From Escherichia phage SSL-2009a, in the sequence record NC_012223.2: 44,899 bases of DNA. The stretch is one strand, 5' to 3'. How positions within the stretch are numbered: the stretch's first letter is position 1; every line of letters begins with the position of its first letter. Positions 1 to 44,899 of the stretch are shown here, piece by piece. The translations under genes and the position numbers were made by a program. The notes beneath the pieces are model-generated. The model made no database searches and had not been told where the DNA came from. It saw only the letters and a list, made by a program, of their open reading frames with translations.

Positions 1-55
1 TATAATCCCCGTTAGATGGCAGGGCCGTCTCCTATGTTGCCGATGGTCGGCGCAT

Positions 56-628
56 ATGAACAAAAGGGCATATATCATGGCAGAAATCAAAGTTAAGGGC
101 CGACGCGCCAAACTGGACGGACGAGTAGCAGTTACCCCGCGCCGTAAACCAGGAGAGCAAACCGAGCATACCAATCTCGGACCTGAAATCGAGTACGGAA
201 AGCGCCGTAAAGGCGGCAAATGTGGACGCCCTACTGACTACCGATCCGTTTACTGCGACCAGCTTCGCCGCTATTTTGCCGACGCCGACGCCTGGCAGAT
301 CAACTACTCCGATAAAGGCGCTGCGCAAGTAATCCCCCGCAACAAAATGCCAACCTTCGGTCGATTTGCCGCGGAAATCGGTGTGGGCGTAGCTTGCCTG
401 TATCGCTGGGCGCGCGCACATGAGGAGTTCGCCGAGGCGATGGCGGATGCTATGGAGTTGCAGAAAACTTTCCTGATGGAAGCTGGGGGCGTGACCATCG
501 CGGCGGGCTTCGCTACATTCCTGCTTAAAGCAAACCACGGCGTCCGCGACGATGTGCCGCTGGATGACGACGAAGATGATAACGGCGACGTCGTTGTGGA
601 ACCTACCGGCAAAGGTCAGGGTGATTAA
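56..628 (+). CDS. terminase small subunit (putative)
   Basis: 190 aa ORF immediately upstream of and overlapping (TAATG) the large terminase; acidic C-terminal tail; alternative start ATG 77 has a better SD (AAGGG). Assignment by position and composition only. Confidence 0.5.
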   Translation: MNKRAYIMAEIKVKGRRAKLDGRVAVTPRRKPGEQTEHTNLGPEIEYGKRRKGGKCGRPTDYRSVYCDQLRRYFADADAWQINYSDKGAAQVIPRNKMPTFGRFAAEIGVGVACLYRWARAHEEFAEAMADAMELQKTFLMEAGGVTIAAGFATFLLKANHGVRDDVPLDDDEDDNGDVVVEPTGKGQGD

Positions 629-2013
629 TGCGTAACTATGCGGCAGAACACCGCGCACTGGAACGCGCGATCGCAAAGCGAAACAGACCGCCGCGCCCGA
701 CACGCGTTGCGCAGGCCGTCCGCCTTTACCAGCCTGATTGCTTGCCGCACCAGGTTGAACTACTGCGGGACACGAAGACTAAAATCCTCGGCCTGTGTTC
801 CGGCTTCGGTGGCGGCAAGTCATGGGTTGCCGCACGTAAGGTCATCCAGCTTCTGACACTTAACCCTGGTTATGACGGCATCGTGACCGAACCGACTATT
901 CCACTCCTGGTTAAAATCATGTATCCGGAACTGGAGAAGGCATTCGACGAGGCTGGCTTCCGGTGGAAGTTCAATAAGCAGGACAAGATCTACAACGTGC
1001 TGGTGAAAGGCAAATGGACTCGCGTTATCTGTGAATCAATGGAGAACTATACCCGCCTGATCGGGGTCAACGCCGCATGGATTGTTGCCGACGAGTTCGA
1101 CACCACGAAACAAGACGTCGCAATGGCGGCATACCACAAATTGCTCGGTCGTCTGCGTGCGGGCTTCGTCCGCCAGTTTGTCATCGTGTCCACGCCGGAA
1201 GGCTACCGGGCGATGTATCAAATTTTCGAGGTGGAGAAGGGTAGCCAGAAGCGCCTGATCCGGGCGAAGACCACGGACAACCACCATTTACCGGCAGACT
1301 TTATCGACACGCTGCGCAGTCAGTACCCGGCTAACCTGATTGATGCGTACCTGAACGGCCTGTTTGTTAACCTTACGTCGGGCGCGGTGTACAAGATGTT
1401 CAACCGCGAGGGGAACGCCAGCACCGAAGAAGTGCATCCGGACGACACGCTGATTATCGGTATGGACTTTAACGTAACGAAAATGGCGGCGGTTGTGTAT
1501 GTCAGACGGCAGCGCATCACCGAGAACAAGGAGTTCCGCGACGAGATCCACGCAGTGGATGAATTTGTGGACCTGTTTGACACCCCGGCTATGATTGAGG
1601 CGATCGAGGAGCGCTACCCGGAACATTGTGCCGCCGGTAGGGTCGTCGTTTACCCGGATAGCAGCGGCAAATCCCGCAAGACGGTCAACGCGTCGTCGTC
1701 CGATATCGCACAACTGGAAGACGCTGGCTTCGAGGTGGAGTATGACAGCGTTAACCCACCTGTGAAAGACAGACTTATCGCGATGAATACGATGATGTGC
1801 AACTCGAAGGGCGTGCGCCAGTATTTTGTCAACCTGGATAAATGCCCTACACTAGCGAAATGTCTGGAACAGCAGGTGTACGACCTGAAGAAAGGCGAAC
1901 CGGATAAAACTGCCGGTGTGGACCACATGAATGACGCGGCAGGCTACCCTATTGCGCACTTGTTCCCTGTGATTCGTCCGATCGCCGTTGTTCCAACCGT
2001 AGACTTCTACTAA
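628..2013 (+). CDS. terminase large subunit
   Basis: 461 aa; P-loop-like GLCSGFGGGKSW, Walker B-like WIVADEFD, C-terminal nuclease-like acidic residues; followed directly by portal. Confidence 0.8.
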   Translation: MRNYAAEHRALERAIAKRNRPPRPTRVAQAVRLYQPDCLPHQVELLRDTKTKILGLCSGFGGGKSWVAARKVIQLLTLNPGYDGIVTEPTIPLLVKIMYPELEKAFDEAGFRWKFNKQDKIYNVLVKGKWTRVICESMENYTRLIGVNAAWIVADEFDTTKQDVAMAAYHKLLGRLRAGFVRQFVIVSTPEGYRAMYQIFEVEKGSQKRLIRAKTTDNHHLPADFIDTLRSQYPANLIDAYLNGLFVNLTSGAVYKMFNREGNASTEEVHPDDTLIIGMDFNVTKMAAVVYVRRQRITENKEFRDEIHAVDEFVDLFDTPAMIEAIEERYPEHCAAGRVVVYPDSSGKSRKTVNASSSDIAQLEDAGFEVEYDSVNPPVKDRLIAMNTMMCNSKGVRQYFVNLDKCPTLAKCLEQQVYDLKKGEPDKTAGVDHMNDAAGYPIAHLFPVIRPIAVVPTVDFY

Positions 2014-2024
2014 GGAAACCGACC

Positions 2025-3545
2025 ATGACCGTTAACGTTGACAACCAGCACCCGCTCTATGCGCGCATCGCGCCAGAGTGGAAAATGATCCGTGACTGCG
2101 TAGCAGGGGAGCGCGCCGTGAAGGCGTGCGGACCATTGTACCTGCCACACCCAGCCAGCGGCGACACCACCGACCCGAAATCGCGTGCGCGCTATAAGGC
2201 ATATAAGCAACGTGCTGTCTTCCTGAACGCCACCGCCCGCACACTGAATGCCCTGTTAGGCGTGGCCTTCGCCAAACCGGTGAGTATGGACCTTTCCGGG
2301 GCAATGGCGGACCTGATTGATGACGTAGACGGCAGCGGGATGCCGCTGGCGCAACTCCTGCGCGGCGCTATGTCGGAAGTGCTGCAATCGGGGCGCGCTG
2401 GCTTTATGGTGGACTACGACCGCCAGGCGCATTTTGATGAACTGGGTAACGTAGTGCCGCAGACAGCCGCTGAGATGGCGTCACACCGCCCGCTCATCCG
2501 CCTGTATACGGCTGAACAGATCATCAACTGGCGGCAGACACACGGCGTCGACACGCTAATCGTGCTGAAGGAGACGGACGAAATCAGCACCGAAGACCCG
2601 GACGACTTCGCAAACCACGAAGTTACAATCTGGACCGAGCTTCGCATGATTAACGGTGCGGCACACGCCCGCCGCTGGTTTTACAACGCGGACACGTCCG
2701 AGGTGCAAATGGACTTGCCGCGGGGATTCACCCGCACCGACCTTGTACCACTGGTGGATGCCGCCGGTAACGCGCTTACGCAACTGCCTTTCTGTTGGTG
2801 TGGCGCGGTGGATAACAATGCGACACCAGATGCCGCACCGCTGGCGGATATCGCGTCCATCAACATTAAGCACTACAACGCCGAAGCTGACGTCGCAGAG
2901 ATTGCGCACATCGTAGGTCAACCTACCCTAGTTGCGACCGGCTTGACCCAATCATGGGCTGATAAAAACCTGAAGGGCGGCATCGCGCTCGGGGCAACTA
3001 AAGGCGTCATCCTGGGTCAGAACATGGACGCTAAACTGCTTCAGGCGGAGGAGCGAAACCTGTCAGTTGCGCTGTGTGAGCGACGCGAATTGCAAATGGC
3101 TAAACTGGGCGCGGCCCTGGTCGAGAAGGGGACCGCACCTAAGACGGCAACTGAAGCGGCCTACGATGCGCAGACTGATAACAGTATCCTGTCACTTATT
3201 GCCGGTAACGTTGAGAAGGCTTTCAACCGTGCGCTGCAAATCGTCAAGCTGTTCACGGGGGACACCGCAGATCAACGTGTAACGCTGAATAAGTTCTACA
3301 CCGAGATCACGGTGGATGCACAGCTTATGACCGCGATGATGGCGGGTGTGCAGACCGGTACGGTCCGTCTGGCGGACTTTATCAAGTGGATGATGGCCCA
3401 GGGCGTTATCGATGACTCGCAAACCGTCGAGCAGGTGGAAGACGAACTGCGAAATCAGAATCCATTGCCTCAAATGTCCCCGGATGCGGTAGAATCTACC
3501 GAAGAAGACCCGGACAAGGTAGCGGACAATGGCGAAGACAATTAA
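2025..3545 (+). CDS. portal protein
   Basis: 506 aa ORF after terL, SD AGGAAA 6 nt before ATG, acidic C-terminus; canonical gene order. Confidence 0.75.
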   Translation: MTVNVDNQHPLYARIAPEWKMIRDCVAGERAVKACGPLYLPHPASGDTTDPKSRARYKAYKQRAVFLNATARTLNALLGVAFAKPVSMDLSGAMADLIDDVDGSGMPLAQLLRGAMSEVLQSGRAGFMVDYDRQAHFDELGNVVPQTAAEMASHRPLIRLYTAEQIINWRQTHGVDTLIVLKETDEISTEDPDDFANHEVTIWTELRMINGAAHARRWFYNADTSEVQMDLPRGFTRTDLVPLVDAAGNALTQLPFCWCGAVDNNATPDAAPLADIASINIKHYNAEADVAEIAHIVGQPTLVATGLTQSWADKNLKGGIALGATKGVILGQNMDAKLLQAEERNLSVALCERRELQMAKLGAALVEKGTAPKTATEAAYDAQTDNSILSLIAGNVEKAFNRALQIVKLFTGDTADQRVTLNKFYTEITVDAQLMTAMMAGVQTGTVRLADFIKWMMAQGVIDDSQTVEQVEDELRNQNPLPQMSPDAVESTEEDPDKVADNGEDN

Positions 3546-4632
3546 TCAATATATGGCGGATCGAATGATTCGCCGTCACATCTTCACCCAGCGCCTGAGC
3601 AATGACCAGGCGCGAAGGGTGCTGTCCATGTGGGAGAAGTTCCGGCCCACATTACTGGGAAAGCTGACCGAGTTGCTTGATGGCAAATCGTCAATGAATA
3701 ACAGGGCACTTTCCACCCTGCTAACGCAAATCGACAAGACCGTTAAATCAGAATTGCGCACCGAGTTTAAGGCGTTGGCTGAAAGCCTTCAGGAGTTCGC
3801 CGACACGGAGGCTGATTATCTCACCGACACATTAACGGCAGCGATCCGGCCGGTGGTCGCCGTACCTGCGATCGAGGTGGTGGGCGTGGTGACAGGTGCG
3901 CAGATCGCAGCGACGGCAATGAAAAACCCGTTTCAGGGCAATACCCTGATGCAATGGCCCGATTCACTTTCAGAATGGACCAGGACGCAGATCGGCAATC
4001 AGGTGCGCGCGGGATTCATCCAGGGTAAGCCGACTATGGAAATTTTAGCGGACGTGAGGCGCGCGCTCGGCGGTCGTAGTGCGCAAGCTATCTCAAGCGT
4101 TGTTAAGTCCGCAGTCAACCACTATGCGGCGACCGCCCGCGAACTAATGGTAAAAGCAAATGACGATATTCTCGAAGGGCGCCAGTGGTTATCTACATTG
4201 GACACGCATACTTCTCCCATGTGCCAGCTACGCGATCGCCTGTTTTATCCAGTTGATGTTACTCCCGACACCAAAGGAAAGCGCGGCGGGAAAGTGGTGG
4301 CTGGATCACAATATGGCGCTGGTCCGGGCAAGCTGCATTATTGCTGCCGGTCTACGGAGACGTGGAAGGTTAAAGGCATGGAAGATTGGCCCAGTGGTAA
4401 GCGTCCGGCACTGAAGGCTGACGCTGGTCGATTGCTGAGTGAGCAGGTCGACGCGCAGACTGATTTCTTCTCATGGGTGCAGCGCCAGCCGCGCCATATC
4501 CTGGAAGAATTATACGGAGTGCAACGCGCCGACCAGATTATGCGCGGCGTGAAAGTGCCGAAGATGTTCACCGATTCAGGCGAACTAATGACTATTGCGC
4601 AGCTTAAAAACCGGGGGTTATGGCGTGATTAA
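3529..4632 (+). CDS. head morphogenesis protein (Mu F-like / SPP1 gp7-like minor head protein)
   Basis: 367 aa ORF overlapping the portal stop; position after portal; size and composition typical of F-like proteins. Confidence 0.6.
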   Translation: MAKTINQYMADRMIRRHIFTQRLSNDQARRVLSMWEKFRPTLLGKLTELLDGKSSMNNRALSTLLTQIDKTVKSELRTEFKALAESLQEFADTEADYLTDTLTAAIRPVVAVPAIEVVGVVTGAQIAATAMKNPFQGNTLMQWPDSLSEWTRTQIGNQVRAGFIQGKPTMEILADVRRALGGRSAQAISSVVKSAVNHYAATARELMVKANDDILEGRQWLSTLDTHTSPMCQLRDRLFYPVDVTPDTKGKRGGKVVAGSQYGAGPGKLHYCCRSTETWKVKGMEDWPSGKRPALKADAGRLLSEQVDAQTDFFSWVQRQPRHILEELYGVQRADQIMRGVKVPKMFTDSGELMTIAQLKNRGLWRD

Positions 4633-4954
4633 GTATGCGGCTATTGGACTGGTTATAGGTCTGGCGGTAGGATTCTGGCTTGGAGACTCCTATCGCGCTG
4701 GCGTAGTGGCTGAGGCGGCGCAAGAAGCGCAAGCCGAAGCCCAACGGCAGCAAACTAAAGTAATTGAGCGCTCCGTGCAGGCAGAACAAGCCCGCGACGT
4801 GGAATACCGGACTATCACAAAAGAGGTTGTAAAATATGTTACGCGCCCTAACCGCCCTGATTGTAGTTTTGACGCTGAGCGCGTGCGGATCAAGCAGCGT
4901 GCCGTTGATGCCGCTAACGGAGTCGGCACTGCGACCGCCGTGCAAGTTCGATAA
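4595..4954 (+). CDS. i-spanin (Rz-like), start uncertain (TTG 4595 or more likely GTG 4625)
   Basis: N-terminal TM segment YAAIGLVIGLAVGFWLG followed by charged coiled-coil-like periplasmic region; GTG 4625 preceded by GGGGG SD; contains the o-spanin ORF in the +1 frame. Confidence 0.6.
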   Translation: MRSLKTGGYGVIKYAAIGLVIGLAVGFWLGDSYRAGVVAEAAQEAQAEAQRQQTKVIERSVQAEQARDVEYRTITKEVVKYVTRPNRPDCSFDAERVRIKQRAVDAANGVGTATAVQVR

Positions 4955-5066
4955 CCCGTCTGCAGACCCCGACGAAGATTTGATGATTGACGTTAAAAAT
5001 ATGGAATGCGGGGCGAAGCTGAGGGCGCAGGTGTTGGAGTTGCAGCAAATAATTAAGGGGCCGTAA
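4836..5066 (+). CDS. o-spanin (Rz1-like outer membrane lipoprotein)
   Basis: 76 aa; signal peptide with lipobox LSAC-G, proline-rich mature part; SD AGAGG 9 nt before ATG 4836; overlaps the 3' part of the i-spanin gene in another frame (overlapped Rz/Rz1 architecture). Confidence 0.6.
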   Translation: MLRALTALIVVLTLSACGSSSVPLMPLTESALRPPCKFDNPSADPDEDLMIDVKNMECGAKLRAQVLELQQIIKGP

Positions 5067-5081
5067 TGGCCCCTTTTCGTT
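5057..5081 (+). terminator. rho-independent terminator (GGGGCC-gtaat-GGCCCC + TTTT)
   Basis: Perfect 6-bp GC stem, 5-nt loop, T-run; sits at the end of the o-spanin gene and at the convergent end of minus-strand gene 5080-5844. Confidence 0.6.
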
Positions 5082-5844
5082 AGCGCGGAATACCGCAAAT
5101 CTCGTTGAGAGTTTTCACATCCAGCGCCACCGCCGTGGATTTTTGCTTGTCCGGGTATGGTATGAATTGCTCAACTTCAGGCCATGCCTTAATCAGCTTC
5201 TTGTCAGTATTGTGTAGGTCCAGCACACCGGTAACGGTGAGTTTGAACGCGTCATACTTCGCACGCAACTCGCGACGTGCCTTGTCGTTGCGGTCCAGGC
5301 GCTTACAGAAGTCATGGTCCGCCGGGTAGTCTACGCGACCGCGTGGGAGATATATCGGCAGCGCTTTCCCTTCCTCGTCCACTTCGCACACTGACGCGAG
5401 CATAACTGTCTCGAACCCCGGAACGATATCGCCGAGATCAGGCGAGAGCTTATTCATATATTTCTCTTCCCAGTATCCGCGATGTACGCGGTATTGGCGA
5501 CCGTCACCGCTCAAGGACAAGGTGCGAACATTGCCGCCTGCGTTGATTTCAAAGGTGGCGTCATAGACGCTGCCGATACCCTTCGGGCGGTCGGAGTTAT
5601 AACTATACGTCGCCTTATTGGTGTATACGCTGACGCCGTACATCTGCGACTGGTCATCGCGGATTAACAGGATATGCTCGCGTAGCGCGGCGAATGTGCG
5701 AATGCCGTCCGGCATACAGTCCAGCGTGATTGCGTACGCCAGATCGCGTGAGTCCATCATGATTTGTTTGGCTTCGGTTGCGATTTCGTGGTCGCGCAGG
5801 ATGTTAGCCAGGATCTGATTTTTAATATCTTTCGTCAGTCTCAT
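5080..5844 (-). CDS. hypothetical protein (antisense accessory gene inside head module)
   Basis: 254 aa ORF, strong SD GAGGA 7 nt before ATG (5844); opposite strand to flanking structural genes; no motif recognised. Confidence 0.6.
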   Translation of the reverse strand: MRLTKDIKNQILANILRDHEIATEAKQIMMDSRDLAYAITLDCMPDGIRTFAALREHILLIRDDQSQMYGVSVYTNKATYSYNSDRPKGIGSVYDATFEINAGGNVRTLSLSGDGRQYRVHRGYWEEKYMNKLSPDLGDIVPGFETVMLASVCEVDEEGKALPIYLPRGRVDYPADHDFCKRLDRNDKARRELRAKYDAFKLTVTGVLDLHNTDKKLIKAWPEVEQFIPYPDKQKSTAVALDVKTLNEICGIPR

Positions 5845-5883
5845 TTTTGTGTCCTCATTATTGGGGCTTTCGCCCCGATTGGT

Positions 5884-6198
5884 TTAGTTAAATTTGATGT
5901 TGCCGCTGGTTGAGGTTAAGCGAGCACATACAGCTTCAACGGCATCGACGCACATGAAATCGTTAAAGGCTTCGACCAGGGCGTTTATGAAAGATGCCGG
6001 AACCAGGCCGCAAGCCGGATTATCGAATGTCGCGGAGTTGATCGCCGCTTTTGCCGCTTCAGAAGCATTCATGCTCTGGCACAGATTCAGCGCTTCCGCG
6101 TTACGCATTGCGTGAAAGGTAAAGGTATTCGCTACAGTAGCTTTATTGAAACGGGCCATTGCGGCGTCTACTGGAGTTGCTACGGTCATGTTAGTCAT
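5884..6198 (-). CDS. hypothetical protein (antisense accessory gene, first gene of two-gene unit)
   Basis: 104 aa from ATG at 6198 with SD AAGGA 7 nt upstream (six-frame ORF extends to 6249); cysteine-containing, alanine-rich; no motif recognised. Confidence 0.5.
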   Translation of the reverse strand: MTNMTVATPVDAAMARFNKATVANTFTFHAMRNAEALNLCQSMNASEAAKAAINSATFDNPACGLVPASFINALVEAFNDFMCVDAVEAVCARLTSTSGNIKFN

Positions 6199-6226
6199 TT
6201 TGTTTTCCTTCATATCTATGTTGGTG

Positions 6227-6250
6227 TGCAACCAATATAGCGCAACCAAT
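6227..6250 (-). promoter_or_regulatory. paired ATTGGTTGC half-sites (minus-strand orientation) upstream of gene 5884-6198
   Basis: tgcaaccaat (6227-6236) and gcaaccaat (6242-6250) on + strand; TATATT between them on the minus strand; member of the recurrent dyad motif family. Confidence 0.45.
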
Positions 6251-6282
6251 TCCAGCAGCGCAAGCGAATTTTGCGATTATTT

Positions 6283-6295
6283 TTATCACTGATAA
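6283..6295. promoter_or_regulatory. 13-bp palindrome TTATCA-C-TGATAA in divergent control region
   Basis: Perfect inverted 6-bp arms seen directly; lies between divergent genes 5884-6198 (-) and scaffold (+). Confidence 0.3.
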
Positions 6296-6352
6296 TATTA
6301 AGGCGTGAAGTCAAGCGGGTGGCCCGCTTTGCCACAATCCCAGGGGGATAGC

Positions 6353-7054
6353 ATGAAACTTACTAAAGCAGAATATGACGCGTTGCCAGAAGGCATGAAG
6401 GCTTTATTTGTTGCCGATGGTGATGGGTATAAATCCACGTTCATGACCGCCGAAGAAGTACAGGCGGAGATCAAGGGTCTGAAAGACAACAACGCGAAGC
6501 TGGTGAGCGAGAAGAAAGCAGAAGCCGAACGTCGCGCCGAAGCCGAGCGCCTTGCGAAAGAGAAAGAGGAAGCCGCCGCGCGCAAAAATGGCGACCTCGA
6601 AGCGATTGATAAATCCTGGAAGGATAAGTTCGCAAAACATGAAGCGGACACATCGGGGAAAATCGAAGCCTACCGCAAGCAGATCCACGACTTAACCATC
6701 GGCAGCGCTGCCAAAGATTTGGCCTCGAAGCTGTTCGGTAAGAATGCCGGCATCATGCAACGCCACGTTATGGACCGCCTCACGCTGGAAGACGGCGAGG
6801 ACGGCAGCTTGAAGGTGCGGGTACTGAAGGACGGCAAACCCTCCGCGCTGACTATGGAAGAACTAGAAAAAGAGTTCCGTAGTAACGCCGATTTTGCATC
6901 CGTCCTGGCTGGCACGCCAGCCGGTGGTGCTCCGAGCAAACCGACGCAGGTCGTCGAAGATGTGAAGTCGAAAATCACTATGGGACACAGCTTCGGTATC
7001 ACTGACTTGACGAAACAGGCCGGGGATATCATTGCTAAAATGGGCGACGAGTAA
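6353..7054 (+). CDS. scaffolding protein (putative)
   Basis: 233 aa from ATG 6353 (SD AGGGGGA); highly charged, predicted coiled coil (AEAERRAEAERLAKEKEEAAARK); immediately upstream of major capsid gene. Confidence 0.55.
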   Translation: MKLTKAEYDALPEGMKALFVADGDGYKSTFMTAEEVQAEIKGLKDNNAKLVSEKKAEAERRAEAERLAKEKEEAAARKNGDLEAIDKSWKDKFAKHEADTSGKIEAYRKQIHDLTIGSAAKDLASKLFGKNAGIMQRHVMDRLTLEDGEDGSLKVRVLKDGKPSALTMEELEKEFRSNADFASVLAGTPAGGAPSKPTQVVEDVKSKITMGHSFGITDLTKQAGDIIAKMGDE

Positions 7055-7060
7055 GCAGGC

Positions 7061-7086
7061 CGCCCGCGAAAGCGGGCGATTTTGCG
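7061..7086 (+). terminator. rho-independent terminator after scaffold gene
   Basis: CGCCCGC-gaaa-GCGGGCG followed by ATTTTG. Confidence 0.55.
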
Positions 7087-7151
7087 AGCGCGTAAATCTA
7101 AGGTAACATTAACGGCACTGGGCGAATGCTCACAACTCAAAGGATTCTAAT

Positions 7152-8252
7152 ATGTCTTTAACAGTGTTCCAGCGTAAACTCGTCACCGCGGTTACGCAAA
7201 TGATTCCCGATAACCTGAACGTGTTCAACGCTGCCGCTAACGGCGCTGTTGTTCTCGGTACGGGTGAAGTGCTTAAGGACGTTGTAGAAAAAATGTCCGT
7301 AGGCTTGATCGCCAACCTCGTTACCGACCGTAACGCCTATGCCCCTGTCGGTACACCGGCAACCGCAAAAGTGCTGGCGCGTATGCTGACCAACTCGGTT
7401 AACCTTTCCGCGAAAGTGGGTCCTGTTGCGATCACGAAGGCCATGATGGCTAAAATCGAAACCAACGTTAACAGCGTTGCGGCTGAGATTGCGGCACAGG
7501 CAACTCAAGCGATTATGCTGCACTATCTGAAAGCTGGTATCGGCGCGGGTAAAGCGGCTATCGAAAGCAACACAGCGGCAAACTACACCCAACCGGCTCG
7601 CGTTGACGGCGTTGGCGGTCGTACATTCCCGACCCTGGCAGACTTCCCGCTGGCGGCTTCTAAGTTCGGCGATCAGGCGTCTTTGATTAAGTCATGGTTT
7701 ATGGACGGCGTTACCTGGGCAAACTTCATCGCTTACCAGGCGCTTCCATCTGCCGAGCAGGTATTCGCGATCGGCGATCTGCAGGTAATGGGCGATGGCC
7801 TGGGCCGCCGTTTCATTATCTCCGATGCCGCTGCCGATGCAATGGGCGCGGGTAAAATGCTGGGTCTGGTCCCTGGCGCGGTTGCAGTTACCACCAACGG
7901 CCTTGATATGCTGGCGCAGGAAAAAGGCGGTAACGAGAACATTGAGCGCTGGTGGCAGGGCGAGTTCGACTTCAACGTGGCTGTTAAAGGCTATCGTCTG
8001 AAGGCGTCCGCTCGTACTCCGATCGAAGGTGTACGCTCGTTCAAACTGGACGATATCACCACTAAGGATAACTGGGAACTGGATCAGGGCCAGGTAGACA
8101 ACGCCCCGGCAACCGTTCAGGATGTTGGCGCTGTTGGTGACGGCGATACTAAAGGCCGTCGTAAGACCCAGGCCGCACAGGCAGTGCCTACCCGTCACAT
8201 CAAGGAAACCGCTGGCGTACTGGTTACGCTGACTGCGACCACAGCGTCCTAA
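7152..8252 (+). CDS. major capsid protein
   Basis: 366 aa ORF after scaffold, strong SD, Ala/Gly/Val-rich composition, followed by strong terminator; position typical for the major capsid gene. Confidence 0.75.
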   Translation: MSLTVFQRKLVTAVTQMIPDNLNVFNAAANGAVVLGTGEVLKDVVEKMSVGLIANLVTDRNAYAPVGTPATAKVLARMLTNSVNLSAKVGPVAITKAMMAKIETNVNSVAAEIAAQATQAIMLHYLKAGIGAGKAAIESNTAANYTQPARVDGVGGRTFPTLADFPLAASKFGDQASLIKSWFMDGVTWANFIAYQALPSAEQVFAIGDLQVMGDGLGRRFIISDAAADAMGAGKMLGLVPGAVAVTTNGLDMLAQEKGGNENIERWWQGEFDFNVAVKGYRLKASARTPIEGVRSFKLDDITTKDNWELDQGQVDNAPATVQDVGAVGDGDTKGRRKTQAAQAVPTRHIKETAGVLVTLTATTAS

Positions 8253-8269
8253 CAGGCGCACATCCCAAA

Positions 8270-8297
8270 GGGGCGGGCTTATGCCCGCCTTTTTTAT
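8270..8297 (+). terminator. rho-independent terminator after capsid gene
   Basis: GGCGGGC-ttat-GCCCGCC followed by TTTTTTAT. Confidence 0.65.
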
Positions 8298-8310
8298 AGG
8301 AGTGAATGAA

Positions 8311-8811
8311 ATGTATGGCGACCCGCAAACATTTGTCGATTATGCCGCGGCGCGAGGCGTTGAAGTCACGCTGGGCGATGCAACGCGACACCTCACCGTC
8401 GTTAATGACTTCCTTAACGGAATAAACTGGATCGGCGAACCAGCAGACCAGACTGGCATCGACGCATGGCCTCGCATCAATTACCCTTCGGATGGTAAGC
8501 CGGTGCGCGACACGCTCACTGAAGTTGTGGCAGTAGTGCCCGCAGGGCAAATCGTAGATTTTGCATCAACCCCCATTGCCGTCGAGCAAGCCGTTTACAG
8601 GTTGGCGATGTTGGTGGCGGACGAGGTCGATATTTCTCCTGTTGGCAGTGGTAAGGAGACTATCCGCGAAACTGTTGGCCCGATCACGATGGAATATGAC
8701 CCTGCGACGATTGGTAGCGGTGTCTCGTTCCCGTGGTGGGATGGCTTGCTGGGCCACTGGATTGACTCAGACGGCAACGCAGCGGGTAATTTTGACGTAT
8801 TCCGGGGGTGA
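8311..8811 (+). CDS. head-tail adaptor / head completion protein (putative)
   Basis: 166 aa from ATG 8311 (SD AGGAG, 8-nt spacer); position directly after capsid gene. Confidence 0.45.
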   Translation: MYGDPQTFVDYAAARGVEVTLGDATRHLTVVNDFLNGINWIGEPADQTGIDAWPRINYPSDGKPVRDTLTEVVAVVPAGQIVDFASTPIAVEQAVYRLAMLVADEVDISPVGSGKETIRETVGPITMEYDPATIGSGVSFPWWDGLLGHWIDSDGNAAGNFDVFRG

Positions 8812-8812
8812 T

Positions 8813-8929
8813 ATGAATCCTGCATTACTGGCGGCTATTTTAGCCGCAAATACTAAACGTCAACCAGAACCTGAACCAGAGCCAGAACCGGAACCACCGG
8901 TACAGGAGGATGATAATGGCGGGCTTTAA
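8813..8929 (+). CDS. small PE-repeat protein (38 aa, speculative)
   Basis: ATG 8813 overlaps previous stop (TGATATG); encodes MNPALLAAILAANTKRQPEPEPEPEPEPPVQEDDNGGL; overlaps start of next gene. Confidence 0.25.
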   Translation: MNPALLAAILAANTKRQPEPEPEPEPEPPVQEDDNGGL

Positions 8930-9269
8930 TTACACGGGCTTAAAGCGGAAAGTCAATCCGCTGATTAAAAAGTTCGGCATGACGGCTACGGTGACGCGAC
9001 CAGGCACCGTAGACCGCGTAGACGGCGACGAAGTGGTCATCCCTCCGACCTCGTTTGACGTCATCGGGCTTCGCGAGGAGTACAAGCCTAGCGAGATCGA
9101 CGGTACGCGTATCGTTGCCGGGGATGTGAAATTTTTGTGCCAGGCCATCAAGCAGGTAAAGGTCGGTGATTTGGTTAGCCTGAACAATACAGACTACCGG
9201 GTTATCAATCCCAACCCCCTGCAACCAGCGGGACAGACCATGCTGTTTCAACTACAGCTAAGGGGCTAA
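8916..9269 (+). CDS. head-tail joining protein (putative)
   Basis: 117 aa; AGGAGG SD at 8904-8909, ATG 8916 (ORF also has ATG at 8910); position in head-tail connector block. Confidence 0.5.
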   Translation: MAGFNYTGLKRKVNPLIKKFGMTATVTRPGTVDRVDGDEVVIPPTSFDVIGLREEYKPSEIDGTRIVAGDVKFLCQAIKQVKVGDLVSLNNTDYRVINPNPLQPAGQTMLFQLQLRG

Positions 9270-9270
9270 C

Positions 9271-9864
9271 GTGGCTGAGGTATACTCATTCGCCGCCACG
9301 ATCGCAACGTGGGTGGATAAGACGAAGGAGAACAACGACAAGGCGGTGCGGGCGTACGGTATGCAAATACTCGGACGCCTGATCGAGATCTCCCCGGTTG
9401 GGGATCCCCGCCGGTGGAAAATTAACAGGGCTTACGCGCTGGCCCGCCAGCACGCAAACAAGGTGAACGCCGCGCAGCGGCGCAAGAATGGCGGCAAACT
9501 GAAGCGCGGGCAGAAGAAACACGCCAGTGTGCTGGTATCATTCAAAACTAAAAACGGCAATGTAACATTCCGCCAGCGTGGTTGGGCCGCGAAGAATTAC
9601 ACCGGCGGGCGCTTCCGGGGTAACTGGCAGGTGACGTTCGACCGCCCGGCTGTTGGCGCTATTGACCGCGTGGACAAGGCCGGAACGGCAACACTAGCCG
9701 CTGGGCGTGAAGTGCTGGCACATTACGATTCGAGTGAATACGGGTCGATCTGGTTTACTAACAACGTGCCATACGCGCAGCGCCTGGAGTATGGCTGGAG
9801 TAAACAAGCGCCCGCGGGGATTGTTCGCGTAGTAGCGGCAGAAATCAATTCGAAGGTGAAATAA
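9271..9864 (+). CDS. neck / tail component protein (putative)
   Basis: 197 aa, GTG start with SD AAGGGG; position between head-tail genes and tail terminator. Confidence 0.5.
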   Translation: MAEVYSFAATIATWVDKTKENNDKAVRAYGMQILGRLIEISPVGDPRRWKINRAYALARQHANKVNAAQRRKNGGKLKRGQKKHASVLVSFKTKNGNVTFRQRGWAAKNYTGGRFRGNWQVTFDRPAVGAIDRVDKAGTATLAAGREVLAHYDSSEYGSIWFTNNVPYAQRLEYGWSKQAPAGIVRVVAAEINSKVK

Positions 9865-10286
9865 TGAGCAATACTCTAATCCGCAAGGCGCTTAACCGCG
9901 TGGTAGAAGATTTATCGGTAAGCCTGAGCACCAGCCATCGACCGATCCTTGTTAACTGGGAGAACGTGCAGGGGGACCACGCAAACGGTAGTGGTGTCTA
10001 CCTGGAGCCGTACTTACTACCGGCACCGACCCAGTTTGTGGGCTTCCAGCAAAAGGGGAGAATCTATGCAGGCGTTTATCAGGTTGCCGTTGTGTTTCCC
10101 GCGGGTACTGGCACACAGTACGCGAGCGAACTGGCGGACGCCATCGCTACGTCGGATAAGTGGCTGGCGGTAAAGATTTCCGGCGCTGCATTCCAGCTTC
10201 AGGACGCGCCATACACCAGTTCGGTGATTGAAGACGTTGACCGCGCCCGCATCGTAGTTACAGTCCCCTACACCTGTTGCGCCTGA
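9864..10286 (+). CDS. tail terminator / tail completion protein (putative)
   Basis: 140 aa, start overlaps previous stop (TAATG); immediately upstream of major tail protein gene. Confidence 0.5.
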   Translation: MSNTLIRKALNRVVEDLSVSLSTSHRPILVNWENVQGDHANGSGVYLEPYLLPAPTQFVGFQQKGRIYAGVYQVAVVFPAGTGTQYASELADAIATSDKWLAVKISGAAFQLQDAPYTSSVIEDVDRARIVVTVPYTCCA

Positions 10287-10347
10287 TTTGGCGCTATTCT
10301 GCGCGTGCTGTATCATTGAACCGTATATCTAAACAGGAGTGTTCATT

Positions 10348-11073
10348 ATGGGTTATCAACTTCCTAACGGGTCCAGCGTCCAGATTGGGTCCGTACTGGG
10401 CAACGGCATCGCTGTTACGGCAGCTACCAACGCCGCCGCGTCGATCTCTGATCTTACGAAAGGTTGCGTTATCACCTGCGCGGCTTCTCATGGCCTGCAA
10501 GTTGGTGACGTGGTTATGTTCACTAAAACCCCGTGGGTCCGTGCGCTGAACCGCGCGTTCATCGTGGGTAAAGTGGCGACTAACGACGTTACACTGGCGC
10601 GCTTCGACACCTCGGACGTCACCAAATATCCTGCCGGTGCTTTTGGGGCGGGAACCCCAGGCGAAGTGGTGAAAGTGTCGAATTTTATCGACTTCCCGTA
10701 TATCACTAACGTTGCCGTGTCGGGTGGCGACCAGCAGACCACCACCTTCCAGCCGTTGCAGGTGAATACTGCGATCAGTCTGAATACCACGAAAAACCCG
10801 TTGGTCCAGACTTACACGTTCACCCACGACGAAGAAGACCCGATCCGCCCGATTCTGGAAGACCTGGACGACACACAGAAAACCACTGTGATTAAGTTCA
10901 CTAACCCGGCAGCGGCAAGCGGCAAAGGTGAGATCCGCATTTACCCGGCTAAGGTGTCTTTCCAGAAGATTCCATCGGCTGAAGTAAACAACGTGGAGAC
11001 GGTGGAGTCCACCCTCACTATGCAGTCCGATATGGTTATTTACCGTAAGGACCTGGTTGAAGCGCTGTCGTAA
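10348..11073 (+). CDS. major tail protein
   Basis: 241 aa from ATG 10348 (SD AGGAG 9 nt upstream); directly precedes the G/G-T chaperone and tape measure genes; followed by terminator. Confidence 0.65.
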   Translation: MGYQLPNGSSVQIGSVLGNGIAVTAATNAAASISDLTKGCVITCAASHGLQVGDVVMFTKTPWVRALNRAFIVGKVATNDVTLARFDTSDVTKYPAGAFGAGTPGEVVKVSNFIDFPYITNVAVSGGDQQTTTFQPLQVNTAISLNTTKNPLVQTYTFTHDEEDPIRPILEDLDDTQKTTVIKFTNPAAASGKGEIRIYPAKVSFQKIPSAEVNNVETVESTLTMQSDMVIYRKDLVEALS

Positions 11074-11103
11074 TTTGGTCGCTTAAATAGCGGGTGTTAA
11101 TAT

Positions 11104-11128
11104 GGGGCCAGTACGGCCCCTTTTTTTA
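11104..11128 (+). terminator. rho-independent terminator after major tail gene
   Basis: GGGGCC-agtac-GGCCCC followed by TTTTTTT. Confidence 0.65.
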
Positions 11129-11143
11129 TTGGAGAATACCACA

Positions 11144-11506
11144 ATGGCTAAAGCACCACTCTTTACACTCGACCCTAAACCGACTTTTAAGCTACCGATT
11201 GAGATCCCGCGCCCCGGAGAAAACGAACCTGGCAAAATGACGTTTACCGTGCGCCACCGTCCGATCGACGAGTTTTCGCAGACCATGCAGGATACTGAGC
11301 GCAAGTTGTCAGAATATGACGACAATGACCCGGACGGCTTTAATGTTATGGTCGAGGCCATCATGCACGTCGCAGAAGGCTGGAATCTGCCGGACGAATT
11401 TAACGCGGAGAACGTCCGCCGCTTGGTGGTCAACTACCCGCGCGCGTTCGGCGTGTTCCATACGTCGTACTATCTCGAACTGATGGGATTGCGTGAAAAA
11501 AACTAA
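11144..11506 (+). CDS. tail assembly chaperone (gpG-like)
   Basis: 120 aa from ATG 11144 (SD GGAGA); acidic; ends just after the slippery heptamer A_AAA_AAC (11497-11503). Confidence 0.7.
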   Translation: MAKAPLFTLDPKPTFKLPIEIPRPGENEPGKMTFTVRHRPIDEFSQTMQDTERKLSEYDDNDPDGFNVMVEAIMHVAEGWNLPDEFNAENVRRLVVNYPRAFGVFHTSYYLELMGLREKN

Positions 11507-11820
11507 TTGAGGCGGCGCGACGCTTTTATGGCCCGCCGCCACCCTCCGAAGATTTAGCCGCGAGTTTATGGGGCGCGGCCCCTGAAGATGTTTGCCCACC
11601 AGTTGCGCTATGGCCCGACAACGCTAAGGTAGTCGCCGTCTTCACGGATTGCTCCACGCAATGGCGCACCGGATTCGGCGGCGCATACGGCATCGACTAC
11701 GGCGTACTGGAATGGCTTTTTAAGATGCACGGCATCGAAAACGCGCAACGTGCGTTTAAAGATATCAAGCTAATGGAACGAGTTGCGCTGGATGAAATGG
11801 CGCGGCAGAACCACGCATAA
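11144..11820 (+). CDS. tail assembly chaperone frameshift product (gpG-T-like, via -1 frameshift at 11497-11503)
   Basis: The -1 frame is open from the slippery site A_AAA_AAC to TAA 11818-11820 (about 105 extra codons, translated by hand with no stops); canonical position between major tail and tape measure genes. Confidence 0.6.
11497..11503 (+). other. programmed -1 ribosomal frameshift slippery heptamer A_AAA_AAC
   Basis: X_XXY_YYZ heptamer in the zero frame of the gpG-like gene, two codons before its stop. Confidence 0.6.
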
Positions 11821-12145
11821 CGGAGCGGGACAGGCGGGACGTCCCGTTTTGTCCCGCCACCACTAAACCGCATATATACTCACTTTCATTGCATAAATTA
11901 AAAGCGGGACAGGTGCGCTGTCCCGATCTGTCCCACCCCCAAAATGTGAATATCTATTCGATTTTCGTGCATAAAACAAACGGGACAAAAAGCGGGACAG
12001 AATTGGGCGGGACAAAGCGGGACAGCACCCCTGTCCCCGCCAGTGCTGCCGCGGGTTTTAGCCGATCGGGACAGGCGGGACAAAGCCAAGTCTTTCAGAC
12101 TAGACGGGGGTCAATGGCCCCCCTCGTCTGAGACTGAATAAGGTT
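11821..12145. repeat. iteron/palindrome-rich element A (GCGGGACA units, GGGACAG-N5-CTGTCCC palindromes, terminal GC hairpin)
   Basis: At least 9 direct and 5 inverted copies of GCGGGACA-like units; about 150 bp (11978-12137) nearly identical to 39700-39860; hairpin 12101-12130. Confidence 0.7.
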
Positions 12146-12204
12146 TGTTTTAAATTCGCTGATACAATGACCGACGGCAACTGCATAAAAAGGGGGACTG
12201 CATA

Positions 12205-14844
12205 ATGGCAGATCAGGCAGCGGGCATCACGCTCAAGGCGGACGTCGCGCAAATTAAAACGGCGAATACTGTGCTGGACACATTTGCGCAGAAATCCGAG
12301 AACACAGAACAGAAAGTAAAAAAATTAAACGACACCCTCGGCAAGTCGAAAAAGGTTACTGGCGACGCCGCGGGCGGAATGGAAAAGTTAGCGACTGAAT
12401 CGCAGCGCGCCGCCGACGGCATGACGAAACAGGAGCGACTAGCCAGCCGATTAGGCATGTCGACCAAAAACCTGGGATTCGCATCGCGGAACGCCGCATT
12501 CCAGTTACAGGATATCGCGGTTACGCTTGAGATGGGTATGCCGGTGCACCGCGTTATGCTTCAGCAGCTACCGCAGCTTACTGGGGCGTTTGGCGGACTG
12601 GGAAACACGCTGCGTTATGTCGTCGGCACACTCGGCCCGTTAGGGATCGGCATCGCTGCATTAACGGCAACGCTCGGCGTAGGGGTGGCAATTACGACCC
12701 GCGCAGAGAACCAGGTGGCGGCGCTTAATAAGACGCTGGCGCTGTCCGGTAATATTTCAGGCCTGACAGCTAACCAGATCCTTGTGCTGTCCGAGAACGC
12801 CGAGCGCATGGGCGGGTCATTTCGCAAGACGCGTGACACAATCCAGGCGCTGGCGGCGGCGGGTGTGAAAGCGGGTGGTGACTTTGGCGCATTGGCTAAG
12901 GTAGTGAATGACTTTGCGAAGGTGTCCAGCCAGCCGATCGAGGATGTGGTAGCGGCGGTGGCGAAGCTGTCAACCGACCCGGTAGGCGGCTTGCGCGCAC
13001 TGGCGGATAAGTATCACGTCGTAAACGAAGCGCAGATCCAGCAGGTACAGTCGCTGGTTGATGCGGGTCGTGAGACAGACGCAGTTGCGTTGGCTAACAA
13101 AACAGCCGCTGCGTCGTTCACCAGCATGACCAATGAGATCAAGGCGAACATGGGTACGCTTGAGCGGTCTATGAACGTCGTCACTTCGGCAGCTAAATCA
13201 ATGTGGGACGCTATCCTGGATGTGGGTCGCGCGCAGTCCTCCAATGAGTCTGAGATGAAAGCGCGCGAATCACTCCAGCGCATGACCACGGCGTACTATG
13301 CCGAGATGAAAGCGGTAAACGCAGCCGGTGGGGTAATGACTGAAGCGCAGAAAGCGCGTATTAACATGCTTTATAGCGAACTGGTCGCCCAGGAGAAAGT
13401 AGTAGCGTCGCTCACCCTGCGTAACCGTGCGGAGCGAGACAACGCCCGATCCGCAGACGAATCCGCAAAGGCGAACGAGGAGGCTAACCGCACCGCCCGC
13501 GACCGCGCTGCGTTCGAGAAGGAGTACGCAACCAACGCGAAGAAGCGCGCAGACGAGATCGCCCGCCTCAATTTGCTGAATAAGCGCGGCGTTATTGACG
13601 AGAAAGAGCTTGCTGAGGCGGTTAAGCAGGTAAACGAGCGTTACAAAGACCCGGCCCCGAAGAAGGCCGCGGCTGTTCGCGTGGATGCCGGTATGAAAAT
13701 GCTGGAAGTCGCACGGAGCGAACTGGCCCAGCTTCGAGAATCCGGCAAGCAGATCGAAGCCAACGCGTCTACGCAGACCCGCACGCAACGCGCGCAAGCG
13801 GCCTTAAACAAGCTGATCGCCGACAATGAGCAGTTAATTGCTGCGAGCAAAGAAAGAGCGCTAACGGCAGCAGAAAAGCAGCAGATGGTCGAATTCGGAC
13901 GCGTGAAGGAAGTGCGCGAGCAGATCGTCGAAGAAGCCAAATTGCTGGACGCGAAAGAGAAGCAGGTTAAGGCGCACGCGCAGATCGATGCCTTCGTTAA
14001 GAACCAGAACGCCGAACTAAAAGCCACCGCCGCGGGCTATGCGCTTTCCACTCGCGAAGCGGCAAACCTGCGCGAAGAATTGCAGTTAATCGACCGCCTG
14101 AAGCGTGTAGGCGCTAACGATACCGATATTGACAAGGCGGTGTCTAAGCTGCGGGAAGTGCAGGAGGCGCAGACCGGCGCTAACGCCTCGCTATGGGATG
14201 GATTCAGTCGCGGGCTTAAGGATAGCGTGGATGAAATGGGTAACGGATATACGCAGATGGCGTCGCTTACGAAATTCACATTCAGCGCTATGCAAGACAC
14301 GATGAACGAGTTTTTCGAGACTGGCAAGATTAACGCGAAGGATATGGTCAAATCCATCCTGAGCGAGTTAATCAAGCTGGCTACCTCGCAGGCGTTCAAG
14401 TCCATCGTTGGCGCTTTCGGTGGCGGCGGCAAAAACGGATTGTTCGGCGCTATCTTCTCGGGCCTCACTAAGAATGCGGACGGCGGAGCGTACGCAGGAG
14501 GCAATCTCGCGGCCTATTCGGGTAAGGTGGTAAGCCAGCCTACCTTTTTCAGTTATGGCGTCCAGGCGTTCGCTAAGGGCGCAGGATTGATGGGTGAGGC
14601 TGGACCCGAGGCCATCATGCCACTGAAGCGCGGGCCGGACGGGAAACTTGGCGTTGCCGCGTCGGGTGCGGGCGGTGGTATGGTCGTGACGACTAACGTT
14701 TACACTGGGGCCGGTAAAACAGACACCAGTGTGAGCGGCCCAGACCCCCGTACAGCGCAGGCGTTCGGCAAGCAAATCACCGAGGCGGTGAAGGCCGAGA
14801 TCGTGAAAGCGACGAAACCGGGTGGTGTACTTTACAAACGATGA
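12205..14844 (+). CDS. tail tape measure protein
   Basis: 879 aa, Ala/Gln/Lys-rich coiled-coil composition, glycine-rich C-terminal part; SD AGGGGGA; located after the G/G-T chaperone. Confidence 0.85.
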   Translation: MADQAAGITLKADVAQIKTANTVLDTFAQKSENTEQKVKKLNDTLGKSKKVTGDAAGGMEKLATESQRAADGMTKQERLASRLGMSTKNLGFASRNAAFQLQDIAVTLEMGMPVHRVMLQQLPQLTGAFGGLGNTLRYVVGTLGPLGIGIAALTATLGVGVAITTRAENQVAALNKTLALSGNISGLTANQILVLSENAERMGGSFRKTRDTIQALAAAGVKAGGDFGALAKVVNDFAKVSSQPIEDVVAAVAKLSTDPVGGLRALADKYHVVNEAQIQQVQSLVDAGRETDAVALANKTAAASFTSMTNEIKANMGTLERSMNVVTSAAKSMWDAILDVGRAQSSNESEMKARESLQRMTTAYYAEMKAVNAAGGVMTEAQKARINMLYSELVAQEKVVASLTLRNRAERDNARSADESAKANEEANRTARDRAAFEKEYATNAKKRADEIARLNLLNKRGVIDEKELAEAVKQVNERYKDPAPKKAAAVRVDAGMKMLEVARSELAQLRESGKQIEANASTQTRTQRAQAALNKLIADNEQLIAASKERALTAAEKQQMVEFGRVKEVREQIVEEAKLLDAKEKQVKAHAQIDAFVKNQNAELKATAAGYALSTREAANLREELQLIDRLKRVGANDTDIDKAVSKLREVQEAQTGANASLWDGFSRGLKDSVDEMGNGYTQMASLTKFTFSAMQDTMNEFFETGKINAKDMVKSILSELIKLATSQAFKSIVGAFGGGGKNGLFGAIFSGLTKNADGGAYAGGNLAAYSGKVVSQPTFFSYGVQAFAKGAGLMGEAGPEAIMPLKRGPDGKLGVAASGAGGGMVVTTNVYTGAGKTDTSVSGPDPRTAQAFGKQITEAVKAEIVKATKPGGVLYKR

Positions 14845-14851
14845 TAAAATG

Positions 14852-14880
14852 GCCTCCACATCCATCGTGGGGGCTTTTCT
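14852..14880 (+). terminator. intrinsic terminator-like hairpin after tape measure gene
   Basis: 8-bp stem (one G-U) 14852-14874 followed by CTTTTCT; abuts ATG 14881. Confidence 0.4.
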
Positions 14881-15480
14881 ATGGCACAAGGTACAATCAC
14901 ACTAACGAACGGAAGTAAGACCGTCACGGGTGCGGGGACGGCGTTCTTGAGCGAGGTCGGGAAGGTCCGCGTATTCGCCCGCATCGACGGCAACGACTAC
15001 ACCGGAAAAATTGCGGCATTCAACTCTAACACCGTCATCACCCTGGCGGATAACTGGGCAGGCCCGACAAAAGCCGGTGCGGCTTATGAGTTAATCGAAG
15101 CGCACGACCCGCGGTCAAACGAATGGCCCTATTACTGGCACATGCAATTGCAAGGCGGCGGCGACGTGCAGTTGGCTTTCCGGTCCGAGGAATTGCAATT
15201 CGGTAACGGCTACGGTCAGAACATCGCGGACGGCCCGAACGCCGAAACGAAACAGTTCCCCGTGCAATTCATAGGACTGACTACCGACAAGTGGTGCAAT
15301 CCCAAACTGGTTTACAACTTCCTTCGCGGGCACTTCGTCACGCCGTTTGTCGTCACCGCGCCGGATGGCGAAACCGGTTTATTCGTGGTCGAGCGTTCGA
15401 GCTTGTCGTACACTGACAACGGGCACTACACGGCAACGGTATCCGCCACCCTTAAGACTGCTATTGGATTCGTAAGATGA
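14881..15480 (+). CDS. minor tail protein (lambda gpM-like)
   Basis: 199 aa, first gene after tape measure; M/L/K/I/J-like gene order and sizes. Confidence 0.7.
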   Translation: MAQGTITLTNGSKTVTGAGTAFLSEVGKVRVFARIDGNDYTGKIAAFNSNTVITLADNWAGPTKAGAAYELIEAHDPRSNEWPYYWHMQLQGGGDVQLAFRSEELQFGNGYGQNIADGPNAETKQFPVQFIGLTTDKWCNPKLVYNFLRGHFVTPFVVTAPDGETGLFVVERSSLSYTDNGHYTATVSATLKTAIGFVR

Positions 15481-16265
15481 ATAAATTATATCGTGAGGCG
15501 ACGCGCTTTGACCCATCGGGACGCGTTCGCCTGATTCACATTGACGCGCAGGACGTGGAACCAGGCGACGGCGCAATCGGAGCGGGCCATCACTATTTTC
15601 ATTACTGCTTTATCCCGCACACCGCCGAGGATATTGCTGCCGCCGGTGGTGACGAGGATAAGCTAAAACCTAAATCAATCTTCTTCGGCGGGCAGGAGTT
15701 CGAATTTTGGCCCTTCGATTTGTCCGGCCTCAACTTCTCCACGTCAACGGCAGCGGAACCGCAACTAACCATCGTCGATATTGGCGGGATTATCACCCGG
15801 CTGTCGCTGAACCACGACCAGCTACTGGGAGCGAAGGTTGAGATCATTGATACGTTCGCGAAGTTCCTGGACAACGGGGCAGACCCAGACCCGACGCAGA
15901 AACGAGTTCAGGAGTATTACATCGACTCGCAGGTCGGGCGCAATCCTGGCAAGCAAATCACCTTCGCACTATCCTCACCTGCTGATATGGAAGGGCAGGT
16001 CGTTCCCCGTCGCCAAATCATGAATATGTGCGAATGGGCGCTCAACGGGAAGTACGCCAGCGGTGACGGGTGCACATGGAACCTTGCGAAGCCGGGGATC
16101 AAGTATTACGACGAGCGTGGTAATGAAGTCATTGCGATGAATATGGACCGATGCGGCGGCTGTCTGTCCGACTGCTATCTTCGTTTTGGGCAAGGGCTTG
16201 CGGATCCTAAAGCTGCGGTGTTGGACTTCGGTGGTTTTCCTGGGTCCAAGTTGATTAAGGGGTAG
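15477..16265 (+). CDS. minor tail protein (lambda gpL-like)
   Basis: 262 aa, ATGA overlap with previous gene; cysteine cluster near C-terminus (CGGCLSDC); position. Confidence 0.7.
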   Translation: MNKLYREATRFDPSGRVRLIHIDAQDVEPGDGAIGAGHHYFHYCFIPHTAEDIAAAGGDEDKLKPKSIFFGGQEFEFWPFDLSGLNFSTSTAAEPQLTIVDIGGIITRLSLNHDQLLGAKVEIIDTFAKFLDNGADPDPTQKRVQEYYIDSQVGRNPGKQITFALSSPADMEGQVVPRRQIMNMCEWALNGKYASGDGCTWNLAKPGIKYYDERGNEVIAMNMDRCGGCLSDCYLRFGQGLADPKAAVLDFGGFPGSKLIKG

Positions 16266-16267
16266 CC

Positions 16268-17008
16268 ATGTTAACGAAAAAGGTTAAAAGCGATATCGCC
16301 GCACACGTTGCGGCGTGTCTGCCGGAAGAAGCCTGCGGCCTGGTTGTCATGGTTGGTCGTAAGCAAGTATTCGTCCCATGTCTGAACGTATTCGAAGACC
16401 CGACCGGCGTGCGCTCACGCAAGGACGCGTTTACTATTAGTGATATGGCCTGGATGGATGCCGAGGATATGGGCGACGTCGTGCGCGTAGTCCATTCGCA
16501 TCCGGGACAGCGAGAGCTTACCCCCTCACTGGGCGACGTTAATGGATGCAACGGCAGCGGCGTAGTCTGGACCATCACTAACGAATATGGCGACTTTATC
16601 GAGATCGACCCTGAAGACCCGCCGCTGGTGGGGCGTCGATTTGTTCTCGGAATTACGGATTGTTACGGCCTCGTCATGGACTGGCACAAAAAGCAGGGAG
16701 TAAACCTGCCCGACTTCCGCGTGCCGTATAACTGGTGGGAGACAGGCGAAAACCTGTATATGGACAATTGGTACGGTGCGGGCTTCAGGGAATGCGAGGA
16801 GAATACGCCGGGGGCGATGGTCATAATGCAGATCAGCGCGCCAGTGCCAAACCACGCTGGGATATTCCTTCCGGGCAACCAACTACTACACCATATCTAC
16901 GGTAGTCTGTCGAGCGTGATACCCTTCCGGTCAGGATTTTTCCGCGACAATGTGGTTAAATGGGTACGTCATAAAGACCTACCGGGGGATATCACAGAAT
17001 GGCAATGA
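16268..17008 (+). CDS. tail tip protein (lambda gpK-like; JAB/MPN plus NlpC/P60-like domains)
   Basis: 246 aa; HSHPG (JAMM-like HxH) motif and later Cys/His pair (DCYGLVMDWH) consistent with NlpC/P60; position. Confidence 0.7.
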   Translation: MLTKKVKSDIAAHVAACLPEEACGLVVMVGRKQVFVPCLNVFEDPTGVRSRKDAFTISDMAWMDAEDMGDVVRVVHSHPGQRELTPSLGDVNGCNGSGVVWTITNEYGDFIEIDPEDPPLVGRRFVLGITDCYGLVMDWHKKQGVNLPDFRVPYNWWETGENLYMDNWYGAGFRECEENTPGAMVIMQISAPVPNHAGIFLPGNQLLHHIYGSLSSVIPFRSGFFRDNVVKWVRHKDLPGDITEWQ

Positions 17009-17616
17009 CCACGTTTAAATTGTACGGCGTCTTAGGGCGTCGATTCGGCAAAGTGCATAAGCTGGACTGCTTCACACCGGGCGAAGGAATCACCGGCTTG
17101 TGTGTGAAGTTGCCAGGGTTACAAGACTTTTTAATGTCGGCCCACCTGGACAACATGATGTTCAAGGTGCGCAAAGGCGACCACACAATGACCGGCTATG
17201 ACGAGCTAGGCGAGTTCCACGGCAACCGCGTCGTCACCATCGCTCCGGTTATGACTGGCGCAAAAAGAGGATTGGGCCAATTGCTGGCGGGTGTCGCGAT
17301 CGTAGTGGCGTCGTTCTATACGGGCGGACTTGCTACTGCCGCTTTCGGGGCTTCGGCTGCAACCGCTGCCGCGATCGGTACGGCGACATTTTCGTTCGGG
17401 ATGTCGATGGCGCTGGGTGGCGTTATGCAATTGCTGTCGCCTCAACCGAAAGGATTGCAAACAAGGCAGGACGTGGATAACAAGGCTTCGTATGCGTTCG
17501 GGGGGCCGGTAAACACGACCGCGCAAGGCACGGCACTTGGTGTATTATGGGGCGAGCGTGAGATCGGCGGCGCTATTATTTCAGCCGGAATCGTAACCGA
17601 GGATTTGAACGAATGA
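16999..17616 (+). CDS. tail assembly protein (lambda gpI-like)
   Basis: 205 aa with glycine/alanine-rich hydrophobic central region; overlaps neighbours; position between K-like and J-like genes. Confidence 0.65.
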   Translation: MAMTTFKLYGVLGRRFGKVHKLDCFTPGEGITGLCVKLPGLQDFLMSAHLDNMMFKVRKGDHTMTGYDELGEFHGNRVVTIAPVMTGAKRGLGQLLAGVAIVVASFYTGGLATAAFGASAATAAAIGTATFSFGMSMALGGVMQLLSPQPKGLQTRQDVDNKASYAFGGPVNTTAQGTALGVLWGEREIGGAIISAGIVTEDLNE

Positions 17617-20600
17617 CGATTATCTACGACGTCACGGGCCATAAAGGCGGCGGCGGCAAACAGCACACCCCACAGGAGACGCCCGATAGCCTGCATTCGC
17701 TGGCTAAAATCCGCATCTTGCTCGCGTTGGGCGAGGGTGAATTCGAAGGCATTACGAGCGCCAGCGAATTGCGGCAGCGTGTATACCTGGACGGAACACC
17801 GATCCAGAACGCAGACCTGTCTGAAAACTTCCCCGGAGCGCGTGTGGAGTTCCGCCCCGGAACACAGCACCAGGATGTGATCCACGGATTTTCAGCGGTG
17901 GAAAGTGAGCAATCCGTTGGGGTAAAACTGGAGAACGGCACGCCGTGGGTGCGCCAGATTAACGACACCAGTTTGGACGCCGTGCGCATTCGCATCGGCA
18001 TTCCGGCCTTGTACACAAACGAAGATAATGGCGACCTGGTGGGTGGGCGCATCGACTATAAGATCGTTGTGTATACGGATAACGCCGACCCGCGTGAGTT
18101 TACCTTCGCTGCCGTTGGTAAAACAATGTCGCTATACGAGCGCGATCACCGCATCGAATTACCGCCGAACGTGAATACCGGCTGGCGCGTGGAGGTGCAC
18201 CGCATAACGGCAGACTCCACATCGGCGAAAGTGGTTAATGATATCCGGGTGCAGTCCATCACTGAGATTATCGACGCCCGCCTGCGTTACCCGCTAACCG
18301 CGCTGTTGTTTGTGGAGTTCGACGCCAAAGCGTTCCAGAACATCCCGCGCGTGTCCATCAAGTGCAAAGGCCGCAAAGTTCTAATACCGAACAACTACGA
18401 CCCGATTAATCATACTTATTCCGGGGACTGGGACGGCACGTTTAAACGCGCATGGACGGATAACCCTGCGTGGCACTGGTACGATATTTGTATTACTGAG
18501 CGCTTCGGCCTCGGTCGGCGTATCAAACCGCAAATGTTAAACCGGTACGCGCTCTACCAGATCGCGCAGCGCTGCGATCAGTTGGTCAGCGACGGCAACG
18601 GTGGTCGAGAAATCCGCTTTAAGAATGATATGTACATTCAGTCACAGACGGATGCCTGGACCGTGCTTAAGGATTTGGCTGCCATCTTCGCCGGAATGAC
18701 CTGGTGGGGCAACCAGATGTTGAATATCGTCAGTGACCAACCGGTCGCAGCAGTGTCGCACACTATCACCAACGCATCTGTTATTGATGGGCGATTCGAC
18801 TACGCATCTGGCAGCCAGAAAACTCGCTATTCCACATTCGCGGTAGCATACGGCAATCCGAAAAACCACTACGATGACGCCATCGCAACGGGCCAACGTG
18901 TTGAACTGGTACGCCGCCATAAGATTAACCGTCTTGATATTACGGCGATCGGCTGTACGCGCGAATCCGAAGCGCAACGCCGCGGGCATTGGGCGCTAAT
19001 ATCCAACCAGCTTGACCAGCAAGTTAGTTTTAAGGTGGGCATGGAAGGGTTATTCTTTATTCCTGGTAGCGTAGTCGCGATCGCGGATACAAACATTTCT
19101 GGCGGATTCGAGACTCGCGGCGGTCGCCTGTTGTCGGACCCAGGAACGCGTACCGTGCTGAACACGGACAGCGAAATCACATTCCGCCCTGGTGATAAGT
19201 TCTTGGTGCGCACCGATAGCGGAAATGTGGAGACTCGCGAGATCGCCAGCGTCAACGGCAACAAGGTCACGCTAAAAACCGCACTGGATGCCGACCCGAT
19301 TCCAGACCAACCGTTTTGCGTTGACGGCGATGATATCCAGTTGCAGAAATTCCGCATCACCGATCTGGAATATGACGACTCTACCAGCACTTTCTCGGTG
19401 CGCGGGATTGAATACAACGATAGCAAGTATGATGCCGTTGATAATGGCGCACGACTAGACCCAGGCATCTTTACGCAAGTGCCAGACGGTGTAATGAAGG
19501 GGCCGGAATCCGTTACCATCACCCCGTCGCAGATCTCATCGCAAGGCCAGCTAATCACCAACGTGGATATTGTTTTCCCGCCGGTGAAAGATGCCGTGGT
19601 GTATGAAATCCAGTGGAGGCGTACTAGCCTGCAGAATATGGAGATCCAGTGGGGTAACGACTGGGTGAATATCCCTCGCACGGCGTCGAATGGGGCGCAC
19701 ATCCCTAACGTGTTCTCCGGTAACTATCAGGCACGCGTCCGCGCAATTGGTATGGGCGAAATCTCGTCCCCGTGGGTGTCTTCCGCGATCACGCCGGTGG
19801 AAGGTCGCCTCGGTGGGCTTAACGCCCCAATCATCACCAACGCGATTTCGGGTCTGCACCAGATTCTATGGAAGTGGAACCACAACAACGCTGCGACTGA
19901 TATATCATACACCGAGCTTGAAGTGCGCAAGACGGGTGAAACGGAATGGAAATTCTTAACAAACGTCCCCTATCCTGGCGCGGAGTACGCGCAAACGTCG
20001 CTGGAGTTCGGCATATACCAGCAGTTGCGCGCCCGTGTAGCGGATAAAATCGGCAACCTGTCGGACTGGTCCGCCCCGTTCGAAGGCCAGGTGAGTGACA
20101 AAGTTGACGAGTACATGAAGGGGCTTGATGACGAGTTCTTGACTTCTGAGGATGGTAAACACTTCCAGGAAGCTATTAACACGATCCCGCAAGGCATTTA
20201 CGAATCAATGCTCACGGACGCCCAGCAGATGTTCAACGCCCGCGCCGAGTACAAAGGGATTTACGCAGAAATCAAGGTCGCATATAACGTGGCGGCAGAC
20301 GCCCACAAGGCAGTCGCGCAACTGGAAACGTTGATCGGCACTCGCCTTGACGATGCGGAAGCGGCAATCCACACGTTGCAGACAGCGCAAAGCACGCACG
20401 AGCAAGCATTCGCCCAGTATCAGCAAACTGTTGCCGCTAAGTTCGGGGAACAGGAAGCCGCCATCCAGCAGGTACAAACGGCAACGGCGGACGTGGCTGG
20501 CGCACTGGCGGAGTACAAGACCCAAGTGGCGGCACAGTTCGGGCAGCAGTCCGCCGCTATCGAGCAGAAGATGACGTCCACGTTTAACCATGCCGGTGGT

Positions 20601-21032
20601 AACGCCACATACAGCCTTAAGGCGGGCGTGACGTATAACGGGACTTACTATGATGCCGGTATGCAGCTTTCCGTCGTGGCGGAAGGCGGCGCGGTTAAAT
20701 CCCGTATAGCGTTCAAAGCGGACCAGTTCTATATCATGCACCCGTCTAACGGCACGCTGTCGTCTGCGTTTATCGTCGACGGTGGGGCGGTGTATATCGA
20801 CACAGCGCGCATCAAGGACGCGACTATTAACTTCGCGCAGATCACGGACACGCTGCAATCGAATAACTATGACGGCAACACGCGTGGTTGGCGCTTAGGG
20901 AAAGAGGGGACGTTTATCAACCTGGGAACCGGTAACGGCGGCGGGATGAAACAGACGAACACGCAAATCAGCGTTAGGGACGGAAACGGCGTGCTCCGCG
21001 TGCAGCTTGGAGAACTCACAGGTAGTTGGTAG
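17613..21032 (+). CDS. central tail fiber / host specificity protein (lambda gpJ-like)
   Basis: 1139 aa, ATGA overlap with upstream gene; size and position typical for J. Confidence 0.8.
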   Translation: MTIIYDVTGHKGGGGKQHTPQETPDSLHSLAKIRILLALGEGEFEGITSASELRQRVYLDGTPIQNADLSENFPGARVEFRPGTQHQDVIHGFSAVESEQSVGVKLENGTPWVRQINDTSLDAVRIRIGIPALYTNEDNGDLVGGRIDYKIVVYTDNADPREFTFAAVGKTMSLYERDHRIELPPNVNTGWRVEVHRITADSTSAKVVNDIRVQSITEIIDARLRYPLTALLFVEFDAKAFQNIPRVSIKCKGRKVLIPNNYDPINHTYSGDWDGTFKRAWTDNPAWHWYDICITERFGLGRRIKPQMLNRYALYQIAQRCDQLVSDGNGGREIRFKNDMYIQSQTDAWTVLKDLAAIFAGMTWWGNQMLNIVSDQPVAAVSHTITNASVIDGRFDYASGSQKTRYSTFAVAYGNPKNHYDDAIATGQRVELVRRHKINRLDITAIGCTRESEAQRRGHWALISNQLDQQVSFKVGMEGLFFIPGSVVAIADTNISGGFETRGGRLLSDPGTRTVLNTDSEITFRPGDKFLVRTDSGNVETREIASVNGNKVTLKTALDADPIPDQPFCVDGDDIQLQKFRITDLEYDDSTSTFSVRGIEYNDSKYDAVDNGARLDPGIFTQVPDGVMKGPESVTITPSQISSQGQLITNVDIVFPPVKDAVVYEIQWRRTSLQNMEIQWGNDWVNIPRTASNGAHIPNVFSGNYQARVRAIGMGEISSPWVSSAITPVEGRLGGLNAPIITNAISGLHQILWKWNHNNAATDISYTELEVRKTGETEWKFLTNVPYPGAEYAQTSLEFGIYQQLRARVADKIGNLSDWSAPFEGQVSDKVDEYMKGLDDEFLTSEDGKHFQEAINTIPQGIYESMLTDAQQMFNARAEYKGIYAEIKVAYNVAADAHKAVAQLETLIGTRLDDAEAAIHTLQTAQSTHEQAFAQYQQTVAAKFGEQEAAIQQVQTATADVAGALAEYKTQVAAQFGQQSAAIEQKMTSTFNHAGGNATYSLKAGVTYNGTYYDAGMQLSVVAEGGAVKSRIAFKADQFYIMHPSNGTLSSAFIVDGGAVYIDTARIKDATINFAQITDTLQSNNYDGNTRGWRLGKEGTFINLGTGNGGGMKQTNTQISVRDGNGVLRVQLGELTGSW

Positions 21033-21036
21033 CATA

Positions 21037-21058
21037 GGGGCTTCGGCCCCATTCTTTT
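21037..21058 (+). terminator. rho-independent terminator after J-like gene
   Basis: GGGGC-ttcg-GCCCC followed by ATTCTTTT. Confidence 0.6.
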
Positions 21059-21069
21059 GGAGGTATAGC

Positions 21070-21372
21070 ATGGCTTTCGGTGTCGCAACATGGGACGCGC
21101 AAGGGCGACCAAACAACTACGGGATCAAGCCCGTTTCGGTTGTAGGAATTATTAAACTGGCACAAGGTCAAACATCGGGGGCGTGGGCGTTCGATATTCC
21201 TTCAGGTATGAAAGTAGGTTTTGCGGTTACGCTGGACGTAGGCGGCACTACGGTCGGTCGGGCGATCCGTGCCAGCGGGAACACGATAACAGTATCTGCG
21301 GCAAACAGCGTCGGTATTGGAAACTACCCGGCGTCAGAATGTGAAGTAGTAGTTTTTGTGGAGAAAGCGTAA
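21070..21372 (+). CDS. hypothetical tail-associated protein
   Basis: 100 aa from ATG 21070 (SD GGAGG 6 nt upstream); located between J and tail fiber genes. Confidence 0.45.
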   Translation: MAFGVATWDAQGRPNNYGIKPVSVVGIIKLAQGQTSGAWAFDIPSGMKVGFAVTLDVGGTTVGRAIRASGNTITVSAANSVGIGNYPASECEVVVFVEKA

Positions 21373-21374
21373 AA

Positions 21375-22046
21375 ATGGCAAACTTCGGCGCGTTAATCGA
21401 TAACAACAACGGCAACCCATTCGTAACGCCAAACTCAACGCCGTTCGTCCTCTACGCTAAGGTGTCGGCAAATTCAGTGGACGCCGGTGCTGATTATAAA
21501 ACAGCAAGCGGGGGCGTGGATATTCCAGCGAACTATCCGGCGATGGTGTTTATGCGGTCAAATAACCGTTGCGTCCTGGCGGCGTCACGATCAGGTAACC
21601 GGATTATATTTAGCGGAAGCATTCAGGGGCAGAATAACCCACATTTTACCGTCACGGCGTACATATTCGCGCGATTCCCGCAACCGCTGCCGAGATGGGG
21701 GTTTGCTATTTGGGACGCCAGCGGGACTTGCATACTAACCAACGAGAGCAAGGTACTCACCGATTTAGTCACGGTTGGCAGCTTTGGCAATAACGGCGGC
21801 ATCAACATAGACCAGACGCTGCCGGGTAAGTACGCGGTATCACCTATGTTAATGGGCGCTACTCTGATCCAGATCTTTGTACAGGGGCAGCCGCTGATTA
21901 TCCAGATCACGGCGGGGGCAGGGGCTTACGACAACGGAAGCGGAACACGGATTAACGCCGTGGCAACACAAGCGGGGTCTGGTAGCGTCGCGGGGTATCA
22001 AAACACTGGGGTTGCTTTGACAGCGATTAACGTGGATGGAATATGA
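21375..22046 (+). CDS. hypothetical tail-associated protein
   Basis: 223 aa ORF, start 3 nt after previous stop; Gly/Asn-rich; between J and tail fiber. Confidence 0.5.
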   Translation: MANFGALIDNNNGNPFVTPNSTPFVLYAKVSANSVDAGADYKTASGGVDIPANYPAMVFMRSNNRCVLAASRSGNRIIFSGSIQGQNNPHFTVTAYIFARFPQPLPRWGFAIWDASGTCILTNESKVLTDLVTVGSFGNNGGINIDQTLPGKYAVSPMLMGATLIQIFVQGQPLIIQITAGAGAYDNGSGTRINAVATQAGSGSVAGYQNTGVALTAINVDGI

Positions 22047-22047
22047 A

Positions 22048-22063
22048 AGCCCCTTCCGGGGCT
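22048..22063. terminator. hairpin between convergent genes (AGCCCC-ttcc-GGGGCT)
   Basis: Perfect 6-bp stem between the end of 21375-22046 (+) and the stop of the lipoprotein gene (-); T-runs are weak on both sides. Confidence 0.4.
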
Positions 22064-22281
22064 TATTCGCAGGTGGTGCTTTTGAAGTGGTCGACCGACA
22101 CATACTGGAAGTTGAACGGGTAGCCCGCCCGCAACATTTTATGCCCGCTAAAATCGGCAACACCGAACACCGGGACCGAGTATTCCATGCCGCTATTAAC
22201 ATATGTCGCGTCGCAGACTTTAGTCGGCATGTTGGCACAACCCGACAAAAGAACCGCACAAATCATAATTAAAGTTTTCAT
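22063..22281 (-). CDS. lipoprotein, candidate receptor-blocking superinfection-exclusion protein (Cor/Llp-like by context)
   Basis: 72 aa from ATG 22281 (SD AGGGGA); signal peptide with lipobox LLSGC; antisense gene directly upstream of the tail fiber gene. Confidence 0.55.
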   Translation of the reverse strand: MKTLIMICAVLLSGCANMPTKVCDATYVNSGMEYSVPVFGVADFSGHKMLRAGYPFNFQYVSVDHFKSTTCE

Positions 22282-22312
22282 GGTATCATCCCCTATATTT
22301 GGTTGAGTTTTA

Positions 22313-22345
22313 GTATTACACCGCTCGACCAGGATTGCAACCAAT
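22313..22345 (-). promoter_or_regulatory. candidate sigma70-type promoter for the lipoprotein gene (extended -35 ATTGGTTGCAAT, -10 TAATAC)
   Basis: On the minus strand: ATTGG-TTGCAA, 16 nt spacer, TAATAC; TTGCAA at 22335-22340, -10 at 22313-22318. Confidence 0.45.
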
Positions 22346-22361
22346 TTATGAGGATTCAGCT

Positions 22362-23978
22362 ATGGCAGCGGGTACACTATCCGTAACGAATAACAGCAAG
22401 GCGGTTGTCGGGGTAGGCACGACGTTTACCGCGTTTAAAGCTGGCGACTTCTTAACGCTGGTGGTAGGACAAGTCCCCTACACCGTGGCAATCGCGTCCA
22501 TTGAAAGCGCAACCGCGCTCACGCTGGTGTTACCGTTCGACGGACCCACGGCCACCGGCCTTGCCTGGGATGGCGTTGCGCGCGATACCATGTCACTGGC
22601 GACGATGGGCGTAACAGTCCAGGCACAGAAAGCATTGCGCTTGATGATTGCGGATGAAAACAACTGGCGTGCAATCTTCGGCGACGCTGAAGAGATCACC
22701 GTTACGCTGCCCAACGGGCAAGTTATGCAGGGTATGTCATGGGGCTACCTGTCGCAATTGATGAAGCAGATCGACCCCGTTGAAATGCGCAACCTACAAC
22801 AACAAGCCGCCGCGTCTGAAGCAGCAGCGCAAGGATTTCGCAATGAGGCCGAAGGCTTCAAGAACGATGCCAATACCATCAAGACGCAGACCAACCAAAT
22901 CAAGGCCGATACGCAGGCGGTCCACGACGCCACCAACACCATCAAGACGCAGACGAATCAGATTAAGGCCGATACGCAAGCCATCAAGGACCAGACGAAC
23001 CAGATCAAGACGGATACCGGCATTATTCGGGACCAAGCCAATACGGCGAAGACTGACGCGCAAGCCGCCAGAGATGCCGCGAAAGGGTATCGGGATGAAG
23101 CCGAAGACTTCAAAAACGCGGTCAACCCTACGCAATTCATGAAGACGTCTCAGAACCTGGCAGACGTAGCAAATCAATCAGCGGCACGCTCTAATCTTGG
23201 TCTTGGGTCGGTAGCTACGGAGAACACCGTTCCGATCGAGAAAGGAGGAACCGCCGCGACAACGGCAGCGGCGGCACGCTCTAATTTCGGGTTGGGCGAA
23301 AACAATAACGTAAAACTTGGTACGTTGCGCCTAAACGGTGGTGAATCGCTAGTCTTCAATGATGTCGAAAGAAACGGCTTAGCACTATCAAACGTCTCAT
23401 ATGGGATAGATAGTTGGGTAGGCTTCACCATGCACAAATGGTACGCCGACTGGACCCGCGCAGGAATTGTGCGTGCGGGGGACACCCACCTGTCAGACTA
23501 CCGCGTCCACGTGTGGAAAGATGGTATGACTGAATCGCTATTCCGCTTCCTACCGGACGGCAGGCTTATTAGTGGTAACAGCGGCAACCCGTCGGTTAAC
23601 GAGTTCCAGAAAGCGGCGCTATCGGACCGCGACCTTAAAAAAGAAATCAAATACACGGACGGCGAGGAAAGCTACAACCGCGTTCGCCAGTGGCTTCCGG
23701 CGATGTTCAAGTATAAGGAGTCGGACGTACAGCGATACGGCCTTATCGCGCAGGATCTGGCAAGGATTGACCCGGAATACGTGCATTTGCTGCCGGGTTA
23801 CGCCATTTATGAGGACGTCAAGGGGGTCGACGAGGAAGGGAATGAGGTTGTAGTCGACCGCAAGGAGATCGGGTATACCGACGATGTGCTGTCTTTGGAT
23901 AGTAACGTGCTGTTGATGGACCTGTGTGCCGCCTTCGTCCACCTGTTGCATAAAGTGGAGAAGCTGGAAGGTAAATAA
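22362..23978 (+). CDS. tail fiber protein with internal 21-residue repeats and C-terminal chaperone-like domain
   Basis: 538 aa from ATG 22362 (SD GAGGA); tandem TIKTQTNQIKADTQA repeats; C-terminal region (DRDLKKEIKYTDGEESY...GLIAQDLARIDPEYV) resembles the intramolecular chaperone of S74-type fibers (by recollection). Confidence 0.7.
   Translation: MAAGTLSVTNNSKAVVGVGTTFTAFKAGDFLTLVVGQVPYTVAIASIESATALTLVLPFDGPTATGLAWDGVARDTMSLATMGVTVQAQKALRLMIADENNWRAIFGDAEEITVTLPNGQVMQGMSWGYLSQLMKQIDPVEMRNLQQQAAASEAAAQGFRNEAEGFKNDANTIKTQTNQIKADTQAVHDATNTIKTQTNQIKADTQAIKDQTNQIKTDTGIIRDQANTAKTDAQAARDAAKGYRDEAEDFKNAVNPTQFMKTSQNLADVANQSAARSNLGLGSVATENTVPIEKGGTAATTAAAARSNFGLGENNNVKLGTLRLNGGESLVFNDVERNGLALSNVSYGIDSWVGFTMHKWYADWTRAGIVRAGDTHLSDYRVHVWKDGMTESLFRFLPDGRLISGNSGNPSVNEFQKAALSDRDLKKEIKYTDGEESYNRVRQWLPAMFKYKESDVQRYGLIAQDLARIDPEYVHLLPGYAIYEDVKGVDEEGNEVVVDRKEIGYTDDVLSLDSNVLLMDLCAAFVHLLHKVEKLEGK
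22836..23120 (+). repeat. tandem 63-bp coding repeats within the tail fiber gene
   Basis: accatcaagacgcagac...aaggccgatacgca repeated at 22875 and 22938 with a third degenerate copy; flanked by repeated FKN(D/A) segments. Confidence 0.6.
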
Positions 23979-23984
23979 GGAGAA

Positions 23985-24008
23985 GGGGCCGTGCGGCCCC
24001 TTTTTTAG
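23985..24008 (+). terminator. rho-independent terminator after tail fiber gene
   Basis: GGGGCC-gtgc-GGCCCC followed by TTTTTT; marks the convergent junction with the minus-strand operon. Confidence 0.7.
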
Positions 24009-24580
24009 TTTGAGTTTTCCCAGTCCATTTTGCGCCGCACCAGCGGGCTTTCGTAGTATTCTTTACCGTCCACTTCCACTAAAGGCCAATCGTTAACAAT
24101 CACGTATGGCTCCGCGACATCTTCAATCACGCCGCGCGCGCTATGTTGTCCGAACGATACGCCCACCAGGATAACACCGGCAACGCGACGGGTAAGGTAT
24201 TCGCGAGCGCAACGTGCCTCAACCAGTCCGCGACGGATGCCGCTGGTAGCTTTGACTTCGTAGGTCCAGACGGCATCAATCATATGTTCGCGGAAGTCGG
24301 GACCGGATTTTACCTTGCGCTTGCCAACCATGATAATATCGCCGCGGTCGATAGTGTTAGCGCTAAACAGGCCGGTACGCATTAGCAAACCTTGCGGGAT
24401 ACAGCTACGCCCGCCCGCCTGCCCTTCGAGGTACATGCCTGCAAACATTTCGCCCAGCACACCGACGAGTCTGCTTTGCTTGCACGCGTCAGACTTGTAT
24501 CGCCACTGTTCAAACTCGATGCTTGCAATCATCGCCGCCAGGTGGAATTGTTTACCGGTTATTTCATATTCGCCGTACAT
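24005..24580 (-). CDS. hypothetical protein, possible PD-(D/E)xK-type nuclease
   Basis: 191 aa, SD GAGGGA; D...EVK arrangement (GDIIMVG ... TYEVKA) weakly suggestive of a restriction-endonuclease-like fold; last gene of the leftward operon. Confidence 0.45.
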   Translation of the reverse strand: MYGEYEITGKQFHLAAMIASIEFEQWRYKSDACKQSRLVGVLGEMFAGMYLEGQAGGRSCIPQGLLMRTGLFSANTIDRGDIIMVGKRKVKSGPDFREHMIDAVWTYEVKATSGIRRGLVEARCAREYLTRRVAGVILVGVSFGQHSARGVIEDVAEPYVIVNDWPLVEVDGKEYYESPLVRRKMDWENSN

Positions 24581-24621
24581 TGTGAATCCCTCATTGATGC
24601 GGGCCGAAGCCCGCGATTAAA

Positions 24622-25173
24622 TTATTTAAGTGCGCCAGTCACCAGTGTTTTTTCCATGTTACGGAAATCTTCCTGCGTCATGCAGATTTTCGATCCGTCT
24701 TCGCCGGTGAGCACGACCATAGGCTGGACGTCCTGGGCTACAACTCCAAAATTGGCGGCTGTAACCGTTTTACCGGGGGTAAATGCGCCGCCTGTTTTGA
24801 CGGGCCAACCTTTGAGGCTGTCGAATTGTGCTGCCGTTGTATCGATCTGAATCTCGTCATGTACGGTCATGTAAGACTCGCCCAGCAGGGCGGCATACGC
24901 CACCAGATCCACGATGTTATCTTCCTGGTGCTTACGGTGCTGGCGCACCAGCTTCAGGCAGATCAGGAAGGTCCAGGCTTCTTGCTCTGTAAGGTCGCGA
25001 CCGGTAAGCGCGTTAAACACGGCTGCGATTTGTTTAGCGCTGCGTTCTTCTTTCGCGTTGTCATAGCCGTTTTCTTTCCCGCGCTGTTCCATAGTGGTGG
25101 CGGCGTTTTTGCAGTATTCGTATGCTTTCACAGTATTACCCTTTTTATTGAGGGGCTGTATTGCCCCCGACAC
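24622..25173 (-). CDS. hypothetical protein (start uncertain: GTG 25173 or ATG 25092)
   Basis: 183 aa ORF; upstream palindrome and TATAGT lie immediately 5' of the GTG; no motif recognised. Confidence 0.45.
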   Translation of the reverse strand: MSGAIQPLNKKGNTVKAYEYCKNAATTMEQRGKENGYDNAKEERSAKQIAAVFNALTGRDLTEQEAWTFLICLKLVRQHRKHQEDNIVDLVAYAALLGESYMTVHDEIQIDTTAAQFDSLKGWPVKTGGAFTPGKTVTAANFGVVAQDVQPMVVLTGEDGSKICMTQEDFRNMEKTLVTGALK

Positions 25174-25184
25174 GTTTACTATAG

Positions 25185-25206
25185 TGCAACCAACCTATTG
25201 GTTGCA
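25185..25206. promoter_or_regulatory. 22-bp perfect palindrome TGCAACCAA-ccta-TTGGTTGCA (operator-like)
   Basis: Seen directly; overlaps the stop codon of the HAD gene and lies just 5' of gene 24622-25173; TATAGT follows on the minus strand. Confidence 0.55.
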
Positions 25207-25665
25207 AGTGAATTTCGCAACATTTATCGCGTAAATTTTAGGGACCAAATCACCACACGCCCGACGAATTGCCGCGATGTTTTTCTCGCAATCTTCAATG
25301 ATTACCAGTTCCGACACGTCCGCATAGCAGACCATTTTGAACACGGCGCACGCCTTAAACTCTGGCGGCGGGGTGTCGTCCAGCATGTGGCGCATGAATA
25401 ACCGGCCTACCGGGAAGACCTCCAGTTGTTTGGCGGTGGTGTCCCAACATTCTCGCTGCCGGTTGGTCAGATACGCGATCTCGAAACCTTGCTCTTTATA
25501 CATGCGCAGTAGCGGCAGCATATCCATGTTCAGGTCTTCGCGGACGTGCGCCTTGTGCCACTTTGCCCAAAAGGTGGATTTCGTTTTTATCCCCGGCACC
25601 AGGTCGGCGCGCGCATCACTTGAACCGTTAATAACGCCATCCAAATCACAAATCAGTAATTTCAT
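25195..25665 (-). CDS. HAD-superfamily phosphatase (putative nucleotidase)
   Basis: 156 aa; N-terminal LICDLDGV (HAD motif I DxDG); later Lys and acidic motifs compatible with the HAD fold. Confidence 0.6.
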   Translation of the reverse strand: MKLLICDLDGVINGSSDARADLVPGIKTKSTFWAKWHKAHVREDLNMDMLPLLRMYKEQGFEIAYLTNRQRECWDTTAKQLEVFPVGRLFMRHMLDDTPPPEFKACAVFKMVCYADVSELVIIEDCEKNIAAIRRACGDLVPKIYAINVAKFTCNQ

Positions 25666-25886
25666 TTTAAGCTCTCAATAAGGGTGTATCGGGCGCTGCG
25701 CGCGGTGTAAGAGTTGCACACGAAATGACAACGTCGGGTAATGACAAGCCACCCGGTAAGGTCCATACCCAGGAGGTGTTCAGGCCGTGACACGCGACGC
25801 ACACGATCGCGGCGCGGGTCAATGTTATAGTCTTTTTGCATTTGGTCTACGACCGCGTGGTCGCGGTCAACGATTAAGATATTCAT
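25662..25886 (-). CDS. hypothetical small protein
   Basis: 74 aa from ATG 25886 (ORF extends to GTG 25895); overlaps the 3' end of the Dam-like gene by about 20 nt and the HAD start (ATGA). Confidence 0.35.
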   Translation of the reverse strand: MNILIVDRDHAVVDQMQKDYNIDPRRDRVRRVSRPEHLLGMDLTGWLVITRRCHFVCNSYTARSARYTLIESLK

Positions 25887-26352
25887 GTAGCTCACTCTCG
25901 CTCATTATTTCAATCTGTGCGCTGCCGGTGGGCGGCGCTTCGTCAAAGATTATCAATTGCTGGCACTTGTTATTGCTCGGACCGACTTCACCGGTGACTG
26001 CATGTATGAATCGGATCCGCCAGTCCAGAAGAATTATCAGGTTTGCAGTCTTCCGGGCCAGCTTTGCCCACTTCGTCGACGTGTCCTGATTCAGCAGCAT
26101 GACGGTCCGGCGTCCGTGCGCTGCGCACTTAACCCACGGCAGCGGATCGGAATACGGCGGGTTGCACCACTTCCACCCTTTCAACTCTGACCAGTCCGCA
26201 TCGAGCGCGCTGTGCTCTGCCGTGAAGTAACGCGGTAGCAGGTGGTTGGCATCGCTCGCCGCCATGTCATAACGGAATCGGTACTTCCGACGAAGCGGTT
26301 TAAATAAAGCTGGCGGAGTGCGCCAGCCATCTTTTTGCTCACTCTTCTGCAT
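25867..26352 (-). CDS. DNA N6-adenine methyltransferase (phage Dam-like)
   Basis: 161 aa; N-terminal DGWRTPP and catalytic NPPY motif (WCNPPYSD). Confidence 0.75.
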   Translation of the reverse strand: MQKSEQKDGWRTPPALFKPLRRKYRFRYDMAASDANHLLPRYFTAEHSALDADWSELKGWKWCNPPYSDPLPWVKCAAHGRRTVMLLNQDTSTKWAKLARKTANLIILLDWRIRFIHAVTGEVGPSNNKCQQLIIFDEAPPTGSAQIEIMSESELHEYLNR

Positions 26353-26797
26353 GGTCTGGATCTATCGCGTACAGGGCAATTTTCTTATTACTGTTTAGAA
26401 CGCGTTGCACGCGCTTTGATTCCTCGGCGCCGAGCGGTCGGCAGTCGGAGTAGTAAGACCCGTTCCCCCGCCACGCAACCAGCACCAGGTCTTTCCGGTC
26501 AATCTTAGACTGGCGGCCCTTCGGACGCACGTACTCCTCGGCCCGTTTGCAATGCTCACGCAGCCCGTCGGCAGTGATGCGGTTTAGTGCAACGCTGGTG
26601 GTGTATCCGGTGCGCTGCATAATCCCCATCAATTCGAATAGCAGTTCGAAACGCTCCTCTAGCTCCTGGCGCACTTTCTTCTCCCCTTCATATAGCGCCT
26701 GGTTGGTGTCCGCCAACGCGTTCGCACGTTCGGCCTGTTCTCGAGCTTCGAGGCATTGCGCTGCCCAGTAATTTTTCTCTTCTTGTAAAATTTTCAT
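26339..26797 (-). CDS. hypothetical protein with N-terminal coiled coil
   Basis: 152 aa, SD GGAG 9 nt upstream; overlaps Dam start; no catalytic motif recognised. Confidence 0.5.
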   Translation of the reverse strand: MKILQEEKNYWAAQCLEAREQAERANALADTNQALYEGEKKVRQELEERFELLFELMGIMQRTGYTTSVALNRITADGLREHCKRAEEYVRPKGRQSKIDRKDLVLVAWRGNGSYYSDCRPLGAEESKRVQRVLNSNKKIALYAIDPDHAEE

Positions 26798-27040
26798 TTA
26801 TTTAATCTCCGTTGTGCGGATTTCATTGCGTGGAATAAGTTTGCCGCCAATCTCCACCCAGCAGACACCGTAGCGCCATTGGGTATTACGTCCCGTTTGC
26901 TCGGCGTACACGGTCTTGCATTCGTAGCGTTCCGTGTAGTAAATAGCCGTCGAAGGTATGCCAATACAACCGGCAATCATGAGGGTGAGTAGCACCCAAA
27001 ATCGAAGGTCGCCGTCGTAGTCGAAAAATAATGATTTCAT
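26798..27040 (-). CDS. small membrane protein
   Basis: 80 aa, SD GGAGA; one predicted TM helix (FWVLLTLMIAGCIGIPSTAIYY). Confidence 0.45.
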   Translation of the reverse strand: MKSLFFDYDGDLRFWVLLTLMIAGCIGIPSTAIYYTERYECKTVYAEQTGRNTQWRYGVCWVEIGGKLIPRNEIRTTEIK

Positions 27041-27059
27041 CTCACTGTCTCCGGGTATT

Positions 27060-27085
27060 AAAAAGGGCGTCCAAACCGGACACCC
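27060..27085 (-). terminator. intrinsic terminator hairpin on minus strand (between HNH-like gene and membrane protein gene)
   Basis: Minus-strand RNA GGGUGUCC-gguuu-GGACGCCC followed by UUUUU; located immediately downstream of a candidate promoter -10. Confidence 0.45.
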
Positions 27086-27087
27086 TC

Positions 27088-27121
27088 AATATAATGCAAC
27101 CAATATGATTATGCAACCAAT
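27088..27121 (-). promoter_or_regulatory. candidate promoter with two direct ATTGGTTGCAT sites (-35 TTGCAT, 17 nt, -10 TATATT)
   Basis: atgcaaccaat at 27094-27104 and 27111-27121 (+ strand); on the minus strand the first copy supplies TTGCAT, the second fills the spacer, TATATT at 27093-27088. Confidence 0.5.
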
Positions 27122-27444
27122 TTACGCATAAAAGTTAGGGTCGCGCGCAACGTCCACCAAATAGAGATTGCTGATCCGGTTGCCGTAATGGCCTGGCGTG
27201 CGCTGACGGCACACAACGGCAAAGCTGGGGGGATTGTATTGCCAGTCTCAATAATCCACGCCACGCGTGCGCCAGACAGCGTCTTGCCGTTGCATTCGAT
27301 ACGAGTACCGCCATCGGCAGTATTGAGGTTGCCAATCTTGCAGCCGGTGGACTTTAGGCGGATAACGCCTGTTTTGCTGTCGTAGGAAAAAAGCTGATTG
27401 GTCATTGCCACTGAAAAGTCGATGGCGTCGAATGCAGTATTCAT
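27109..27444 (-). CDS. HNH/AP2-like homing-endonuclease-related protein (putative)
   Basis: 111 aa, SD GAGGA; FSYDSKTGVIRLK...IECNGKTLSGARVAW resembles the N-terminal module of free-standing phage HNH endonucleases, but no clear HNH His was identified. Confidence 0.4.
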   Translation of the reverse strand: MNTAFDAIDFSVAMTNQLFSYDSKTGVIRLKSTGCKIGNLNTADGGTRIECNGKTLSGARVAWIIETGNTIPPALPLCAVSARQAITATGSAISIWWTLRATLTFMRKLVA

Positions 27445-28136
27445 TTTAAATTTTCCTCGTTAACCGCTATCGCGAAGCCGCGCGGGGTGAGCGACCTGAT
27501 TAATTTGGTGCGGGCAGATTTGCCTCCGAGGCGACTATACTGCTTCGAGTACCCTTTTTCAACGAATACCGGCTTTTTCTCTGGTATACGGAAGCCGTTG
27601 CCGGTCCATAAGCAGGTCAGCTTCGGATATGAATCGCGGGCGTTGATGTATTCCGGGAAGAGCGGGTGCACGTCATCCTCCGGCAAATAGCCGCCATACT
27701 CCCACGGGTCAAACGAGTGGTCCGGCTTACGCCATTGAGTGGAGAGCACGCTGCGCGGATTCTCAATCATATATGGCACTTCAAAGAAATCACCCAGGTA
27801 AGCGGCGATCTTCGCGGTGCGCACCGCCTTAAGCTGGAAGGCAGGGTCGCGGGCGCGTTTGCGCGGGAAAGCTGGCGCACCGCTCACCGCCAGATCCGTA
27901 CACGGCGGGAATGCGTATATGATATCCGGCGCGCCGAAATCACCATTCATCGCGCGGTCAACGAAGTCCAGGTCGATAAACTCATTACGATATCGAATGC
28001 CGCAACCATAGATCCGGTAATCAAGGTACAACCCGTGATCGGCTTCGGAGTAGTTGAAGCAATAACACTTATGCCCCATCTCGGCAGCACGCTCAATCAT
28101 CAAGCCGCTGCCGTCAAATAATGACCATATAATCAT
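27441..28136 (-). CDS. C5-cytosine DNA methyltransferase-like protein (short, no obvious target-recognition domain)
   Basis: 231 aa; motif I-like LFDGSG, PC motif AFPPCTDLAVSG, ENV-like MIENP; shorter than typical Dcm-class enzymes. Confidence 0.55.
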   Translation of the reverse strand: MIIWSLFDGSGLMIERAAEMGHKCYCFNYSEADHGLYLDYRIYGCGIRYRNEFIDLDFVDRAMNGDFGAPDIIYAFPPCTDLAVSGAPAFPRKRARDPAFQLKAVRTAKIAAYLGDFFEVPYMIENPRSVLSTQWRKPDHSFDPWEYGGYLPEDDVHPLFPEYINARDSYPKLTCLWTGNGFRIPEKKPVFVEKGYSKQYSRLGGKSARTKLIRSLTPRGFAIAVNEENLK

Positions 28137-29593
28137 TTGCGCGCCTTTTTAGCTTTCATGTATTCCATTAGATCGTCCTGGATATCGCGCTTACTGTCGC
28201 GACGCTCGGCGACCAGTTCGTCCAGTGTGCCGCGCGCCTGGATAATGTAGACGAATACTGGACGAGGGTGTCCGGCTTGCATCTGGCGAACTGGCCCGAT
28301 ACGCTCCACGATCTGCGCAAAGTGCTCATAGTTCCAGGTGTCTGAGAAGATAGCAAGGTGGTGTCCGCCATCCTGCAAGTTAAGGCCGTGACCCGCCGAA
28401 GCCGGGTGTGCGAACATGATGGGGATCTCACCCCTGTTCCACGCTTCCATATCCTTATTCCCTTGCTTTCCCTTACCCATCGCGACGCCGTGCGGGAATT
28501 TCTTCTTAAGACGTGCCAAGTCATGCTTGTACTGGTATGCGACGAGCAACGGCGCGCCGTTCAACTCCTCCACGATACTTTCCAGCGCGTCCAGTTTAGC
28601 GTCGTGAATTTTCACCCATTCGTCGGTGCGCTCGCCGTCTTCGTCGACTTTATACACGGCCCCGGAAGCAAGCTGAAGGCACTTAATAGTCTTCGACGCG
28701 GCGTTAGCCGCCTCCACTGTCCCGCTTTCCAGTTCGGCAAATAGCTCCGCTTCGAACTGGTCATAAATCTTGCGGGCTTTCTTCGGCAGGTCCACAACAA
28801 CCGGCGTATAGATCGGCTTGTCACACCCGAAGTATTCAGCCGCGTCAACTGTTAGCGACACGTCGGACAGGCGTTGTTGGATTTCTTTCTCGGAGTTCTT
28901 AAGCGGGGCGTGCTGCATAGTGAAGCTGCCAGGCTTAACAGGCTTGCTAATAAACCAGCGATCCGTGAATGCCTTATAACTACTGCCGAGGCGTTCGCCC
29001 CCGTCGACAAACCACGTCTGGCCCCATAGGTCTTTTAGTCCGTTTGGTGCGGGTGTGCCGGTCAGGTTAATCCAGCGCTTGACGTGCTTATGTGCGATCG
29101 CCGCCAGGGCGCGGGCGCGCTTACTTCCCTGCTTGCTTCTATATCCTTTCAGCTTAGTGGATTCATCGGCAACAACGACCGTAAAGGGCCACTCGTCGCC
29201 GCAATACTCAACAAGCCACTCAACCACATCATAGTTAACACAAACCACGTTAGCGTCGCTCTCAAGCGCAGCGATGCGGTCCTTCTCTGACCCGGTGCCG
29301 TCTACTACCAGCAGGGCGGGGAAGCGCCATTTTTCTTGTTCCGGGGGCCATGTGCCAGATGCAACGCGCAGCGGGGCCAGCACCAGTACGCGGTCCTCCT
29401 GGTTGGACAGGATGCCGGTCTGGAACATTTTATTCAGCGCCCACATGGTCGCGCCTGTTTTACCCGACCCCATTGTCGCCCAAATATTGCAGCGCTTATG
29501 CTTGAGGATGAACGCGGTTATCAACTTCTGATATTCGCGACGTCGGAAACGTGCCATATCTTTATTCCGCCTTTTTCCAGACTTCGGTTTCAC
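28133..29593 (-). CDS. SNF2-family DNA helicase
   Basis: 486 aa; Walker A TMGSGKTG, motif II VVADESTKLK, SNF2 motif III LTGTPAPN, C-terminal helicase motifs; GTG start with SD AAGGA. Confidence 0.8.
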   Translation of the reverse strand: MKPKSGKRRNKDMARFRRREYQKLITAFILKHKRCNIWATMGSGKTGATMWALNKMFQTGILSNQEDRVLVLAPLRVASGTWPPEQEKWRFPALLVVDGTGSEKDRIAALESDANVVCVNYDVVEWLVEYCGDEWPFTVVVADESTKLKGYRSKQGSKRARALAAIAHKHVKRWINLTGTPAPNGLKDLWGQTWFVDGGERLGSSYKAFTDRWFISKPVKPGSFTMQHAPLKNSEKEIQQRLSDVSLTVDAAEYFGCDKPIYTPVVVDLPKKARKIYDQFEAELFAELESGTVEAANAASKTIKCLQLASGAVYKVDEDGERTDEWVKIHDAKLDALESIVEELNGAPLLVAYQYKHDLARLKKKFPHGVAMGKGKQGNKDMEAWNRGEIPIMFAHPASAGHGLNLQDGGHHLAIFSDTWNYEHFAQIVERIGPVRQMQAGHPRPVFVYIIQARGTLDELVAERRDSKRDIQDDLMEYMKAKKARK

Positions 29594-29780
29594 TGTTCCA
29601 GTTCCTTTTTGTGGCGTCGTAGTTGGTGGCGTGTCCGATGTGCACGCCGGTCGCCCGGAAGCTCTTAAATTTTTGCCAGCACACCGTTAACGGCAGCGGG
29701 TAATTCATGCCTGCGATAAACCATACTCGATCGCCTGGTTTGCATTCGCCCAGTGTGGTTAGTCGGTAGTGTTCTTTCAT
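29562..29780 (-). CDS. hypothetical small protein
   Basis: 72 aa from ATG 29780 (SD GGGAG 8 nt upstream); overlaps helicase start. Confidence 0.35.
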   Translation of the reverse strand: MKEHYRLTTLGECKPGDRVWFIAGMNYPLPLTVCWQKFKSFRATGVHIGHATNYDATKRNWNSETEVWKKAE

Positions 29781-29790
29781 CGTCATGTCT

Positions 29791-29816
29791 CCCAAAAATG
29801 GCGGGACAAGCCCGCC
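29791..29816 (-). terminator. intrinsic terminator on minus strand (GGCGGG-cuugu-CCCGCC + UUUUU), contains a GCGGGACA unit
   Basis: Hairpin directly after the stop of gene 29824-29997; T-run on the minus strand. Confidence 0.45.
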
Positions 29817-29823
29817 GTATTAA

Positions 29824-29997
29824 TTATGCTTGCGCGGCACGGTAGCGGCGCTGCCGTTCACGCTCTTTTTTATTTCGGCACGATTTGCACTCGGCCCGAT
29901 ACCCGTCTGGGCTGCGCGCCGTCTTTCCGGTGTATTTGTGGAACTGGGATAGCGGTTTAACACAACCGCAATTACTACAACGTTTTTCTTCAACCAT
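29824..29997 (-). CDS. small zinc-ribbon protein with basic tail
   Basis: 57 aa from ATG 29997 (SD GAGGA 8 nt upstream); CxxC...C..C (CSNCGC ... ECKSC) followed by KKERERQRRYR. Confidence 0.4.
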   Translation of the reverse strand: MVEEKRCSNCGCVKPLSQFHKYTGKTARSPDGYRAECKSCRNKKERERQRRYRAAQA

Positions 29998-30028
29998 TTC
30001 TAAAATCCTCGATAGGGCTAACCGGCCC

Positions 30029-30062
30029 ACTATACTGCTACGCGACCAATTCAGCAACCAAT
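30029..30062 (-). promoter_or_regulatory. candidate promoter (-35 TTGCTG within ATTGGTTGCTG, 17 nt, -10 TATAGT)
   Basis: On the minus strand; -35 overlaps the last codons of the VRR-NUC gene, -10 at 30034-30029, upstream of the zinc-ribbon gene. Confidence 0.4.
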
Positions 30063-30316
30063 AAATCACAGTCGTCTATGTTGTCGATGACGCGAACGTC
30101 CGCACCACGGCGGGCCATTCGCTCATGTTCACGTATCTGGTGCGGCTTCGGTTTTCCGCCCGGGCGCTTCACTTCGACGAACACTATTTTGCCGTTGATG
30201 ATGATAATCAGATCGGGCGCACCTGCGCGCCCCTCCCATGCCACTTTACGGCAGAATCCGCCGACGGCTTTCACCTGTTTCATCAGGTATATTTGAATCC
30301 TGCCCTCGGGTGTCAT
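30038..30316 (-). CDS. VRR-NUC domain nuclease
   Basis: 92 aa; GAPDLIII...VFVEVKRPGGKPKPHQ matches the PD-(D/E)xK pattern of VRR-NUC proteins (D, E-x-K, Q). Confidence 0.65.
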   Translation of the reverse strand: MTPEGRIQIYLMKQVKAVGGFCRKVAWEGRAGAPDLIIIINGKIVFVEVKRPGGKPKPHQIREHERMARRGADVRVIDNIDDCDLLVAELVA

Positions 30317-30504
30317 TTTGTTTGCAACTCCACGTTACGCAGACGAAGGTCTACCGGTATCTCCGATCGACCAGTTAGCGCCAGCGCCAGGTTTTCCGGT
30401 GTGACAAGTGCCGTAATGGTCTTGCCACGTTCCAGTCTAATGACGATGCTAATCTCATCATTGTCCGCCGCGCCAGCGCGCATAATGCTCATATCTGCTT
30501 TCAT
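30313..30504 (-). CDS. hypothetical small protein
   Basis: 63 aa from ATG 30504 (SD AGGAA 8 nt upstream; ORF extends to TTG 30549); immediately downstream of the DNA polymerase stop. Confidence 0.4.
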   Translation of the reverse strand: MKADMSIMRAGAADNDEISIVIRLERGKTITALVTPENLALALTGRSEIPVDLRLRNVELQTK

Positions 30505-30508
30505 AATA

Positions 30509-32800
30509 TTATTTCCTGTACCTATACATAATGTCGCCTTCCGCGGCAAGCGGGAATCCTTTCGCCCAAACCGGCAGGTCGCACATCAGCGCGCACAACT
30601 CCTCGGTTGTGTAGTCGTCGGTATCCGGCACTTCGGTTATCAGTTCATCGTGTACGGACAGTACGATCTCATACCCCGCAGCTTCAACGCCAGGCATGGA
30701 CCATGCGAGGATATCGCGGCACAGCGCCTGCACGATGTTTTCCGTCAGTTTGCCGCCGTAGGTGTACTGGAATCCCCACTGGCGCGTCGTCTGATTCTCA
30801 CCCTGATATTTAATGCGGGTGCTGGTGCGTTTCTTGCCGGTGTCTTCGTCGATCTCGGTCGTGACAGACAGCGCGATGCCGGGGTAGCTCATGATGCGCC
30901 CCGACGGTAACTCAATTTTCAACCACCACCCCGCGGCGTTCGGGTCGTCGCGTTCCTCGTCGAAGGTTGGGTCATGCTTCGCCTTCGTGCGGACTATCTT
31001 GAGCGCTTTCTTTCCATCCGGGCGAACGTTCGCGCCCGCCCAGTACGCTTTGCCCGGATTGCGGATCGCACAGAGCACCGCGTCTTCCAGTTCGGCCCAA
31101 AATGCTACCGTCTTCGGGTGCGACTCACGCCACATACGTTTGATTGCATCACACGTCAGCCATACGTTTTTCGGCAGTATGTAAGTCGGGCGCTCGTCCT
31201 TCTTGCCCGGCTTCGGCGGGCGCTTCGCTTCGTTAATGCGGGCGTATTCATAACCCCGTTTCGCCGCCGCCCATATGTGATCGGGGAATGTGCCCTTCAT
31301 CACTTCAGCCATCGCGTAAAGGTCGAGGCCCAGGTTTTTAGCGAACTGCAAGAACGCCGCCACGCCGCCACCATAGCCCAGGCCCAATTCGCACGCCTTA
31401 CCGATCTGGCGTAAGTCTTTGCGGTTGGCTTTAATGTATTCTGGGTCAAGGCCGAACATCTTACCGGCAGTTTCACAATAAATGTCGCGACCGGCCTTAA
31501 ACACCATTAGCGCTGTTTTCTCGCCAGCGATCCAGGCAAGTCCACGCCCTTCCACGTTGGAGTAGTCCGCTACGACAAACTTCTTACCCTTCGCCGGAAT
31601 AATGCACCCACGAACAGTCGAGGCCGTTAGCTTCGATATGTCATACGCCCAGTGCGCTGTCCCACGTAACAGGGAGTTGATGCCGTTGGTGAGCATGTGC
31701 GACCGCACCCAAAACGCGACGTCGCTCTCGCCCTCACGGCGCTTAATCTTCCCTTCGTGGTCGTCGCTATACTCGCCTCGCGCCAGGTTTTGCGGCTGGA
31801 AGCCTTTACCGGCCCAGCGTAGCGTGCGCTTTGCCCCACCATACTGAAGACAACCACGGCGGCGACCATCGGCGGACAGACCATTTACAAGCGGATTGTA
31901 CTTAGTCGATGCCGTTGATGACGCACCGAGGCGCATTTCGATAAGCACTTTGCCTTCGTCGGGGAAGTCTGGGTCTTCCAGCAGGTCGTTAAGCGTGGAT
32001 TTCTGCGCGTTGTGAATTGTGAACGCAGGCGCGAGGTCGCGCAGCGCTGGCAAGAAGTCATTGCCAGTCAGCTTACCGCCGAAGCGCTCCCAGGCTTCTT
32101 CCTTCAATTCTTCCTTATGCGCCTGTACCGCTTTGATCGCAGCGCGCGCCAGGTCAACGTCCACATAGAAGCCGCGGTCATTGATCAACTGGTCAATAAG
32201 CAGGATTTCGTCTTCCTTCGGCGTGTTACCCCAGTCCGGTATGCGCCAATAGACTTCCCTCATCGCTATAATATCCAGCGCGGCATAGCGCAGGAATTTA
32301 GCCCATTCTTCAGGGTGAGTCTCGCGAGTGTAGCGGCGGATTTTGTAAGTCTTAGGGGTGGGCTTACAGAATCGTTTAATCAGCGCCTTGCCTGCCTTAT
32401 CCTTCGCGTGCTCTGCGTCAACGCCCAGCACCTGGCATTGCATATCGAGGCTACCGGGCAGCGCGTGGCGAAAGGCCATAATCATGGTATCTTCGATCTG
32501 ACACACTGGCAGGTCAATGCCCCACTTCTCGCGAATAACCAGGCGGTCAAACAGGAGGCCGTTAGCCATCACTATTTTTGCTTTCTTGCGGGATACCCGG
32601 CGGAGCGCCTTGCGCAGTTCACGCGGCATTGTGGGGGACTCGGTGCAATCCCACGTTTGCACGCGGCCTTCGTCGATGGCGTATGTGCAAATCATAATCT
32701 CAGTAGTTGGGTGTTCCGCGTAGGCGTATGCGCCCACTTTCTTCAGATCCACCCCGCTAAATGTCTCGGTATCGAGAAACAGGCGTTCAAAGTCTTTCAT
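30509..32800 (-). CDS. DNA polymerase I-type (family A) with 3'-5' exonuclease domain
   Basis: 763 aa; N-terminal exo motif LFLDTETFSG; polymerase motif A VADYSNVEGRGLAW, motif B RQIGKACELGLGYGGG, motif C VHDELI. Confidence 0.9.
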   Translation of the reverse strand: MKDFERLFLDTETFSGVDLKKVGAYAYAEHPTTEIMICTYAIDEGRVQTWDCTESPTMPRELRKALRRVSRKKAKIVMANGLLFDRLVIREKWGIDLPVCQIEDTMIMAFRHALPGSLDMQCQVLGVDAEHAKDKAGKALIKRFCKPTPKTYKIRRYTRETHPEEWAKFLRYAALDIIAMREVYWRIPDWGNTPKEDEILLIDQLINDRGFYVDVDLARAAIKAVQAHKEELKEEAWERFGGKLTGNDFLPALRDLAPAFTIHNAQKSTLNDLLEDPDFPDEGKVLIEMRLGASSTASTKYNPLVNGLSADGRRRGCLQYGGAKRTLRWAGKGFQPQNLARGEYSDDHEGKIKRREGESDVAFWVRSHMLTNGINSLLRGTAHWAYDISKLTASTVRGCIIPAKGKKFVVADYSNVEGRGLAWIAGEKTALMVFKAGRDIYCETAGKMFGLDPEYIKANRKDLRQIGKACELGLGYGGGVAAFLQFAKNLGLDLYAMAEVMKGTFPDHIWAAAKRGYEYARINEAKRPPKPGKKDERPTYILPKNVWLTCDAIKRMWRESHPKTVAFWAELEDAVLCAIRNPGKAYWAGANVRPDGKKALKIVRTKAKHDPTFDEERDDPNAAGWWLKIELPSGRIMSYPGIALSVTTEIDEDTGKKRTSTRIKYQGENQTTRQWGFQYTYGGKLTENIVQALCRDILAWSMPGVEAAGYEIVLSVHDELITEVPDTDDYTTEELCALMCDLPVWAKGFPLAAEGDIMYRYRK

Positions 32801-32967
32801 TGCTTAATCCTCACCACGGCGTCAGCACTGCCGATCATGGAGAAGATACCGTCGGAAAGGGTAATCTCCTCGCCGTTGTTGCGAATCTCGGCAACTGTGA
32901 AATATTCGCCCAGCATTTTGGACCATACTTGCATTCCGACTTTTACTTCGCTGGCTTTAATACGCAT
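32797..32967 (-). CDS. hypothetical small protein (56 aa), translationally coupled to DNA polymerase
   Basis: ATG at 32967, stop overlaps the polymerase start codon (ATGA); below the 60-aa cut-off of the ORF track, found by manual translation. Confidence 0.35.
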   Translation of the reverse strand: MRIKASEVKVGMQVWSKMLGEYFTVAEIRNNGEEITLSDGIFSMIGSADAVVRIKQ

Positions 32968-32982
32968 TTTTCATTGTCCTAT

Positions 32983-33006
32983 TAAAAAGCCCGCATTAAG
33001 CGGGCT
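32983..33006 (-). terminator. intrinsic terminator on minus strand after SSB gene
   Basis: GCCCGC-loop-GCGGGC with UUUUU on the minus-strand transcript. Confidence 0.5.
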
Positions 33007-33025
33007 TGAATAGTGGGCTTTGCCC

Positions 33026-33805
33026 TTAACGGCGGCGACGTTTACGTGGCGCTTCGTCTTCGTCGTCGTCCTCATCTTCGTCATCGCGTGGCTTACGACG
33101 TTTACGAGGTTTTTCATCTTCGTCGTCTTCGTCATCGCGGCGCTTGGACTTTTTGGACTTGCGCGGCTTGTCGTCTTCGTCATCGTCATCACGACGTTTT
33201 GACTTTTTGGACTTGCGCGGGCTTTCATCTTCGTCATCGTTGTCCAGGTCTTCGTCTGAGCACGAAGATCCGCCACCGCCGAAGGCTTCGCCGTCATCAC
33301 GGAAGCGCAGACCCAAAAGACCAGCACCGAGTCCCTTGCCGTTGGTATTGTTCCACGCCCAGATATCGAGGGACACGTTGCAATAACAACCGGAGTAGAT
33401 CTCCTGGCCTTCGATCTCGTCGCCTTCTACGGTCAGACCTTGTTCAGTCTGCTTCTCGCCGAGTGACGTTTGAATGATCGGCTGCTTGAACGATTTGGCG
33501 TTGATGTACAACATGCCTTCGAATTCTTCGGTTACTTCGTCGCGCTCGTCACCGTCGCGAACTGCGCATTCCTTAGAATCCTGGGCGTAGTGGCGGTCCA
33601 TCCACTTATCGGCATTCTTCTCGGATTTCAGCTTGTCGGTGAGCACTGCGCGCGCTGCCGCTTCCACTTTGTCCACCTGCGGATCTTCTTTATCCAGAAG
33701 AATCACGGCACGGTATGCCGGTTTTTGTCCATCCTGTTTAGGGGTATCACGTTCCCAAATTTTCAGGAAACATACGCGCACTTTTTTCAGGTTGACTTTA
33801 GCCAT
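33026..33805 (-). CDS. single-stranded DNA-binding protein candidate (T7 gp2.5-like) with repetitive mixed-charge C-terminal tail
   Basis: 259 aa from ATG 33805 (SD AGGAA); N-terminus MAKVNLKKVRVCF resembles gp2.5-like SSBs (by recollection); C-terminal 70 residues are tandem D/E-rich and KPRKSKKSKRR-type repeats. Confidence 0.5.
   Translation of the reverse strand: MAKVNLKKVRVCFLKIWERDTPKQDGQKPAYRAVILLDKEDPQVDKVEAAARAVLTDKLKSEKNADKWMDRHYAQDSKECAVRDGDERDEVTEEFEGMLYINAKSFKQPIIQTSLGEKQTEQGLTVEGDEIEGQEIYSGCYCNVSLDIWAWNNTNGKGLGAGLLGLRFRDDGEAFGGGGSSCSDEDLDNDDEDESPRKSKKSKRRDDDDEDDKPRKSKKSKRRDDEDDEDEKPRKRRKPRDDEDEDDDEDEAPRKRRRR
33030..33245 (-). repeat. tandem coding repeats (about 55-bp period) in the SSB C-terminal tail
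   Basis: ttggactttttggacttgcgcgg repeated at 33144-33166 and 33198-33220 with flanking gtc/ttc triplet runs. Confidence 0.55.
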
Positions 33806-33861
33806 TTTCCAATTCCTCATTTTCACATGTATCGGGGTTATTGTGAGCCACCCCGTTCGGC

Positions 33862-33886
33862 TTGGTTGCCAATCTACTTGGTTGCG
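33862..33886 (+). promoter_or_regulatory. two direct TTGGTTGC half-sites (plus-strand orientation) between minus-strand genes
   Basis: cttggttgcc (33861-33870) and cttggttgcg (33877-33886), spaced 16 bp; orientation opposite to the flanking genes. Confidence 0.35.
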
Positions 33887-33895
33887 CCTAAGCGG

Positions 33896-34138
33896 TCAAG
33901 CACTTTCATTAAAAAGATTTCTGGTCACGTAGTTGGTGGCGTTCTCAATCCAGCTTAACGGCGGTCGGTCGATGTTCTTCTCCACCCAGTGGACGGCAGC
34001 GTCACTATATCCGTCATCAAGCCAGCGGGTCGGATGGCGAATCATCCACGCCACCATTAACACGCCTTGCACGCAATGCAGGATAAAGCCCAGCGCGCCG
34101 AGTAAAAACATCAATAAGATTGCAAATACTTTATTCAT
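33896..34138 (-). CDS. small membrane protein (two predicted TM helices)
   Basis: 80 aa, SD GAGGA; hydrophobic segments FAILLMFLLGALGFIL and VLMVAWMI. Confidence 0.45.
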   Translation of the reverse strand: MNKVFAILLMFLLGALGFILHCVQGVLMVAWMIRHPTRWLDDGYSDAAVHWVEKNIDRPPLSWIENATNYVTRNLFNESA

Positions 34139-35561
34139 TGCCTAAGTCCTCGTCAGTGGCCTCCGACCACGCAGGGCGCGGGTCGTCGATTGGTGCTAAC
34201 ACCGGTTTAGCGGGTGCGCGTGTGATTTTAGCACACAGCTTCGCCCACACTTTCGGTTTTTCGTCCTTCAGTACCTTCTCGGCATCTGTCGGGCTGAGCA
34301 ATGTTTCTTTGTACATCACATCGCGCTTGATCCGGGCCTTCGTGAAGATTTCAATCACTTCGCTCTCGTCCGCCCACTTACGGATCCCTTCCTTACCGGC
34401 AACCATCTTGAGGCCCAGCGATTCGCCATCGCCCGCCATGACCGCCTTGAATACCGCGGACTCGATAGCCTTGATGTGCTGGCGCATTGCGTCCAGGCCT
34501 TCATAAGCCTTGCGCAGTTCCGCAGCGCTCATAGCGCCTGGTGTGGATTCCTTCTTGCCTCGTTTAGCACGTCGTGCCGCCTTCCGGGCTTCGCGGGCCA
34601 TATTGCGATCGTGGTTGGCGCATTCTTCCTCGGTCGCCTCGCTCACGTCGTCGCCCAGGTCTTCGTCGGTTGCCGTTGGTGGTGTCATAGTGTCGATTGC
34701 GGCCTTCGCCCGGACGCTGCACTGGTCCGCAAATCTGCACCACTGGCACGCATCGACGCTGGGCCGGAAGTCCGCGCGGGTTAGTCCCTTCTTGCCGCGG
34801 GCGTATGCATCGAGCGCGGCGATAGCACGCTTGGACGCAAACTTCGCGAATATCTCCAGGGCTTCTACCGAAATATCCCATTCCGACGCCCCACCGCAAT
34901 ACGGCTGGAAGATAACCAGGCGCACGGACGTAATGTCGTACATGGTTTGCAGCTTGCGCAGCAGGCCGAGCGCGTACAACATAAGCTGTTTGTTTTCTTT
35001 CGCCTCGACCTTATGCCGCCCGGTCTTCAGGTCGCCAACAATCAGCATGTACGTTCCGTCGGTCTTTTTCATGACCATGACCATATCGGCAGTACCGAAC
35101 GTTTTAATCCTGTCGCCGTCGATCTCGAAGCCTGAGTGAAGGACGCGGGTAAGATCGGCGCGCATCTCAAGCTGGACAAACTCCGCCACTTCAAGGAGCG
35201 GACGCCAGTGGTCGATGTATGCATCGCACTGCTTCACCATGTCGTCGTTGACCAGTACGCCGCCTTTCGGTGCTTTCGGGTGGGCCTTTACTGGCCCCTT
35301 GCCTTCGTTCTCGACGTAGCACCCTTTATACGTCTTAGCGGTTATTTTCTTCTCACCGGCGATAATGCGGTTTAGTACCACCTCAGATACGGTGTGCATA
35401 CTCGTACCGTTAATCGCGGCTTGCCCGGATTCGTTCGGGATATCTTTTTCTACCACCAGGGCGGCGGGACACCCCATCCATTTTTTAGCACCGGATGGGC
35501 CAAGTAATGAGTGTTCCGTATTACTACCTGATTGCGTTTTACGTTTTGGTTTAATCGCCAT
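34131..35561 (-). CDS. Cas4-like / RecB-family PD-(D/E)xK exonuclease
   Basis: 476 aa; N-terminal Cys (WMGCPAA), nuclease core GDLKTGRHKVEAK with QLMLYAL (QxxxY), C-terminal Cys triad CQWCRFADQC consistent with a Cas4-type Fe-S cluster. Confidence 0.65.
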   Translation of the reverse strand: MAIKPKRKTQSGSNTEHSLLGPSGAKKWMGCPAALVVEKDIPNESGQAAINGTSMHTVSEVVLNRIIAGEKKITAKTYKGCYVENEGKGPVKAHPKAPKGGVLVNDDMVKQCDAYIDHWRPLLEVAEFVQLEMRADLTRVLHSGFEIDGDRIKTFGTADMVMVMKKTDGTYMLIVGDLKTGRHKVEAKENKQLMLYALGLLRKLQTMYDITSVRLVIFQPYCGGASEWDISVEALEIFAKFASKRAIAALDAYARGKKGLTRADFRPSVDACQWCRFADQCSVRAKAAIDTMTPPTATDEDLGDDVSEATEEECANHDRNMAREARKAARRAKRGKKESTPGAMSAAELRKAYEGLDAMRQHIKAIESAVFKAVMAGDGESLGLKMVAGKEGIRKWADESEVIEIFTKARIKRDVMYKETLLSPTDAEKVLKDEKPKVWAKLCAKITRAPAKPVLAPIDDPRPAWSEATDEDLGNE

Positions 35562-35749
35562 TATTCCACCCTTGAAAACTGAGCAATGTAATATTCATGT
35601 TTAACACCGGCCCGCTTCGCGGCTTCGTTCATGGTAGCCGCCAAACCTCGGGCTTGAGTCCAGCAGCAATTCCAGTTCTGATTCATAACAATTTCTGGTT
35701 GCTCATCGCCGGTAATACGGCAACGAAATAAAACAAAGAATATAGCCAT
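35561..35749 (-). CDS. hypothetical small protein
   Basis: 62 aa, SD GGGAGA; stop overlaps the start of the Cas4-like gene (TAATG). Confidence 0.35.
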   Translation of the reverse strand: MAIFFVLFRCRITGDEQPEIVMNQNWNCCWTQARGLAATMNEAAKRAGVKHEYYIAQFSRVE

Positions 35750-36001
35750 TTATTTTGTCTCCCAGCGGTCAATTGTTTTTGCTTCGGATGCAACTGCGAA
35801 GCGAACATATTCCAGATTAGAATCCGCCCAAATATAAAAGTCGGGGTTAGTAAATGTGGTGCGCTTAATTTGCGCGGGGGTGTTGCGGCGTTTATCAATT
35901 ACAGCAACGCGCGATTGAAAGCTGCCGATGCGTTCGAATAACCAATAGTACGGGCGCTGGTCGCGGGAATCCACCGCCTCGATTAGCGTGAAGCGTGCCA
36001 T
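35750..36001 (-). CDS. hypothetical protein
   Basis: 83 aa, SD GAGGA 7 nt before ATG 36001. Confidence 0.45.
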   Translation of the reverse strand: MARFTLIEAVDSRDQRPYYWLFERIGSFQSRVAVIDKRRNTPAQIKRTTFTNPDFYIWADSNLEYVRFAVASEAKTIDRWETK

Positions 36002-36012
36002 TGTCTCGTCCT

Positions 36013-36041
36013 CTAAAAAGAGGCCCGCAGATTAGCGGGCC
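36013..36041 (-). terminator. intrinsic terminator on minus strand after the first gene of the leftward operon
   Basis: GGCCCGC-loop-GCGGGCC followed by UCUUUUU on the minus strand; overlaps the leader of the next gene. Confidence 0.45.
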
Positions 36042-36049
36042 GGATAATA

Positions 36050-36592
36050 TTAGTCTTCCAGTTCGAAATAAGTTTCGACGATTTCTTTTAGCTCGGTGTG
36101 GAAGTCTTCGACGTCGTCGTCTTCCAGTTTAGCGATTGATTTGATCTCGAACGATTCCAGCAGGTCGTCGAATTCGTCGTTCGCATCATCATCATCGCCG
36201 CCTGCAATAATAGCGGCATACTGTTTGATTTCGTCGCGCATCTCTGCCAGCGGGTCGGCTTCTTTCTTACCTTTGCCTTTCGCTGGTGCTTTTTTACCCT
36301 TCGCCGGTTTTTCGTCTTCGGCTTCATCATCATCGTCGTCATCCTCTACGACTTCTTTTTTGGCCTTTCCTTTAGACTTGGTTTCTTTTGCCGCGCCTTT
36401 TTTCGCCTTGGGCGTATCTTCGACTTCGTCCTGATCGTCGTCTTCGACTTCAGTCTCCGGCTTTGCCTTGCCTTTCTTAGCGGTGCCGTTTGCTTTTGGG
36501 CCTACGGCAGCGCCCACAGTTTCATAATGTTTAGCGATGGTTTCCAGTGCTACTACGCCGCGAGTGATCAGGTTTACGATTTGCTCAAACAT
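36050..36592 (-). CDS. highly charged acidic/lysine-rich protein (first gene of leftward early operon)
   Basis: 180 aa from ATG 36592 (SD GGAG 7 nt upstream; the six-frame ORF extends to 36820 but the upstream part lacks a start context); alternating poly-D/E and K-rich blocks. Confidence 0.5.
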   Translation of the reverse strand: MFEQIVNLITRGVVALETIAKHYETVGAAVGPKANGTAKKGKAKPETEVEDDDQDEVEDTPKAKKGAAKETKSKGKAKKEVVEDDDDDDEAEDEKPAKGKKAPAKGKGKKEADPLAEMRDEIKQYAAIIAGGDDDDANDEFDDLLESFEIKSIAKLEDDDVEDFHTELKEIVETYFELED

Positions 36593-36795
36593 GGTATATC
36601 TCCGATTGGTTAAGTTTAGGTGTCGGCAGTAAACTTCGTCGGTGGCCTTAACATAGTGCCAGGTTACGCGTTCTCCCTTTCGGGTAGTGGACCTGGTTAT
36701 ATAATCACGGTTGGGAATCCTGACACTTCGATCCGGCCCCTGCGTTGCCCCTCTCCAGTTTGCGTCCTGCATCCTGTCGACGAGGTGAATATTAG

Positions 36796-36805
36796 ATTGG
36801 TTGCA
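36796..36805 (+). promoter_or_regulatory. ATTGGTTGCA motif copy in the divergent control region
   Basis: Exact 10-mer; TTGCAG could serve as a -35 with TAATTT about 16 nt downstream. Confidence 0.35.
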
Positions 36806-36825
36806 GAAGGGAGTCAACAACTAAT

Positions 36826-36862
36826 TTAAAAAAAAAGCGCCGAAGCAAAATGCGACGGCGCT
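36826..36862 (-). terminator. terminator-like hairpin with A9/T9 tract in the divergent control region
   Basis: AGCGCCG-13 nt loop-CGGCGCT preceded on the + strand by AAAAAAAAA (U-run on the minus-strand transcript); no annotated gene upstream on the minus strand. Confidence 0.35.
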
Positions 36863-36932
36863 AACCAATAAGAGACAATGAGACGGGAGTATTATTACAC
36901 GCGTGCGCGCCCGTTTCAATATTCCAAAGGAG

Positions 36933-36961
36933 TTGACACCCTGCGGTTTTAGGTGTAGTTT
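36933..36961 (+). promoter_or_regulatory. candidate sigma70 promoter for the rightward early operon (TTGACA, 17 nt, TAGTTT)
   Basis: Consensus -35 TTGACA at 36933-36938, 17-nt spacer, weak -10 TAGTTT; about 30 nt upstream of ATG 36993. Confidence 0.4.
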
Positions 36962-36962
36962 C

Positions 36963-36979
36963 GTTGGTCATTAACCAAC
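36963..36979. promoter_or_regulatory. inverted repeat GTTGGT-catta-ACCAAC overlapping the leader of the HTH gene
   Basis: Perfect 6-bp arms; the arm sequence matches the core of the ATTGGTTGCA family. Confidence 0.35.
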
Positions 36980-36992
36980 CGGAGACAGAATA

Positions 36993-37322
36993 ATGAATAT
37001 CAACGACGCAATCGAAATGTTAACTAAGACTGTTTGCAGTGAGACTAGCCGGTCGTGGGCTTATACCGATGCCGTTGGGGCGGTGCTATTTGAGGTCGAG
37101 CGCCTGCGCAGTGTAGAAAAAGAATTACGCGCCAGGCTGGAATTGCTCAACGGTACAGCGGCGAGCAAGCTGCAGAAGCACAATGAAGAAATGGAAGAAT
37201 ATAAAAAACAGGTTATCAGTTTGCGCGCCGAGGGCAAATCCTGGGCGATGATTGCCGAGTTGACCGGAATTAATCAGAGCACAGTGCGCTCCTGGGTACG
37301 CAATAATAAAACTTCTAAGTAA
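36993..37322 (+). CDS. helix-turn-helix DNA-binding protein (putative transcriptional regulator)
   Basis: 109 aa, SD GGAGA; C-terminal HTH-like segment SWAMIAELTGINQSTVRSWV. Confidence 0.55.
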   Translation: MNINDAIEMLTKTVCSETSRSWAYTDAVGAVLFEVERLRSVEKELRARLELLNGTAASKLQKHNEEMEEYKKQVISLRAEGKSWAMIAELTGINQSTVRSWVRNNKTSK

Positions 37323-37332
37323 GGTCACGGCA

Positions 37333-39597
37333 ATGAGCTTAATTAAATTCGCTGTAACAAGACCCGCTAAAAAAGGCGAAAAAGCCAGGGCGGAAAACTT
37401 CCAGATGACTACCGAAGAGTTTTTCGAATTTATCAATGATGCGAAAGAAATCTCCTCGGTGCATATCAACAAAACGGAAGATAAAGCCGAGTATGCACGC
37501 CGCAAGCGTAAGGCCGACGGCATCGTGGCGTATACCAGTGACGGATTGCGTCGCAAGACCAGTGCGGTGGACCGCTCGATCCTGTTCTTCGATATTGACC
37601 GTACTGACACCCGCACCCTACGCCGCTGCCGTAAGGCGTTCACCGACGCGGGACTGGAGCACGTCTTCCACACCACAACCGGCGACCGTCACCCACTGAA
37701 AGGTGGAACGCGTTGCGCTCGCTTCCTTGTGTTGACCGACAAGCCTGTACCGGCTGAAGACCTGGGCCGTGTCCAGTATGCGCTATTACACCAACTGGGC
37801 CTGTCAGACGTGGACTTCGACGACTGCACGAAAGACACAAACCGCCTTATGTACCTGCCACACCAGCAGTCTGTTATTAAGTGCCACTATGGCAAGCGCG
37901 CCCGCGTCCGTCGTCTGCTCCGCCAGGCTGACAAGCTGGGAGTTGAGAAAGAGGAAGTCCGCCGCGAACTGACCCAGGGCGACGACGCAGTGGCAGACGG
38001 CATTCTGGACTGGTGCTTCCAGGCAGGATTCGAGGAGTTATCTTCCGGTCGCGGTTATGAAGTGCCGTGCCCGAACGAACATCTGCACAGCGGCGAAGGG
38101 TCAACGGCTATCATGGTCAAGGATGGCGAGATCCGTTTCAAGTGTATGCACACCGGCAACGAGTGTTGCTCGGAACTGAATAGACACCAGCACCTGGCGC
38201 TACGTCTTATAGGTATCCCGGACCACCTGAACGTCGAGCCACACAATATGTCCCGTAAGCAAATCGCCGCCATCCTGCCGGGGTTGGACGACGAGGAGGT
38301 CGAATCCTTATACGAACATATTGTTGATGCGGTTGGTGACGGCGAAGAATACGGCGTGTGCACCGATGCGGATCTGGATAACGAGCCGGTCGCACTATTC
38401 AGTAAGCACGACCCGATTATCGAGGGGTTGATTAACTTTAAATCGACCTGGTATCTCGCCGGTGAGTCGAACATTGGTAAGTCTTTCTATGTGCTGGGGC
38501 AAATGGCGTCAGTATCTGCCGGTATTCCGTTTGGGGGGGCGAAGGTCGTCCAGTGCCACAACTTCTATTTCGATGCGGAAGGTGGCGAAGCCTCAAATCA
38601 GCGTAAAGAAGCATTGCAGATTAAATACGAGCACGACCTGGACAAGCTGCACATTATCGATCTGCAATCACGCGGCTGGGATATCACCAGCAAATCCGGC
38701 TTGCGCGAAGTTATCAGCTTCATCAACCGCACCGCTAACGGCGAACCAGTTGGCCTGGTGGCGTTCGACTCACTCAACCAGACTGTTGCGCTGCGGTCCG
38801 CCGATGCTAAACCGTTTGACGAGAACAACGCCAGCGATATGGGTGAAGTGGTCAAAGCGCTGAAAGCCATTGCGGAAAATACAGGTGGCAGTGCTGGCGT
38901 CATCCACCACCCGGCGAAAGGTGCAAACGGCAGCAGAACCCCACGCGGATCCGGTGCGCTGCATGGTGCTGTCGATTCAGCTTTCTTCCTGGAACAGCCA
39001 GACGACAACCAGCCAGGCCAATTGAACCTGTATCACGAAAAGTCACGTAACGGCATCAAGCAAGCGCCGCGTGGCTTCGTCCTGCTCAAGTGCAAGGTGA
39101 AGGTAGATCTCCGCAAGTCGGAAGCGTTCGCGTCGCACCAGTCCACCAGCACCGGGCCGGACTTCGGCGACGTCGTTGCCGGTTGGGACGTCAAACCAAT
39201 TGCGTCCACGCCACGCGACGAGACTCTATACCTCGTACCGGTCGCCCTGGCACCGTTCGCTATAGAACAGGCGAAGGCCGCAGGGAAAGCCGCAGTTAAG
39301 GAAGAGAACACCGCAGGACCGCGCAACGAAAAAGAGAAAGTGCTTTATGCGGCCCTGGAAAAACTGATGGAAGATAACCCGGACCATACTGGATTCAGTA
39401 AATCGGCAATCGTCCGCCAGGCGGGACTCGCGAAGGGGGGCACTTCGACGAAGGCAATCGACGATATGGTCGAGCGCGGCGTGATTGGTTTCTATACAGA
39501 TCCGCACACCGGGGCCATCTATGGGTCGTCGAATTTAGTTATCAAATCGGATATCCCCATTACGCTTTCGGCGACCGATGACGACCTGAAAGATTAA
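37333..39597 (+). CDS. DNA primase/helicase-type replication protein (P-loop ATPase with zinc-binding region)
   Basis: 754 aa; Cys/His cluster CPNEHLHSGEG...FKCMHTGNECC; Walker A GESNIGKS and Walker B-like LVAFDSLNQ; immediately followed by iteron locus B. Confidence 0.7.
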   Translation: MSLIKFAVTRPAKKGEKARAENFQMTTEEFFEFINDAKEISSVHINKTEDKAEYARRKRKADGIVAYTSDGLRRKTSAVDRSILFFDIDRTDTRTLRRCRKAFTDAGLEHVFHTTTGDRHPLKGGTRCARFLVLTDKPVPAEDLGRVQYALLHQLGLSDVDFDDCTKDTNRLMYLPHQQSVIKCHYGKRARVRRLLRQADKLGVEKEEVRRELTQGDDAVADGILDWCFQAGFEELSSGRGYEVPCPNEHLHSGEGSTAIMVKDGEIRFKCMHTGNECCSELNRHQHLALRLIGIPDHLNVEPHNMSRKQIAAILPGLDDEEVESLYEHIVDAVGDGEEYGVCTDADLDNEPVALFSKHDPIIEGLINFKSTWYLAGESNIGKSFYVLGQMASVSAGIPFGGAKVVQCHNFYFDAEGGEASNQRKEALQIKYEHDLDKLHIIDLQSRGWDITSKSGLREVISFINRTANGEPVGLVAFDSLNQTVALRSADAKPFDENNASDMGEVVKALKAIAENTGGSAGVIHHPAKGANGSRTPRGSGALHGAVDSAFFLEQPDDNQPGQLNLYHEKSRNGIKQAPRGFVLLKCKVKVDLRKSEAFASHQSTSTGPDFGDVVAGWDVKPIASTPRDETLYLVPVALAPFAIEQAKAAGKAAVKEENTAGPRNEKEKVLYAALEKLMEDNPDHTGFSKSAIVRQAGLAKGGTSTKAIDDMVERGVIGFYTDPHTGAIYGSSNLVIKSDIPITLSATDDDLKD

Positions 39598-39607
39598 ATT
39601 TTGCGCG

Positions 39608-39653
39608 CATTGGTTGCCATTTTGTGTGCTTTTAGCTGGTCGCATTGGTTGCC
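39608..39653 (+). promoter_or_regulatory. two direct CATTGGTTGCC motifs downstream of the primase gene
   Basis: Copies at 39608-39618 and 39643-39653 (35-bp spacing), directly upstream of iteron locus B. Confidence 0.4.
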
Positions 39654-39699
39654 GTGTAGTGTAAATATAGTGCATAGTTATGCAATAAAACTGCATAAA

Positions 39700-39860
39700 G
39701 TAAGCGGGACAAAAAGCGGGACAAACCAGGGGCGGGACAAAGCGGGACAGCACCCCTGTCCCACCCCGGATGACGCGGCCTGGCGGGGAGCGGGACAGGC
39801 GGGACAACTCCCAGTCTTTCAGACTAGACGGGGGTCAGCGGCCCCCCTCGTCTGAGACTG
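39700..39860. repeat. iteron/palindrome-rich element B (second copy of the 150-bp GCGGGACA element; putative origin-associated)
   Basis: Six direct GCGGGACA units, one GGGACAG-cacccc-CTGTCCC palindrome, and the same terminal hairpin as locus A; near-identical to 11978-12137. Confidence 0.7.
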
Positions 39861-40014
39861 CATAAAATCCGGGATTGCAAAATACACGGCAGCATGTTGC
39901 GGATTGCGGTCGTCGCTGAACTAGGCAACCAATGCGAGTTGCAGAACGGTGGGTGGGAAATGCAGTTTGCAGTCACAGCAGATAGCGATCAACTTTTTCA
40001 TGCGCATGATTAAT

Positions 40015-40055
40015 ATTGGTTGCATTCGTGCCAGCACCCTGCTAGATTGGTTGCA
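40015..40055 (+). promoter_or_regulatory. candidate promoter/operator (ATTGGTTGCAT as -35, TAGATT -10, second ATTGGTTGCA over -10/+1)
   Basis: TTGCAT 40020-40025, 17 nt, TAGATT 40043-40048; second motif copy 40046-40055; SD GAGGA 40065-40069; ATG 40077. Confidence 0.5.
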
Positions 40056-40076
40056 CACCAACATGAGGACTGAACA

Positions 40077-40367
40077 ATGAAAAAATTAATCTGGAATTAC
40101 GCAATGGCCCTGGCGAAGCTGGTTGAAGTTAAACACACACACGGCAGCGCACCCGAGGCGCGCCAGGTAGCTCCGACCTGGTATGCGATCATGAACGCGA
40201 CCGCGGACCTGAAAGACCCAGAACCGCTGCGCATGGCTATCCGGGTCTACGCGATGGCATTTGCCCGTGAGCGCATGGCGTATCGCTTCGGGGTCGGTGA
40301 GACGGCAGCGGCAAACGTCGCCCGGATTGCAGCCCAACGTGAGCTATTCGCCCAGCTTGCAAAATAA
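40077..40367 (+). CDS. hypothetical early protein
   Basis: 96 aa, SD GAGGA 7 nt upstream; first gene after the origin-like region. Confidence 0.5.
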   Translation: MKKLIWNYAMALAKLVEVKHTHGSAPEARQVAPTWYAIMNATADLKDPEPLRMAIRVYAMAFARERMAYRFGVGETAAANVARIAAQRELFAQLAK

Positions 40368-40376
40368 GGGGCCAAA

Positions 40377-40646
40377 ATGGACCGCAGACGCGCGAAACAG
40401 CTTTCGTGGCATATTCCACTGCATTGCGTACGAATGTGGGCTAAGAATGCGTCTGAGGGCGATTCTGTGTTCTGGAGCTATCGCGACGACGTTAAGCCGT
40501 TGACGCAGACTCGCTACTTGCACCAGTTCGCCGCGCAACATGATTTCTATGTGCGGACCTCCTTGCAACCAATGGGGATCCGTATTACATTACGCCGGAA
40601 GCCCGCAGTCGAGCGGGTAGGCAAACACTGGAGACTGAGCAAATGA
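40377..40646 (+). CDS. hypothetical early protein
   Basis: 89 aa, SD AAGGGG; basic (Arg/His-rich). Confidence 0.45.
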   Translation: MDRRRAKQLSWHIPLHCVRMWAKNASEGDSVFWSYRDDVKPLTQTRYLHQFAAQHDFYVRTSLQPMGIRITLRRKPAVERVGKHWRLSK

Positions 40647-40786
40647 CACCAGCACTAATGGCGGGATTCTCGCAGAAGTTTATTTCTGTTGATGCCTGCA
40701 TAGCAGATTATGAGATGGACGGCATCGCTACTGTGTGCGATGGCGACACGAAAACTGCCGACGAGATTGAGGAGACAGAACAATGA
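40643..40786 (+). CDS. hypothetical small acidic protein (47 aa)
   Basis: ATGA overlaps with both neighbours, SD GGAGA 8 nt upstream; found by manual translation (below ORF-track cut-off). Confidence 0.4.
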   Translation: MTPALMAGFSQKFISVDACIADYEMDGIATVCDGDTKTADEIEETEQ

Positions 40787-41400
40787 AATTACTATTCCGC
40801 CGCAAGCATGATGGTCGCATCCTGAAGCCGATCCAGACCCTGGATTCCTACGTCCGCTTACAAAACGCGGCAGGCAATCGGGTGTGGCGGGCGCCGAAAC
40901 ACACGCTGCCGCAGTTCTTCGACGTACTCACTCACGATATCGAGCGCGGCGATGTGCTGCGTGATATTCGCGACGGCAGTATGTGGGTCGTCGAGTATGT
41001 CGGGCTTCATGGCCTGCGTATGCAAAACCGCAAGGATGGCGTCGCCGGTATGACTTACTTCGGCCTCGTAAATTACGAGCGAGTGGGTCGCAAATACAGC
41101 CTTCGTGACCGCCAGCCGCACGAGCGCGCGAACGTCATAGCGGATGCCGTTAACCGCGTAACGCATGATGTGGCGCAAAAGACGCGTGTGGAGTTCCGCA
41201 AGTCACAGCCAGCCTATGCAACCTATGACGCGAGCAAAGTGATGGATCCGATACGCCAGGCGACGCATGCGATTATTAATCGCTTTGATGCCGTGACGAA
41301 TGCACAGCGCCATGCGCAGGAATACGGTTTTGGATTCATCCGGGTGGAACGAGACGGCAGCATGAAAGCCATCGACCCGCGCTCGGTGATTCTGAAATGA
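40783..41400 (+). CDS. hypothetical protein
   Basis: 205 aa, SD GAGGAGA; no motif recognised. Confidence 0.5.
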   Translation: MKLLFRRKHDGRILKPIQTLDSYVRLQNAAGNRVWRAPKHTLPQFFDVLTHDIERGDVLRDIRDGSMWVVEYVGLHGLRMQNRKDGVAGMTYFGLVNYERVGRKYSLRDRQPHERANVIADAVNRVTHDVAQKTRVEFRKSQPAYATYDASKVMDPIRQATHAIINRFDAVTNAQRHAQEYGFGFIRVERDGSMKAIDPRSVILK

Positions 41401-41537
41401 GTGCGACGACCCGTGATATGCTTCAGCACAACCGCTTTGAGATAGGCGGTCGGGTGTTTCGCAATTACTTCGTGGCGCGTGCATGGGCGCGCCATATTGG
41501 CAAACCGGAAGGGGCAATTCGATGTTACACGATGTGA
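41397..41537 (+). CDS. hypothetical small protein (46 aa, speculative)
   Basis: ATGA overlap with upstream gene; overlaps the start of the next gene. Confidence 0.3.
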   Translation: MSATTRDMLQHNRFEIGGRVFRNYFVARAWARHIGKPEGAIRCYTM

Positions 41538-41809
41538 TTTATTGGTTTGGTTTGATCGGGGGGCTGTGCCTGCTTACTGCGGTGCTGTTGGGCGTCCTGT
41601 TATTCGTAGCATGGCCCGCCGTGGAAGCCGCCAGCATTACCCGCATGACGTTCGAAATATACAAGCGCCGTGGAATCACGGAGCACCCAACCAGGTTGCG
41701 CATGTGGTGGCTGTGGTATCGGGATATGATAGGCGGGCGAACATTCGAAGCCGTCCGATCATCCGGGTGGGAGTGGAAAGGCGTCGGCAAGTGGTCCGTT
41801 TTCGATTAA
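41522..41809 (+). CDS. membrane protein (lysis-cassette-associated, function unknown)
   Basis: 95 aa from ATG 41522 (SD AAGGGG); one N-terminal TM helix and Trp-rich C-terminal part. Confidence 0.45.
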   Translation: MLHDVIYWFGLIGGLCLLTAVLLGVLLFVAWPAVEAASITRMTFEIYKRRGITEHPTRLRMWWLWYRDMIGGRTFEAVRSSGWEWKGVGKWSVFD

Positions 41810-41826
41810 TTATGCAAGCGTGATAT

Positions 41827-41862
41827 AGTCCCAGTGAGCTAAAACTTACTGGGACTTTTTTA
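41827..41862 (+). terminator. strong intrinsic terminator abutting the holin start codon
   Basis: Perfect 9-bp stem AGTCCCAGT/ACTGGGACT with 11-nt loop, then TTTTTTA running directly into ATG 41862. Confidence 0.55.
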
Positions 41863-42152
41863 TGGATAAGCTAAACGAGTGGCTATTCGCCCTGGCATGT
41901 CTGGCGGGTGGCTTCGTAGGCGCACGCATTCATGGTGAGGCTACGAAGGGGCCGCTAAACTTCGTTTTGTATGTGGTAGTCGGCTTCCTGTGTGCCATAT
42001 TTGGCGCACCGGCTATTGCCGAGTGGGCTGGTTTGTCGGGTGAGCGCACTGTCGCCGGTTTGGGCTTCGTAACCGCAATCTTCTGGATGCCAATCGCCGA
42101 CCGGATCAGGGAGACTATTGCGTCGTTCCGACTTCCGGGGGGTGCAAAATGA
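41862..42152 (+). CDS. holin-like membrane protein
   Basis: 96 aa with about three hydrophobic helices; immediately upstream of a second membrane protein and the endolysin. Confidence 0.5.
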   Translation: MDKLNEWLFALACLAGGFVGARIHGEATKGPLNFVLYVVVGFLCAIFGAPAIAEWAGLSGERTVAGLGFVTAIFWMPIADRIRETIASFRLPGGAK

Positions 42153-42394
42153 TTATCTCCGTCCTGTTGTTTGTTATCATCGGGGCTTCGTCCCTGTTTA
42201 ACGTGTATGCGCCGTCCGTCCAGGATGGCATTTTCGGTCGGGTGCTGTATCTGCTAACGGCAATGATCTGTATTATCGGACTGTTGCAAACAGGAGACGT
42301 ATCTGATACCACCTGGACCGCGTTAATCTGGCTGTTTGCATTGCGCACCCTGCGTAATGCTGTTTTGAATGGGGTAAAACATGCGATTCAGTGA
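42149..42394 (+). CDS. holin/antiholin-like membrane protein
   Basis: 81 aa, two to three TM helices; ATGA overlap upstream, overlaps endolysin start. Confidence 0.45.
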   Translation: MIISVLLFVIIGASSLFNVYAPSVQDGIFGRVLYLLTAMICIIGLLQTGDVSDTTWTALIWLFALRTLRNAVLNGVKHAIQ

Positions 42395-42872
42395 CAACGG
42401 TCTAAGATTCACGGCAGCATGGGAGGCTTTCAGCCCGGTGCCGTATTTCGCGACCAAGAAAGAGCAGGCCCGCGGCCTGTACACCTGGGGTTATGGTCAT
42501 ACCGGCACTAACCCGCCGCGAAGCATTACCCGAGAGGAAGCGCTGGCGCTACTTAAGCGCGATGTGGCGTATGCCGAGGACTGGGTTAACAAATACGCAC
42601 ATCCGAGCATTAACCAGGCGCAATTCGACGCGCTGGTGGATCTGGTAATCAATGCCGGTCCTGGTCCGATCGTACCGGATGACGTCGCGAATGATTTCGA
42701 TGATGCGGTGCGACTGGGCAACTGGGCGAAGGTCCGTGCTACGCTGCCGCTGTTCCGCAAGCAAGGCGGGGAAGTGCTTAAGGGTCTGGTACGCCGTGCA
42801 ATCGGCAGACAGGCGTTGTTTGATGGTAAGCAGTGGGACGTTGCCGAGCGAATCGGTCGTAACGCTGCATAA
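42381..42872 (+). CDS. endolysin (phage lysozyme, T4-lysozyme-like fold)
   Basis: 163 aa; conserved Glu (WEAF) followed by GLYTWGYGHTG, resembling the E...GYYTIGIGH signature of T4-type lysozymes. Confidence 0.65.
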   Translation: MRFSDNGLRFTAAWEAFSPVPYFATKKEQARGLYTWGYGHTGTNPPRSITREEALALLKRDVAYAEDWVNKYAHPSINQAQFDALVDLVINAGPGPIVPDDVANDFDDAVRLGNWAKVRATLPLFRKQGGEVLKGLVRRAIGRQALFDGKQWDVAERIGRNAA

Positions 42873-42888
42873 TACGAGGTGACACAAT

Positions 42889-43290
42889 ATGTTAGATTCG
42901 ATCTTGCGACGTAAAGAACGCATTATCAAGACACTGCCCGCAGTGCAGAACCCAGAAGCGCGCCGCATCCTGGCGGGGGATATGAATGTATCAGGCGTCT
43001 TTGACAAGGCCGTGCCTGAAGGGACGCCGGTGGCTAGCGCTACCGTCACCATCACGCCAGCTACCGCCGCAGTTGGTGAGACAGCCGCCGCGACTGTTGC
43101 CATCCTGCCATCCGGAGCGACCAACAAGACCGGGTCGTGGGTGTCGGCTAACCCTAACCGCGCCTCAATCAATCCGACTACCGGAGAAATCACAGCGAAA
43201 GCAGCGGGTAACGTCCGCATCGTTTGGGTGGCGTCCGACGGTAGCGGGGTGCAGGCTGACGCAGGCTTCACAGTAACGGCAGCCGCATAA
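42889..43290 (+). CDS. Ig-like (Big_2-type) domain protein
   Basis: 133 aa; C-terminal region rich in T/A/V/G (ATVTITPATAAVGETAAATVAILPSGATNKTG...GNVRIVWVASDG); SD GAGGTGA. Confidence 0.45.
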   Translation: MLDSILRRKERIIKTLPAVQNPEARRILAGDMNVSGVFDKAVPEGTPVASATVTITPATAAVGETAAATVAILPSGATNKTGSWVSANPNRASINPTTGEITAKAAGNVRIVWVASDGSGVQADAGFTVTAAA

Positions 43291-43297
43291 ACCAACA

Positions 43298-43324
43298 AGC
43301 CCGGATAATACCGGGCTTTTTATT
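43298..43324 (+). terminator. rho-independent terminator after Ig-like gene
   Basis: GCCCGG-ataata-CCGGGC followed by TTTTTATT. Confidence 0.6.
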
Positions 43325-43331
43325 GCTTGAC

Positions 43332-43369
43332 TTGCAACCAACATAGGGGCCATACTGCAACCAACCAAT
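43332..43369. promoter_or_regulatory. two TGCAACCAA motif copies (reverse orientation)
   Basis: ttgcaaccaa 43332-43341 and tgcaaccaaccaat 43356-43369, just upstream of the micro-ORF SD. Confidence 0.4.
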
Positions 43370-43385
43370 AAGAGGAGTAATCAAG

Positions 43386-43475
43386 ATGACACGTAACGAT
43401 ATTTGGGTATTAGCAATCTGGACCACCGCGGCTTTTATTGGCATGGTTATTTGCGAGGTGATGTATGGCTTTTAA
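43386..43475 (+). CDS. hydrophobic micro-protein (29 aa, single predicted TM helix)
   Basis: MTRNDIWVLAIWTTAAFIGMVICEVMYGF; strong SD AGAGGAG 8 nt upstream of ATG 43386; found by manual translation. Confidence 0.4.
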   Translation: MTRNDIWVLAIWTTAAFIGMVICEVMYGF

Positions 43476-43654
43476 ACCGCGGCGCGATTCCCGACCTTTG
43501 GCAGACAGACCACGGGGTGCACAAATGGAGGCGTCATTCTTCCAGGGGTTATCATTCCTCACCAAAAAAGAGCAGGGGAAAGTAATGGGTGAATTCCGAC
43601 GCGTATTGGCGGAATTCAAGCAGCAAGACGCAGAATAGTGCCTCGCCGCCATAC

Positions 43655-43680
43655 GGACCGTGGTATATTGTCCACGGTCC
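43655..43680. promoter_or_regulatory. perfect 9-bp inverted repeat GGACCGTGG-tatattgt-CCACGGTCC upstream of the phosphoesterase gene
   Basis: Seen directly; loop contains TATATT; 22 nt upstream of ATG 43703. Confidence 0.45.
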
Positions 43681-43702
43681 ACTAATCAGGAATTAATTAA
43701 AT

Positions 43703-44845
43703 ATGCACCCGCAAACTAAAATTACCGATGAGCAATTGATCGCCGAAATTCAGGCAGGGACTACGGTTAAAGAGATTGCGAAGAAATACGGCATTGCACT
43801 TCGTAACGTCTACATGCGCAAAGCCCGCCTGTCGAAAAAGGGGATTGGTCATGGCAATGACGCCGTGATCCGTAAGCGCGTTGCCGATGGCTTTGGGGTT
43901 AAGCGCGTATCGGCCCTGGTGCGCGGCAATGGCGAAGAGGTCATGTCGTGGGTCATCACTGAGCAGGACAAGGAGCGCCAACTCGAAGCCATGCGCGCTG
44001 TTGTCGAGGGTATGAACAGCGAAATCACACCGGCAGCGCCCGTAAACGCCACGCCAGTCCCGATTCAGGCGCTCGACTTGCTCAACCTGTACACAGTGTC
44101 CGACTTCCACCTGGGTATGCTGGCGTGGGGCGAGGAGACTGGCGAAGACTGGGATATGGCGATTGCTGAAGACCTGTTCTACCGCTGGTTTGTCGAAGCC
44201 TTCGCCCGCGCACCGGACGCAGGCACTGCCGTTATCAATATCCTCGGTGATATGGCCCACTTTGATAGCCTCGACGCCGTCACACCAGCAAGCGGTCACG
44301 TACTGGACGCCGACACACGATACCAGAAGTTGGTCCGCTATATGATTCGCATGGTGCGCAACGTCGTAGACCTGGCGCTGCAAAAACACCACAAAGTCAA
44401 ACTGCTAATCGTCCAGGGTAATCATGACGAATCGGGTATGATTTGGCTTGCTGAGATGTTCAATACCCTGTATGAGAACGAGCCACGCGTCGATGTGGAC
44501 ACGTCCCCGGACGTCTACAAAATGGTGCAGCACGGTAAGACCACGCTGTTTTTCCATCACGGGCACAAAGCGCGATTCGATGCTATCGAGCAGGTTATGA
44601 TCGCTAAATTCAGACAGGCGTTCGGGTCGAGCGAATACAGCTACGCGCACGTAGGTCATTTGCACCACCAGAAGATTGTCGAGTCTCGCAACATGATTGT
44701 TGAACAGCACCGGACGCTCGCAGCGAAAGACGCCTACGCCAGTCGTGGCGGTTGGATGTCCGGTCGCAGCGCAAACGTCATCACCTACAGCGCCAACTAC
44801 GGCGAAGTAGCGCGCTTAACCATTAGCCCAGAAATGTTGAAGTAA
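43703..44845 (+). CDS. metallophosphoesterase (calcineurin-like) with N-terminal HTH domain
   Basis: 380 aa; N-terminal HTH-like TVKEIAKKYGIALRNVY; C-terminal phosphoesterase motifs GDMAHFD, GNHDE, GHKARFD, GHLHH. Confidence 0.65.
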   Translation: MHPQTKITDEQLIAEIQAGTTVKEIAKKYGIALRNVYMRKARLSKKGIGHGNDAVIRKRVADGFGVKRVSALVRGNGEEVMSWVITEQDKERQLEAMRAVVEGMNSEITPAAPVNATPVPIQALDLLNLYTVSDFHLGMLAWGEETGEDWDMAIAEDLFYRWFVEAFARAPDAGTAVINILGDMAHFDSLDAVTPASGHVLDADTRYQKLVRYMIRMVRNVVDLALQKHHKVKLLIVQGNHDESGMIWLAEMFNTLYENEPRVDVDTSPDVYKMVQHGKTTLFFHHGHKARFDAIEQVMIAKFRQAFGSSEYSYAHVGHLHHQKIVESRNMIVEQHRTLAAKDAYASRGGWMSGRSANVITYSANYGEVARLTISPEMLK

Positions 44846-44861
44846 CGGCGACCCGTAACCC

Positions 44862-44891
44862 GCCCAGCCTGCCGATTTGGTGGGCTTTTTT
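44862..44891 (+). terminator. weak terminator-like hairpin with T-run at window end
   Basis: Short stem GCCCA/TGGGC followed by TTTTTT after the phosphoesterase stop. Confidence 0.3.
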
Positions 44892-44899
44892 GTGCCTGT

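Follow-up and report, generated by a model that had tools for sequence, protein, structure and literature searches.

The ssDNA-binding protein (SSB) of Escherichia phage SSL-2009a carries a mixed-charge repeat tail, and this tail is confirmed as real. The C-terminal 77 residues of the SSB (nt 33029..33259 of the window, by which we mean the whole stretch of 44,899 nt analysed, record NC_012223.2) consist of four acidic and four basic blocks, running to the stop codon in the order given below. The preliminary description of this DNA had proposed a tail of about 70 residues encoded by repeats of about 55 bp; the repeat tail itself stands, with its length revised to 77 residues and the repeat period to 54 bp.

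34131..35561, minus strand: DUF2800 / PD-(D/E)XK nuclease, upstream of the SSB (PF10926, E 2e-65; PDDEXK)
33871..33899, minus strand: sigma-70-like promoter candidate (TTGACC-17-TAGATT) upstream of the SSB gene, a weak consensus match
33026..33805, minus strand: SSB gene (ORF), coding for 259 aa with the tail; stop codon at 33026..33028
33260..33805, minus strand: predicted Enc34/gp2.5-type OB-fold ssDNA-binding domain and FGGGGSSC linker (PF10991, AlphaFold2, Foldseek)
33224..33259, minus strand: proximal acidic motif SDEDLDNDDEDE (acidic block 1), kept in every tail-length variant
33191..33223, minus strand: basic block 1, SPRKSKKSKRR, type A unit, partly inside the 54-bp tandem repeat
33170..33190, minus strand: acidic block 2, DDDDEDD
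33137..33169, minus strand: basic block 2, KPRKSKKSKRR, type A unit, DNA near-identical to block 1
33113..33136, minus strand: acidic block 3, DDEDDEDE, length differing by whole codons in relatives
33086..33112, minus strand: basic block 3, KPRKRRKPR, type B unit
33053..33085, minus strand: acidic block 4, DDEDEDDDEDE
33029..33052, minus strand: C-terminal basic cap APRKRRRR, kept in every in-frame variant
33123..33240, no strand assigned: 54-bp tandem DNA repeat coding the type A units (Tandem Repeats Finder: 2.2 copies, 87% matches)
32979..33013, minus strand: intrinsic-terminator hairpin right after the SSB stop, then the RBS of a 56-aa gene (RNA folding)
30509..32800, minus strand: family A DNA polymerase, downstream of the SSB, a candidate partner of the acidic motif (PF00476)

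At the DNA level repeat units 1 and 2 are near-identical; divergence is greater in unit 3 and in the terminal cap. The tail holds 28 K/R against 35 D/E residues in eight alternating blocks, with a fraction of charged residues of 0.82 and a net charge per residue of -0.09. Its kappa value is 0.53, versus 0.10 +/- 0.04 in 5000 shuffles (z = 10; no shuffle as high), and it contains 8 runs of charge sign where about 32 would be expected. The tail is predicted to be disordered, with AlphaFold2 pLDDT values of 48-60.

The N-terminal domain and the limits of the gene

Per sequence searches and structural modelling, the N-terminal 180 residues of the SSB are those of an Enc34/T7-gp2.5-type OB-fold protein, for which ssDNA binding is predicted. 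The SSB matches the Pfam family PF10991 (Enc34_ssDNA-bd) over residues 10-200 at 108.9 bits (cut-off 26; E 3e-31), as well as PHROG 112 (E 1.7e-56), which is annotated as "Gp2.5-like ssDNA binding and annealing protein", and retrieves the PDB sequences 4KLK, 4JG2 and 5ODJ. PF10991 was the sole Pfam report at E <= 0.01, with no match to PF00436, the E. coli-type SSB family. AlphaFold2 models the core (residues 9-180) at pLDDT 93-98, and Foldseek searches with this core retrieved 4KLK (2e-12), 5ODL (6e-12) and T7 gp2.5 (1JE5, 6.5e-7), all with probability 1.00. On the strength of these Pfam, PHROG, PDB, AlphaFold2 and Foldseek matches, the earlier naming of the protein as a gp2.5-like SSB is upheld, and the fold prediction that had been proposed as a check recovers an OB fold.

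Residues W149, N153, K104 and F13 of the SSB align with the Enc34 ssDNA contacts W150, N154, R112 and Y30, and at the Trp150 position every one of the 36 aligned sequences has an aromatic residue. Tyr156 and Tyr37 of Enc34 are not conserved in the SSB, nor are they in much of the family.

The most likely start of the SSB gene is the ATG at 33805, yielding the 259 aa product, while the ORF lister gives a GTG at 33826. A Shine-Dalgarno sequence, GAGGAA (33813..33818), is located 7 nt upstream of this ATG, and MAKVNL is the annotated start in GenBank and in the SECphi4 and SECphi18 SSB entries. The terminator hairpin at 32979..33013 was missed by the terminator scan and was confirmed by folding (-24.6 kcal/mol, z = -4.8); a terminator is also annotated in three related GenBank records, under a match spanning the hairpin region. 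The promoter scan returned one site in the region, versus an average of 1.0 in shuffles. Additionally, a 118 aa ORF that runs through the tail in another frame (32971..33327, minus strand) was considered as a hidden gene or programmed-frameshift product and rejected, since it is a by-product of GA-rich codons without stops; this frame is seen as protein in only three database entries, each with a different frameshift point.

Tail variation within Dhillonvirus and across the family

GenBank phage records matching the SSB locus number 153, almost all of them from Dhillonvirus, and the same tail is present in 18 distinct full-length sequences. Because the locus is found in so many independent records, the tail is not an artefact of sequencing or assembling a low-complexity region, a concern raised in the preliminary description. 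The same description had suggested that the tail may be prone to repeat-number variation and that related phages should be compared, and such variation is indeed what the comparison yields: Dhillonvirus SSBs carry four, three, two or one basic blocks, all of these alleles being in frame, and spans fitting four, three and one blocks occur in 47, 10 and 1, respectively, of 58 sampled genomes. With its 2.2 copies of a 54 bp unit and in-frame alleles of 1, 2, 3 and 4 blocks, the region is a copy-number-variable tandem-repeat coding region. At least six different types of in-frame deletion allele were found, all of which retain the proximal motif and the cap. Basic block 2 is deleted in phages EK99P-1, Envy and L008, and basic block 3 in phages JL1 and TheodorHerzl, such that EK99P-1 and JL1 represent two kinds of 3-block tail; two blocks are found in tails of the L009 type, and the tails of SECphi4 and SECphi18 have 3 and 4 blocks. 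The phage welsh, for which E. coli K-12 was the isolation host, has a single basic block and no internal unit and keeps the cap APRKRRRR, so the repeats are dispensable for plaque formation. Copy number varies within the genus at 90-97% DNA identity, and the acidic runs also differ by single codons among relatives.

What does not vary is the motif SDEDLDNDDEDE, kept in 18/18 Dhillonvirus variants, and the sign of the tail's net charge, which lies between -3 and -11 in all 18 independent of length. Tail pN/pS is 0.125 at a pS of 0.35, versus 0.068 in the OB domain; purifying selection acts on the aligned tail codons, and it acts on the protein, not the DNA. Frameshifted tails occur in three database sequences, with vB_EcoS-101114B2 and vB_EcoS-22664B1 as phages bearing such putative alleles, and if these alleles are real, the whole tail would be replaceable.

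An exhaustive OB-only search of the family found acid-only tails in 127 of 149 representatives (85%), and mixed tails were found in about 11% of an unbiased family sample and in about 11-22% across family samples. These frequencies were taken from OB-only queries, and the full-length word-indexed search was not used for them because it favours proteins sharing tail words (86 of its 94 matches have mixed tails). The mixed tail is the norm in the Dhillonvirus clade and a minority design in the family, not a one-off. Thus the earlier statement that classical tails are purely acidic, and a zwitterionic one unusual, holds when the tail is set against the characterised SSBs (Enc34 ORF6 and T7 gp2.5) and against those 127 representatives, and needs qualifying for the phage's own clade.

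The basic blocks of distant homologues follow a recognizable grammar. Among 432 such blocks, with a median length of 10 aa, 68% have a proline within their first three residues, versus 3% elsewhere in blocks, and 305 end in arginine; the x-Pro-Arg junction and the Arg-Asp exit are conserved in homologues down to about 30% identity. The tails of distant relatives reach up to nine blocks, and the protein pattern is kept by distant homologues with unrelated DNA. Relatives with as little as about 40% identity have caps resembling APRKRRRR (xPRRRRR, TPRRERRRNR), and some distant mixed-tail PF10991 relatives end in ...DDEIPF or DDDDF.

The same type of tail was also found on two gp32-like SSBs, which have a different fold and lie in different replication modules. 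One of the two matches Pfam PF08804 and both match phrog_1192; the tail of one begins ETDEDLDGDDEDSSKKSKKSRRR. Both were found as weak matches, and in the full-length search only. The C-termini of the other proteins of these two loci were checked for the motif, and none ends with it. Used by itself as a query, the tail (77 aa) retrieved nothing: there were 1540 word-sharing candidates, none of which scored, presumably due to the HMMER composition correction.

A possible role for the tail, weighed against its alternatives

The SSB lies in the gene context duf2800 nuclease - SSB - polA, a module which has been described (PMC8093625) and whose nuclease was recently reported as a retron trigger. 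The motif SDEDLDNDDEDE is located where the proximal acidic-hydrophobic motif of the family lies, most family tails starting with a similar (D/E)(D/E)(F/L)xD(L/V/I)-type motif. The C-terminus of the DUF2800 nuclease, ATDEDLGNE* (34134..34160), resembles SDEDLDNDDEDE, and an internal insert of the nuclease, PTATDEDLGDD...AREARKAARRAKRGKK (34536..34679), also echoes it. Only 3 matches to the acidic motif were found in a scan of every six-frame ORF of 50 aa or longer, and a motif common to nuclease and SSB was found in 8 phages of three motif classes. Covariation between nuclease C-terminus and SSB tail, scored as the best ungapped 8-mer BLOSUM score over all 40,320 permutations, was marginal and confounded by acidic composition (p ~0.04). 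The phage's own SSB ranked first for only 3 of the 8 nucleases because long acidic tails match everything. We would like to note that the apparent sharing of a motif, seen at the level of sequence, is a lead and not a result.

Our preferred reading, offered tentatively, is that this is the SSB of a conserved duf2800 nuclease - SSB - polA module, bearing a docking motif and a tunable electrostatic tail for self-association or DNA contact. Every functional step of this model is one that we infer. The protein would be the replication and recombination SSB of a Dhillonvirus, and its tail would have three parts. The motif SDEDLDNDDEDE would be the counterpart of the canonical acidic SSB tail and would dock a partner common to the SSB and the nuclease; a shared partner is probable in view of the similar motifs at the C-terminus of the neighbouring nuclease, the obvious candidates being the DNA polymerase and the DNA-binding groove of the SSB itself. 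Beyond it would lie zero to three internal units, each a basic stretch of about 10 aa and an acidic one of about 8 aa, whose number would rise or fall as the DNA repeats recombine or slip, and finally the invariant basic cap APRKRRRR. This extension turns the tail into a nearly charge-balanced, strongly blocky polyampholyte. SSB-coated ssDNA would hold such tails at high local concentration, where basic blocks may pair with the acidic blocks of adjacent tails and with the DNA backbone, and this multivalent electrostatic pairing may tune cooperative coating, self-association or condensation, and strand annealing. The extension may additionally mask the acidic docking motif in part until ssDNA is bound.

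A broader form of this idea, possible in our estimation yet doubtful, is that the blocky tail is a portable, SSB-specific disordered module, gained independently or transferred, on at least two unrelated folds (gp2.5/Enc34-like and gp32-like). Through it, ssDNA-bound SSB would self-associate electrostatically into cooperative coats or condensate-like replication foci, with a valency set by an easily mutable repeat number, and it would gate an acidic docking motif held in common with the DUF2800 resection nuclease, the two proteins competing for one partner or handing it over.

The basic blocks could instead be auxiliary nucleic-acid-binding arms on the phosphate backbone, which raise affinity or neutralise charge and so speed annealing, the acidic blocks only keeping the arm soluble and auto-inhibited off DNA; the contacts would then be between tail and DNA, not between tails. 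We consider this explanation rather unlikely, although the family is annotated as ssDNA-binding and annealing proteins, the SSB adjoins a resection-type nuclease in the manner of exonuclease/annealase pairs, the K/R/S-rich blocks are similar to the internal LAST sequence with which gp32 contacts ssDNA (PMC12893549), and removal of the Enc34 acidic tail unmasks dsDNA binding, showing that selectivity for DNA in this family depends on tail charge (PMC5686142). The always negative net charge of the tail is unfavourable to DNA binding, and viable phages with one to four blocks would have to differ widely in affinity. Less probable again is a near-neutral expansion of low complexity, in which slippage or unequal recombination of GA-rich repeats lengthens a tolerated spacer and selection removes only upsets of charge balance or frame. 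The free variation in copy number, the viability of the one-block phage, the single-codon changes in the acidic runs and the possible frameshifted alleles would all fit such drift. It accords poorly with purifying selection on aligned codons despite high synonymous divergence, with the block grammar being kept at such low identity, with tails of nine blocks in distant relatives, with the same design on a different SSB fold, and with the presence of cap and proximal motif in every in-frame allele.

An arms race, in which phage SSBs are recognised by host defence systems or host proteins and a tail altered in length or charge serves for evasion or as a decoy, seems quite improbable. The SSBs of the Dhillonvirus phages SECphi4 and SECphi18 have been implicated genetically as the trigger of Retron-Eco8 (Stokar-Avihail et al., bioRxiv 10.1101/2022.08.27.505566), and several other defence systems respond to phage SSBs, Borvo and Hachiman being among the SSB-sensing ones. 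The Retron-Eco8 escape mutations considered here for these SSBs, however, are T56P in the OB domain or lie upstream of the gene (one SECphi4 escaper among them maps to the intergenic region there), with none of those considered falling in the tail; T7 SSB without its tail still activates Retron-Eco8, and the conserved block grammar would be left unexplained. Finally, the direct 54-bp repeat adjoins the terminator and the intergenic region, and might for that reason act at the DNA level, as iterons, an origin or a regulatory site lying within the 3' part of the SSB gene, if not an assembly artefact. This reading is already largely refuted, and we give it almost no weight: the locus recurs in independent genomes, synonymous sites diverge freely as the amino-acid pattern is kept, distant homologues have the same protein pattern on unrelated DNA, and one viable phage is entirely without the repeat.

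Significance and comparison with known SSBs

To our knowledge, mechanistic models of SSB tails have all been built on purely acidic tails. These tails are a hub that reports the state of ssDNA to replication, recombination and, per recent work, anti-phage defence systems. Another tail design is found in a common group of E. coli phages, among them SECphi4 and SECphi18, both model phages, and several isolates of the BASEL collection: an acidic motif, then a charge-balanced block copolymer, then a basic terminus. Searching the literature for phage SSB tails of mixed charge, of polyampholyte character or with charge patterning turned up nothing relevant. The natural allelic series of one to four blocks in otherwise near-identical genomes is a ready-made charge-patterning experiment, bearing on how the patterning of tail charge relates to SSB cooperativity, annealing, condensation and partner recruitment. 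Since the SSB motif resembles the C-terminus of the DUF2800 nuclease, the widespread duf2800-gp2.5-polA module may have a docking code that can be tested.

E. coli-type SSBs (PF00436) have an OB domain and a disordered C-terminal region controlling cooperativity and partner binding. Their tail has a DDDIPF tip and a Gly/Pro/Gln-rich linker, whereas the SSL-2009a SSB lacks an acidic-hydrophobic tip and has a charged block copolymer for a linker. As the SSL-2009a tail is made of eight alternating blocks and ends in APRKRRRR, with only its first 12 residues conforming to the classical acidic-tail architecture, we place the SSB within the OB-domain family and outside that architecture.

T7 gp2.5 (PDB 1JE5) shares the T7-type OB-fold class, per the Foldseek match given above, and is likewise a replication SSB with a disordered tail. 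It has 10-14% identity to the SSL-2009a SSB, and its acidic tail has an essential ...DGDF tip and only a very small basic island (AKASKPR) flanked on both sides by acidic stretches, with no repeats and no basic terminus. In T7 this tail regulates DNA binding, dimerisation and partner recruitment (PMC5686142, PMC10359462) and stabilises dimers in trans (PMC10359462). In T4 gp32, the LAST motif (Lys-Arg-Lys-Ser-Thr) of the flexible N-domain contacts the acidic region of a neighbour, yielding cooperativity (PMC12893549). The two proteins appear alike in having a K/R/S-rich flexible-arm motif (RKSKKSKRR in SSL-2009a, KRKST in gp32), a likeness of composition only; gp32 has another fold, its motif is single and N-terminal where the SSL-2009a blocks are repeated and C-terminal, and its C-domain is purely acidic, such that the resemblance to the SSL-2009a tail would be a functional analogy only.

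The Enc34 ORF6 SSB, from an Enterobacter/Hafnia phage (PDB 5ODJ, 5ODK, 5ODL), is similar to the SSL-2009a SSB in its PF10991 family (formerly DUF2815) and fold, in four conserved DNA-contact residues, the 5' aromatic stacking residue among them, in the nuclease-SSB-polymerase gene order, and in a disordered tail that starts with an acidic motif mirrored at the nuclease C-terminus. In contrast, it has only ~21% identity to the SSL-2009a SSB, and its tail is purely acidic (D or E at 16 of the last 29 positions), with ...WDEDEV at its end, whereas that of SSL-2009a has four basic blocks and an RKRRRR terminus. It is the tail that enables the Enc34 SSB to discriminate ssDNA from dsDNA (PMC5686142). 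Much closer is the SECphi18 SSB of Dhillonvirus, with ~98% identity over the OB domain; the SECphi4 and SECphi18 SSBs are the same protein with the same block tails. They have been modelled as gp2.5-like over residues 1-186, the flexible C-terminal residues being absent from the structural figure (bioRxiv 10.1101/2022.08.27.505566), and the block architecture and copy-number variation of the tail are new relative to that study.

The SSB gene and the layout of its tail

The tail forms the 3' end of a minus-strand ORF for which the ORF lister gave 33026..33826. The GTG start at 33826 (266 aa), a mechanical ORF call, is probably wrong: because the ATG at 33805 is preceded by GAGGAA at a spacer of 7 nt, and because the GenBank and published annotations of the orthologues (259 aa) begin MAKVNL, a 259-aa protein starting at that ATG is most likely. 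The locus contains the following features.

32797..32967, minus strand: 56-aa gene between the SSB and polymerase genes (phrog_10102, function not assigned)
32968..33025: intergenic region just upstream of the 56-aa gene
33026..33805, minus strand: SSB gene
33029..33259, minus strand: tail, last 77 residues, SDEDLDNDDEDE / SPRKSKKSKRR / DDDDEDD / KPRKSKKSKRR / DDEDDEDE / KPRKRRKPR / DDEDEDDDEDE / APRKRRRR
33123..33240: tandem DNA repeat, 54-bp unit, 2.2 copies, 87% matches (Tandem Repeats Finder)
34131..35561, minus strand: DUF2800/PD-(D/E)XK nuclease gene, upstream of the SSB gene

The preliminary description had proposed a gp2.5-like SSB, which was borne out by domain, sequence and structure comparisons. 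The N-terminal part matches PF10991 (Enc34_ssDNA-bd, formerly DUF2815) with a score of 108.9 bits (cut-off 26), and the protein matches PHROG 112 ('Gp2.5-like ssDNA binding protein and ssDNA annealing protein') and the PDB sequences 4KLK, 4JG2 and the Enc34 SSB entries 5ODJ and 5ODK. That the N-terminal domain might not be an OB fold had been raised as a possible objection; an AlphaFold2 model (57 homologues) gives an OB fold, with pLDDT 93-98 over residues 9-180, and Foldseek with this model retrieved 4KLK (2e-12), the Enc34 SSB-ssDNA complex 5ODL (6e-12) and T7 gp2.5, 1JE5 (6.5e-7). From the GGGG linker to the C-terminus the pLDDT is 48-60, which indicates a tail predicted to be disordered. 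Four of the six ssDNA-contact residues of Enc34 ORF6 are kept (W149, N153, K104 and F13), the 5' stacking aromatic residue among them. Its neighbours, the nuclease on the upstream side and a family A DNA polymerase on the downstream side, are those of the known duf2800-gp2.5-polA module (PMC8093625). The window protein belongs to PF10991 and to the T7-type SSB class and shows all of their testable defining features, but its tail departs from the classical acidic architecture.

The mixed-charge repeat tail of the preliminary description was confirmed, with its size and period corrected from about 70 to 77 residues and from about 55 to 54 bp. Basic/acidic units 1 and 2 are nearly identical in DNA, and unit 3 and the terminal cap form a subtype more diverged in DNA. 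The charge pattern is far from random: charged residues make up 82% of the tail at a net charge per residue of -0.09, kappa, a measure of charge blockiness, is 0.53 versus 0.10 +/- 0.04 in 5000 shuffles, and 8 charge-sign runs are observed versus ~32 expected. Together these results describe a T7-type SSB whose tail is blocky, nearly balanced in charge and predicted to be disordered; the gene itself is ordinary. A second tandem repeat, which a 21-bp periodicity overlaps, lies in another gene (22870..23012; 63 bp, 2.3 copies, 78% matches).

Block-number variation and selection

At 80-97% DNA identity the locus is shared by 153 GenBank phage records, almost all of them Dhillonvirus siphoviruses of E. 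coli or Shigella. The tail was found in all of them and is therefore not the assembly artefact that had been considered. Of 58 genomes sampled across the ranking, 47 have a regional span that fits four basic blocks, 10 a span for three and a single genome a span for one; 18 distinct full-length genes, when read, confirmed alleles with 4, 3, 2 and 1 blocks, so that the suspected variation in repeat number does occur in Dhillonvirus. At least six different in-frame deletion types are present, none of which removes the opening acidic motif or the basic cap:

Type A unit lost: EK99P-1, Envy and locus L008
Type B unit (block 3) lost: JL1 and TheodorHerzl
A/B hybrid: locus L007
Unit 3 fused to the cap: SECphi4
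Two-block form: locus L009
SDEDLDNDDEDE-APRKRRRR only: phage welsh

The acidic runs also vary in length, in single-codon steps. The aligned tail codons nevertheless show purifying selection (pN/pS 0.125 at pS 0.35, versus 0.068 in the OB domain), and the net charge of the tail remains within -3 to -11 irrespective of tail length. On these two grounds selection acts on the feature as protein, and the number of units can be adjusted freely; the tail consists of a conserved acidic head, a variable number of internal units under purifying selection and a conserved basic end. One IMG/VR contig (L012, 2100..2173) ends inside the tail in a sequence, AVSYTHLRAHET, that is unlike any other tail and may be adapter-derived.

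Tail types across the family and on a second SSB fold

A whole-protein word-index search favours shared tail words, and 86 of its 94 matches were mixed-tailed, that is, with acidic and basic blocks; two tail-blind searches using only the OB domain were made to correct this bias. The profile search yielded 97 new proteins, 74 with acid-only tails and 21 with an acid-basic-acid sandwich ending ...DDDDLL or ...DDDDLI. Exhaustive phmmer over 1.84 billion cluster representatives returned 1873 hits, the best 150 of which comprise 127 acid-only tails, 16 mixed, 6 other and 1 truncated protein. The four nearest clusters (identity of 40% or more) all have mixed tails, which farther out occur sporadically. 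Calling the tail unusual thus holds relative to characterised SSBs and most family members, but it is a recurrent minority type rather than a singleton. Its forms range from a minimal SVDDLEDDEDE-TPRRERRRNR in Jerseyvirus SETP13 and the unclassified phage LotteLoewe to nine blocks in other relatives. Across 432 basic blocks (median 10 aa) the same grammar is kept: Pro falls within the first three residues in 68% (position 2 in 272) versus 3% elsewhere in blocks, and the last residue is Arg in 305. P0085, a protein labelled Hevea brasiliensis, combines a Pfam match to DUF2800 with the tail of a phage SSB; contaminating phage DNA or a chimera within a plant assembly presumably accounts for it.

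Two weak, tail-only matches of the full-length search, P0094 (L026 8001..9326) and P0097 (L025 7373..8644), are gp32-like SSBs; both match phrog_1192, and P0097 matches Pfam PF08804. Their long tails have the same acidic / x-Pro-Arg-basic block grammar, and the opening of the P0097 tail, ETDEDLDGDDEDSSKKSKKSRRRDDDDDD / ETDEDLDGDDEDSSKKSKKSRRR, is almost that of the SSB tail in the window. Both lie in different, unrelated replication modules (UDG-PolA fusion, clamp-loader-like ATPase, RecA-like protein), from which the DUF2800 nuclease is absent. The tail type is therefore tied neither to one fold nor to one set of neighbours. Literature searches turned up no account of SSB tails with mixed charge or block repeats; the tail sequences themselves are printed, without comment, in a supplementary table (bioRxiv 10.1101/2022.08.27.505566).

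Possible roles of the tail

In the six-frame ORFs of the window that reach 50 aa or more, [ST]DEDL[GD][DN][DE] occurs only three times:

33224..33259, minus strand: start of the SSB tail
34134..34160, minus strand: ATDEDLGNE*, extreme C-terminus of the DUF2800 nuclease
34536..34679, minus strand: PTATDEDLGDD... insert within the nuclease, with a basic stretch following it, AREARKAARRAKRGKK

In seven other phages, the nuclease C-terminus likewise resembles the SSB tail of the same phage, in three motif classes.

Nuclease ends and SSB tails of the same phage
Smarc3: SDEDLA*; TDDDLDG
VSiP: TDSDLDD*; TDDDLDD
SETP13: TEDDLEA*; VDDLEDD
LotteLoewe: TEEDLE*; VNDLEDD
BPP-1: DDFADV..EDLV*; DEFDDI..ADLV*
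APSE-2: DFDDV..; EFDDL..
Enc34: AYDDEDEDDDEV*; AYDEDEDEWDEDEV*

A crude permutation test of nuclease ends against SSB tails gave only p ~0.04, and we regard the resemblance, which may mark a shared docking motif, as a lead. We infer that the acidic head is the canonical tail motif and probably a docking site that the nuclease has too. The block extension would probably make multivalent electrostatic contacts, from tail to neighbouring SSB tail and to DNA, that would tune annealing, cooperativity or condensation and hide the acidic head when DNA is not bound. This reading of the tail is the one we tentatively prefer, at somewhat less than even confidence.

That the basic blocks are chiefly DNA-binding or annealing arms we consider rather unlikely. 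Less probable again is a near-neutral slippage product limited only by charge balance. Evidence against an essential role comes from phage welsh, viable with one block, from the frameshifted tails of three database entries (vB_EcoS-101114B2, L022; vB_EcoS-22664B1, P0005; and P0008), and from the escape mutations discussed below. The frameshifted tails use an alternative open frame (32971..33327, minus strand), are Thr/Lys/Met-rich and run past the usual stop codon; vB_EcoS-101114B2 owes its shift to the out-of-frame loss of ~49 nt between GATGACGA repeats. These tails reflect either genuine alleles in which the tail is replaced or misassembly of the repeat. A DNA-level element or artefact as the source of the repeat is very improbable.

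Defence evasion as the driver of tail diversity seems improbable, if less so than an artefact. SSB mutations do allow SECphi4 and SECphi18, whose SSB is in SECphi18 ~98% identical to the window protein over the OB domain, to escape Retron-Eco8; the mutations listed are T56P or upstream of the gene, and none of the defence-escape mutations examined from Table S2 falls in the tail (bioRxiv 10.1101/2022.08.27.505566). The same source models only SSB residues 1-186 and leaves the flexible C-terminal residues off its structural figure. Its Table S2 also places defence escapers of SECphi4 and SECphi18 mutated in the 56-aa gene and the region just upstream beside DNA-polymerase mutants escaping Borvo; from the order of the rows we infer that they, too, are Borvo escapers.

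The tail design, its natural allelic series, its recurrence on a second SSB fold and a possible nuclease-shared motif make this tail worth a targeted experiment. The best precedent for the electrostatic contacts we favour is gp32, whose cooperativity arises when its basic LAST motif engages an acidic region on the neighbouring molecule (PMC12893549). The acidic tail of T7 contacts polymerase and helicase and stabilises dimers in trans (PMC5686142, PMC10359462), and that of the Enc34 ORF6 SSB is purely acidic (PMC5686142). The T7 gp2.5 tail (sequence in Table S2, bioRxiv 10.1101/2022.08.27.505566) is likewise classed as purely acidic; it nevertheless includes a short basic island, AKASKPR, flanked on both sides by acidic stretches and with a Lys-Pro-Arg junction like that of the window protein's basic blocks, and may represent a rudimentary acid-basic-acid sandwich.

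Follow-up and report, generated by a model that had tools for sequence, protein, structure and literature searches.

Lambda Gam and T7 gp5.9 are DNA-mimicking phage inhibitors of the host RecBCD nuclease, and their published structures are compact coiled-coil dimers. The gene arrangements Gam-Bet-Exo, Abc2-Erf, and gp5.9-gp6 follow the same neighborhood logic, in which the inhibitor gene is located beside phage exonuclease or annealing genes. At the RNA level, the put RNAs of phage HK022 are about 70 nt long and consist of two stem-loops.

The window analyzed here is the entire 44.9-kb genome of a Dhillonvirus, Escherichia phage SSL-2009a (NC_012223.2; 44,899 nt). The first gene of its leftward block encodes a strongly acidic protein. 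This gene is a core member of a replication/recombination cassette that is shared by hundreds of sequenced phages infecting E. coli, Salmonella, Klebsiella, and Edwardsiella. Many of the carrier phages are therapy candidates or are used as test phages for defense systems (BASEL phages Bas14 to Bas18; SECphi4, SECphi6, and SECphi18).

Genome setting and reading frame of the acidic-protein gene

Analysis of the open reading frame (ORF) list and the sequence revealed that the leftward (minus-strand) block at positions 24005 to 36592 opens with the acidic-protein gene. A rightward block starting at 36993 diverges from it. The coding sequence (36050 to 36592, minus strand; PHROG 3127) extends from an ATG at 36592 to a TAA stop codon at 36050 to 36052 and encodes 180 aa. 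Direct reading of the sequence identified a Shine-Dalgarno motif, GGAG (36600 to 36603, minus strand), 7 nt 5' of the ATG. The initial annotation had described a charged 180-aa protein encoded by the first gene of an early leftward operon, and the reading frame, the composition, and the position all agreed with that description. It had also called the gene promoter proximal. The gene is indeed the first of the leftward block, but a leader of about 190 nt lies between the promoter-like site at 36817 to 36789 and the ATG.

A longer ORF starting at TTG 36820 or ATG 36772 (240 to 256 aa) was considered and rejected. In six relatives, the frame upstream is either closed or differs. The PHROG 3127 profile begins at the internal methionine, and the 240-aa form matches the profile only from residue 61 onward. 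In addition, substitutions in the upstream region track RNA base pairing rather than codons. A practical point for annotation is that GenBank records of relatives carry a false 207- to 239-aa protein spanning the leader RNA.

Terminator and read-through

An intrinsic terminator had been placed directly after the gene, and a hairpin with a T run at 36041 to 36013 and a conserved stem confirmed this placement. The terminator (36013 to 36041, minus strand; GGCCCGC-TAATCT-GCGGGCC, followed by TCTTTTT) has seven G-C pairs and a 6-nt loop, with a folding energy of -17.2 kcal/mol. No relative examined shows a change in the stem, and the loop is variable and sometimes flipped. On the opposite strand, no T run follows the hairpin. 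The next gene (35750 to 36001, minus strand; ORF list and sequence) encodes an 83-aa protein with a match to PHROG 4965, and its ribosome binding site (RBS) starts 2 nt past the T run of the terminator. A consensus scan detected no consensus promoter-like site between the terminator and the next genes, so their transcription must read through the terminator. Judged from this arrangement, the terminator would attenuate the recombination/replication genes. The same kind of scan revealed an internal promoter-like site 5' of the SSB gene (33899 to 33871), and mutations in an SSB "promoter" have been published in an escape-mutant survey of SECphi4, SECphi6, and SECphi18. Read-through is therefore not needed by all downstream genes.

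Protein anatomy and charge distribution

The 180-aa protein contains 53 D/E and 29 K/R residues and has a net charge of -24. Structure prediction with AF2 resolved it into three parts. Residues 2 to 23 (36524 to 36589, minus strand) form an amphipathic helix with a pLDDT of about 55 to 67. Residues 28 to 112 (36257 to 36511, minus strand) form a disordered linker with a pLDDT of <50, in which K-rich and D/E-rich blocks alternate. Residues 113 to 180 (36053 to 36256, minus strand) form an acidic domain of about 65 residues and three helices, predicted with a pLDDT of >90. The proposed short helical ends were thus found at the N terminus, which is a 23-residue helix, but not at the C terminus, which is a folded domain. 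The alternation of poly-Asp/Glu and Lys-rich blocks, which had also been proposed, was reflected in a kappa value of 0.48 for residues 28 to 112; equal segregation was reached in 0 of 1,000 shuffles. Overall, the linker is neutral, as its 24 acidic residues are nearly balanced by 22 basic ones. The C-terminal domain (26 D/E and 5 K/R residues; 38% acidic residues) holds -21 of the net charge of -24. A three-helix bundle of this small size is a generic fold.

Distribution, conservation, and selection

The protein matched PHROG 3127, an uncharacterized phage family, over its full length (residues 1 to 180 against profile positions 1 to 178 of 178; E = 3.1e-51). The search revealed 179 homologous clusters, and homologues occur in Dhillonvirus, Jerseyvirus, Kagunavirus, Edwardsiella phage eiAU, and uncultured relatives. 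When an uncultured homologue was used as a tblastn query, matches were obtained in 630 phage records, a spread which, on sequence evidence, is that of a core gene and not of a patchy accessory gene. Comparison of codons among 16 relatives gave 54 synonymous versus 10 nonsynonymous differences in the N-terminal helix and 229 versus 39 in the C-terminal domain. These ratios point to strong purifying selection on both ends of the protein. The N-terminal helix is the best-conserved part across genera: residues 1 to 25 are 76 to 92% identical between an uncultured relative and Jerseyvirus or Kagunavirus proteins, and residues L8, R11, A15, E17, and A20 are invariant. Comparison of the acidic positions of the C-terminal domain across genera revealed five invariant residues, D135, D139, D142, D158, and D160, and five nearly invariant ones, E140, D143, E146, E162, and D163. 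Linker length ranges from 25 to 89 aa with a median net charge of 0 (92 relatives). The shortest natural linker (25 aa) has just 5 basic residues, and both end domains are retained. More distant relatives have a P/E/K/A-rich spacer in place of the charge blocks. The K-rich blocks therefore appear to be largely dispensable.

Searches with the acidic protein returned no Pfam family at E <= 0.01 and no NCBIfam match, and PADLOC gave nothing usable. A weak match to JetC (E of about 1e-3) was attributed to coiled-coil or low-complexity sequence and rejected as noise. When PDB sequences were searched with profiles, the matches were compositional only, e.g., ribosomal protein S20 and capsid proteins. 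A profile search with the C-terminal domain alone revealed no new architectures and no domain fusions.

Annotations of PHROG 3127 members carry over the name "13.88 kDa late protein" from Salmonella phage MB78, in contrast to the position of the gene here in an early/replication block. A literature search on the MB78 protein gave nothing substantive, and no interaction, expression, or knockout reports on the PHROG 3127 family were found in the literature. The Dhillonvirus anti-Tmn protein is ORF35, which has a different fold, and the KpAvs2 trigger Ksap1 (74 aa) is the product of a different gene; neither corresponds to the acidic protein. The survey of SECphi4, SECphi6, and SECphi18 escape mutants names SSB and polymerase, not the acidic-protein gene. 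The text of the retron papers contains no statement on whether RecBCD-guarding retrons block these phages.

Neighborhood and candidate functions of the acidic protein

The acidic-protein gene is followed by two small genes, a gene for a DUF2800 PD-(D/E)XK nuclease, and a gene for an Enc34/gp2.5-like SSB-annealase; PolA is encoded in the same module. Synteny with nuclease, SSB, and PolA is kept in the window, in an uncultured relative (33 to 45% identity), in Jerseyvirus SETP13, and in Kagunavirus K1ind2.

Our best explanation, which is advanced tentatively, is that the protein is a tethered, acidic, DNA-mimic-like head serving the recombination/replication module, with the host RecBCD nuclease as the leading candidate target. 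The gene would form a self-contained early unit composed of a sigma-70-type promoter, a structured 5' leader RNA, a single gene, and an intrinsic terminator. The N-terminal amphipathic helix would most likely dock on a partner or self-associate, the charge-balanced flexible linker would act as a tether of variable length, and the very acidic, conserved three-helix head would provide the working surface. The head may bind a DNA-binding surface through nucleic-acid charge mimicry, and this binding would support the phage's own nuclease/gp2.5-like SSB-annealase/polymerase module. For the target, RecBCD is our single best guess, and the protein might then correspond in function to lambda Gam or T7 gp5.9. 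The terminator would make expression of the downstream recombination/replication genes dependent on read-through.

The gene context is that of a RecBCD inhibitor, as the gene adjoins nuclease and SSB-annealase genes both in the window and in three further lineages. The synteny fits a phage-internal partner equally well. In sequence-family and structural searches, the protein resembled none of Gam, gp5.9, and Abc2 in sequence or fold. The long, floppy tether of variable length is unlike known rigid DNA mimics, which counts against charge mimicry. Indirect evidence for RecBCD as the target comes from P2 OLD, for which Gam and gp5.9 act as triggers through RecBCD inhibition: it reportedly gives robust protection against Dhillonviruses, and it is also activated by origin single-stranded DNA hairpins without RecBCD inhibition (bioRxiv 10.64898/2026.07.10.737580). 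Since OLD has other triggers, the sensitivity of Dhillonviruses is no proof of an inhibitor.

A possible but rather doubtful alternative is that the acidic head acts as a hub within the phage replisome. It would bind the basic tip or the K/R blocks of the phage gp2.5-like SSB, or basic patches on polymerase, nuclease, or primase-helicase, and the N-terminal helix would anchor it in the complex. Such a hub would organize the replisome much as the T7 gp2.5 and gp4 acidic tails or the E. coli SSB tail do. The strict synteny with nuclease, SSB, and PolA across genera is consistent with this arrangement, as are the core-gene distribution and the purifying selection. It would also suit the C terminus of the phage SSB, which in the window and in related phages has an R/K-rich tip after an acidic run. 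Furthermore, acid/basic modules multiply in step in the two proteins: there is one in the SSB tail of Guernseyvirinae, where the spacers are short, there are three in the uncultured relative, and Dhillonvirus has four in SSB and as many as three in the acidic protein. This parallel expansion, however, comprises three lineages only and could be explained by a shared mutational tendency. To our knowledge, the T7 replisome, which is of related design, requires no extra acidic protein of this kind. The position as first gene, with a terminator of its own, suits an early function directed at the host no less well.

The SSB of the same operon shows the same block pattern as the linker, and the SSB gene contains a 54-bp tandem repeat. 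The blocky neutral linkers of the acidic protein and of the SSB tail might drive electrostatic phase separation and concentrate replication proteins, as a condensate scaffold. The kappa value of 0.48, the neutrality kept at every linker length, and the presence of this second block-patterned protein are in line with such a scaffold, and a precedent is given by E. coli SSB, which reportedly phase-separates through its disordered linker. The idea is nonetheless improbable: the blocks are lineage specific and dispensable in many relatives, and conservation is concentrated in the folded ends and not in the linker.

A DNA mimic or anti-restriction protein had been expected in the initial annotation. 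The conserved acidic surface could indeed mimic nucleic acid, but it is provided by the C-terminal domain and not by the poly-D/E blocks. An Ocr/ArdA-like mimic blocking type I restriction or BREX right after DNA entry would be acidic, helical, early, and encoded by the first gene of an operon, as is the case here. Against this very improbable role, Pfam, NCBIfam, and PADLOC gave no match. The protein showed no Pfam or NCBIfam membership of the Ocr family and no elongated helical dimer fold resembling bent B-DNA, and it showed no ArdA membership by sequence or fold. In BASEL, Dhillonviruses were reported as sensitive to type I and type II restriction relative to other small siphoviruses (PMC8594841), and the restriction-sensitive Dhillonviruses all carry the acidic-protein gene.

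A histone-like or nucleoid-binding host-takeover factor acting via the Lys-rich blocks, which had been thought equally possible and in favor of which blocks such as KAKKGAAKETKSKGKAKK and KPAKGKKAPAKGKGKK resemble linker-histone tails, is highly improbable: homologues keep both end domains with a linker cut to 25 aa and 5 basic residues, distant relatives carry P/E/K/A-rich spacers (in part P/E/A-rich) instead of blocks, an acidic block beside each K block neutralizes its charge in a protein of net charge -24, the linker charge of about 0 differs from the conserved, net positive basic segments of HU, IHF, H-NS, and H1-like proteins, and no DNA-binding domain was detected in Pfam or NCBIfam and no such fold among the structural matches.

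Promoter-like sites and a structured leader RNA

Two promoter-like sites were identified upstream of the acidic-protein gene. The distal site, P1 (36891 to 36919, minus strand; TTGAAA, 17 nt, TG-extended AATAAT), has 10 of 12 consensus matches and is invariant in 13 relatives. The stretch 3' of P1 (36828 to 36884, minus strand) is a candidate terminated transcript of about 55 nt, with a terminator hairpin at 36836 to 36862 followed by nine T residues. It is nearly invariant in relatives and folds at -16.2 kcal/mol (z = -3.5). A duplex scan for targets of this short upstream RNA revealed nothing exceptional. The proximal site, P2 (36789 to 36817, minus strand; TTGACT, 17 nt, TAATAT), was found by the consensus scan and is conserved; its predicted start is at about 36782.

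Downstream of P2, a structured leader RNA of about 160 nt was identified (36619 to 36784, minus strand). It consists of seven helices inside a closing helix and contains long unpaired stretches, up to 22 nt in length, that are invariant. A covariance model of the leader scored 167.8 bits (E = 1e-42) and found a single copy in the window. In the structural alignment, 97.1% of cells were paired, compared with 77.4% in shuffles, and changes on both sides were present in 24 of 42 pairs. A GGGGCY-GGCYACC pairing proposed by RNAalifold on a plain MAFFT alignment was rejected, as the variable helices were misaligned there, and two helices were put in its place. In the first replacement helix, the pair at alignment columns 36/148 switches between A-U and G-C, and the second shows a double compensatory change in phage KA2-1.

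The leader alone gave no match in Rfam 15 at E <= 10, and a search of positions 35500 to 37500 returned just two sub-threshold chance matches, both outside the leader. The motif occurs in Dhillonvirus, Drexlerviridae, Jilinvirus, and Sortsnevirus, which are unrelated virulent coliphages, and is absent from bacterial genomes. It is invariably located between a promoter and the RBS of the following gene, and in other phages a -10-like hexamer precedes each copy at a constant distance. The leader RNA is a previously uncatalogued element and the most novel one at this locus.

The conserved multihelix, aptamer-like fold with invariant junction nucleotides is a riboswitch-like trait. Reading of the sequence beside the closing helix revealed no evident RBS occlusion or terminator. 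The genes downstream of the leader differ among phages and so do not point to a ligand. A same-strand terminator is present 0.4 to 2.1 kb downstream of the leader in 9 of 16 instances, a count that does not tell antitermination apart from the ordinary ends of transcription units. In leaderless relatives, the terminator at 36013 to 36041 is unchanged, which indicates that antitermination is not required. With due reserve, we suggest that the leader may represent a new class of cis-regulatory RNA of virulent coliphages. Acting as a switch that senses a ligand or factor, or as a put-like RNA that modifies RNA polymerase on emerging at the start of the transcript, it would set passage of the terminator at 36013 to 36041 and couple the acidic protein to the recombination/replication genes. 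The promoter and the RNA would form a cassette that is mobile between Dhillonvirus, Drexlerviridae, Jilinvirus, and Sortsnevirus.

Discussion

Deciding between the disarming of RecBCD and the organization of the replisome would fill a gap in the understanding of how small virulent siphoviruses protect and replicate linear DNA. The answer could also explain the sensitivity of the carrier phages to guard systems such as P2 OLD. The linker series of 25 to 89 residues with constant net charge constitutes a ready-made natural experiment on charge-block tethers. With its complex covarying fold, its absence from Rfam, and its linkage to a promoter, the leader is a candidate phage regulatory RNA of a new kind that lends itself to study.

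Comparison with known systems revealed likenesses and differences at both the RNA and the protein level. In the HK022 put RNAs and in the lambda PR'-6S RNA-tR' region, RNA signals close to the promoter control read-through of terminators farther downstream. Like them, the locus has a conserved structured RNA at a predicted transcription start and terminators downstream, and a candidate short terminated transcript lies just upstream here. Unlike the put RNAs, the leader is about 160 nt long, has seven helices, and shows no sequence resemblance to them.

With T7 Ocr and plasmid ArdA, which are made first after DNA entry, the protein shares a strongly acidic helical surface. In Ocr and ArdA this surface belongs to an elongated, B-DNA-shaped dimer, whereas here it is a 65-residue bundle. 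Like the acidic tails of T7 gp2.5 and gp4 and the linker and tip of E. coli SSB, the predicted architecture is a flexible charged tether that would present an acidic element to replication proteins, and as with gp2.5 and gp4, it is encoded in or acts with a polymerase A/gp2.5-type replication module. In contrast to these tails, it is encoded as an independent protein that has a folded head and an N-terminal helix and does not form the tail of an OB-fold protein, and the tail of the phage SSB ends in a basic tip, unlike the acidic tails of gp2.5 and gp4. Compared with the compact dimers of lambda Gam and T7 gp5.9, the acidic protein is predicted to carry its three-helix head on a long disordered tether. 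It resembles Gam and gp5.9 in being a small, acidic, all-helical early protein encoded beside exonuclease and annealing/SSB genes, in phages with exposed linear DNA ends.

Genomic setting of the acidic gene

The structural genes of the phage run rightward (about 56 to 24,000), and a leftward block on the minus strand, starting at 36,592 and ending near 24,000, encodes a SNF2-type protein, DNA polymerase A, a gp2.5/Enc34-type SSB, and a DUF2800 PD-(D/E)XK nuclease. A rightward block begins at 36,993 (plus strand) with a small helix-turn-helix protein, followed by the primase-helicase. This gene layout bears out the initial annotation of the acidic gene as the first gene of the leftward block past a divergent control region. 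Across the acidic-gene region, more than 140 GenBank Dhillonvirus phages (including JL1, HK578, EP23, SECphi4/18, and BASEL phages) are 90 to 97% identical, and one complete viral contig in IMG/VR is identical to the window (44,899 bases).

The frame of 180 codons starts with an ATG at 36592 (minus strand), preceded by GGAG, and ends with a TAA at 36052-36050. Comparison with 16 relatives revealed 54 synonymous versus 10 nonsynonymous codon differences in the first 27 codons and 229 versus 39 in the last 68 codons, and the coding sequence is real and under constraint.

A structured leader RNA precedes the acidic gene

A leader of ~160 nt (36619-36784, minus strand) was found between a promoter-like site (36817-36789, minus strand) and the ATG of the acidic gene. 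It lies outside the interval initially annotated (36013-36592) and belongs to the same transcription unit. Of all parts of the unit, this structured leader RNA has the best chance of being new.

The leader is present in about three quarters of the Dhillonvirus records (132 of 170 matching records contain 80% or more of the element); in those without it, a 13-nt filler takes its place. Unrelated virulent phages also carry it in gaps between genes, and each time it points in the same direction as the genes on either side. Carriers outside Dhillonvirus are the Drexlerviridae phages Motto, JLBYU38, and JK16, Jilinvirus PT1, Sortsnevirus sortkaff, Klebsiella phage KA2-1, and uncultured contigs; among the phage loci compared with the window, copies were located in L032 (2501-2625), L033 (2501-2601), L034 (2501-2623), and L053, L054, and L055 (each ~1480-1660). 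Every copy starts 7 to 10 nt past a -10-like hexamer and stops 15 to 40 nt ahead of a ribosome-binding site, and the downstream gene differs. A covariance model detected exactly one copy in the window (167.8 bits; next match, 13 bits). Among 100,044 bacterial and archaeal genomes there was one match, on a 42.8-kb phage-sized contig, and the leader is absent from all 5,426 complete E. coli genomes scanned. Rfam 15 contains no match to it even at an E value of ≤10; the motif may already be present, unnamed, in a published catalogue of viral RNA candidates.

Alignment of 27 distinct sequences supports seven helices within a closing helix. The alignment was registered by hand, and a fit made by eye favours structure, yet the margins are large: 97.1% of the alignment cells are paired, versus 77.4% in shuffles, none of 500 shuffles attaining the observed value, and the covariation score is 0.48, versus 0.15 in shuffles and 0.02 to 0.06 with the partners slid. 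Both sides have changed in 24 of the 42 pairs, and unpaired stretches, the longest of them 22 nt, are identical in every lineage. The RNA might act as a switch, modify the polymerase as an antitermination signal, bind a protein, serve as a ribosome-standby site, or stabilise the 5' end.

In many GenBank relatives, a protein of 207 to 239 aa with an upstream start is annotated. These annotations add ~60 codons over the leader RNA (window 36593-36820; OR911938 36474-37193; MZ501095 35758-36471). The upstream start is an artefact of a frame open by accident, because in six relatives this frame is shut 1 or 21 codons before the ATG or the sequence is unrelated, PHROG 3127 matches over its full length from the internal Met, and the upstream substitutions follow RNA pairing, not codon rules.

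The divergent control region

Upstream of the main promoter, an invariant promoter-like site, P1 (36919-36891, minus strand), is followed by ~55 bases with almost no variation among relatives, which run into a strong terminator carrying nine T (36862-36828, minus strand). Immediately ahead of the main promoter, this arrangement may yield a short terminated transcript or act as an attenuator, and it recalls PR'-6S-tR' of lambda (36828-36919 in the window). The P1 spacer (36893-36913, minus strand) holds the palindrome CACGCGTG, enclosed by the G+C-rich stretch GGGCGCGCACGCGTG, which is invariant in relatives; the palindrome may be an operator. The short upstream RNA carries CAUUGUCUC (36872-36880), complementary to GAGACAAUG (35999-36007), a stretch that includes the initiation codon of the gene following the acidic gene and its terminator. 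The window contains just these two occurrences, versus 0.22 expected by chance; in a duplex scan of the short upstream RNA, the pairing was not exceptional.

The divergent gene (36993-37322, plus strand) encodes 109 aa and is labelled transposase, resolvase, or "nuclease inhibitor gamma" in various relatives. Since a sigma-70 region 4-like helix-turn-helix (residues 65 to 105) is its only domain, the protein is more plausibly a regulator of the control region.

Terminator and downstream genes

The hairpin at 36041-36013 (minus strand; GGCCCGC-TAATCT-GCGGGCC, then TCTTTTT; -17.2 kcal/mol) begins eight bases past the stop codon, confirming the terminator reported directly after the gene, and has the classic features of an intrinsic terminator that would act on leftward transcription alone. 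Its stem is invariant in all relatives, and the loop varies (TAATCT, CAATCT, AGAATA, ATATTA). Several phages (loci L005, L007, L011, and L015; site 36022-36041) carry the loop AGATTA on an unchanged stem. This is the exact reverse complement of TAATCT, which indicates that the hairpin has been inverted between its palindromic arms. In EP23-type phages, an inserted 41-codon open reading frame (MDYEMRIMLDF...) separates the acidic gene from the terminator, which is retained (L006 3516-3650; also L018 and L037), with the junction GAAGATTAATAT duplicated at both insert ends.

The ribosome-binding site of the next gene begins two bases past the T run. Because a promoter scan revealed no promoter-like site after the terminator before 33899-33871, just ahead of the SSB gene, two small genes and the nuclease gene would depend on read-through, which fits the attenuation proposed initially.

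Protein anatomy and family distribution

Of the 180 residues of the acidic protein, 53 are acidic and 29 basic. The alternation of acidic and K-rich blocks described initially is far beyond chance (kappa = 0.48 for residues 28 to 112; none of 1,000 shuffles equally segregated). Among 179 homologous clusters, two parts are kept and the middle part is variable. The N-terminal part (residues 1 to 25) is an amphipathic helix; a hydrophobic stripe can be read from its sequence, and L8, R11, A15, E17, and A20 are invariant. Structure prediction gave a disordered middle and three confident C-terminal helices (residues 113 to 180; AlphaFold pLDDT, 84 to 95). Most of the negative charge is located in this folded head (26 acidic, 5 basic residues), and its acidic positions are kept across genera. 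The linker changes in length by whole acid-plus-basic modules; in 92 Dhillonvirus-type cluster representatives, it spans 25 to 89 residues, clustering near 50 and 77, with a median net charge of 0 and a charged fraction of 0.53. In more distant relatives, a P/E/K/A-rich spacer that lacks poly-Asp blocks stands in its place. Together with the variable linker length, this argues that the alternating blocks are a lineage-specific, dispensable elaboration of the tether. The initial description holds, except that the two ends are not both short and that the gene, with the leader in between, is not immediately promoter-proximal.

The protein belongs to a known but uncharacterised family (PHROG 3127). 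In an uncultured relative, the homologue (33 to 45% identity) is likewise the first gene of an operon, followed by the DUF2800 nuclease, Enc34-type SSB, PolA, and SNF2 protein and divergent from the helix-turn-helix and primase-helicase genes. With this homologue as the query, tblastn matched 630 phage records, including Jerseyvirus and Kagunavirus (Guernseyvirinae) and phages of Edwardsiella, Serratia, and Klebsiella; a viral-model fold search independently returned gp46 of Edwardsiella phage eiAU and the "13.88 kDa late protein" of Salmonella phage MB78. Jerseyvirus SETP13 and Kagunavirus K1ind2 have a differently organised control region, with the primase-helicase upstream on the same strand; the homologue is nonetheless located just ahead of nuclease, SSB, and polymerase. 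This constancy despite a rearranged control region is the signature expected of a core component of the nuclease/SSB/polymerase cassette, not of a patchy accessory gene.

Possible function of the acidic protein

Pfam, NCBIfam, and PADLOC searches with the acidic protein returned nothing of substance, and PDB-sequence profile searches returned compositional noise only. Neither the anti-Tmn protein published for Dhillonvirus nor Ksap1, the trigger of Avs2, is the product of the acidic gene. The working parts would be a docking or self-association helix and the acidic head, linked by an entropic tether. This proposed mechanism is a guess, though a reasoned one, and confidence in it is low.

A RecBCD-type target is tentatively ranked first, as a possibility based on the cassette pattern discussed below and on the robust protection by P2 OLD against Dhillonviruses that a recent preprint reports; Gam and gp5.9 trigger OLD, and the ranking is tempered by a second OLD trigger, ssDNA hairpins at the replication origin (bioRxiv 10.64898/2026.07.10.737580). 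Nearly as likely is a phage-internal role. The SSB in all these phages ends in an acidic run and then an R/K-rich tip, and the more acid/basic modules its tail has, the more modules there are in the linker of the acidic protein; Guernseyvirinae have a single module in the SSB tail, the uncultured relative has three, and Dhillonvirus has four. In the window, the four acidic-then-basic modules (33026-33240, minus strand), at the C-terminal end of the SSB gene (33026-33826), derive partly from a 54-bp tandem repeat and end in PRKRRRR.

The initial interpretation is partly supported: the first-gene position and the terminator stand, and its anti-restriction (Ocr-like) and histone-like roles are less likely. 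In the BASEL study, Dhillonviruses are described as sensitive to restriction of types I and II when compared with other small siphoviruses (PMC8594841), and all Dhillonviruses carry the acidic gene, which argues against an effective Ocr-like anti-restriction function. A condensate-scaffold role is also less likely.

The RecBCD-type target has its model in phage recombination cassettes, in which a small acidic helical RecBCD inhibitor is commonly encoded beside an exonuclease and an annealing protein, as are Gam with Exo/Bet, gp5.9 with gp6, and Abc2 with Erf. Like the genes of these inhibitors, the acidic gene is consistently linked with genes for an exonuclease and an annealing SSB.

Follow-up and report, generated by a model that had tools for sequence, protein, structure and literature searches.

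What does a transcription terminator end when no gene lies upstream of it? The question is raised by the 400-bp gap between the leftward and rightward early operons of Escherichia phage SSL-2009a (NC_012223.2), a Dhillonvirus and virulent E. coli siphophage whose 44,899-nucleotide sequence is referred to here as the window. The first-pass annotation of this gap had described a hairpin that forms a U-tailed terminator on the minus strand only, and had suggested that it might end a short antisense or regulatory RNA, or insulate the leftward promoter. Here, we propose that this orphan terminator most likely ends a conserved regulatory RNA of about 56 bases, which would be transcribed from a promoter of its own.

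The characterised phage small RNAs come almost all from temperate phages or prophages (PMC12197685), and those of virulent phages are barely charted. Literature searches brought up neither transcriptome nor small-RNA work on a Dhillonvirus, and no report of the sequences described here. Dhillonviruses are a widely used group of E. coli phages (BASEL collection, therapy candidates), and the predicted RNA offers a tractable case: a conserved, compact unit between two early promoters with few predicted targets, a replication enzyme among them. It thereby bears on the question of RNA-based timing by lytic phages of the shut-off of their early genes.

Organisation of the early control region

All of the sequence features listed in the first-pass annotation could be located by direct reading, with slight shifts of coordinates. 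The intergenic region does begin at 36593, since the start codon of the left gene occupies 36592-36590, and its description as a divergent early control region holds, with two outward-facing sigma-70-type promoters kept in all relatives. We recognise three conserved promoters of this type in the gap, P_L (leftward), P_R (rightward) and P_s (leftward), and the HK578 GenBank record independently annotates all three (by consensus). Support for this reading of the region is comparative and thermodynamic throughout.

P_L (36789-36817, minus strand) consists of a -35 TTGACT (36817-12), a 17-nt spacer and a -10 TAATAT (36794-89), with a predicted start at about 36781-83; it is conserved, with the -10 variants TATCAT and TATTAT occurring among relatives. 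Its spacer holds the previously noted copy of ATTGGTTGCA at 36796-36805 on the plus strand (TGCAACCAAT on the gene strand), none of whose 10 columns varies among 23 relatives. Allowing at most one mismatch, the motif occurs 18 times in the window against 3.5 expected (a count reached by none of 100 shuffles), and it is placed alike in a paralogous promoter at 43328-43360. P_R (36933-36961, plus strand) has the reported consensus -35, TTGACA (36933-38), separated by 17 nt from TAGTTT (36956-61), with a predicted start at about 36968. None of the six -35 columns and one of the six -10 columns of P_R is variable, and HK578 retains both elements (with TAGTAT as the -10) despite a replaced downstream leader and gene.

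The palindrome formed by GTTGGT (36963-68), N5 and ACCAAC (36974-79) is real, but it had been placed over the leader of the HTH gene, whereas it straddles the predicted P_R start (about -5 to +12) and so reads as a DNA site and not as an RNA hairpin. The RNA hairpin was rejected also on the ground that single-arm changes in relatives are uncompensated. Similar TTGGT-N5-ACCAAC elements lie at -10/+1 of promoters at 40046 and 6227. The ATTGGTTGCA copy and the palindrome, the latter a candidate site for a dimeric DNA-binding protein, are most likely operators, and would form a separate, DNA-level layer of control. The candidate binder is probably the 109-aa protein encoded first on the rightward operon, whose HTH domain matches Sigma70_r4_2, HTH_23 and HTH_28.

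No conserved ORF exists on either strand across 29 sequence variants, and the earlier statement that no minus-strand gene lies upstream of the terminator was borne out: the ORFs at 36821-36919 and 36861-36971 are not conserved and cross two 1-nt indel sites at which relatives differ. Uncompensated 1-nt indels in several relatives led us to reject as genes both the minus-strand ORFs within 36821-36971 and a mini-ORF that starts at ATG 36877 on the plus strand.

A terminator conserved in structure

The intrinsic terminator occupies 36828-36862 and comprises the stem AGCGCCG..GCA/UGC..CGGCGCU (36862-36836) and U9 (36836-36828). An inverted-repeat search delimits the hairpin at 36837-36861, closed by A36836/T36862, as a 7-bp GC stem, a 2x2 loop and a 3-bp stem; a simple terminator scan missed it because of this internal loop. 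The element thus exists as first described, except that its A9 run spans 36828-36836 and does not begin at 36826. On the plus strand, AACCAAUAAG comes after the hairpin and there is no U tract; termination is therefore possible on the minus strand only, in agreement with the first-pass annotation. The predicted fold has a free energy of -16.2 kcal/mol (z = -3.8), and none of 200 shuffles is equally stable.

Among relatives it is the structure rather than the sequence of this GC hairpin that is kept, together with a tract of 8-13 U behind the stem in all lineages. In the group formed by L014, L021 and L038, GCGCCG/CGGCGC has become UCCCCG/CGGGGA, with compensatory double changes at two stem positions. 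The stem of L017 is wholly different and 8 bp long, AUCCCCAG/CUGGGGAU; its pairs were read by hand, the automated hairpin alignment with L017 being misregistered. The record of phage CS16 annotates the element as a "terminator".

The end of the terminator lies 10 bp short of the P_L -35; insulation of P_L can therefore coexist with an RNA product and is no alternative to it. The terminator would additionally shield P_L from read-through. Its T-tract DNA, at about -46 to -54 of P_L, may double as, and is probably, an UP element of that promoter.

A predicted small RNA with its own promoter

Upstream of the terminator on the same strand lies P_s (36891-36919), a predicted strong host-type promoter directed leftward. 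It has a -35 TTGAAA (36919-14), a 17-nt spacer (15 nt in L014) and an extended -10, TGtAATAAT (36899-91), and is the best promoter-like site of a 2-kb scan (10 of 12 matches plus TG); none of the nine columns of the extended -10 varies among 23 relatives. Since the minus-strand hairpin and U9 tract begin 22 nt downstream of P_s, the two together define an RNA of about 56 nt, from 36884 to about 36829 on the minus strand. In the predicted fold it consists of a single-stranded 5' part of 23 nt, 5'-GUCUCAUUGUCUCUUAUUGGUUA, followed by the terminator hairpin and U tail. A transcript from P_s would reach the GC hairpin and U9 some 56 nt on, just ahead of the P_L -35.

The pattern of conservation argues for a transcript. 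Only one of the 23 columns of the 5' part (the seed) is variable, against eight of nine in the adjoining discriminator between the -10 and the start, and the six untranscribed nucleotides beside it are hypervariable across the 29 sequence variants. The boundary coincides with the predicted P_s start site, with an invariant segment up to the hairpin and variable flanks. In silico, the segment has a promoter and a terminator and lacks any conserved ORF, as would be expected of an independent short non-coding unit, and the reading as a whole is computational. Of the suggestions made for the terminator, a regulatory RNA is thus supported by a same-strand promoter and an invariant segment; an antisense RNA acting in cis is not, there being no conserved plus-strand gene or leader over 36829-36884 and the P_R start lying about 85 bp further right.

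The usual build of an enterobacterial base-pairing small RNA is an unstructured 5' part, a terminator hairpin and a U tail. The predicted RNA also has the sequence hallmarks of the Hfq type, namely a U-rich stretch, then a hairpin, then U9. No Rfam family matches it (Rfam 15): at both RNA elements of the gap the best scores were 17-22 bits against thresholds of 39-79, with sub-threshold terminator-like matches only. A search of IMG/VR for more distant relatives returned only the same 15 contigs, and Guernseyvirinae, Eiauvirus and Kagunavirus phages (primase 37-41% identical) have the same gene order but no homologous small-RNA unit. Host origin or mimicry was rejected for the small RNA and for the leader RNA described below, as 5,426 E. 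coli genomes yielded no match to either.

Predicted pairing with early-gene start regions

What might this RNA do? Nothing conserved is encoded opposite it, so any pairing would be in trans. Read in reverse complement, its 5' part gives an idealised ribosome-binding region of early genes (AACCAAU-AAGAGACA-AUG-AGAC), and we infer that it would pair with the Shine-Dalgarno (SD) and start-codon regions of early mRNAs. Four genes are candidate targets: the gene that opens each of the two divergent operons, the second gene on the leftward side, and that for the primase-helicase. Such pairing would block ribosome loading, and the synthesis of early and replication proteins would be limited or shut off as the RNA accumulates. 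To this reading, an undescribed trans-acting RNA that would damp early-gene translation, we give moderate confidence, about as much for as against.

Several observations are consistent with it. TAACCAAYNRGAGA occurs three times within the 400 bp, in both leaders and in the small RNA gene, against 0.10 copies expected for the whole window, and GAGAC stands upstream of seven genes, every one in the early region. Among 78 start regions, 15 pair with the seed at -15 kcal/mol or better, compared with 4.2 +/- 2.9 for 300 shuffled seeds (p ~0.007), and when ranked by duplex the top 12 include the first gene on the rightward side and all of the first three on the leftward side. Some affinity for purine-rich start regions is to be expected of any CU-rich RNA. 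The AACCAA core is shared with the over-represented ATTGGTTGCA DNA motif, which lies at or near +1 of several promoters and offers a second explanation of the likeness.

The individual sites are as follows. At the first leftward gene, which encodes a 180-aa acidic/lysine-rich protein, the candidate site spans 36590-36613 on the minus strand and includes the ATG (36592-36590), the SD GGAGA (36603-36599) and UUAACCAAU (36613-36605), with a duplex of -17.9 kcal/mol. The leader and start of the 109-aa HTH gene (36968-36995, plus strand; UAACCAACCGGAGACAGAAUAAUG) give a duplex of -18.2 kcal/mol; the SD region of this leader varies among relatives and the RNA does not, and extended pairing is thus not maintained there. 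At the start of the second leftward gene (ATG 36001-35999; site 35996-36012, minus strand), GAGACAAUGG is complementary to nt 4-13 of the RNA through nine Watson-Crick pairs and one G-U pair. This site is kept in 21 of 22 relatives checked, and the variant in L037 is U-G-compatible.

At the primase-helicase start (ATG 37333; site 37318-37341, plus strand), GGCAAUGAGC is complementary to the 5' end of the RNA over 7 nt, a weak match that 200 of 5000 shuffles equal. In two other lineages the same start carries a 12-nt perfect complement to the 5' end of the lineage's own RNA, GAGACAAUGAGA in L021 and GACAAUGAGCAA in L017, and none of 5000 shuffles reaches either. One base of this match co-varies, the RNA of L017 carrying G in place of the U of the other lineages. 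L017 moreover shows replacement of both the hairpin-proximal seed and the left-gene start region, with pairing retained (ACUCCUGAA with UUUAGGAGU). A conserved seed, enrichment at start regions and covariation in L021 and L017 are thus all found, with pairing weak for the primase gene of the window itself.

Comparison with known phage and plasmid RNAs

The closest parallel in layout is OOP of phage lambda, a 77-nt RNA with a promoter (pO) and an intrinsic terminator that base-pairs to repress an early regulator (PMC12197685). Like OOP, whose promoter is constitutive, the predicted RNA is a short phage RNA with its own sigma-70 promoter and terminator, lies in an early/replication control region and would be transcribed against the neighbouring rightward genes. 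OOP is a cis-antisense RNA that matches the 3' end of cII in full, whereas the predicted RNA would pair in trans through matches of 7-13 nt at ribosome-binding sites, and a Dhillonvirus, in contrast to the temperate lambda, is virulent.

Masking of a ribosome-binding site by a small phage RNA has precedents in sar of P22 and c4 of P1/P7, which repress antirepressor translation, c4 acting via short, discontinuous complementarity and not full overlap. Whereas sar overlaps its target, nothing conserved lies opposite the predicted RNA. Processed immunity RNAs such as P1 c4 and P4 CI are a poor fit: c4 is cut from an operon transcript and pairs through structured loops, whereas the predicted RNA has its own promoter and terminator and a seed that is unstructured in the fold. 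No sequence or Rfam similarity to sar or c4 was found.

With Hfq-type enterobacterial small RNAs, including DicF of prophage origin, the predicted RNA shares a conserved single-stranded seed, a U-rich stretch, a GC terminator hairpin, a tail of at least 8 U and predicted sites at SD sequences and start codons; it differs in coming from a virulent siphophage and in having the phage's own early genes as its predicted regulon. It also resembles CopA/repA of R1 and RNAI of IncB/IncI-alpha plasmids as a constitutive short RNA that would limit translation of a replication protein at or near its start region, the counterpart being the 12-nt primase-helicase matches of L021 and L017. Those plasmid RNAs are cis-encoded, highly structured and act through kissing loops, whereas the predicted RNA lies about 450 bp from the primase gene and has a linear seed with a 7-nt match in the window.

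Alternative explanations

The RNA might be made as predicted and yet be directed at host mRNAs or a host protein, in takeover or anti-defence, its likeness to phage start regions being a by-product. We consider this unlikely. Drift in the phage leaders contrasts with an invariant seed, as would be expected with a conserved host partner, and in a genome-wide duplex scan of all 30-nt windows the flanking leaders are not outstanding (-18.2 and -17.9 kcal/mol, about rank 25 and below). Known phage small RNAs also often act on host genes (PMC12197685). What speaks for phage targets is that the 12-nt primase-helicase matches co-vary with the RNA in two lineages and that the L017 seed and left-gene start region were replaced together.

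Also unlikely, though the chief rival to the small-RNA reading, is that conservation acts at the level of DNA, with ATTGGTT/AACCAA cores (at 36605, 36796, 36863, 36963 and 36974) as half-sites for the HTH protein, P_s and the terminator serving only as insulator, decoy or UP element, and a functionless transcript. The ATTGGTTGCA family is indeed strongly over-represented, and in several promoters its copies, in either orientation, occupy the spacer, the -35 or +1; five TTGGT cores fall within 400 bp where about 0.35 TTGGTT/AACCAA copies are expected from the window-wide hexamer count; the first rightward gene product is an HTH protein resembling sigma-70 region 4; and T9-AAATTAG sits at the UP-element position of P_L. 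An operator, however, accounts for seven of the 23 invariant nucleotides and leaves 16, and it explains neither why invariance stops exactly at the predicted start nor the RNA-type covariation of the hairpin. The 12-nt primase start matches of L021 and L017, moreover, lack the ATTGGTT core.

It is very improbable that the leftward transcript instead primes or activates an origin near the primase-helicase gene, with TTGGTT cores as iterons. The locus adjoins a replication gene, an A/T tract and clustered short repeats, and five more motif copies form a second cluster immediately past the primase-helicase gene (39609-40055), but the motif occurs at 10 or more intergenic sites genome-wide in association with promoters, priming requires neither an efficient terminator nor a conserved unstructured seed, and lambda OOP, once proposed as a primer, proved not to be one (PMC12197685). 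A small protein, encoded on the plus strand from ATG 36877 (24 codons) or by a minus-strand ORF as annotated in KarlBarth and CHD5UKE2, is scarcely credible: TAACCAATAAGAGACAATG does resemble the start regions of both flanking genes and automated annotation calls ORFs here in some records, but these calls disagree on strand, frame and length between records; net frameshifts are seen in L002, L009, L010, L012 and L014; the AGAG of the SD-like AAGAG is only 3 nt from the ATG; and no plus-strand promoter is predicted upstream.

A structured leader RNA in the leftward operon

Beyond the small RNA, the leftward operon begins with a predicted structured 5' leader RNA of about 160 nt (36622-36781, minus strand; covariance-model hit at 36620-36790) that starts at or near the P_L start site. 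Its parts are a closing helix P1, a P2 hairpin with an AGGAY loop, P3/P3a, a P4 hairpin and P5. Copies occur in about 170 phage records, with homologues in Drexlerviridae and Jilinvirus phages, and about 75 nt are invariant across Dhillonvirus, Drexlerviridae and Jilinvirus. The element always sits between a promoter and the next SD, while the small genes downstream are unrelated.

The fold is backed by covariation. Both sides have changed in 21 of the 33 pairs, and 86.9% of alignment cells are paired against 71.7% in shuffles. The score is 0.361 versus 0.156 in shuffles (0 of 500 reach it) and at most 0.096 in slid controls, for an alignment fitted to the model. Strands also pair better within than across lineages (P3, -10.8 versus -4.8 kcal/mol; P1, -12.0 versus -6.4 kcal/mol). 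Register shifts in the MAFFT alignments caused RNAalifold to overlook the variable helices. This 5' UTR element thus combines a multi-helix fold that is conserved with covariation, and by this evidence the leader is a previously undescribed folded RNA common to several unrelated phage groups. The family is absent from Rfam 15 (cmscan, E <= 10, no match over the leader in four lineages) and from the literature searched.

Like the put RNAs of HK022 and riboswitch-type leaders, this RNA is promoter-proximal and multi-helix, is located in cis at the head of a phage early operon, and has highly conserved junction nucleotides and helices that co-vary; put RNAs have two stem-loops in about 70 nt, the leader five to six helices in about 160 nt. 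Neither a terminator between leader and gene nor evident SD pairing was found. A role as antiterminator was considered and found no support, the terminator after the first left gene being present with or without the leader.

Taken together, we tentatively propose, as a view that in its full form is somewhat doubtful, that the gap would encode two undescribed RNAs. One would be a trans-acting "anti-ribosome-binding-site" RNA that, from one constitutive promoter, coordinates the shut-off of both divergent early operons and the primase-helicase. The other would belong to a new, horizontally mobile class of leaders of about 160 nt, always fused to early promoters and binding a conserved host component (RNA polymerase, ribosome, nuclease or defence protein) or a metabolite.

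The leader also bears on annotation. The six-frame ORF at 36620-36829 (plus strand), dismissed earlier as having no start context, exists and is non-coding: the segment is an optional indel among Dhillonviruses, absent in 10 of 25 relatives examined, and copies of 36622-36775 in other phage genera carry stops in all frames. For the left gene, the JL1 record gives an N-terminal extension (from ATG 36772), which was rejected on the same grounds of segment absence and stops. The first-pass annotation missed that this ORF overlies the structured leader on the opposite strand. An 18-base leader pattern gave 33 matches in metagenomes and bacterial genomes, about 18 of them due to chance. Several GenBank records carry spurious ORFs or N-terminal extensions across the control region.

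The control region and its promoters

The phage belongs to Dhillonvirus, a genus of virulent ~44-kb E. coli siphophages; the window corresponds to IMG/VR contig UViG_643677414 and has matches in 174 GenBank phage records, and phage JL1 is 97% identical to the window across the control region. On the left of the 400-bp gap, a leftward gene (ATG 36592-36590, minus) encodes a 180-aa acidic/lysine-rich protein; on its right, a 109-aa gene (ATG 36993, plus) runs rightward, with a C-terminal HTH closest to sigma-70 region 4, HTH_23 and HTH_28, and is followed by a primase-helicase gene carrying an AAA_25 domain.

Three sigma-70-type promoters lie in the gap, all conserved in relatives, and consensus-based annotation in the GenBank record of HK578 marks these three too. 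The leftward early promoter, P_L (minus), consists of -35 TTGACT (36817-12), a 17-nt spacer and -10 TAATAT (36794-89). Its spacer holds a copy of ATTGGTTGCA, which the first-pass annotation had placed at 36796 and which lies at 36796-805. In the rightward early promoter, P_R (plus), the TTGACA noted earlier at 36933 is read directly at 36933-38, followed by a 17-nt spacer and TAGTTT, with a predicted start at ~36968. The third promoter, P_s (minus; TTGAAA 36919-14, 17-nt spacer, extended -10 TGtAATAAT 36899-91), is the top match of a 2-kb scan.

In HK578 (1055-1117) and CHD5UKE2, sequence changes completely immediately 3' of the P_R -10, giving way to another leader without the palindrome described below and then a different, longer HTH gene, with the small RNA unit unaltered; a module has been swapped here, the break falling at the promoter. 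Several GenBank records extend the left gene, or draw small ORFs, across the non-coding control region (JL1 2551-3273; L021, phage Ioannina, 159-893; L020, CHD5UKE2 and L041), and such calls, which differ in strand and frame from record to record, are probably annotation artefacts. The labels Campylobacter phage A144, Acinetobacter phage NJ01, Sodalis phage SO-1 and Pseudomonas phage Motto stand on near-identical Dhillonvirus or T1-like sequence, and as host labels are doubtful.

A predicted minus-strand small RNA

We propose that P_s directs a small RNA (sRNA) of ~56 nt, starting at ~G36884, 22 nt 5' of a hairpin, and reading 5'-GUCUCAUUGUCUCUUAUUGGUUA, then AGCGCCGUCGCAUUUUGCUUCGGCGCU, then a U tail. 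The hairpin and U9 form a terminator on the minus strand (-16.2 kcal/mol, z = -3.8), and the plus strand lacks a U tract, in agreement with the minus-strand-only terminator of the first-pass annotation. The A9-hairpin claimed there at 36826-36862 is correct in its order, A9 then hairpin (36837-61), with the A9 at 36828-36 rather than from 36826. A consensus terminator scanner missed the hairpin because of a 2x2 internal loop; the CS16 record annotates it as a terminator.

The comparison covered 29 distinct variants (GenBank, IMG/VR and metagenomes) and 23 distinct aligned intergenic regions. Variable columns number 0 of 9 in the extended -10 of P_s, 8 of 9 in the discriminator between -10 and predicted start (which also varies in length), and 1 of 23 in the 5' part of the sRNA, its single-stranded seed, where one lineage has a 1-nt deletion. 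The terminator stem GCGCCG/CGGCGC becomes UCCCCG/CGGGGA in the L014/L021/L038 lineage and an unrelated 8-bp helix (AUCCCCAG/CUGGGGAU) in L017, and every variant keeps a tail of 8-13 U. This pattern of conservation is evidence that the RNA would be the selected object. That there is no minus-strand gene to terminate is borne out by relatives, in which ORFs on both strands are interrupted by uncompensated 1-nt indels. Of the two roles suggested earlier, a short regulatory RNA gains in silico support from P_s, the conserved seed, the stem changes and the terminator, and insulation of the leftward promoter is compatible, since 10 bp separate the end of the U-tract DNA from the P_L -35 and the terminator could thereby shield P_L; the same DNA would occupy the UP-element position of P_L. 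We consider it quite probable that the RNA is made.

The sRNA matched no Rfam family, had no copy in E. coli genomes, and a literature search on it found nothing. Likened in its working to lambda OOP, P22 sar, P1 c4 and enterobacterial Hfq-type sRNAs, it does not share what defines the cis-antisense and processed classes and would be of the trans-acting (Hfq-type) class, which it fits by architecture only.

The distantly related Edwardsiella phage eiAU-183 (L098) carries at ~1668-1712, between its HTH and primase-helicase genes, another terminator active on the minus strand only (A10 and a CCCGTATC hairpin), which may end an RNA antisense to the primase start region.

Proposed pairing with early start regions, or a possible shared operator core

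What might the sRNA do? Its 5' part would probably act on the start regions of phage early genes. The reverse complement of this part, AACCAAU-AAGAGACA-AUG-AGAC, looks similar to a ribosome-binding region; GAGAC-type SD contexts are confined to the early region. Both flanking leaders and the sRNA gene share the 14-mer TAACCAAYNRGAGA (0.10 expected per window). The real seed reaches -15 kcal/mol or better at 15 of 78 predicted start regions, against 4.2 +/- 2.9 for shuffled seeds (p about 0.007), and leftward genes one to three, together with the first rightward gene, are all among the top 12. At the second leftward gene, GAGACAAUGG gives 10 pairs spanning the start codon and is kept in 21 of 22 relatives checked, the one variant being U-G-compatible.

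The strongest evidence for pairing comes from divergent lineages. The primase-helicase start regions of L021 (GAGACAAUGAGA) and L017 (GACAAUGAGCAA) each contain a 12-nt perfect complement of the 5' end of their own sRNA (0/5000 shuffles in each case), and the L017 sRNA has G where others carry U. L017 has also exchanged both the left-gene start region and the hairpin-proximal part of the seed, and the two still pair. This window's primase match is 7 nt only (equalled by 200/5000 shuffles), an unbiased genome-wide duplex scan did not place the flanking leaders among its top hits, and the SD of the rightward leader is variable among relatives with the sRNA invariant. The best predicted site at any gene start genome-wide, GGAGACAGUGAGAUG (-22.8 kcal/mol), belongs to an 80-aa gene (26798-27058, minus) downstream of paired ATTGGTTGCA-family copies at 27095 and 27112.

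The main rival explanation is that the AACCAA/TTGGTT core common to the seed and the ATTGGTTGCA family is an operator core at the DNA level. With up to one mismatch, ATTGGTTGCA occurs 18 times in the window against 3.5 expected, in both orientations and in the spacers, -35 or -10/+1 of several promoters, and the family resembles a set of operators for a phage regulator, for which the HTH protein of the first rightward gene would be the obvious candidate. The palindrome GTTGGT-N5-ACCAAC, likewise found where first reported (36963-79), encloses the predicted P_R start; TTGGT-N5-ACCAAC recurs at -10/+1 of promoters 40046 and 6227, and the palindrome is taken as a DNA site because arm changes in relatives are uncompensated. 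Of the 23 sRNA nucleotides that are invariant, however, the operator model covers just 7, and it leaves the primase start-region matches unexplained. The combined claim, that the RNA is produced and also targets the start regions of early phage genes, we rate as about evenly balanced.

Family copies (6227, 6241, 22336, 25185/25197, 27095, 27112, 30053, 39609, 39644, 39924, 40015, 40046, 40564, 43333 and 43356) are often paired 12-35 bp apart, and some supply a TTGCA -35. A paralogue of P_L lies at 43328-43360. Around it (43300-43475) are a terminator, the P_L-like promoter (TTGACT, TGCAACCAAC in the spacer, CATACT), a leader, AACCAAUAAGAGGAG, that is a 12-nt complement of the sRNA, and an unannotated 29-aa hydrophobic ORF (ATG 43386).

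A structured leader RNA of the leftward operon

The first-pass annotation had doubted that the long ORF at 36620-36829 is a gene, rightly: the underlying segment (36622-36775) is an indel, missing from 10 of 25 relatives examined, with ~15 nt in its place, and copies outside Dhillonvirus have stops in all frames. Here lies instead a ~160-nt structured 5' leader RNA (36622-36781, minus), a more unusual object than the neighbouring sRNA. Family members (among them L042:1187-1356, L043:1155-1325, L044:1188-1357, L057:8635-8804 and L092:8445-8615) occur in ~170 phage records, one copy per genome, with homologues of 75-87% identity in Drexlerviridae (PHB17, tunus), Jilinvirus (Arya) and other virulent enterobacterial siphophages; E. 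coli genomes gave none and Rfam no matching family. Every copy stands directly 3' of an early sigma-70 promoter; the early genes that follow are small and unrelated, with their SD 10-40 nt further on.

The helices show strong covariation. Nine versions of P3 are fully paired (for example CCAGGU/ACCUGG, CAUGAU/AUCAUG, CAUUGG/CCAAUG and CGCAC/GUGCG), and helix strands from their own lineage pair far more stably than cross-lineage combinations. In a model-fitted alignment, which is biased toward the model, pairing holds in 86.9% of cells (71.7% in shuffles), and both sides have changed in 21 of 33 pairs. Its covariation score of 0.361 compares with 0.156 (0/500 shuffles; slid controls <=0.096). 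The fold is assigned to the gene-sense (minus) strand because of its G-U pairs, and junctions and loops hold ~75 invariant nucleotides. An antiterminator role gained no support: the co-occurrence with the downstream terminator that it might predict was tested and not found.

The first and second leftward genes are separated by a strong, conserved intrinsic terminator (36022-36041, minus; GGCCCGC...GCGGGCC then UCUUUUU), present with the leader RNA or without; since it lies inside the leftward operon, the operon needs read-through or a second promoter.

What the first reader, a model, noticed from the sequence alone, without database searches (positions are those of the whole stretch)
39700..39860. 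Iteron element B immediately downstream of the primase-helicase gene: candidate origin of replication
The second copy of the GCGGGACA array and hairpin starts about 100 bp after the primase-helicase stop (39597). It is preceded by two CATTGGTTGCC motifs and followed by a candidate promoter for the rightward early genes. Iteron arrays next to a replication initiator gene are the classical signature of a phage origin. Having the same array at two distant loci suggests a bipartite cis-acting system.
Basis: partly seen in the sequence, partly recalled or inferred. Interest (0 to 1): 0.65.

Follow-up and report, generated by a model that had tools for sequence, protein, structure and literature searches.

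The report
Probable phage replication origin repeats
A block of short repeats just after this E. coli phage's primase-helicase gene, copied a second time among the tail genes, is most likely where that enzyme binds to start DNA replication; this is a familiar design that has not been tested in this phage group.

Summary
GCGGGACA occurs 18 times in the window against about 2 expected. It clusters at 39704-39806 (locus B) and 11825-12082 (locus A). The two loci share a ~170 bp module: an AT-rich tract, four boxes, an inverted box, two more boxes and a 49-nt hairpin.

The window is a complete Dhillonvirus genome. All 157 Dhillonvirus records that match the module carry it, usually twice. The Sodalis phage SO-1 GenBank record already annotates both as repeat regions A and B.

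In relatives whose primase-helicase is 44-69% identical, the same non-coding slot after the gene holds the same architecture with a different octamer. The octamers seen are GYGTGGCA, GTGTGCCA, GGTGCCA, GGGGGAGA, TTGCGAGT and GTGCGGAA. In the relatives whose module aligns (66-69% identity), every aligned box position is replaced in register. This points to a sequence-specific binding protein.

The primase-helicase ends in a predicted winged-helix domain, as do SaPI Rep, P4 alpha and pRN1 ORF904. The neighbouring small HTH protein does not vary with the octamer.

Best reading (confidence about 0.55): an iteron origin read by a self-loading primase-helicase, with a second copy at locus A. GC skew gives no support, because it only follows gene orientation. 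A role in transcription or as an RNA element is not excluded. This is a new member of a known kind, of moderate interest.

The parts
37333..39597 (+). Primase-helicase gene (754 aa): N-terminal primase-like region, Cys/His cluster, RepA-type RecA-fold helicase, C-terminal winged helix
   Evidence: ORF. Pfam AAA_25 at residues 357-531, E = 6.9e-20. PHROG 3228 'replicative helicase-primase'; residues 16-177 match primase PHROGs.
39322..39549 (+). Coding region for the predicted winged-helix domain (protein residues about 664-739), the proposed iteron reader
   Evidence: AlphaFold2 gives the topology H-strand-H-H-strand-strand with pLDDT 78-90. The Foldseek PDB hits are mostly winged-helix DNA binders (MarR, IclR, LexA DBD, ORC2 WH), but none has E <= 0.001. 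T704 sits at the start of helix 3 and S733 in the wing; both track the iteron class.
36993..37322 (+). Small Sigma70_r4-like HTH protein; excluded as the iteron specificity determinant, probable reader of the TTGGTTGC motif
   Evidence: Pfam Sigma70_r4_2/HTH_23. Its HTH is near-invariant in phages with four different iterons, and no residue tracks the iteron class.
39608..39653 (+). Two CATTGGTTGCC motifs; members of a separate genome-wide TTGGTTGC family, not part of the iteron module
   Evidence: The motif is kept in relatives with other iterons.
39655..39700 (.). AT-rich tract (25% GC at 39660-39699) with palindrome TGCATAGTTATGCA (39671-39684) and TGCATAAA (39692-39699); candidate unwinding element
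   Evidence: The homologous tract is conserved in Cornellvirus VSiA.
39704..39749 (+). Iterons 1-4 of locus B (GCGGGACA at 39704, 39716, 39732, 39742; spacing 12, 16, 10 bp)
   Evidence: Boxes are invariant and spacers variable across 16 modules. Other octamers replace them in register.
39744..39762 (.). Inverted box pair GGGACAG-cacc-CCTGTCCC (box 4 plus one inverted copy)
   Evidence: In Ioannina it is replaced by CGGGACGTCCCG at both loci.
39790..39806 (+). Iterons 5-6 of locus B (GCGGGACA at 39790 and 39799)
39812..39860 (.). 49-nt imperfect palindrome (hairpin) with invariant base CAGTCTTTCAGACTAGACGG...CGTCTGAGACTG and a variable, still paired apex; no U tract follows
39859..39893 (+). 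TGCATAAA (39859-39866) and ACGGCAGC (39886-39893), which follow the module in both loci
40015..40054 (+). Conserved weak promoter-like site TTGCAT-N17-TAGATT embedded in two ATTGGTTGCA motifs, upstream of gene 40077-40367
   Evidence: Sequence. Not reported by the scan. Conserved as TTGCAA-N17-TATTAT or TATATT in relatives.
11824..11936 (.). Locus A, upstream partial modules: box clusters in direct and inverted orientation (11825, 11850 on the - strand, 11904, 11919 on the - strand) separated by an AT-rich stretch with TGCATAAA (11890)
11937..11979 (.). Locus A AT-rich tract with palindrome TGAATATCTATTCG (11947-11960) and TGCATAAA (11968-11975)
11980..12082 (+). Locus A iterons 1-4 (11980 ACGGGACA, 11992, 12007, 12017), inverted box (12031-12037) and iterons 5-6 (12066, 12075)
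12088..12136 (.). Locus A copy of the 49-nt hairpin
12174..12204 (+). ACGGCAAC (12174-12181) and two TGCATAA motifs immediately before the tape-measure gene start at 12205

Best explanation
Locus B (39655-39866) is most likely an iteron-type origin of replication of this Dhillonvirus.

Proposed mechanism, all steps inferred:
1. The C-terminal winged-helix domains of the hexameric primase-helicase, encoded immediately upstream, bind the six direct GCGGGACA boxes and the inverted box.
2. The adjacent 25% GC tract melts.
3. The enzyme loads itself and primes DNA synthesis.
4. The conserved 49-nt palindrome may serve as a structured loading or priming signal.

Locus A (11824-12136) is a second copy of the same module. 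It is either a second origin or a cis-acting partner in the manner of P4 crr.

Shown here: the repeats exist; they are conserved as boxes; they change octamer in step across lineages; they are tied to the 3' end of this gene; and the protein has a predicted winged-helix end.

Inferred: binding, melting, loading, priming, and any cooperation between A and B.
For: 1. Enrichment and clustering: 18 against 2.0 expected.

2. Footprint-like conservation: boxes are invariant and spacers variable, with 1-nt indels, in 16 modules from 9 genomes. All 157 matching records carry the module, at 353 places in total.

3. In-register iteron replacement with the geometry kept (4 boxes at 12, 16-17 and 10 bp spacing, then an inverted repeat, then 2 boxes, then the hairpin). 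GYGTGGCA in L024 and L028, and GTGTGCCA in L025, follow this geometry. GGTGCCA in L029 and L030 fills the same slot on short contigs. More distant lineages show GGGGGAGA (VSiA), TTGCGAGT (L020/L022), GCTGCCAAC (L021), a TTGCGA-type box (L023) and GTGCGGAA (L027).

4. The array always sits directly 3' of the primase-helicase gene, although the upstream small HTH changes family (Sigma70_r4-like versus XRE) and the downstream genes differ.

5. A winged-helix C-terminal domain is predicted, and it is the most divergent part of the protein between lineages. P0007, whose winged helix resembles that of P0009, was predicted to have GYGTGGCA, and it does. T704 (start of helix 3) and S733 (wing) are among only 8 residues in 754 that track the iteron class. 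The small HTH has none.

6. An AT-rich tract abuts the array.

7. Known precedent: SaPI Reps are self-loading helicases whose C-terminal winged-helix domain reads 6-12 iterons placed immediately downstream of rep (PMC9371898). PICIs have a pri-rep-ori layout (PMC6092414). The pRN1 origin lies 3' of orf904 and includes a stem-loop (PMC4234260 abstract). P4 alpha has the order primase, helicase, winged helix (PMC2777425).

8. A two-locus layout recurs with another octamer: L022 has arrays at 974-1219 and at 11070-11300.
Against: - There is no experimental evidence in any relative.
- GC and AT skew show no feature at 39.7 kb.
- The helicase is RecA/RepA-type (AAA_25). It is not the AAA+ type of SaPI Rep, P4 alpha or ORF904, so self-loading through a winged helix is argued by analogy only.
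- The AT-rich tract lies on one side of the array. It is not flanked by opposed iteron sets as in SaPIs.
- An enrichment of class-tracking residues in the winged helix (p = 0.004 with 7 sequences) vanished with 10 sequences (p = 0.40). The domain-wise identity trend is weak.
- Both modules are co-oriented with transcription and sit at operon-internal positions. The hairpin base is conserved in sequence rather than by covariation. These features would also suit a transcription or RNA role.
- Another, unidentified phage protein could be the iteron reader.
Confidence: 0.55

Rival explanations
1. Each module is a transcription-control unit. The boxes would be binding sites for a phage regulator that activates or anti-terminates late transcription. 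The hairpin would be a processing or termination signal. One copy would sit at the early/late boundary (B), and a booster copy in the middle of the roughly 29 kb rightward late transcription unit (A).
For: - Both copies are co-oriented with the flanking genes. The same holds for both copies in L022.
- B lies between the early primase-helicase gene and the lysis and structural genes. A lies just before the tape-measure gene, with TGATACAAT (an extended -10-like site) 30 bp after the hairpin.
- TGCATAA(A) flanks the modules: 6 copies against 1.65 expected, 5 of them in A or B.
- The long hairpin has a stem of about 20 bp with bulges, the size of RNase III substrates.
Against: - No sigma-70-type promoter or intrinsic terminator is found by the scans in B. 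No U tract follows the hairpin.
- The distance from the module to the next promoter or gene is not conserved: about 70 bp in A, about 210 bp in B, and 400 bp in Oekolampad.
- The array is tied to the 3' end of the primase-helicase gene across lineages whose downstream genes differ.
- The one regulator-like protein next to it does not co-vary with the octamer.
- Cornellvirus has only one copy.
Confidence: 0.2
2. The module acts as RNA. It would be either a roughly 165-nt structured leader or small RNA whose repeated GGGACA motifs bind an RNA-binding protein, or a put/nut-like anti-termination element present in two copies.
For: - The + strand folds into stable hairpins: -71.5 and -66 kcal/mol, z = -1.65 and -2.19.
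- A few G-U pairs appear in the hairpin alignment.
- The two co-oriented copies recall putL/putR and nutL/nutR (established knowledge of HK022 and lambda).
Against: - No Rfam family matches.
- The whole-module fold is barely better than shuffled sequence.
- Almost no compensatory changes are seen: 2 of 18 pairs.
- The boxes occur in both orientations in several lineages (L020/L022, L027, and box 2 of L024/L028). This fits double-stranded DNA recognition better than RNA motifs.
- No promoter is evident.
Confidence: 0.08
3. The arrays serve another DNA transaction, such as a packaging (pac) signal, a recombination site, a copy-control or handcuffing site, or a selfish duplicated element with no function.
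For: - Short repeats in two copies could be terminase small-subunit or recombinase sites.
- The second copy sits at different places in different lineages: the chaperone/TMP junction in Dhillonvirus, and after the Mu-F-like head gene in L022. That is what a mobile repeat might show.
Against: - The arrays are far from the terminase genes (56-2013).
- Two directly oriented recombination sites would delete 28 kb.
- No integrase or recombinase was found among the flanking proteins scanned.
- Strict box conservation in all 157 matching genomes, and in-register octamer replacement, argue for selection by a binding protein and against junk.
Confidence: 0.07

Closest known systems
SaPI / PICI pri-rep-ori replicons (Rep self-loading helicases; PMC9371898, PMC6092414)
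   Same: Short iterons (6-12 copies) lie immediately downstream of the helicase or primase-helicase ORF. The protein has a C-terminal winged-helix domain that gives lineage-specific iteron recognition. An AT-rich melting region is present. Primase and helicase are fused in some members (PriRep5).
   Different: The helicase here is RecA/RepA-type (Pfam AAA_25), not AAA+ MCM/SF3-like, and there is no sequence homology. The iterons are octamers. The AT-rich tract lies on one side instead of between two opposed iteron sets. A conserved 49-nt palindrome and a second full copy elsewhere in the genome are extra features. The host is a virulent 45 kb siphophage, not a satellite.
Bacteriophage P4 ori/crr with the alpha primase-helicase (Ziegelin & Lanka 1995, cited in PMC6092414; domain order in PMC2777425)
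   Same: One polypeptide carries primase, helicase and a C-terminal winged helix. Octamer iterons occur at two separated loci, of which one (crr) is a cis-acting partner; the crr detail rests on my own knowledge of the P4 literature.
   Different: Alpha has a DnaG-type primase and an SF3 helicase, and no homology was detected here. Here the two loci are 17 or 28 kb apart on the circular map and are near-identical full modules. Whether both are required is unknown.
Plasmid pRN1 ORF904 replicon (PMC4234260, PMC2777425)
   Same: A prim-pol-type primase is fused to a helicase and a C-terminal winged helix. The essential origin region lies directly 3' of the gene and contains a stem-loop.
   Different: It is an archaeal plasmid with an SF3 helicase, and no iterons were recognised there.
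IncQ (RSF1010) oriV with RepA helicase
   Same: It has a RepA-family hexameric helicase: AAA_25 here, with a weak match to PDB 1G8Y. Its origin is built of iterons, an AT-rich segment and conserved hairpins (ssi sites); the origin layout rests on my own knowledge.
   Different: RSF1010 uses a separate iteron-binding initiator (RepC) and a separate primase (RepB'). It has two ssi hairpins on opposite strands. Here the functions appear fused in one protein, and each module has one palindrome.
GenBank annotation of Sodalis phage SO-1 (NC_013600) repeat regions A and B
   Same: These are the same two loci in a congeneric phage: 11214-11597 and 40178-40657.
   Different: This is an annotation note only. 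I found no analysis, comparison or experiment in the papers searched.

Membership tests
Iteron origin next to a self-loading initiator-helicase gene (SaPI/PICI type) | Multiple short repeats immediately downstream of the rep or primase-helicase ORF | tested here: met
   Six direct boxes and one inverted box start 107 bp after the stop codon. The same position is used in at least 10 related lineages.
Iteron origin next to a self-loading initiator-helicase gene (SaPI/PICI type) | C-terminal winged-helix DNA-binding domain on the helicase | tested here: met
   The AlphaFold2 topology is a winged helix with pLDDT 78-90. The Foldseek PDB hits are mostly winged-helix DNA binders, but the best E-value is only 3.7e-3. 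This is a prediction only.
Iteron origin next to a self-loading initiator-helicase gene (SaPI/PICI type) | AT-rich melting region flanked by two iteron sets in opposite orientation | tested here: not met
   The AT-rich tract (39660-39699, 25% GC) lies upstream of all boxes, and only one box is inverted.
Iteron origin next to a self-loading initiator-helicase gene (SaPI/PICI type) | Helicase homologous to SaPI Rep (AAA+ class) | tested here: not met
   Only Pfam AAA_25 (RecA-fold, RepA family) matches. No PDB sequence match to Rep was found.
Iteron origin next to a self-loading initiator-helicase gene (SaPI/PICI type) | Specific binding of the protein to its cognate iterons, and rep-dependent replication of an ori plasmid | not testable with these tools
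   This needs EMSA or footprinting and a plasmid replication assay. The indirect co-variation evidence is mixed.
P4 ori/crr system | The same octamer iteron at two separated loci | tested here: met
   The loci are 11825-12082 and 39704-39806. The layout recurs in L022 with TTGCGAGT.
P4 ori/crr system | Initiator homologous to alpha (DnaG-type primase, D5_N/SF3 helicase) | tested here: not met
   There are no such Pfam, NCBIfam or PDB matches.
P4 ori/crr system | Both loci required in cis for replication | not testable with these tools
   This needs deletion analysis. Cornellvirus VSiA manages with one array.
DnaA-dependent origin | Cluster of DnaA boxes (TTATNCACA) | tested here: not met
   There are 26 one-mismatch sites against 27 expected. 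None lies in locus B and two lie in locus A.
Origin marked by nucleotide skew | Cumulative GC-skew turning point at the locus | tested here: not met
   The turning points are at 36.5-36.8 kb and about 24.0 kb. They coincide with the switches in gene orientation.
Intrinsic terminator | GC-rich hairpin followed directly by a U/T run | tested here: not met
   The scan finds none in 39400-40300. The hairpin is followed by GCATAAAATCC.
Known RNA families (Rfam 15) | Match at the gathering threshold | tested here: not met
   There are 0 matches in the whole window and no tRNA or tmRNA.

The most novel reading that the evidence does not exclude
The six direct boxes plus one inverted box form a fixed docking geometry for the six winged-helix domains of one primase-helicase hexamer. 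A handful of residues (for example T704 and S733) would switch octamer specificity, giving at least four replicon specificity groups among otherwise 66-69% identical phages. These groups would act as incompatibility or anti-cheating classes during co-infection. The second module would be needed in cis, as crr is in P4. This would be the first self-loading, iteron-reading RecA-type (SF4-like) replicative helicase. The genome-wide, strand-biased ACGGCARC word could be its priming signal.
Probability: 0.2. Interest if true: 0.6.

Novelty: new member of a known kind. Interest (0 to 1): 0.42.

Why it matters
Dhillonviruses are among the siphophages most often isolated on E. coli and are part of the BASEL reference collection, yet nothing is known about how they start replication.

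If the model holds, it gives a defined origin and a cognate initiator domain for this genus and for the related Cornellvirus-like phages. It also offers a natural series of matched protein and iteron variants for studying how origin specificity evolves. It would extend the self-loading design (helicase with a winged-helix iteron reader) from AAA+ helicases of satellites and plasmids to a RecA-type primase-helicase of a virulent phage.

In practice, it marks sequences to keep when engineering or minimising these phages.

Tried and rejected
- **Rfam and tRNA scans:** nothing found.
- **Sigma-70 promoter and intrinsic terminator scans of both loci:** none in B. In A there is one minus-strand terminator-like hit that is simply a box palindrome.
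it only follows gene orientation.
- **DnaA boxes:** not enriched.
- **ARG-box resemblance of the AT-rich palindrome:** 3 of the 4 weak hits lie in A or B, but the genome-wide count is no higher than chance (4 against 2.8). This is a lead only.
- **Homologues on plasmids that might give functional evidence:** none useful.
- **PDB sequence searches with the protein and with a 30-sequence profile:** only a marginal RepA match and a spurious repeat-protein match.
- **Literature searches** for Dhillonvirus origins, the motif, SO-1 and HK578: no analysis of these repeats.
- **Enrichment of iteron-class-tracking residues in the winged helix:** p = 0.004 with 7 sequences but p = 0.40 with 10, so I do not rely on it.
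- **Small HTH protein as iteron reader:** rejected, because its HTH is invariant across iteron classes.
- **G-quadruplex or R-loop idea** (G runs in GCGGGACA and GGGGGAGA arrays): rejected as a general feature, because TTGCGAGT and GTGTGCCA arrays lack G runs.
- **Coding potential of ORFs 39601-39855 (+) and 39535-39807 (-):** rejected, because orthologous modules differ by 1-2 nt indels.
- **The isolated GCGGGACA at 29801:** it is part of a minus-strand intrinsic terminator hairpin and is unrelated.

Full report
**What the window is**

The window is a complete genome of a Dhillonvirus (HK578/SSL-2009a-like virulent siphophage of E. coli). A 4.2 kb stretch around the finding matches 245 phage records, and the best matches are Escherichia phages at 88-95% identity. 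Gene order matches the annotated phage Oekolampad:
- terminase to tail fibres on the + strand, 1-24 kb;
- replication and DNA-metabolism genes on the - strand, 24-37 kb;
- then on the + strand a small HTH gene (36993-37322), the primase-helicase (37333-39597), small genes, lysis genes, and back to terminase.

**Checking the observation**

- GCGGGACA occurs 18 times against 2.0 expected. Six copies lie at 39704-39806 and seven at 11825-12082.
- The core CGGGACA occurs 23 times against 6.9 expected.
- The primase-helicase stop codon is at 39595-39597, so the first box is 107 bp downstream.
- Box 4 forms an inverted pair with CTGTCCC at 39756-39762.
- A 49-nt imperfect palindrome at 39812-39860 folds far better than shuffled sequence, z = -3.85.
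- CATTGGTTGCC is exact at 39608, at 39643 and, inverted, at 39924.

Aligning the two loci shows a shared module of about 170 bp (11968-12137 against 39692-39866). In order it contains TGCATAAA, four boxes, the inverted box, about 30 bp that differ between A and B, two boxes, the hairpin, and (C/A)ATAA. Locus A carries two further partial units upstream, at 11824-11936.

The isolated GCGGGACA at 29801 is part of a minus-strand terminator hairpin and is unrelated.

**The feature has been noticed before**

The GenBank record of Sodalis phage SO-1, a congeneric phage, annotates 'region A' (11214-11597) and 'region B' (40178-40657). I found no paper that analyses them.

**Conservation within the genus**

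The module is found in 157 phage records at 353 places, usually two per genome. I aligned 16 distinct modules from nine genomes or contigs.
- The CGGGACA boxes, the upstream TGCATAAA and the base of the hairpin are invariant.
- The spacers between boxes and the apex of the hairpin vary, including 1-2 nt indels. This rules out a coding function for the overlapping ORFs.
- In phage Ioannina the central inverted pair is CGGGACGTCCCG at both loci, so the two copies evolve in concert.

This is the pattern expected of protein-binding sites.

**The decisive comparison: relatives with a diverged primase-helicase**

Homologues at 66-69% and at 44-49% identity exist on metagenomic contigs and in Cornellvirus. 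Of the contigs I fetched, all but one have a 300-650 bp non-coding stretch directly after the gene. The exception, L026, is cut about 245 bp after the stop and shows no repeats. Most of the others carry a different repeated word.

| Lineage | Primase-helicase identity to window | Repeated word |
|---|---|---|
| L019 | 69% | GCGGGACA |
| L024, L028 | 68-69% | G(C/T)GTGGCA |
| L025 | 68% | GTGTGCCA |
| L029, L030 | 66-68% | GGTGCCA |
| Cornellvirus VSiA | 44% | GGGGGAGA, four direct plus one inverted |
| L020/L022 | 49% | TTGCGAGT |
| L021 | 46% | GCTGCCAAC |
| L023 | 48% | TTGCGA-type |
| L027 | 48% | GTGCGGAA |

For the 66-69% group the modules align position for position with the window. Each aligned box is replaced by the new octamer (L024 ends after box 4). 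The spacing of the first four boxes (12, 16-17, 10 bp), the inverted pair, the last two boxes and the hairpin are kept. A concerted, in-register change of a short word at every site is hard to explain except by a change in the specificity of one sequence-specific binding factor.

Kagunavirus and Jerseyvirus (28-35% identity) lack this region and have a Cro-like gene there instead.

**Which protein reads the boxes?**

Two DNA-binding candidates are encoded next to the array.

The small protein upstream has a Sigma70_r4-like HTH.
- Its HTH is essentially invariant in phages with four different octamers.
- Not one of its residues separates GCGGGACA phages from the others.
- In the more distant lineages it is replaced by an unrelated XRE-type HTH.

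It is therefore not the specificity determinant. It more plausibly reads the TTGGTTGC motif, which is likewise invariant.

The primase-helicase is the other candidate.
- It has a RepA-type RecA-fold helicase core (AAA_25, residues 357-531).
- Its N-terminal region matches phage primase families.
- Its C-terminal region is predicted by AlphaFold2 to be a canonical winged helix, pLDDT 78-90.
- The Foldseek matches in the PDB are mostly winged-helix DNA binders, including MarR and IclR regulators, the LexA DNA-binding domain and ORC2 WH. The E-values are weak, the best being 3.7e-3.
- This domain is the most variable part of the protein between lineages.

I made one prediction before looking at the data: P0007, whose winged helix resembles that of P0009, should have the GYGTGGCA iteron. 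It does.

Only eight residues in 754 are fixed in all GCGGGACA phages and differ in every phage of the other class. The GCGGGACA set includes L019, which overall is closer to the other class. Three of the eight lie in winged-helix elements: N665, T704 at the start of the predicted recognition helix, and S733 in the wing.

I must add caveats. An apparent enrichment of such residues in the winged helix with seven sequences (p = 0.004) disappeared with ten (p = 0.40). The domain-wise identity trend is weak. The co-variation evidence is therefore suggestive, not conclusive.

**Other origin-like features**

A 40 bp tract of 25% GC (39660-39699) abuts the array in a 54% GC genome. It contains a palindrome, TGCATAGTTATGCA in B and TGAATATCTATTCG in A. 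This palindrome is also present, as two copies 21 bp apart, in Cornellvirus, whose iteron differs. DnaA boxes are not enriched.

Cumulative GC and AT skew turn at 36.5-36.8 kb and at 23.9-24.0 kb, exactly where gene orientation switches. They show nothing at 39.7 kb. In a genome this small the skew follows transcription, so the test neither supports nor excludes an origin at 39.7 kb.

**Comparison with known systems**

The closest known design is the SaPI/PICI replicon. SaPI Rep proteins are self-loading helicases, fused to the primase in SaPI5. Their C-terminal winged-helix domain specifically recognises 6-12 short iterons placed immediately downstream of the rep ORF, around an AT-rich region (PMC9371898; PMC6092414).

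P4 alpha and pRN1 ORF904 have the same domain order of primase, helicase and winged helix (PMC2777425). The pRN1 origin lies 3' of the gene and includes a stem-loop (PMC4234260 abstract). P4 additionally has its octamer iterons at two loci, ori and crr; this rests on established knowledge of the P4 literature.

The present case works like these systems but is not a member of their protein families:
- the helicase is RecA/RepA-type, not AAA+;
- no homology to Rep or alpha is detectable;
- the AT-rich tract is on one side of the array;
- there is a conserved palindrome;
- the whole module is duplicated.

**The second locus**

A second, homologous module also exists in the TTGCGAGT lineage, but at another place: after the Mu-F-like head gene, 10 kb downstream of the first. 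Cornellvirus has only one array. A second copy is therefore recurrent but not universal, and its position is free within the late region. This fits a second origin or a cis partner, but it equally fits a repeated transcription element.

**Rival explanations**

A transcription-control or RNA role cannot be excluded. In its favour:
- both copies are co-oriented with the genes;
- TGCATAA(A) motifs flank them;
- the hairpin has the size of an RNase III substrate;
- its base is conserved in sequence, with almost no compensatory change.

Against it:
- there is no promoter, terminator or Rfam match;
- distances to downstream genes are variable;
- boxes occur in both orientations in several lineages;
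- the module is strictly linked to the 3' end of the primase-helicase gene.

**Verdict**

The origin interpretation is the best-supported reading (confidence about 0.55), but it rests on comparative inference and on analogy with known systems. This is a new member of a known kind (an iteron origin beside the gene of its initiator-helicase), already flagged as a repeat region in one GenBank record. It has some unusual traits: a RecA-type fused primase-helicase, a duplicated module, and a natural series of iteron switches. Interest is moderate.

Noticed in passing
whole window; e.g. 12174-12181, 39886-39893, 40141, 40302, 41354: ACGGCARC is the most frequent 8-mer family in the genome, with 45 copies (35 on +, 10 on -) against 4.9 expected. 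Inside genes, 33 copies lie on the sense strand and 7 on the antisense strand, spread over all three frames. Synonymous-codon shuffles that keep protein sequence and codon usage give only 6.5 +/- 2.4 sense copies. Relatives down to Jerseyvirus show a similar density of 0.6-1.2 per kb. One copy follows each iteron module in every lineage seen. Its function is unknown; it could be a priming signal, a Chi-like polar signal or an mRNA signal.
   Followed up: partly
window 6228, 6242, 25186, 25198, 27096, 27113, 33862, 33878, 36797, 39610, 39645, 39925, 40016, 40047, 40565, 43334, 43357 and others: TTGGTTGC occurs 21 times against 2.1 expected, mostly as pairs in intergenic regions. Before gene 40077 it overlaps the -35 (TTGCAT or TTGCAA) and the spacer or -10 of a conserved promoter-like site. 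It stays the same in phages whose iterons differ, as does the HTH of the small Sigma70_r4-like protein. It is therefore probably that protein's operator or promoter motif.
   Followed up: partly
window 39671-39684 and 11947-11960; L003 (VSiA) 37040-37075: A palindrome TG(A/C)ATA-N2-TAT(G/T)C(A/G) lies in the AT-rich tract just upstream of each array. In Cornellvirus VSiA it appears as two copies exactly 21 bp apart. It resembles the E. coli ARG box (TGAAT-N4-ATTCA, tandem boxes 21 bp apart), but the consensus search is not enriched above chance. A related GTGAATAGT word sits inside a strong promoter next to the Cro-like gene of Kagunavirus.
   Followed up: partly
L022 974-1219 and 11070-11300 (same phage lineage as L020): A lineage with a 49% identical primase-helicase uses TTGCGAGT iterons. 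It also has two homologous modules, but the second lies after the Mu-F-like head-morphogenesis gene rather than before the tape-measure gene.
   Followed up: partly
window 11820-12205: A 385 bp non-coding gap splits the tail-assembly-chaperone genes from the tape-measure gene. These are normally contiguous, as they are in VSiA and L022. Just after the module, TGATACAAT (an extended -10-like site) and two ACTGCATAA motifs directly precede the tape-measure start codon.
   Followed up: no
L002 (phage rolling) primase-helicase, residues 1-200: The N-terminal 200 residues are only 44-72% identical to the window protein, while the rest is 96-100% identical. This suggests a recombination breakpoint inside the gene.
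   Followed up: no
window 29795-29816: The isolated GCGGGACA at 29801 is one arm of a minus-strand intrinsic terminator (GGCGGGCTTGTCCCGCC followed by a T run). It is conserved in other Dhillonviruses and is unrelated to the arrays.
   Followed up: yes
L028 3880-3900, L025 2885-2900, L029/L030: In the lineages with GYGTGGCA, GTGTGCCA or GGTGCCA iterons, the variable segment between the inverted pair and boxes 5-6 contains a conserved (T)GATTTATAAGGAG word. The window lacks it.
   Followed up: no

Follow-up and report, generated by a model that had tools for sequence, protein, structure and literature searches.

A six-gene unit between the replication module and the lysis cassette of Escherichia phage SSL-2009a, a plausible early accessory operon

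What the tightly packed small genes ahead of the lysis cassette do for Escherichia phage SSL-2009a (genus Dhillonvirus) is the question raised by this locus. A preliminary description, made from the sequence, took them for promoter-proximal early genes of a kind that commonly encodes host-takeover or anti-defence functions. We evaluated this proposal in the window, which is the complete phage genome of 44,899 nt (NC_012223.2).

Gene content and transcription signals of the block

Five ORFs of 96, 89, 47, 205 and 46 aa had been reported at this locus, and all five were found as claimed with exact coordinates. A sixth gene, p6, which was not among these five, extends the unit to 40077–41809, between the helicase-primase gene (37333–39597) and the holin and endolysin genes (41862–42872). 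The genes are as follows:

40077–40367, plus strand: p1, 96 aa, pI 10 (phrog_9839)
40377–40646, plus strand: p2, 89 aa, pI 10.9
40643–40786, plus strand: p3, 47 aa, acidic, pI 4.1 (phrog_15977)
40783–41400, plus strand: p4 (SSL-2009a gp58), 205 aa
41397–41537, plus strand: p5, 46 aa, basic (phrog_13628)
41522–41809, plus strand: p6, 95 aa, sixth gene of the unit (phrog_2531)

Each of the five ORFs matched a phage protein family with E values from 1e-34 to 1e-102, all five are syntenic across Dhillonvirus genomes, and the pairwise dN/dS was below 1 in every block gene (0.05–0.71). The synteny across the genus together with purifying selection indicates that the five ORFs are real genes; in the existing annotation all of them are hypothetical proteins. 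Good ribosome-binding sites, which had been ascribed to all five, were found for p1 (GAGGA), p2 (AAGGGG), p3 (GGAG) and p4 (GAGGAG), whereas that of p5 is weak (GGTGA). Similarly, the overlapping stop-start junctions exist at three of the four boundaries (ATGA at p2/p3, p3/p4 and p4/p5), while p1 and p2 are separated by a 9-nt gap; p5 and p6 overlap by 16 nt.

The signals flanking the unit, and the sites elsewhere in the window that are related to them, are the following:

40022–40048, plus strand: candidate sigma-70 promoter, TTGCAT (−35), 17-nt spacer, TAGATT (−10)
40047–40061: operator-like palindrome TTGGTTGCACACCAA (TTGGT-N5-ACCAA), placed at the −10 or immediately behind it
36964–36978: second copy of the palindrome, adjoining the −10 of the HTH/helicase-primase promoter
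6221–6235: third copy of the palindrome, adjoining the −10 of a minus-strand promoter
36993–37322: separate HTH candidate of 109 aa (Sigma70_r4_2/HTH_23), behind the same kind of operator
41821–41829, plus strand: extended −10-like element TGATATAGT, sharing nucleotides with the terminator's 5′ arm
41827–41861, plus strand: intrinsic terminator at the 3′ end of the unit, with a 12-bp stem, a loop of 6 nt and T6

The candidate early promoter of the preliminary description found support in phylogenetic footprinting, its sigma-70-type hexamers being largely conserved in a 10-phage alignment, although in SSL-2009a they match only 8 of 12 consensus positions and fall below the scan threshold. The −35 hexamer is unchanged in nine of the ten aligned phages (TTGCGC in BF9), and the −10 differs at one position, being TATATT (scoring 9/12) in eight phages and TAGATT in SSL-2009a and Henu5_1; the spacer between the hexamers is variable. 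The palindrome abutting this promoter occurs in three exact copies in the window compared with 0.03 expected, and the promoters at which they lie are those of the block, the helicase-primase operon and a pair of DNA-modification genes. Three palindromes were likewise found in each of five complete relatives, in all of which the copies beside the HTH gene and beside the block are syntenic. Since this operator is common to the helicase-primase and DNA-modification promoters, we infer that the block would be activated together with the genes of the early or replication phase, and modulated afterwards by a phage DNA-binding protein. Expression of the block as an early unit is thus plausible; the literature searched contained no transcriptome or transcription start site data for Dhillonvirus.

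At the other end, the strong terminator (hairpin at 41827–41856; −26 kcal/mol, z −4.5), at which transcription of the unit would stop, directly abuts the holin ATG at 41862, and this junction is nearly invariant in 13 phages. No Rfam family reached its gathering score, and a sub-threshold match to NsiR1 proved to be the terminator hairpin itself. The window lacks ATCTTAAGGG, the predicted cos sequence of phage EE09. The TGATATAGT element, which is also invariant in the 13 phages, may represent a separate promoter of the lysis cassette.

With the terminator set against the holin ATG, no space is left for a conventional promoter or Shine-Dalgarno sequence, and this, together with the near-invariance of the junction, fits a cassette for lysis control or late switching of the lambda Q-PR′-tR′ type. 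In such a cassette one product, for example the Tudor/KOW-like p4 or else p2/p5, would carry RNA polymerase past the terminator so that it transcribes the holin and late genes, and p6 would modulate holin function. The resemblance of the predicted p4 barrels to NusG/Spt5 KOW domains and to RNA-polymerase-binding Tudor domains is consistent with it, as is the proximity of p6, a small membrane protein, to the holins. However, none of the proteins is similar to Q or another antiterminator, viable isolates exist in which p4 has been truncated or mostly lost, and the Jerseyvirus homolog of p6 lies downstream of the lysis genes with other small ORFs between. Moreover, TGATATAGT could start holin transcripts that are unable to form the terminator, in which case antitermination would be unnecessary. 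We assign little probability to this alternative.

Conservation and variability among relatives

Gene-by-gene comparison with 12 relatives divided the block into two parts. The amino-acid identities of p1, p3 and p4 ranged from 38% to 100% versus 93–100% for the flanking genes, and the three genes lie at the 7th–10th percentile of genome conservation, while p2 and p5 retained 75–97% identity, with p5 (89–97%; dN/dS 0.05–0.36) at the 79th percentile. p1 (48–88% identity; 83 clusters), p2, p5 and p6 were found in all 12 relatives, and p3 (59–100% identity) was absent from four of them. Clustering at 90% identity gave 430 clusters for p4 versus 20 for p2. Thus, the variability across related phages that had been expected of the whole block applies to p1, p3 and p4, which are among the least conserved genes and alone show an accessory, fast-diversifying distribution among close relatives, but not to the well conserved p2 and p5. 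Nor is the block the most variable part of the genome, as had been supposed, since the tail-fibre region and four other islands vary more.

The dN/dS values of p1 (0.27–0.71) and p4 (0.15–0.39) were 3–10 times higher than those of the helicase-primase (0.03–0.06) and of the holins and endolysin (0.03–0.16). Divergent p3/p4 alleles had dS values of 1.3–2.3 versus approximately 0.4 in the flanks, pointing to allele exchange. Natural deletions and fusions were found in phages BF9, Bas84 and JL1, and also in P0125 and P0126, two metagenomic proteins. In the three isolates p4 is cut short or has mostly been lost, in BF9 p3 is joined in frame to the p4 C-terminus, and p3 and intact p4 are missing from some viable isolates. 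Extra small ORFs that occupy the same slot in other phages (SO-1 gp49, and ORFs of 50 and 56 aa in BF9 and Bas84) were considered as paralogs of the p4 barrels and discarded at non-significant hhalign probabilities of 1–4%.

Raised dN/dS, frequent deletions and fusions, and the failure to detect a homolog of known function could all be read as marks of decaying or selfish filler, with p1, p3 and p4 having no current function and varying through relaxed constraint only. We regard this as highly improbable, given that dN/dS stays clearly under 1 even at deep divergence (dS up to 2.3), that p1 and p4 retain invariant segments (p4 residues 51–60, the p4 C-terminal tail and the C-terminal 45 aa of p1), and that reading frames and translational coupling are kept in hundreds of alleles.

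Beyond the genus the content of the slot changes. In a related-genus phage with a homologous helicase-primase, the same slot is filled by nine unrelated small ORFs; p1, p2, p3, p5 and p6 are missing, and the p4 C-terminal module alone has a homolog, a stand-alone one outside the slot. In its position between a replication gene (P in lambda) and the Q/lysis genes, in its tightly packed and translationally coupled small ORFs, and in being mosaic, possibly dispensable in part and subject to complete turnover between related genera, the block resembles the lambda nin region. Nevertheless, it has no relation to NinB/Orf, NinG/Rap, NinH, NinI or Q in Pfam, NCBIfam and annotated PHROG comparisons, and it differs in having its own conserved promoter and its own terminator.

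Predicted architectures of the proteins

Searches of all six proteins against Pfam, NCBIfam and PADLOC gave no useful match, and profile searches of the Pfam/NCBIfam/PADLOC type with 19–20 alleles of p4 and p1, as well as sequence and profile searches of the PDB, gave nothing useful either; p5 had no PDB match. An exhaustive HMM search with the p4 profile returned alleles, fragments and two stand-alone C-terminal modules, and nothing else. None of the six genes has a known-function homolog, and p1–p5 are limited to the genus Dhillonvirus. The earlier statement that no recognisable motif is carried by the five ORFs was thereby borne out for motifs of known function in Pfam, NCBIfam, PADLOC, the PDB and the exhaustive HMM search. 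Since not one of the five has such a homolog, they are not a set of genes that all have housekeeping homologs. A NUMOD/HTH-like motif in p5 was dropped because it had no profile support. In one Dhillonvirus proteomic study none of the six proteins was detected, a weak negative in that just four phage proteins were seen in infected cells. The five genes are real accessory genes without a characterised role, an ordinary kind of phage feature; their reality and boundaries, their conservation pattern, the lack of known homologs and the predicted folds are direct results of the analysis.

p1 is composed of a conserved N-terminal stretch of 17 aa and a conserved C-terminal part of about 45 aa around a hypervariable centre (residues 18–50). 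Matches below the curated thresholds were obtained to HTH_Tnp_4 in 11 of 20 members (best E 0.028) and to the Cro profile in 3 of 20 (best E 0.077). Pair-wise alignment of the C-terminus with lambda Cro by hhalign covered 37 columns, corresponding to Cro helices 1–3, at 32% identity (P 0.0025, probability 12%, sub-threshold). p1 also fits the classical 20-residue HTH pattern and, like Cro, comes first behind a promoter that bears an operator; it differs in its hypervariable central segment, and its DNA binding is only putative. The C-terminus of p1 is therefore a possible Cro-like helix-turn-helix, at a sub-threshold level of similarity. p2 is predicted to be a conserved basic alpha/beta two-layer domain, whose modelled fold resembles R3H, IF3-C, Alba and winged-helix domains in heterogeneous matches.

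These features invite the explanation that the genes encode phage-internal regulators or replication accessory factors, with p1 and/or p2 binding the TTGGTTGC operators or the upstream GCGGGACA iterons, so that the block would control early-to-late switching or origin function and the variable genes would be passengers. The block lies directly 3′ of an intergenic region that is rich in operators and GCGGGACA iterons and more conserved than p1, p3 and p4; p1, with its canonical HTH-like pattern and sub-threshold Cro and HTH_Tnp_4 matches, is the gene immediately following the operator; p2 is strongly basic; and p2, p5 and p6 are conserved in all 12 relatives. On the other hand, the searches revealed no regulator or replication protein with significant homology, and the 109-aa protein at 36993–37322 (dN/dS 0.02–0.10) is a much better HTH candidate behind the same kind of operator. 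In addition, p1 has the highest dN/dS in the block, which is unusual for a core regulator, and the related-genus phage with a homologous helicase-primase has none of p1, p2, p3, p5 and p6. We consider this explanation somewhat unlikely.

In p4, two tandem Tudor/SH3-like beta-barrels (residues 1–104) are followed by an indel-prone helical linker (105–150) and a conserved C-terminal module ending in DGSMKAIDPRSVILK. In the predicted structure the barrels have the five-stranded Tudor/SH3-like fold, and the UvrD/PcrA Tudor domains that bind RNA polymerase match them best in structure. Compared with the UvrD/PcrA CTD and the CarD/Mfd RID, however, p4 shares just 6–17% identity and has no such Pfam or NCBIfam match at E ≤ 10 among 19 alleles. 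Its domains are arranged in tandem within a small phage protein that has a helical linker and a unique C-terminal module, and the fold is generic, with KOW, SH3, FeoA and EF-P giving nearly equal scores. Binding of p4 to RNA polymerase is a possibility suggested by the predicted fold.

p6 has an N-terminal hydrophobic segment, read as a transmembrane helix, and a Trp-rich C-terminal domain; its match to phrog_2531 begins at Met14 of the longer ORF. The C-terminal domain was also found in approximately 300 records of Salmonella Jerseyvirus, and a few records from phages of Erwinia, Pectobacterium and Proteus contain it too.

A tentative accessory-operon reading and its defence context

Taken together, we tentatively favour, with somewhat less than even confidence, the reading that the six genes form one self-contained accessory operon between the replication module and the lysis cassette, in which the variable genes have a host-interaction role. 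Transcription would run from the host sigma-70-type promoter at 40022–40048, with its start region under the TTGGT-N5-ACCAA operator, to the hairpin-T6 terminator. The products are small, mostly basic and genus-restricted; binding to nucleic acid or to host macromolecular machines would be their most likely role, rather than enzymatic activity. p1 may be an HTH protein of the Cro type that carries a hypervariable insert in its centre, p3 would be a dispensable acidic peptide, and p4 a modular protein whose two Tudor/SH3-like barrels belong to the type docking on the RNA polymerase beta subunit, accompanied by the conserved basic domain of p2, the conserved small basic protein p5 and the conserved small membrane protein p6. 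p1, p3 and p4 would diversify, recombine and get lost as expected of proteins that meet variable host partners, either takeover targets or immune sensors, and p2, p5 and p6 would act like fixed phage-internal components.

For this accessory-operon reading we counted the slot, the synteny, the dN/dS pattern, the promoter, the operator copies, the terminator, the low conservation percentiles and allele exchange, the large number of p4 clusters, the deletions and fusions, the different slot content in the related genus and the HTH leads in p1; against it we counted the 8/12 promoter score, the heterogeneous p2 folds, the sub-threshold p1 HTH, the occurrence of the TTGGTTGC motif at other promoter-like sites, the weak proteomic negative and the lack of similarity to the known defence-related proteins of the genus. 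The conservation of p2, p5 and p6 in all 12 relatives is as compatible with core phage functions as with host interaction. An early, host-interaction accessory operon is thus plausible from the sequence comparisons; it is the timing, the operator function, the binding partners and any takeover or anti-defence role that we infer.

Precedents exist in the same genus. Ksap1 and anti-Tmn are small Dhillonvirus proteins with demonstrated defence interplay, as an immune trigger and an immune inhibitor, respectively; deletion of Ksap1 is tolerated, and natural variants of both proteins alter the defence outcome (PMC11564622, PMC11846954). Like the block proteins they are small and (nearly) genus-restricted, but they are encoded approximately 14 kb from the block on the opposite strand, and BLASTP of Ksap1 and anti-Tmn against the block proteins gave no match with an E value better than 2.6. 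Their homologs in the window are located as follows:

25665–25886: Ksap1 homolog
26342–26797 (record numbering): anti-Tmn homolog

Several defence-related leads map elsewhere: Ksap1 lies beside the Dam methylase, anti-Tmn corresponds to ORF35 near 26 kb, RAZR is triggered by the portal protein, and the escape mutations for Retron-Eco8 and Borvo are located in SSB and the DNA polymerase. In the literature searched, no defence phenotype was found for the block genes.

A more specific version of a host-interaction role, which we rate as unlikely, is that p4, and perhaps p1, acts as a hypervariable adaptor to a piece of host machinery that is itself conserved, for instance the beta lobe of RNA polymerase, and that the operon is an unrecognised arms-race hotspot. 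p4 would then dock via its conserved Tudor-like barrels and invariant C-terminal tail, transcription would be taken over or protected, and the p4 surfaces 21–50 and 105–160 would diversify owing to recognition by host immune sensors. The operon would in that case supply new takeover or counter-defence factors that are co-regulated with the replication genes through a genus-specific operator system.

Dhillonviruses (SECphi18, BASEL Bas14–18 and Bas83–85) are workhorses of current anti-phage defence research, for which the outcome is a tractable shortlist: a delimited six-gene operon, its hypervariable (p1, p3, p4) and fixed (p2, p5, p6) members told apart, and the variable residues mapped. Should p4 bind RNA polymerase, or p1 be an operator-binding regulator, the block would make a start in explaining the control of host and phage transcription; otherwise, its genes would be ordinary phage 'dark matter'.

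A six-gene unit between the replication and lysis genes

The complete ~44.9-kb genome belongs to Dhillonvirus, and megablast returned 157 related phage records, nearly all of them E. coli Dhillonvirus, with Henu5_1 as the closest relative (96.5%). The block lies in the following layout:

56 to about 24000, + strand: packaging and structural genes
24005-36820, - strand: replication and DNA-modification genes
36993-37322, + strand: HTH gene, 109 aa, coiled-coil plus HTH (Sigma70_r4_2/HTH_23)
37333-39597, + strand: helicase-primase gene, after the HTH gene
480 bp between the helicase-primase gene and the block: repeat-rich intergenic region
40077-40367, + strand: p1, 96 aa
40377-40646, + strand: p2, 89 aa
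40643-40786, + strand: p3, 47 aa
40783-41400, + strand: p4, 205 aa
41397-41537, + strand: p5, 46 aa
41522-41809, + strand: p6, 95 aa
41827-41856: intrinsic terminator closing the unit (12-bp stem, T6; -26 kcal/mol, z -4.5)
41862-42872: two holins and endolysin, directly after the block

The five ORFs of the preliminary description (p1-p5) were recovered with exactly the positions and lengths reported there. The good ribosome-binding sites ascribed to them were found at p1-p4, whereas the Shine-Dalgarno sequence of p5 is weak, and the overlapping junctions held as ATGA overlaps at three of the four internal junctions, p1 and p2 being separated by a 9-nt gap. To these is added a sixth gene, p6, which shares 16 nt with p5, matches phrog_2531 from Met14 onward and has an N-terminal hydrophobic segment read as a putative transmembrane helix. 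Each block gene matched a PHROG family (E 1e-34 to 1e-102), and all these families carry the annotation 'unknown function'; p4 is 100% identical to gp58 of SSL-2009a, and public records annotate the block genes as hypothetical proteins only. Gene order and orientation were the same across all relatives examined, and dN/dS was <1 for all block genes in pairwise comparisons with 12 relatives. On these grounds, the block genes are real.

Records of relatives wrongly label the 109-aa HTH protein 'transposase' or 'gamma'. At the head of the leftward operon, a gene at 36050-36820 (- strand) encodes a highly acidic, low-complexity D/E/K-rich product. The one proteomic study, on phage EE09, recovered only four phage proteins from infected cells; the product of the syntenic EE09_56 was among them, and those of the block genes (EE09_44-49) were undetected (PMC10673088).

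Uneven conservation and natural rearrangement

Within-block conservation is strikingly uneven, as listed together with the flanking genes below.

Amino acid identity (against 11 relatives) and pairwise dN/dS (against 12 relatives) of block and flanking genes
Gene, identity, dN/dS
p1, 48-88%, 0.27-0.71
p2, 75-93%, 0.14-0.41
p3, 59-100% (missing in 4/12), 0.05-0.30
p4, 38-100%, 0.15-0.39
p5, 89-97%, 0.05-0.36
p6, 77-95%, 0.12-0.46
helicase-primase, 95-98%, 0.03-0.06
holins and endolysin, 85-100%, 0.03-0.16

Ranked by nucleotide conservation across the genome, p5 reached the 79th percentile and p2 and p6 about the 35th, with p1, p3 and p4 between the 7th and 10th. Clustering at 90% identity in a 5.8-billion-protein database yielded 430 clusters for p4, 83 for p1 and only 20 for p2. 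The dS of the most divergent p3/p4 alleles reached 1.3-2.3, compared with about 0.4 in the flanks, which therefore indicates exchange of old allelic lineages, beyond fast in-place evolution. Nevertheless, and contrary to what had been anticipated, the block is not the most variable part of the genome: the tail-fibre region and four islands (about 5.7-6.3, 26.7-27.0, 30.3-30.6 and 42.9-43.8 kb) vary more.

A 104-aa ORF (5884-6198, - strand; phrog_24635, unknown function) lies inside the low-conservation island 5700-6300, among the genome's least conserved, and has its own operator-bearing promoter. It is upstream of a 254-aa gene (5080-5844, - strand), the SECphi18 counterpart of which carries the annotation 'nucleotide modification associated protein' (Nmad5 position).

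Natural rearrangements of the block are common. BF9 carries an in-frame fusion of p3 to the p4 C-terminus plus two extra small ORFs, Bas84 has a p4 of 124 aa and a p1 of 159 aa, p4 of JL1 is reduced to its C-terminal half, and p4N::p6C and p3N::p4 fusions occur among metagenomic proteins. An extra 59-aa gene stands between promoter and p1 in Henu5_1 and SO-1. Extra small ORFs in the operon were located in SO-1 (gp49; sequence L006, 40658-40837), BF9 (L013, 2190-2342 and 2647-2817), Bas84 (L012, 2872-3042) and sequence L014 (1018-1362, protein P0141); by HMM, P0141 is recognisably paralogous to the second p4 barrel (E 6.6e-6), and the resemblance of the others to p4 barrels was non-significant. 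In a 44.8-kb phage of a related genus (MN855773.1), with a 46% identical helicase-primase and homologous lysis genes, the slot from helicase-primase to holins (2362-4653) is filled by nine small ORFs, none of them related to p1-p6. Past the endolysin of the same phage, amid other small ORFs, the p4 C-terminal module has a homolog that stands alone (P0144, 62 aa, 6001-6189).

Candidate promoter and operator, and terminator

The regulatory elements considered are:

36789-36817, - strand: near-consensus promoter TTGACT-17-TAATAT, leftward into the replication genes
36933-36961, + strand: near-consensus promoter TTGACA-17-TAGTTT, rightward into the HTH and helicase-primase genes
36964-36978: TTGGT-N5-ACCAA, adjoining this rightward operon promoter
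40022-40048, + strand: proposed block promoter TTGCAT-17-TAGATT (8/12 consensus match)
40047-40061: TTGGT-N5-ACCAA at the block promoter
6221-6235, - strand: TTGGT-N5-ACCAA upstream of the 104-aa ORF preceding the Nmad5-like gene

The block promoter, with its 8/12 match, was not picked up by the consensus promoter scan. In a 10-phage intergenic alignment, its -35 was kept in nine phages (TTGCGC in BF9), its -10 was TATATT in eight and TAGATT in two, and the spacer varied; such kept hexamers with a varying spacer are the footprint expected from a working promoter. The whole intergenic region had a conservation score of 0.91, above those of p1, p3 and p4.

The -10 of the block promoter overlaps a palindrome, TTGGTTGCACACCAA. 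The genome has exactly three copies of TTGGT-N5-ACCAA where 0.03 would be expected, each at or just past a -10-like hexamer. Three copies were likewise found in each of five complete Dhillonvirus relatives, with those at the HTH gene and at the block syntenic in all five. From these patterns we infer a genus-specific operator system that places the block under common control with genes for replication and DNA modification, and for which the 109-aa HTH protein is the best candidate regulator. Expression of the block probably coincides with that of the early, replication-phase genes; 'early' is proposed because the operator is common to the replication and DNA-modification promoters, its sole support, and a literature search found no transcriptome for the genus.

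The 8-mer TTGGTTGC, probably a half-site of the genus-specific operator, has 21 copies in the window against about 1.4 expected (6228, 6242, 13528, 16875, 22337, 25186, 25198, 27096, 27113, 30054, 33862, 33878, 36797, 39610, 39645, 39925, 40016, 40047, 40565, 43334 and 43357) and 19-21 in relatives. The copies are mostly intergenic and paired, and overlap sigma-70-like promoters in either orientation, such as TTGACT-17-TAATAT (36817-36789, - strand), which forms a divergent pair with that at 36933-36961, TTGACT-18-CATACT (43327-43356, + strand) and TTGCAT-17-TATATT (at 27113, - strand).

Two near-identical copies of a ~170-bp non-coding element lie in the genome, one upstream of the tape-measure gene (11820-12140) and one upstream of the block (39690-39870). 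Each copy has 6-7 GCGGGACA iterons and a conserved hairpin, AGTCTTTCAGACTAGACGGGGGTCA..GGCCCCCCTCGTCTGAGACT; no Rfam match was obtained, and the record of Sodalis phage SO-1 labels the copies 'region A' and 'region B'. The presence of two copies casts doubt on a simple single-origin reading.

At the other end of the block, the p6-holin junction (41807-41864) is the genome's most conserved stretch and hardly varies among 13 phages. The holin ATG stands immediately behind the T-tract of the terminator, without a separate Shine-Dalgarno, and an extended -10-like element, TGATATAGT, which is invariant, overlaps the hairpin in its 5' arm; transcripts starting there therefore could not form the terminator. 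The junction is a possible promoter-in-terminator switch for the lysis genes. A less likely, rival reading of the block as a whole is a late switch of the lambda Q type, operating at this terminator; against it stand the apparent dispensability of p4 and this same invariant element, which could start holin transcripts unable to form the hairpin.

Predicted products and function of the block

No significant match to p1-p6 was found in Pfam, NCBIfam, PADLOC or PDB sequences. An exhaustive HMM search with the p4 profile against 1.84 billion representatives gave 24 matches. Beyond alleles and fragments, these comprised a single barrel protein, a paralog from another Dhillonvirus, and two free-standing C-terminal modules from other phages. 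AlphaFold2 confidently predicted two tandem five-stranded barrels in the N-terminal half of p4 (pLDDT 83-91); a helical linker of low confidence comes next and then, at the C-terminus, a helix and hairpin. Among predicted viral structures, the one named match outside Dhillonvirus was a 'host shutoff protein' from a Bacillus phage, with E 6e-6 but a TM of just 0.16-0.24. Variation in p4 is concentrated at residues 21-50, the indel-prone linker 111-140, and 151-160; residues 51-60 (HDIERGDVLR) show essentially no variation, and conservation is also good in the tail DGSMKAIDPRSVILK.

In p1, a hypervariable, indel-rich centre separates invariant N-terminal 17 and C-terminal ~45 residues. The conserved C-terminus fits a classical helix-turn-helix pattern, with sub-threshold matches to HTH_Tnp_4 in 11 of 20 alleles and Cro in 3 of 20, and aligns with helices 1-3 of lambda Cro (P 0.0025, probability 12%). 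Acidic p3 (47 aa) and basic p5 (46 aa) are peptides. Of the whole block, only the C-terminal domain of p6 is widely distributed: about 300 records of Salmonella Jerseyvirus contain it, as do a few from phages of Erwinia, Pectobacterium and Proteus. Its Jerseyvirus homolog is encoded downstream of the lysis genes, among small ORFs.

Host-takeover or anti-defense functions had been suggested for the block. Dhillonviruses are heavily used in defence research, and none of their characterised defence determinants maps to it. The RAZR trigger is the portal protein, and mutations that escape Retron-Eco8 and Borvo fall in SSB and DNA polymerase. Ksap1, the trigger of Klebsiella Avs2, is encoded between methyltransferase and phosphatase genes (PMC11564622), and its homolog in the window lies at 25665-25886 (- strand; 85% identity to the SECphi18 protein). 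Anti-Tmn is ORF35 of phage SM_S22 (PMC11846954), by record numbering CDS0035 at about 26 kb, whose homolog lies at 26342-26797 (- strand; 80% identity).

The preliminary description was thus confirmed as an observation, with small corrections, and partly supported in its interpretation. As a rival reading, the block may encode regulatory or replication accessory factors. The evidence best supports a self-contained accessory operon that occupies a 'nin-like' slot between replication and lysis and whose products are probably small binding proteins, not enzymes. In such an operon the conserved p2, p5 and p6, and possibly the p1 HTH, may serve phage-internal regulation. The hypervariable, recombining and apparently dispensable p1, p3 and p4 would fit factors contacting variable host partners, and RNA polymerase would be a reasonable first candidate partner of p4 because of its predicted Tudor-like barrels. 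The block is already annotated and uncharacterised in function, and accessory gene clusters of its kind are familiar from phages.
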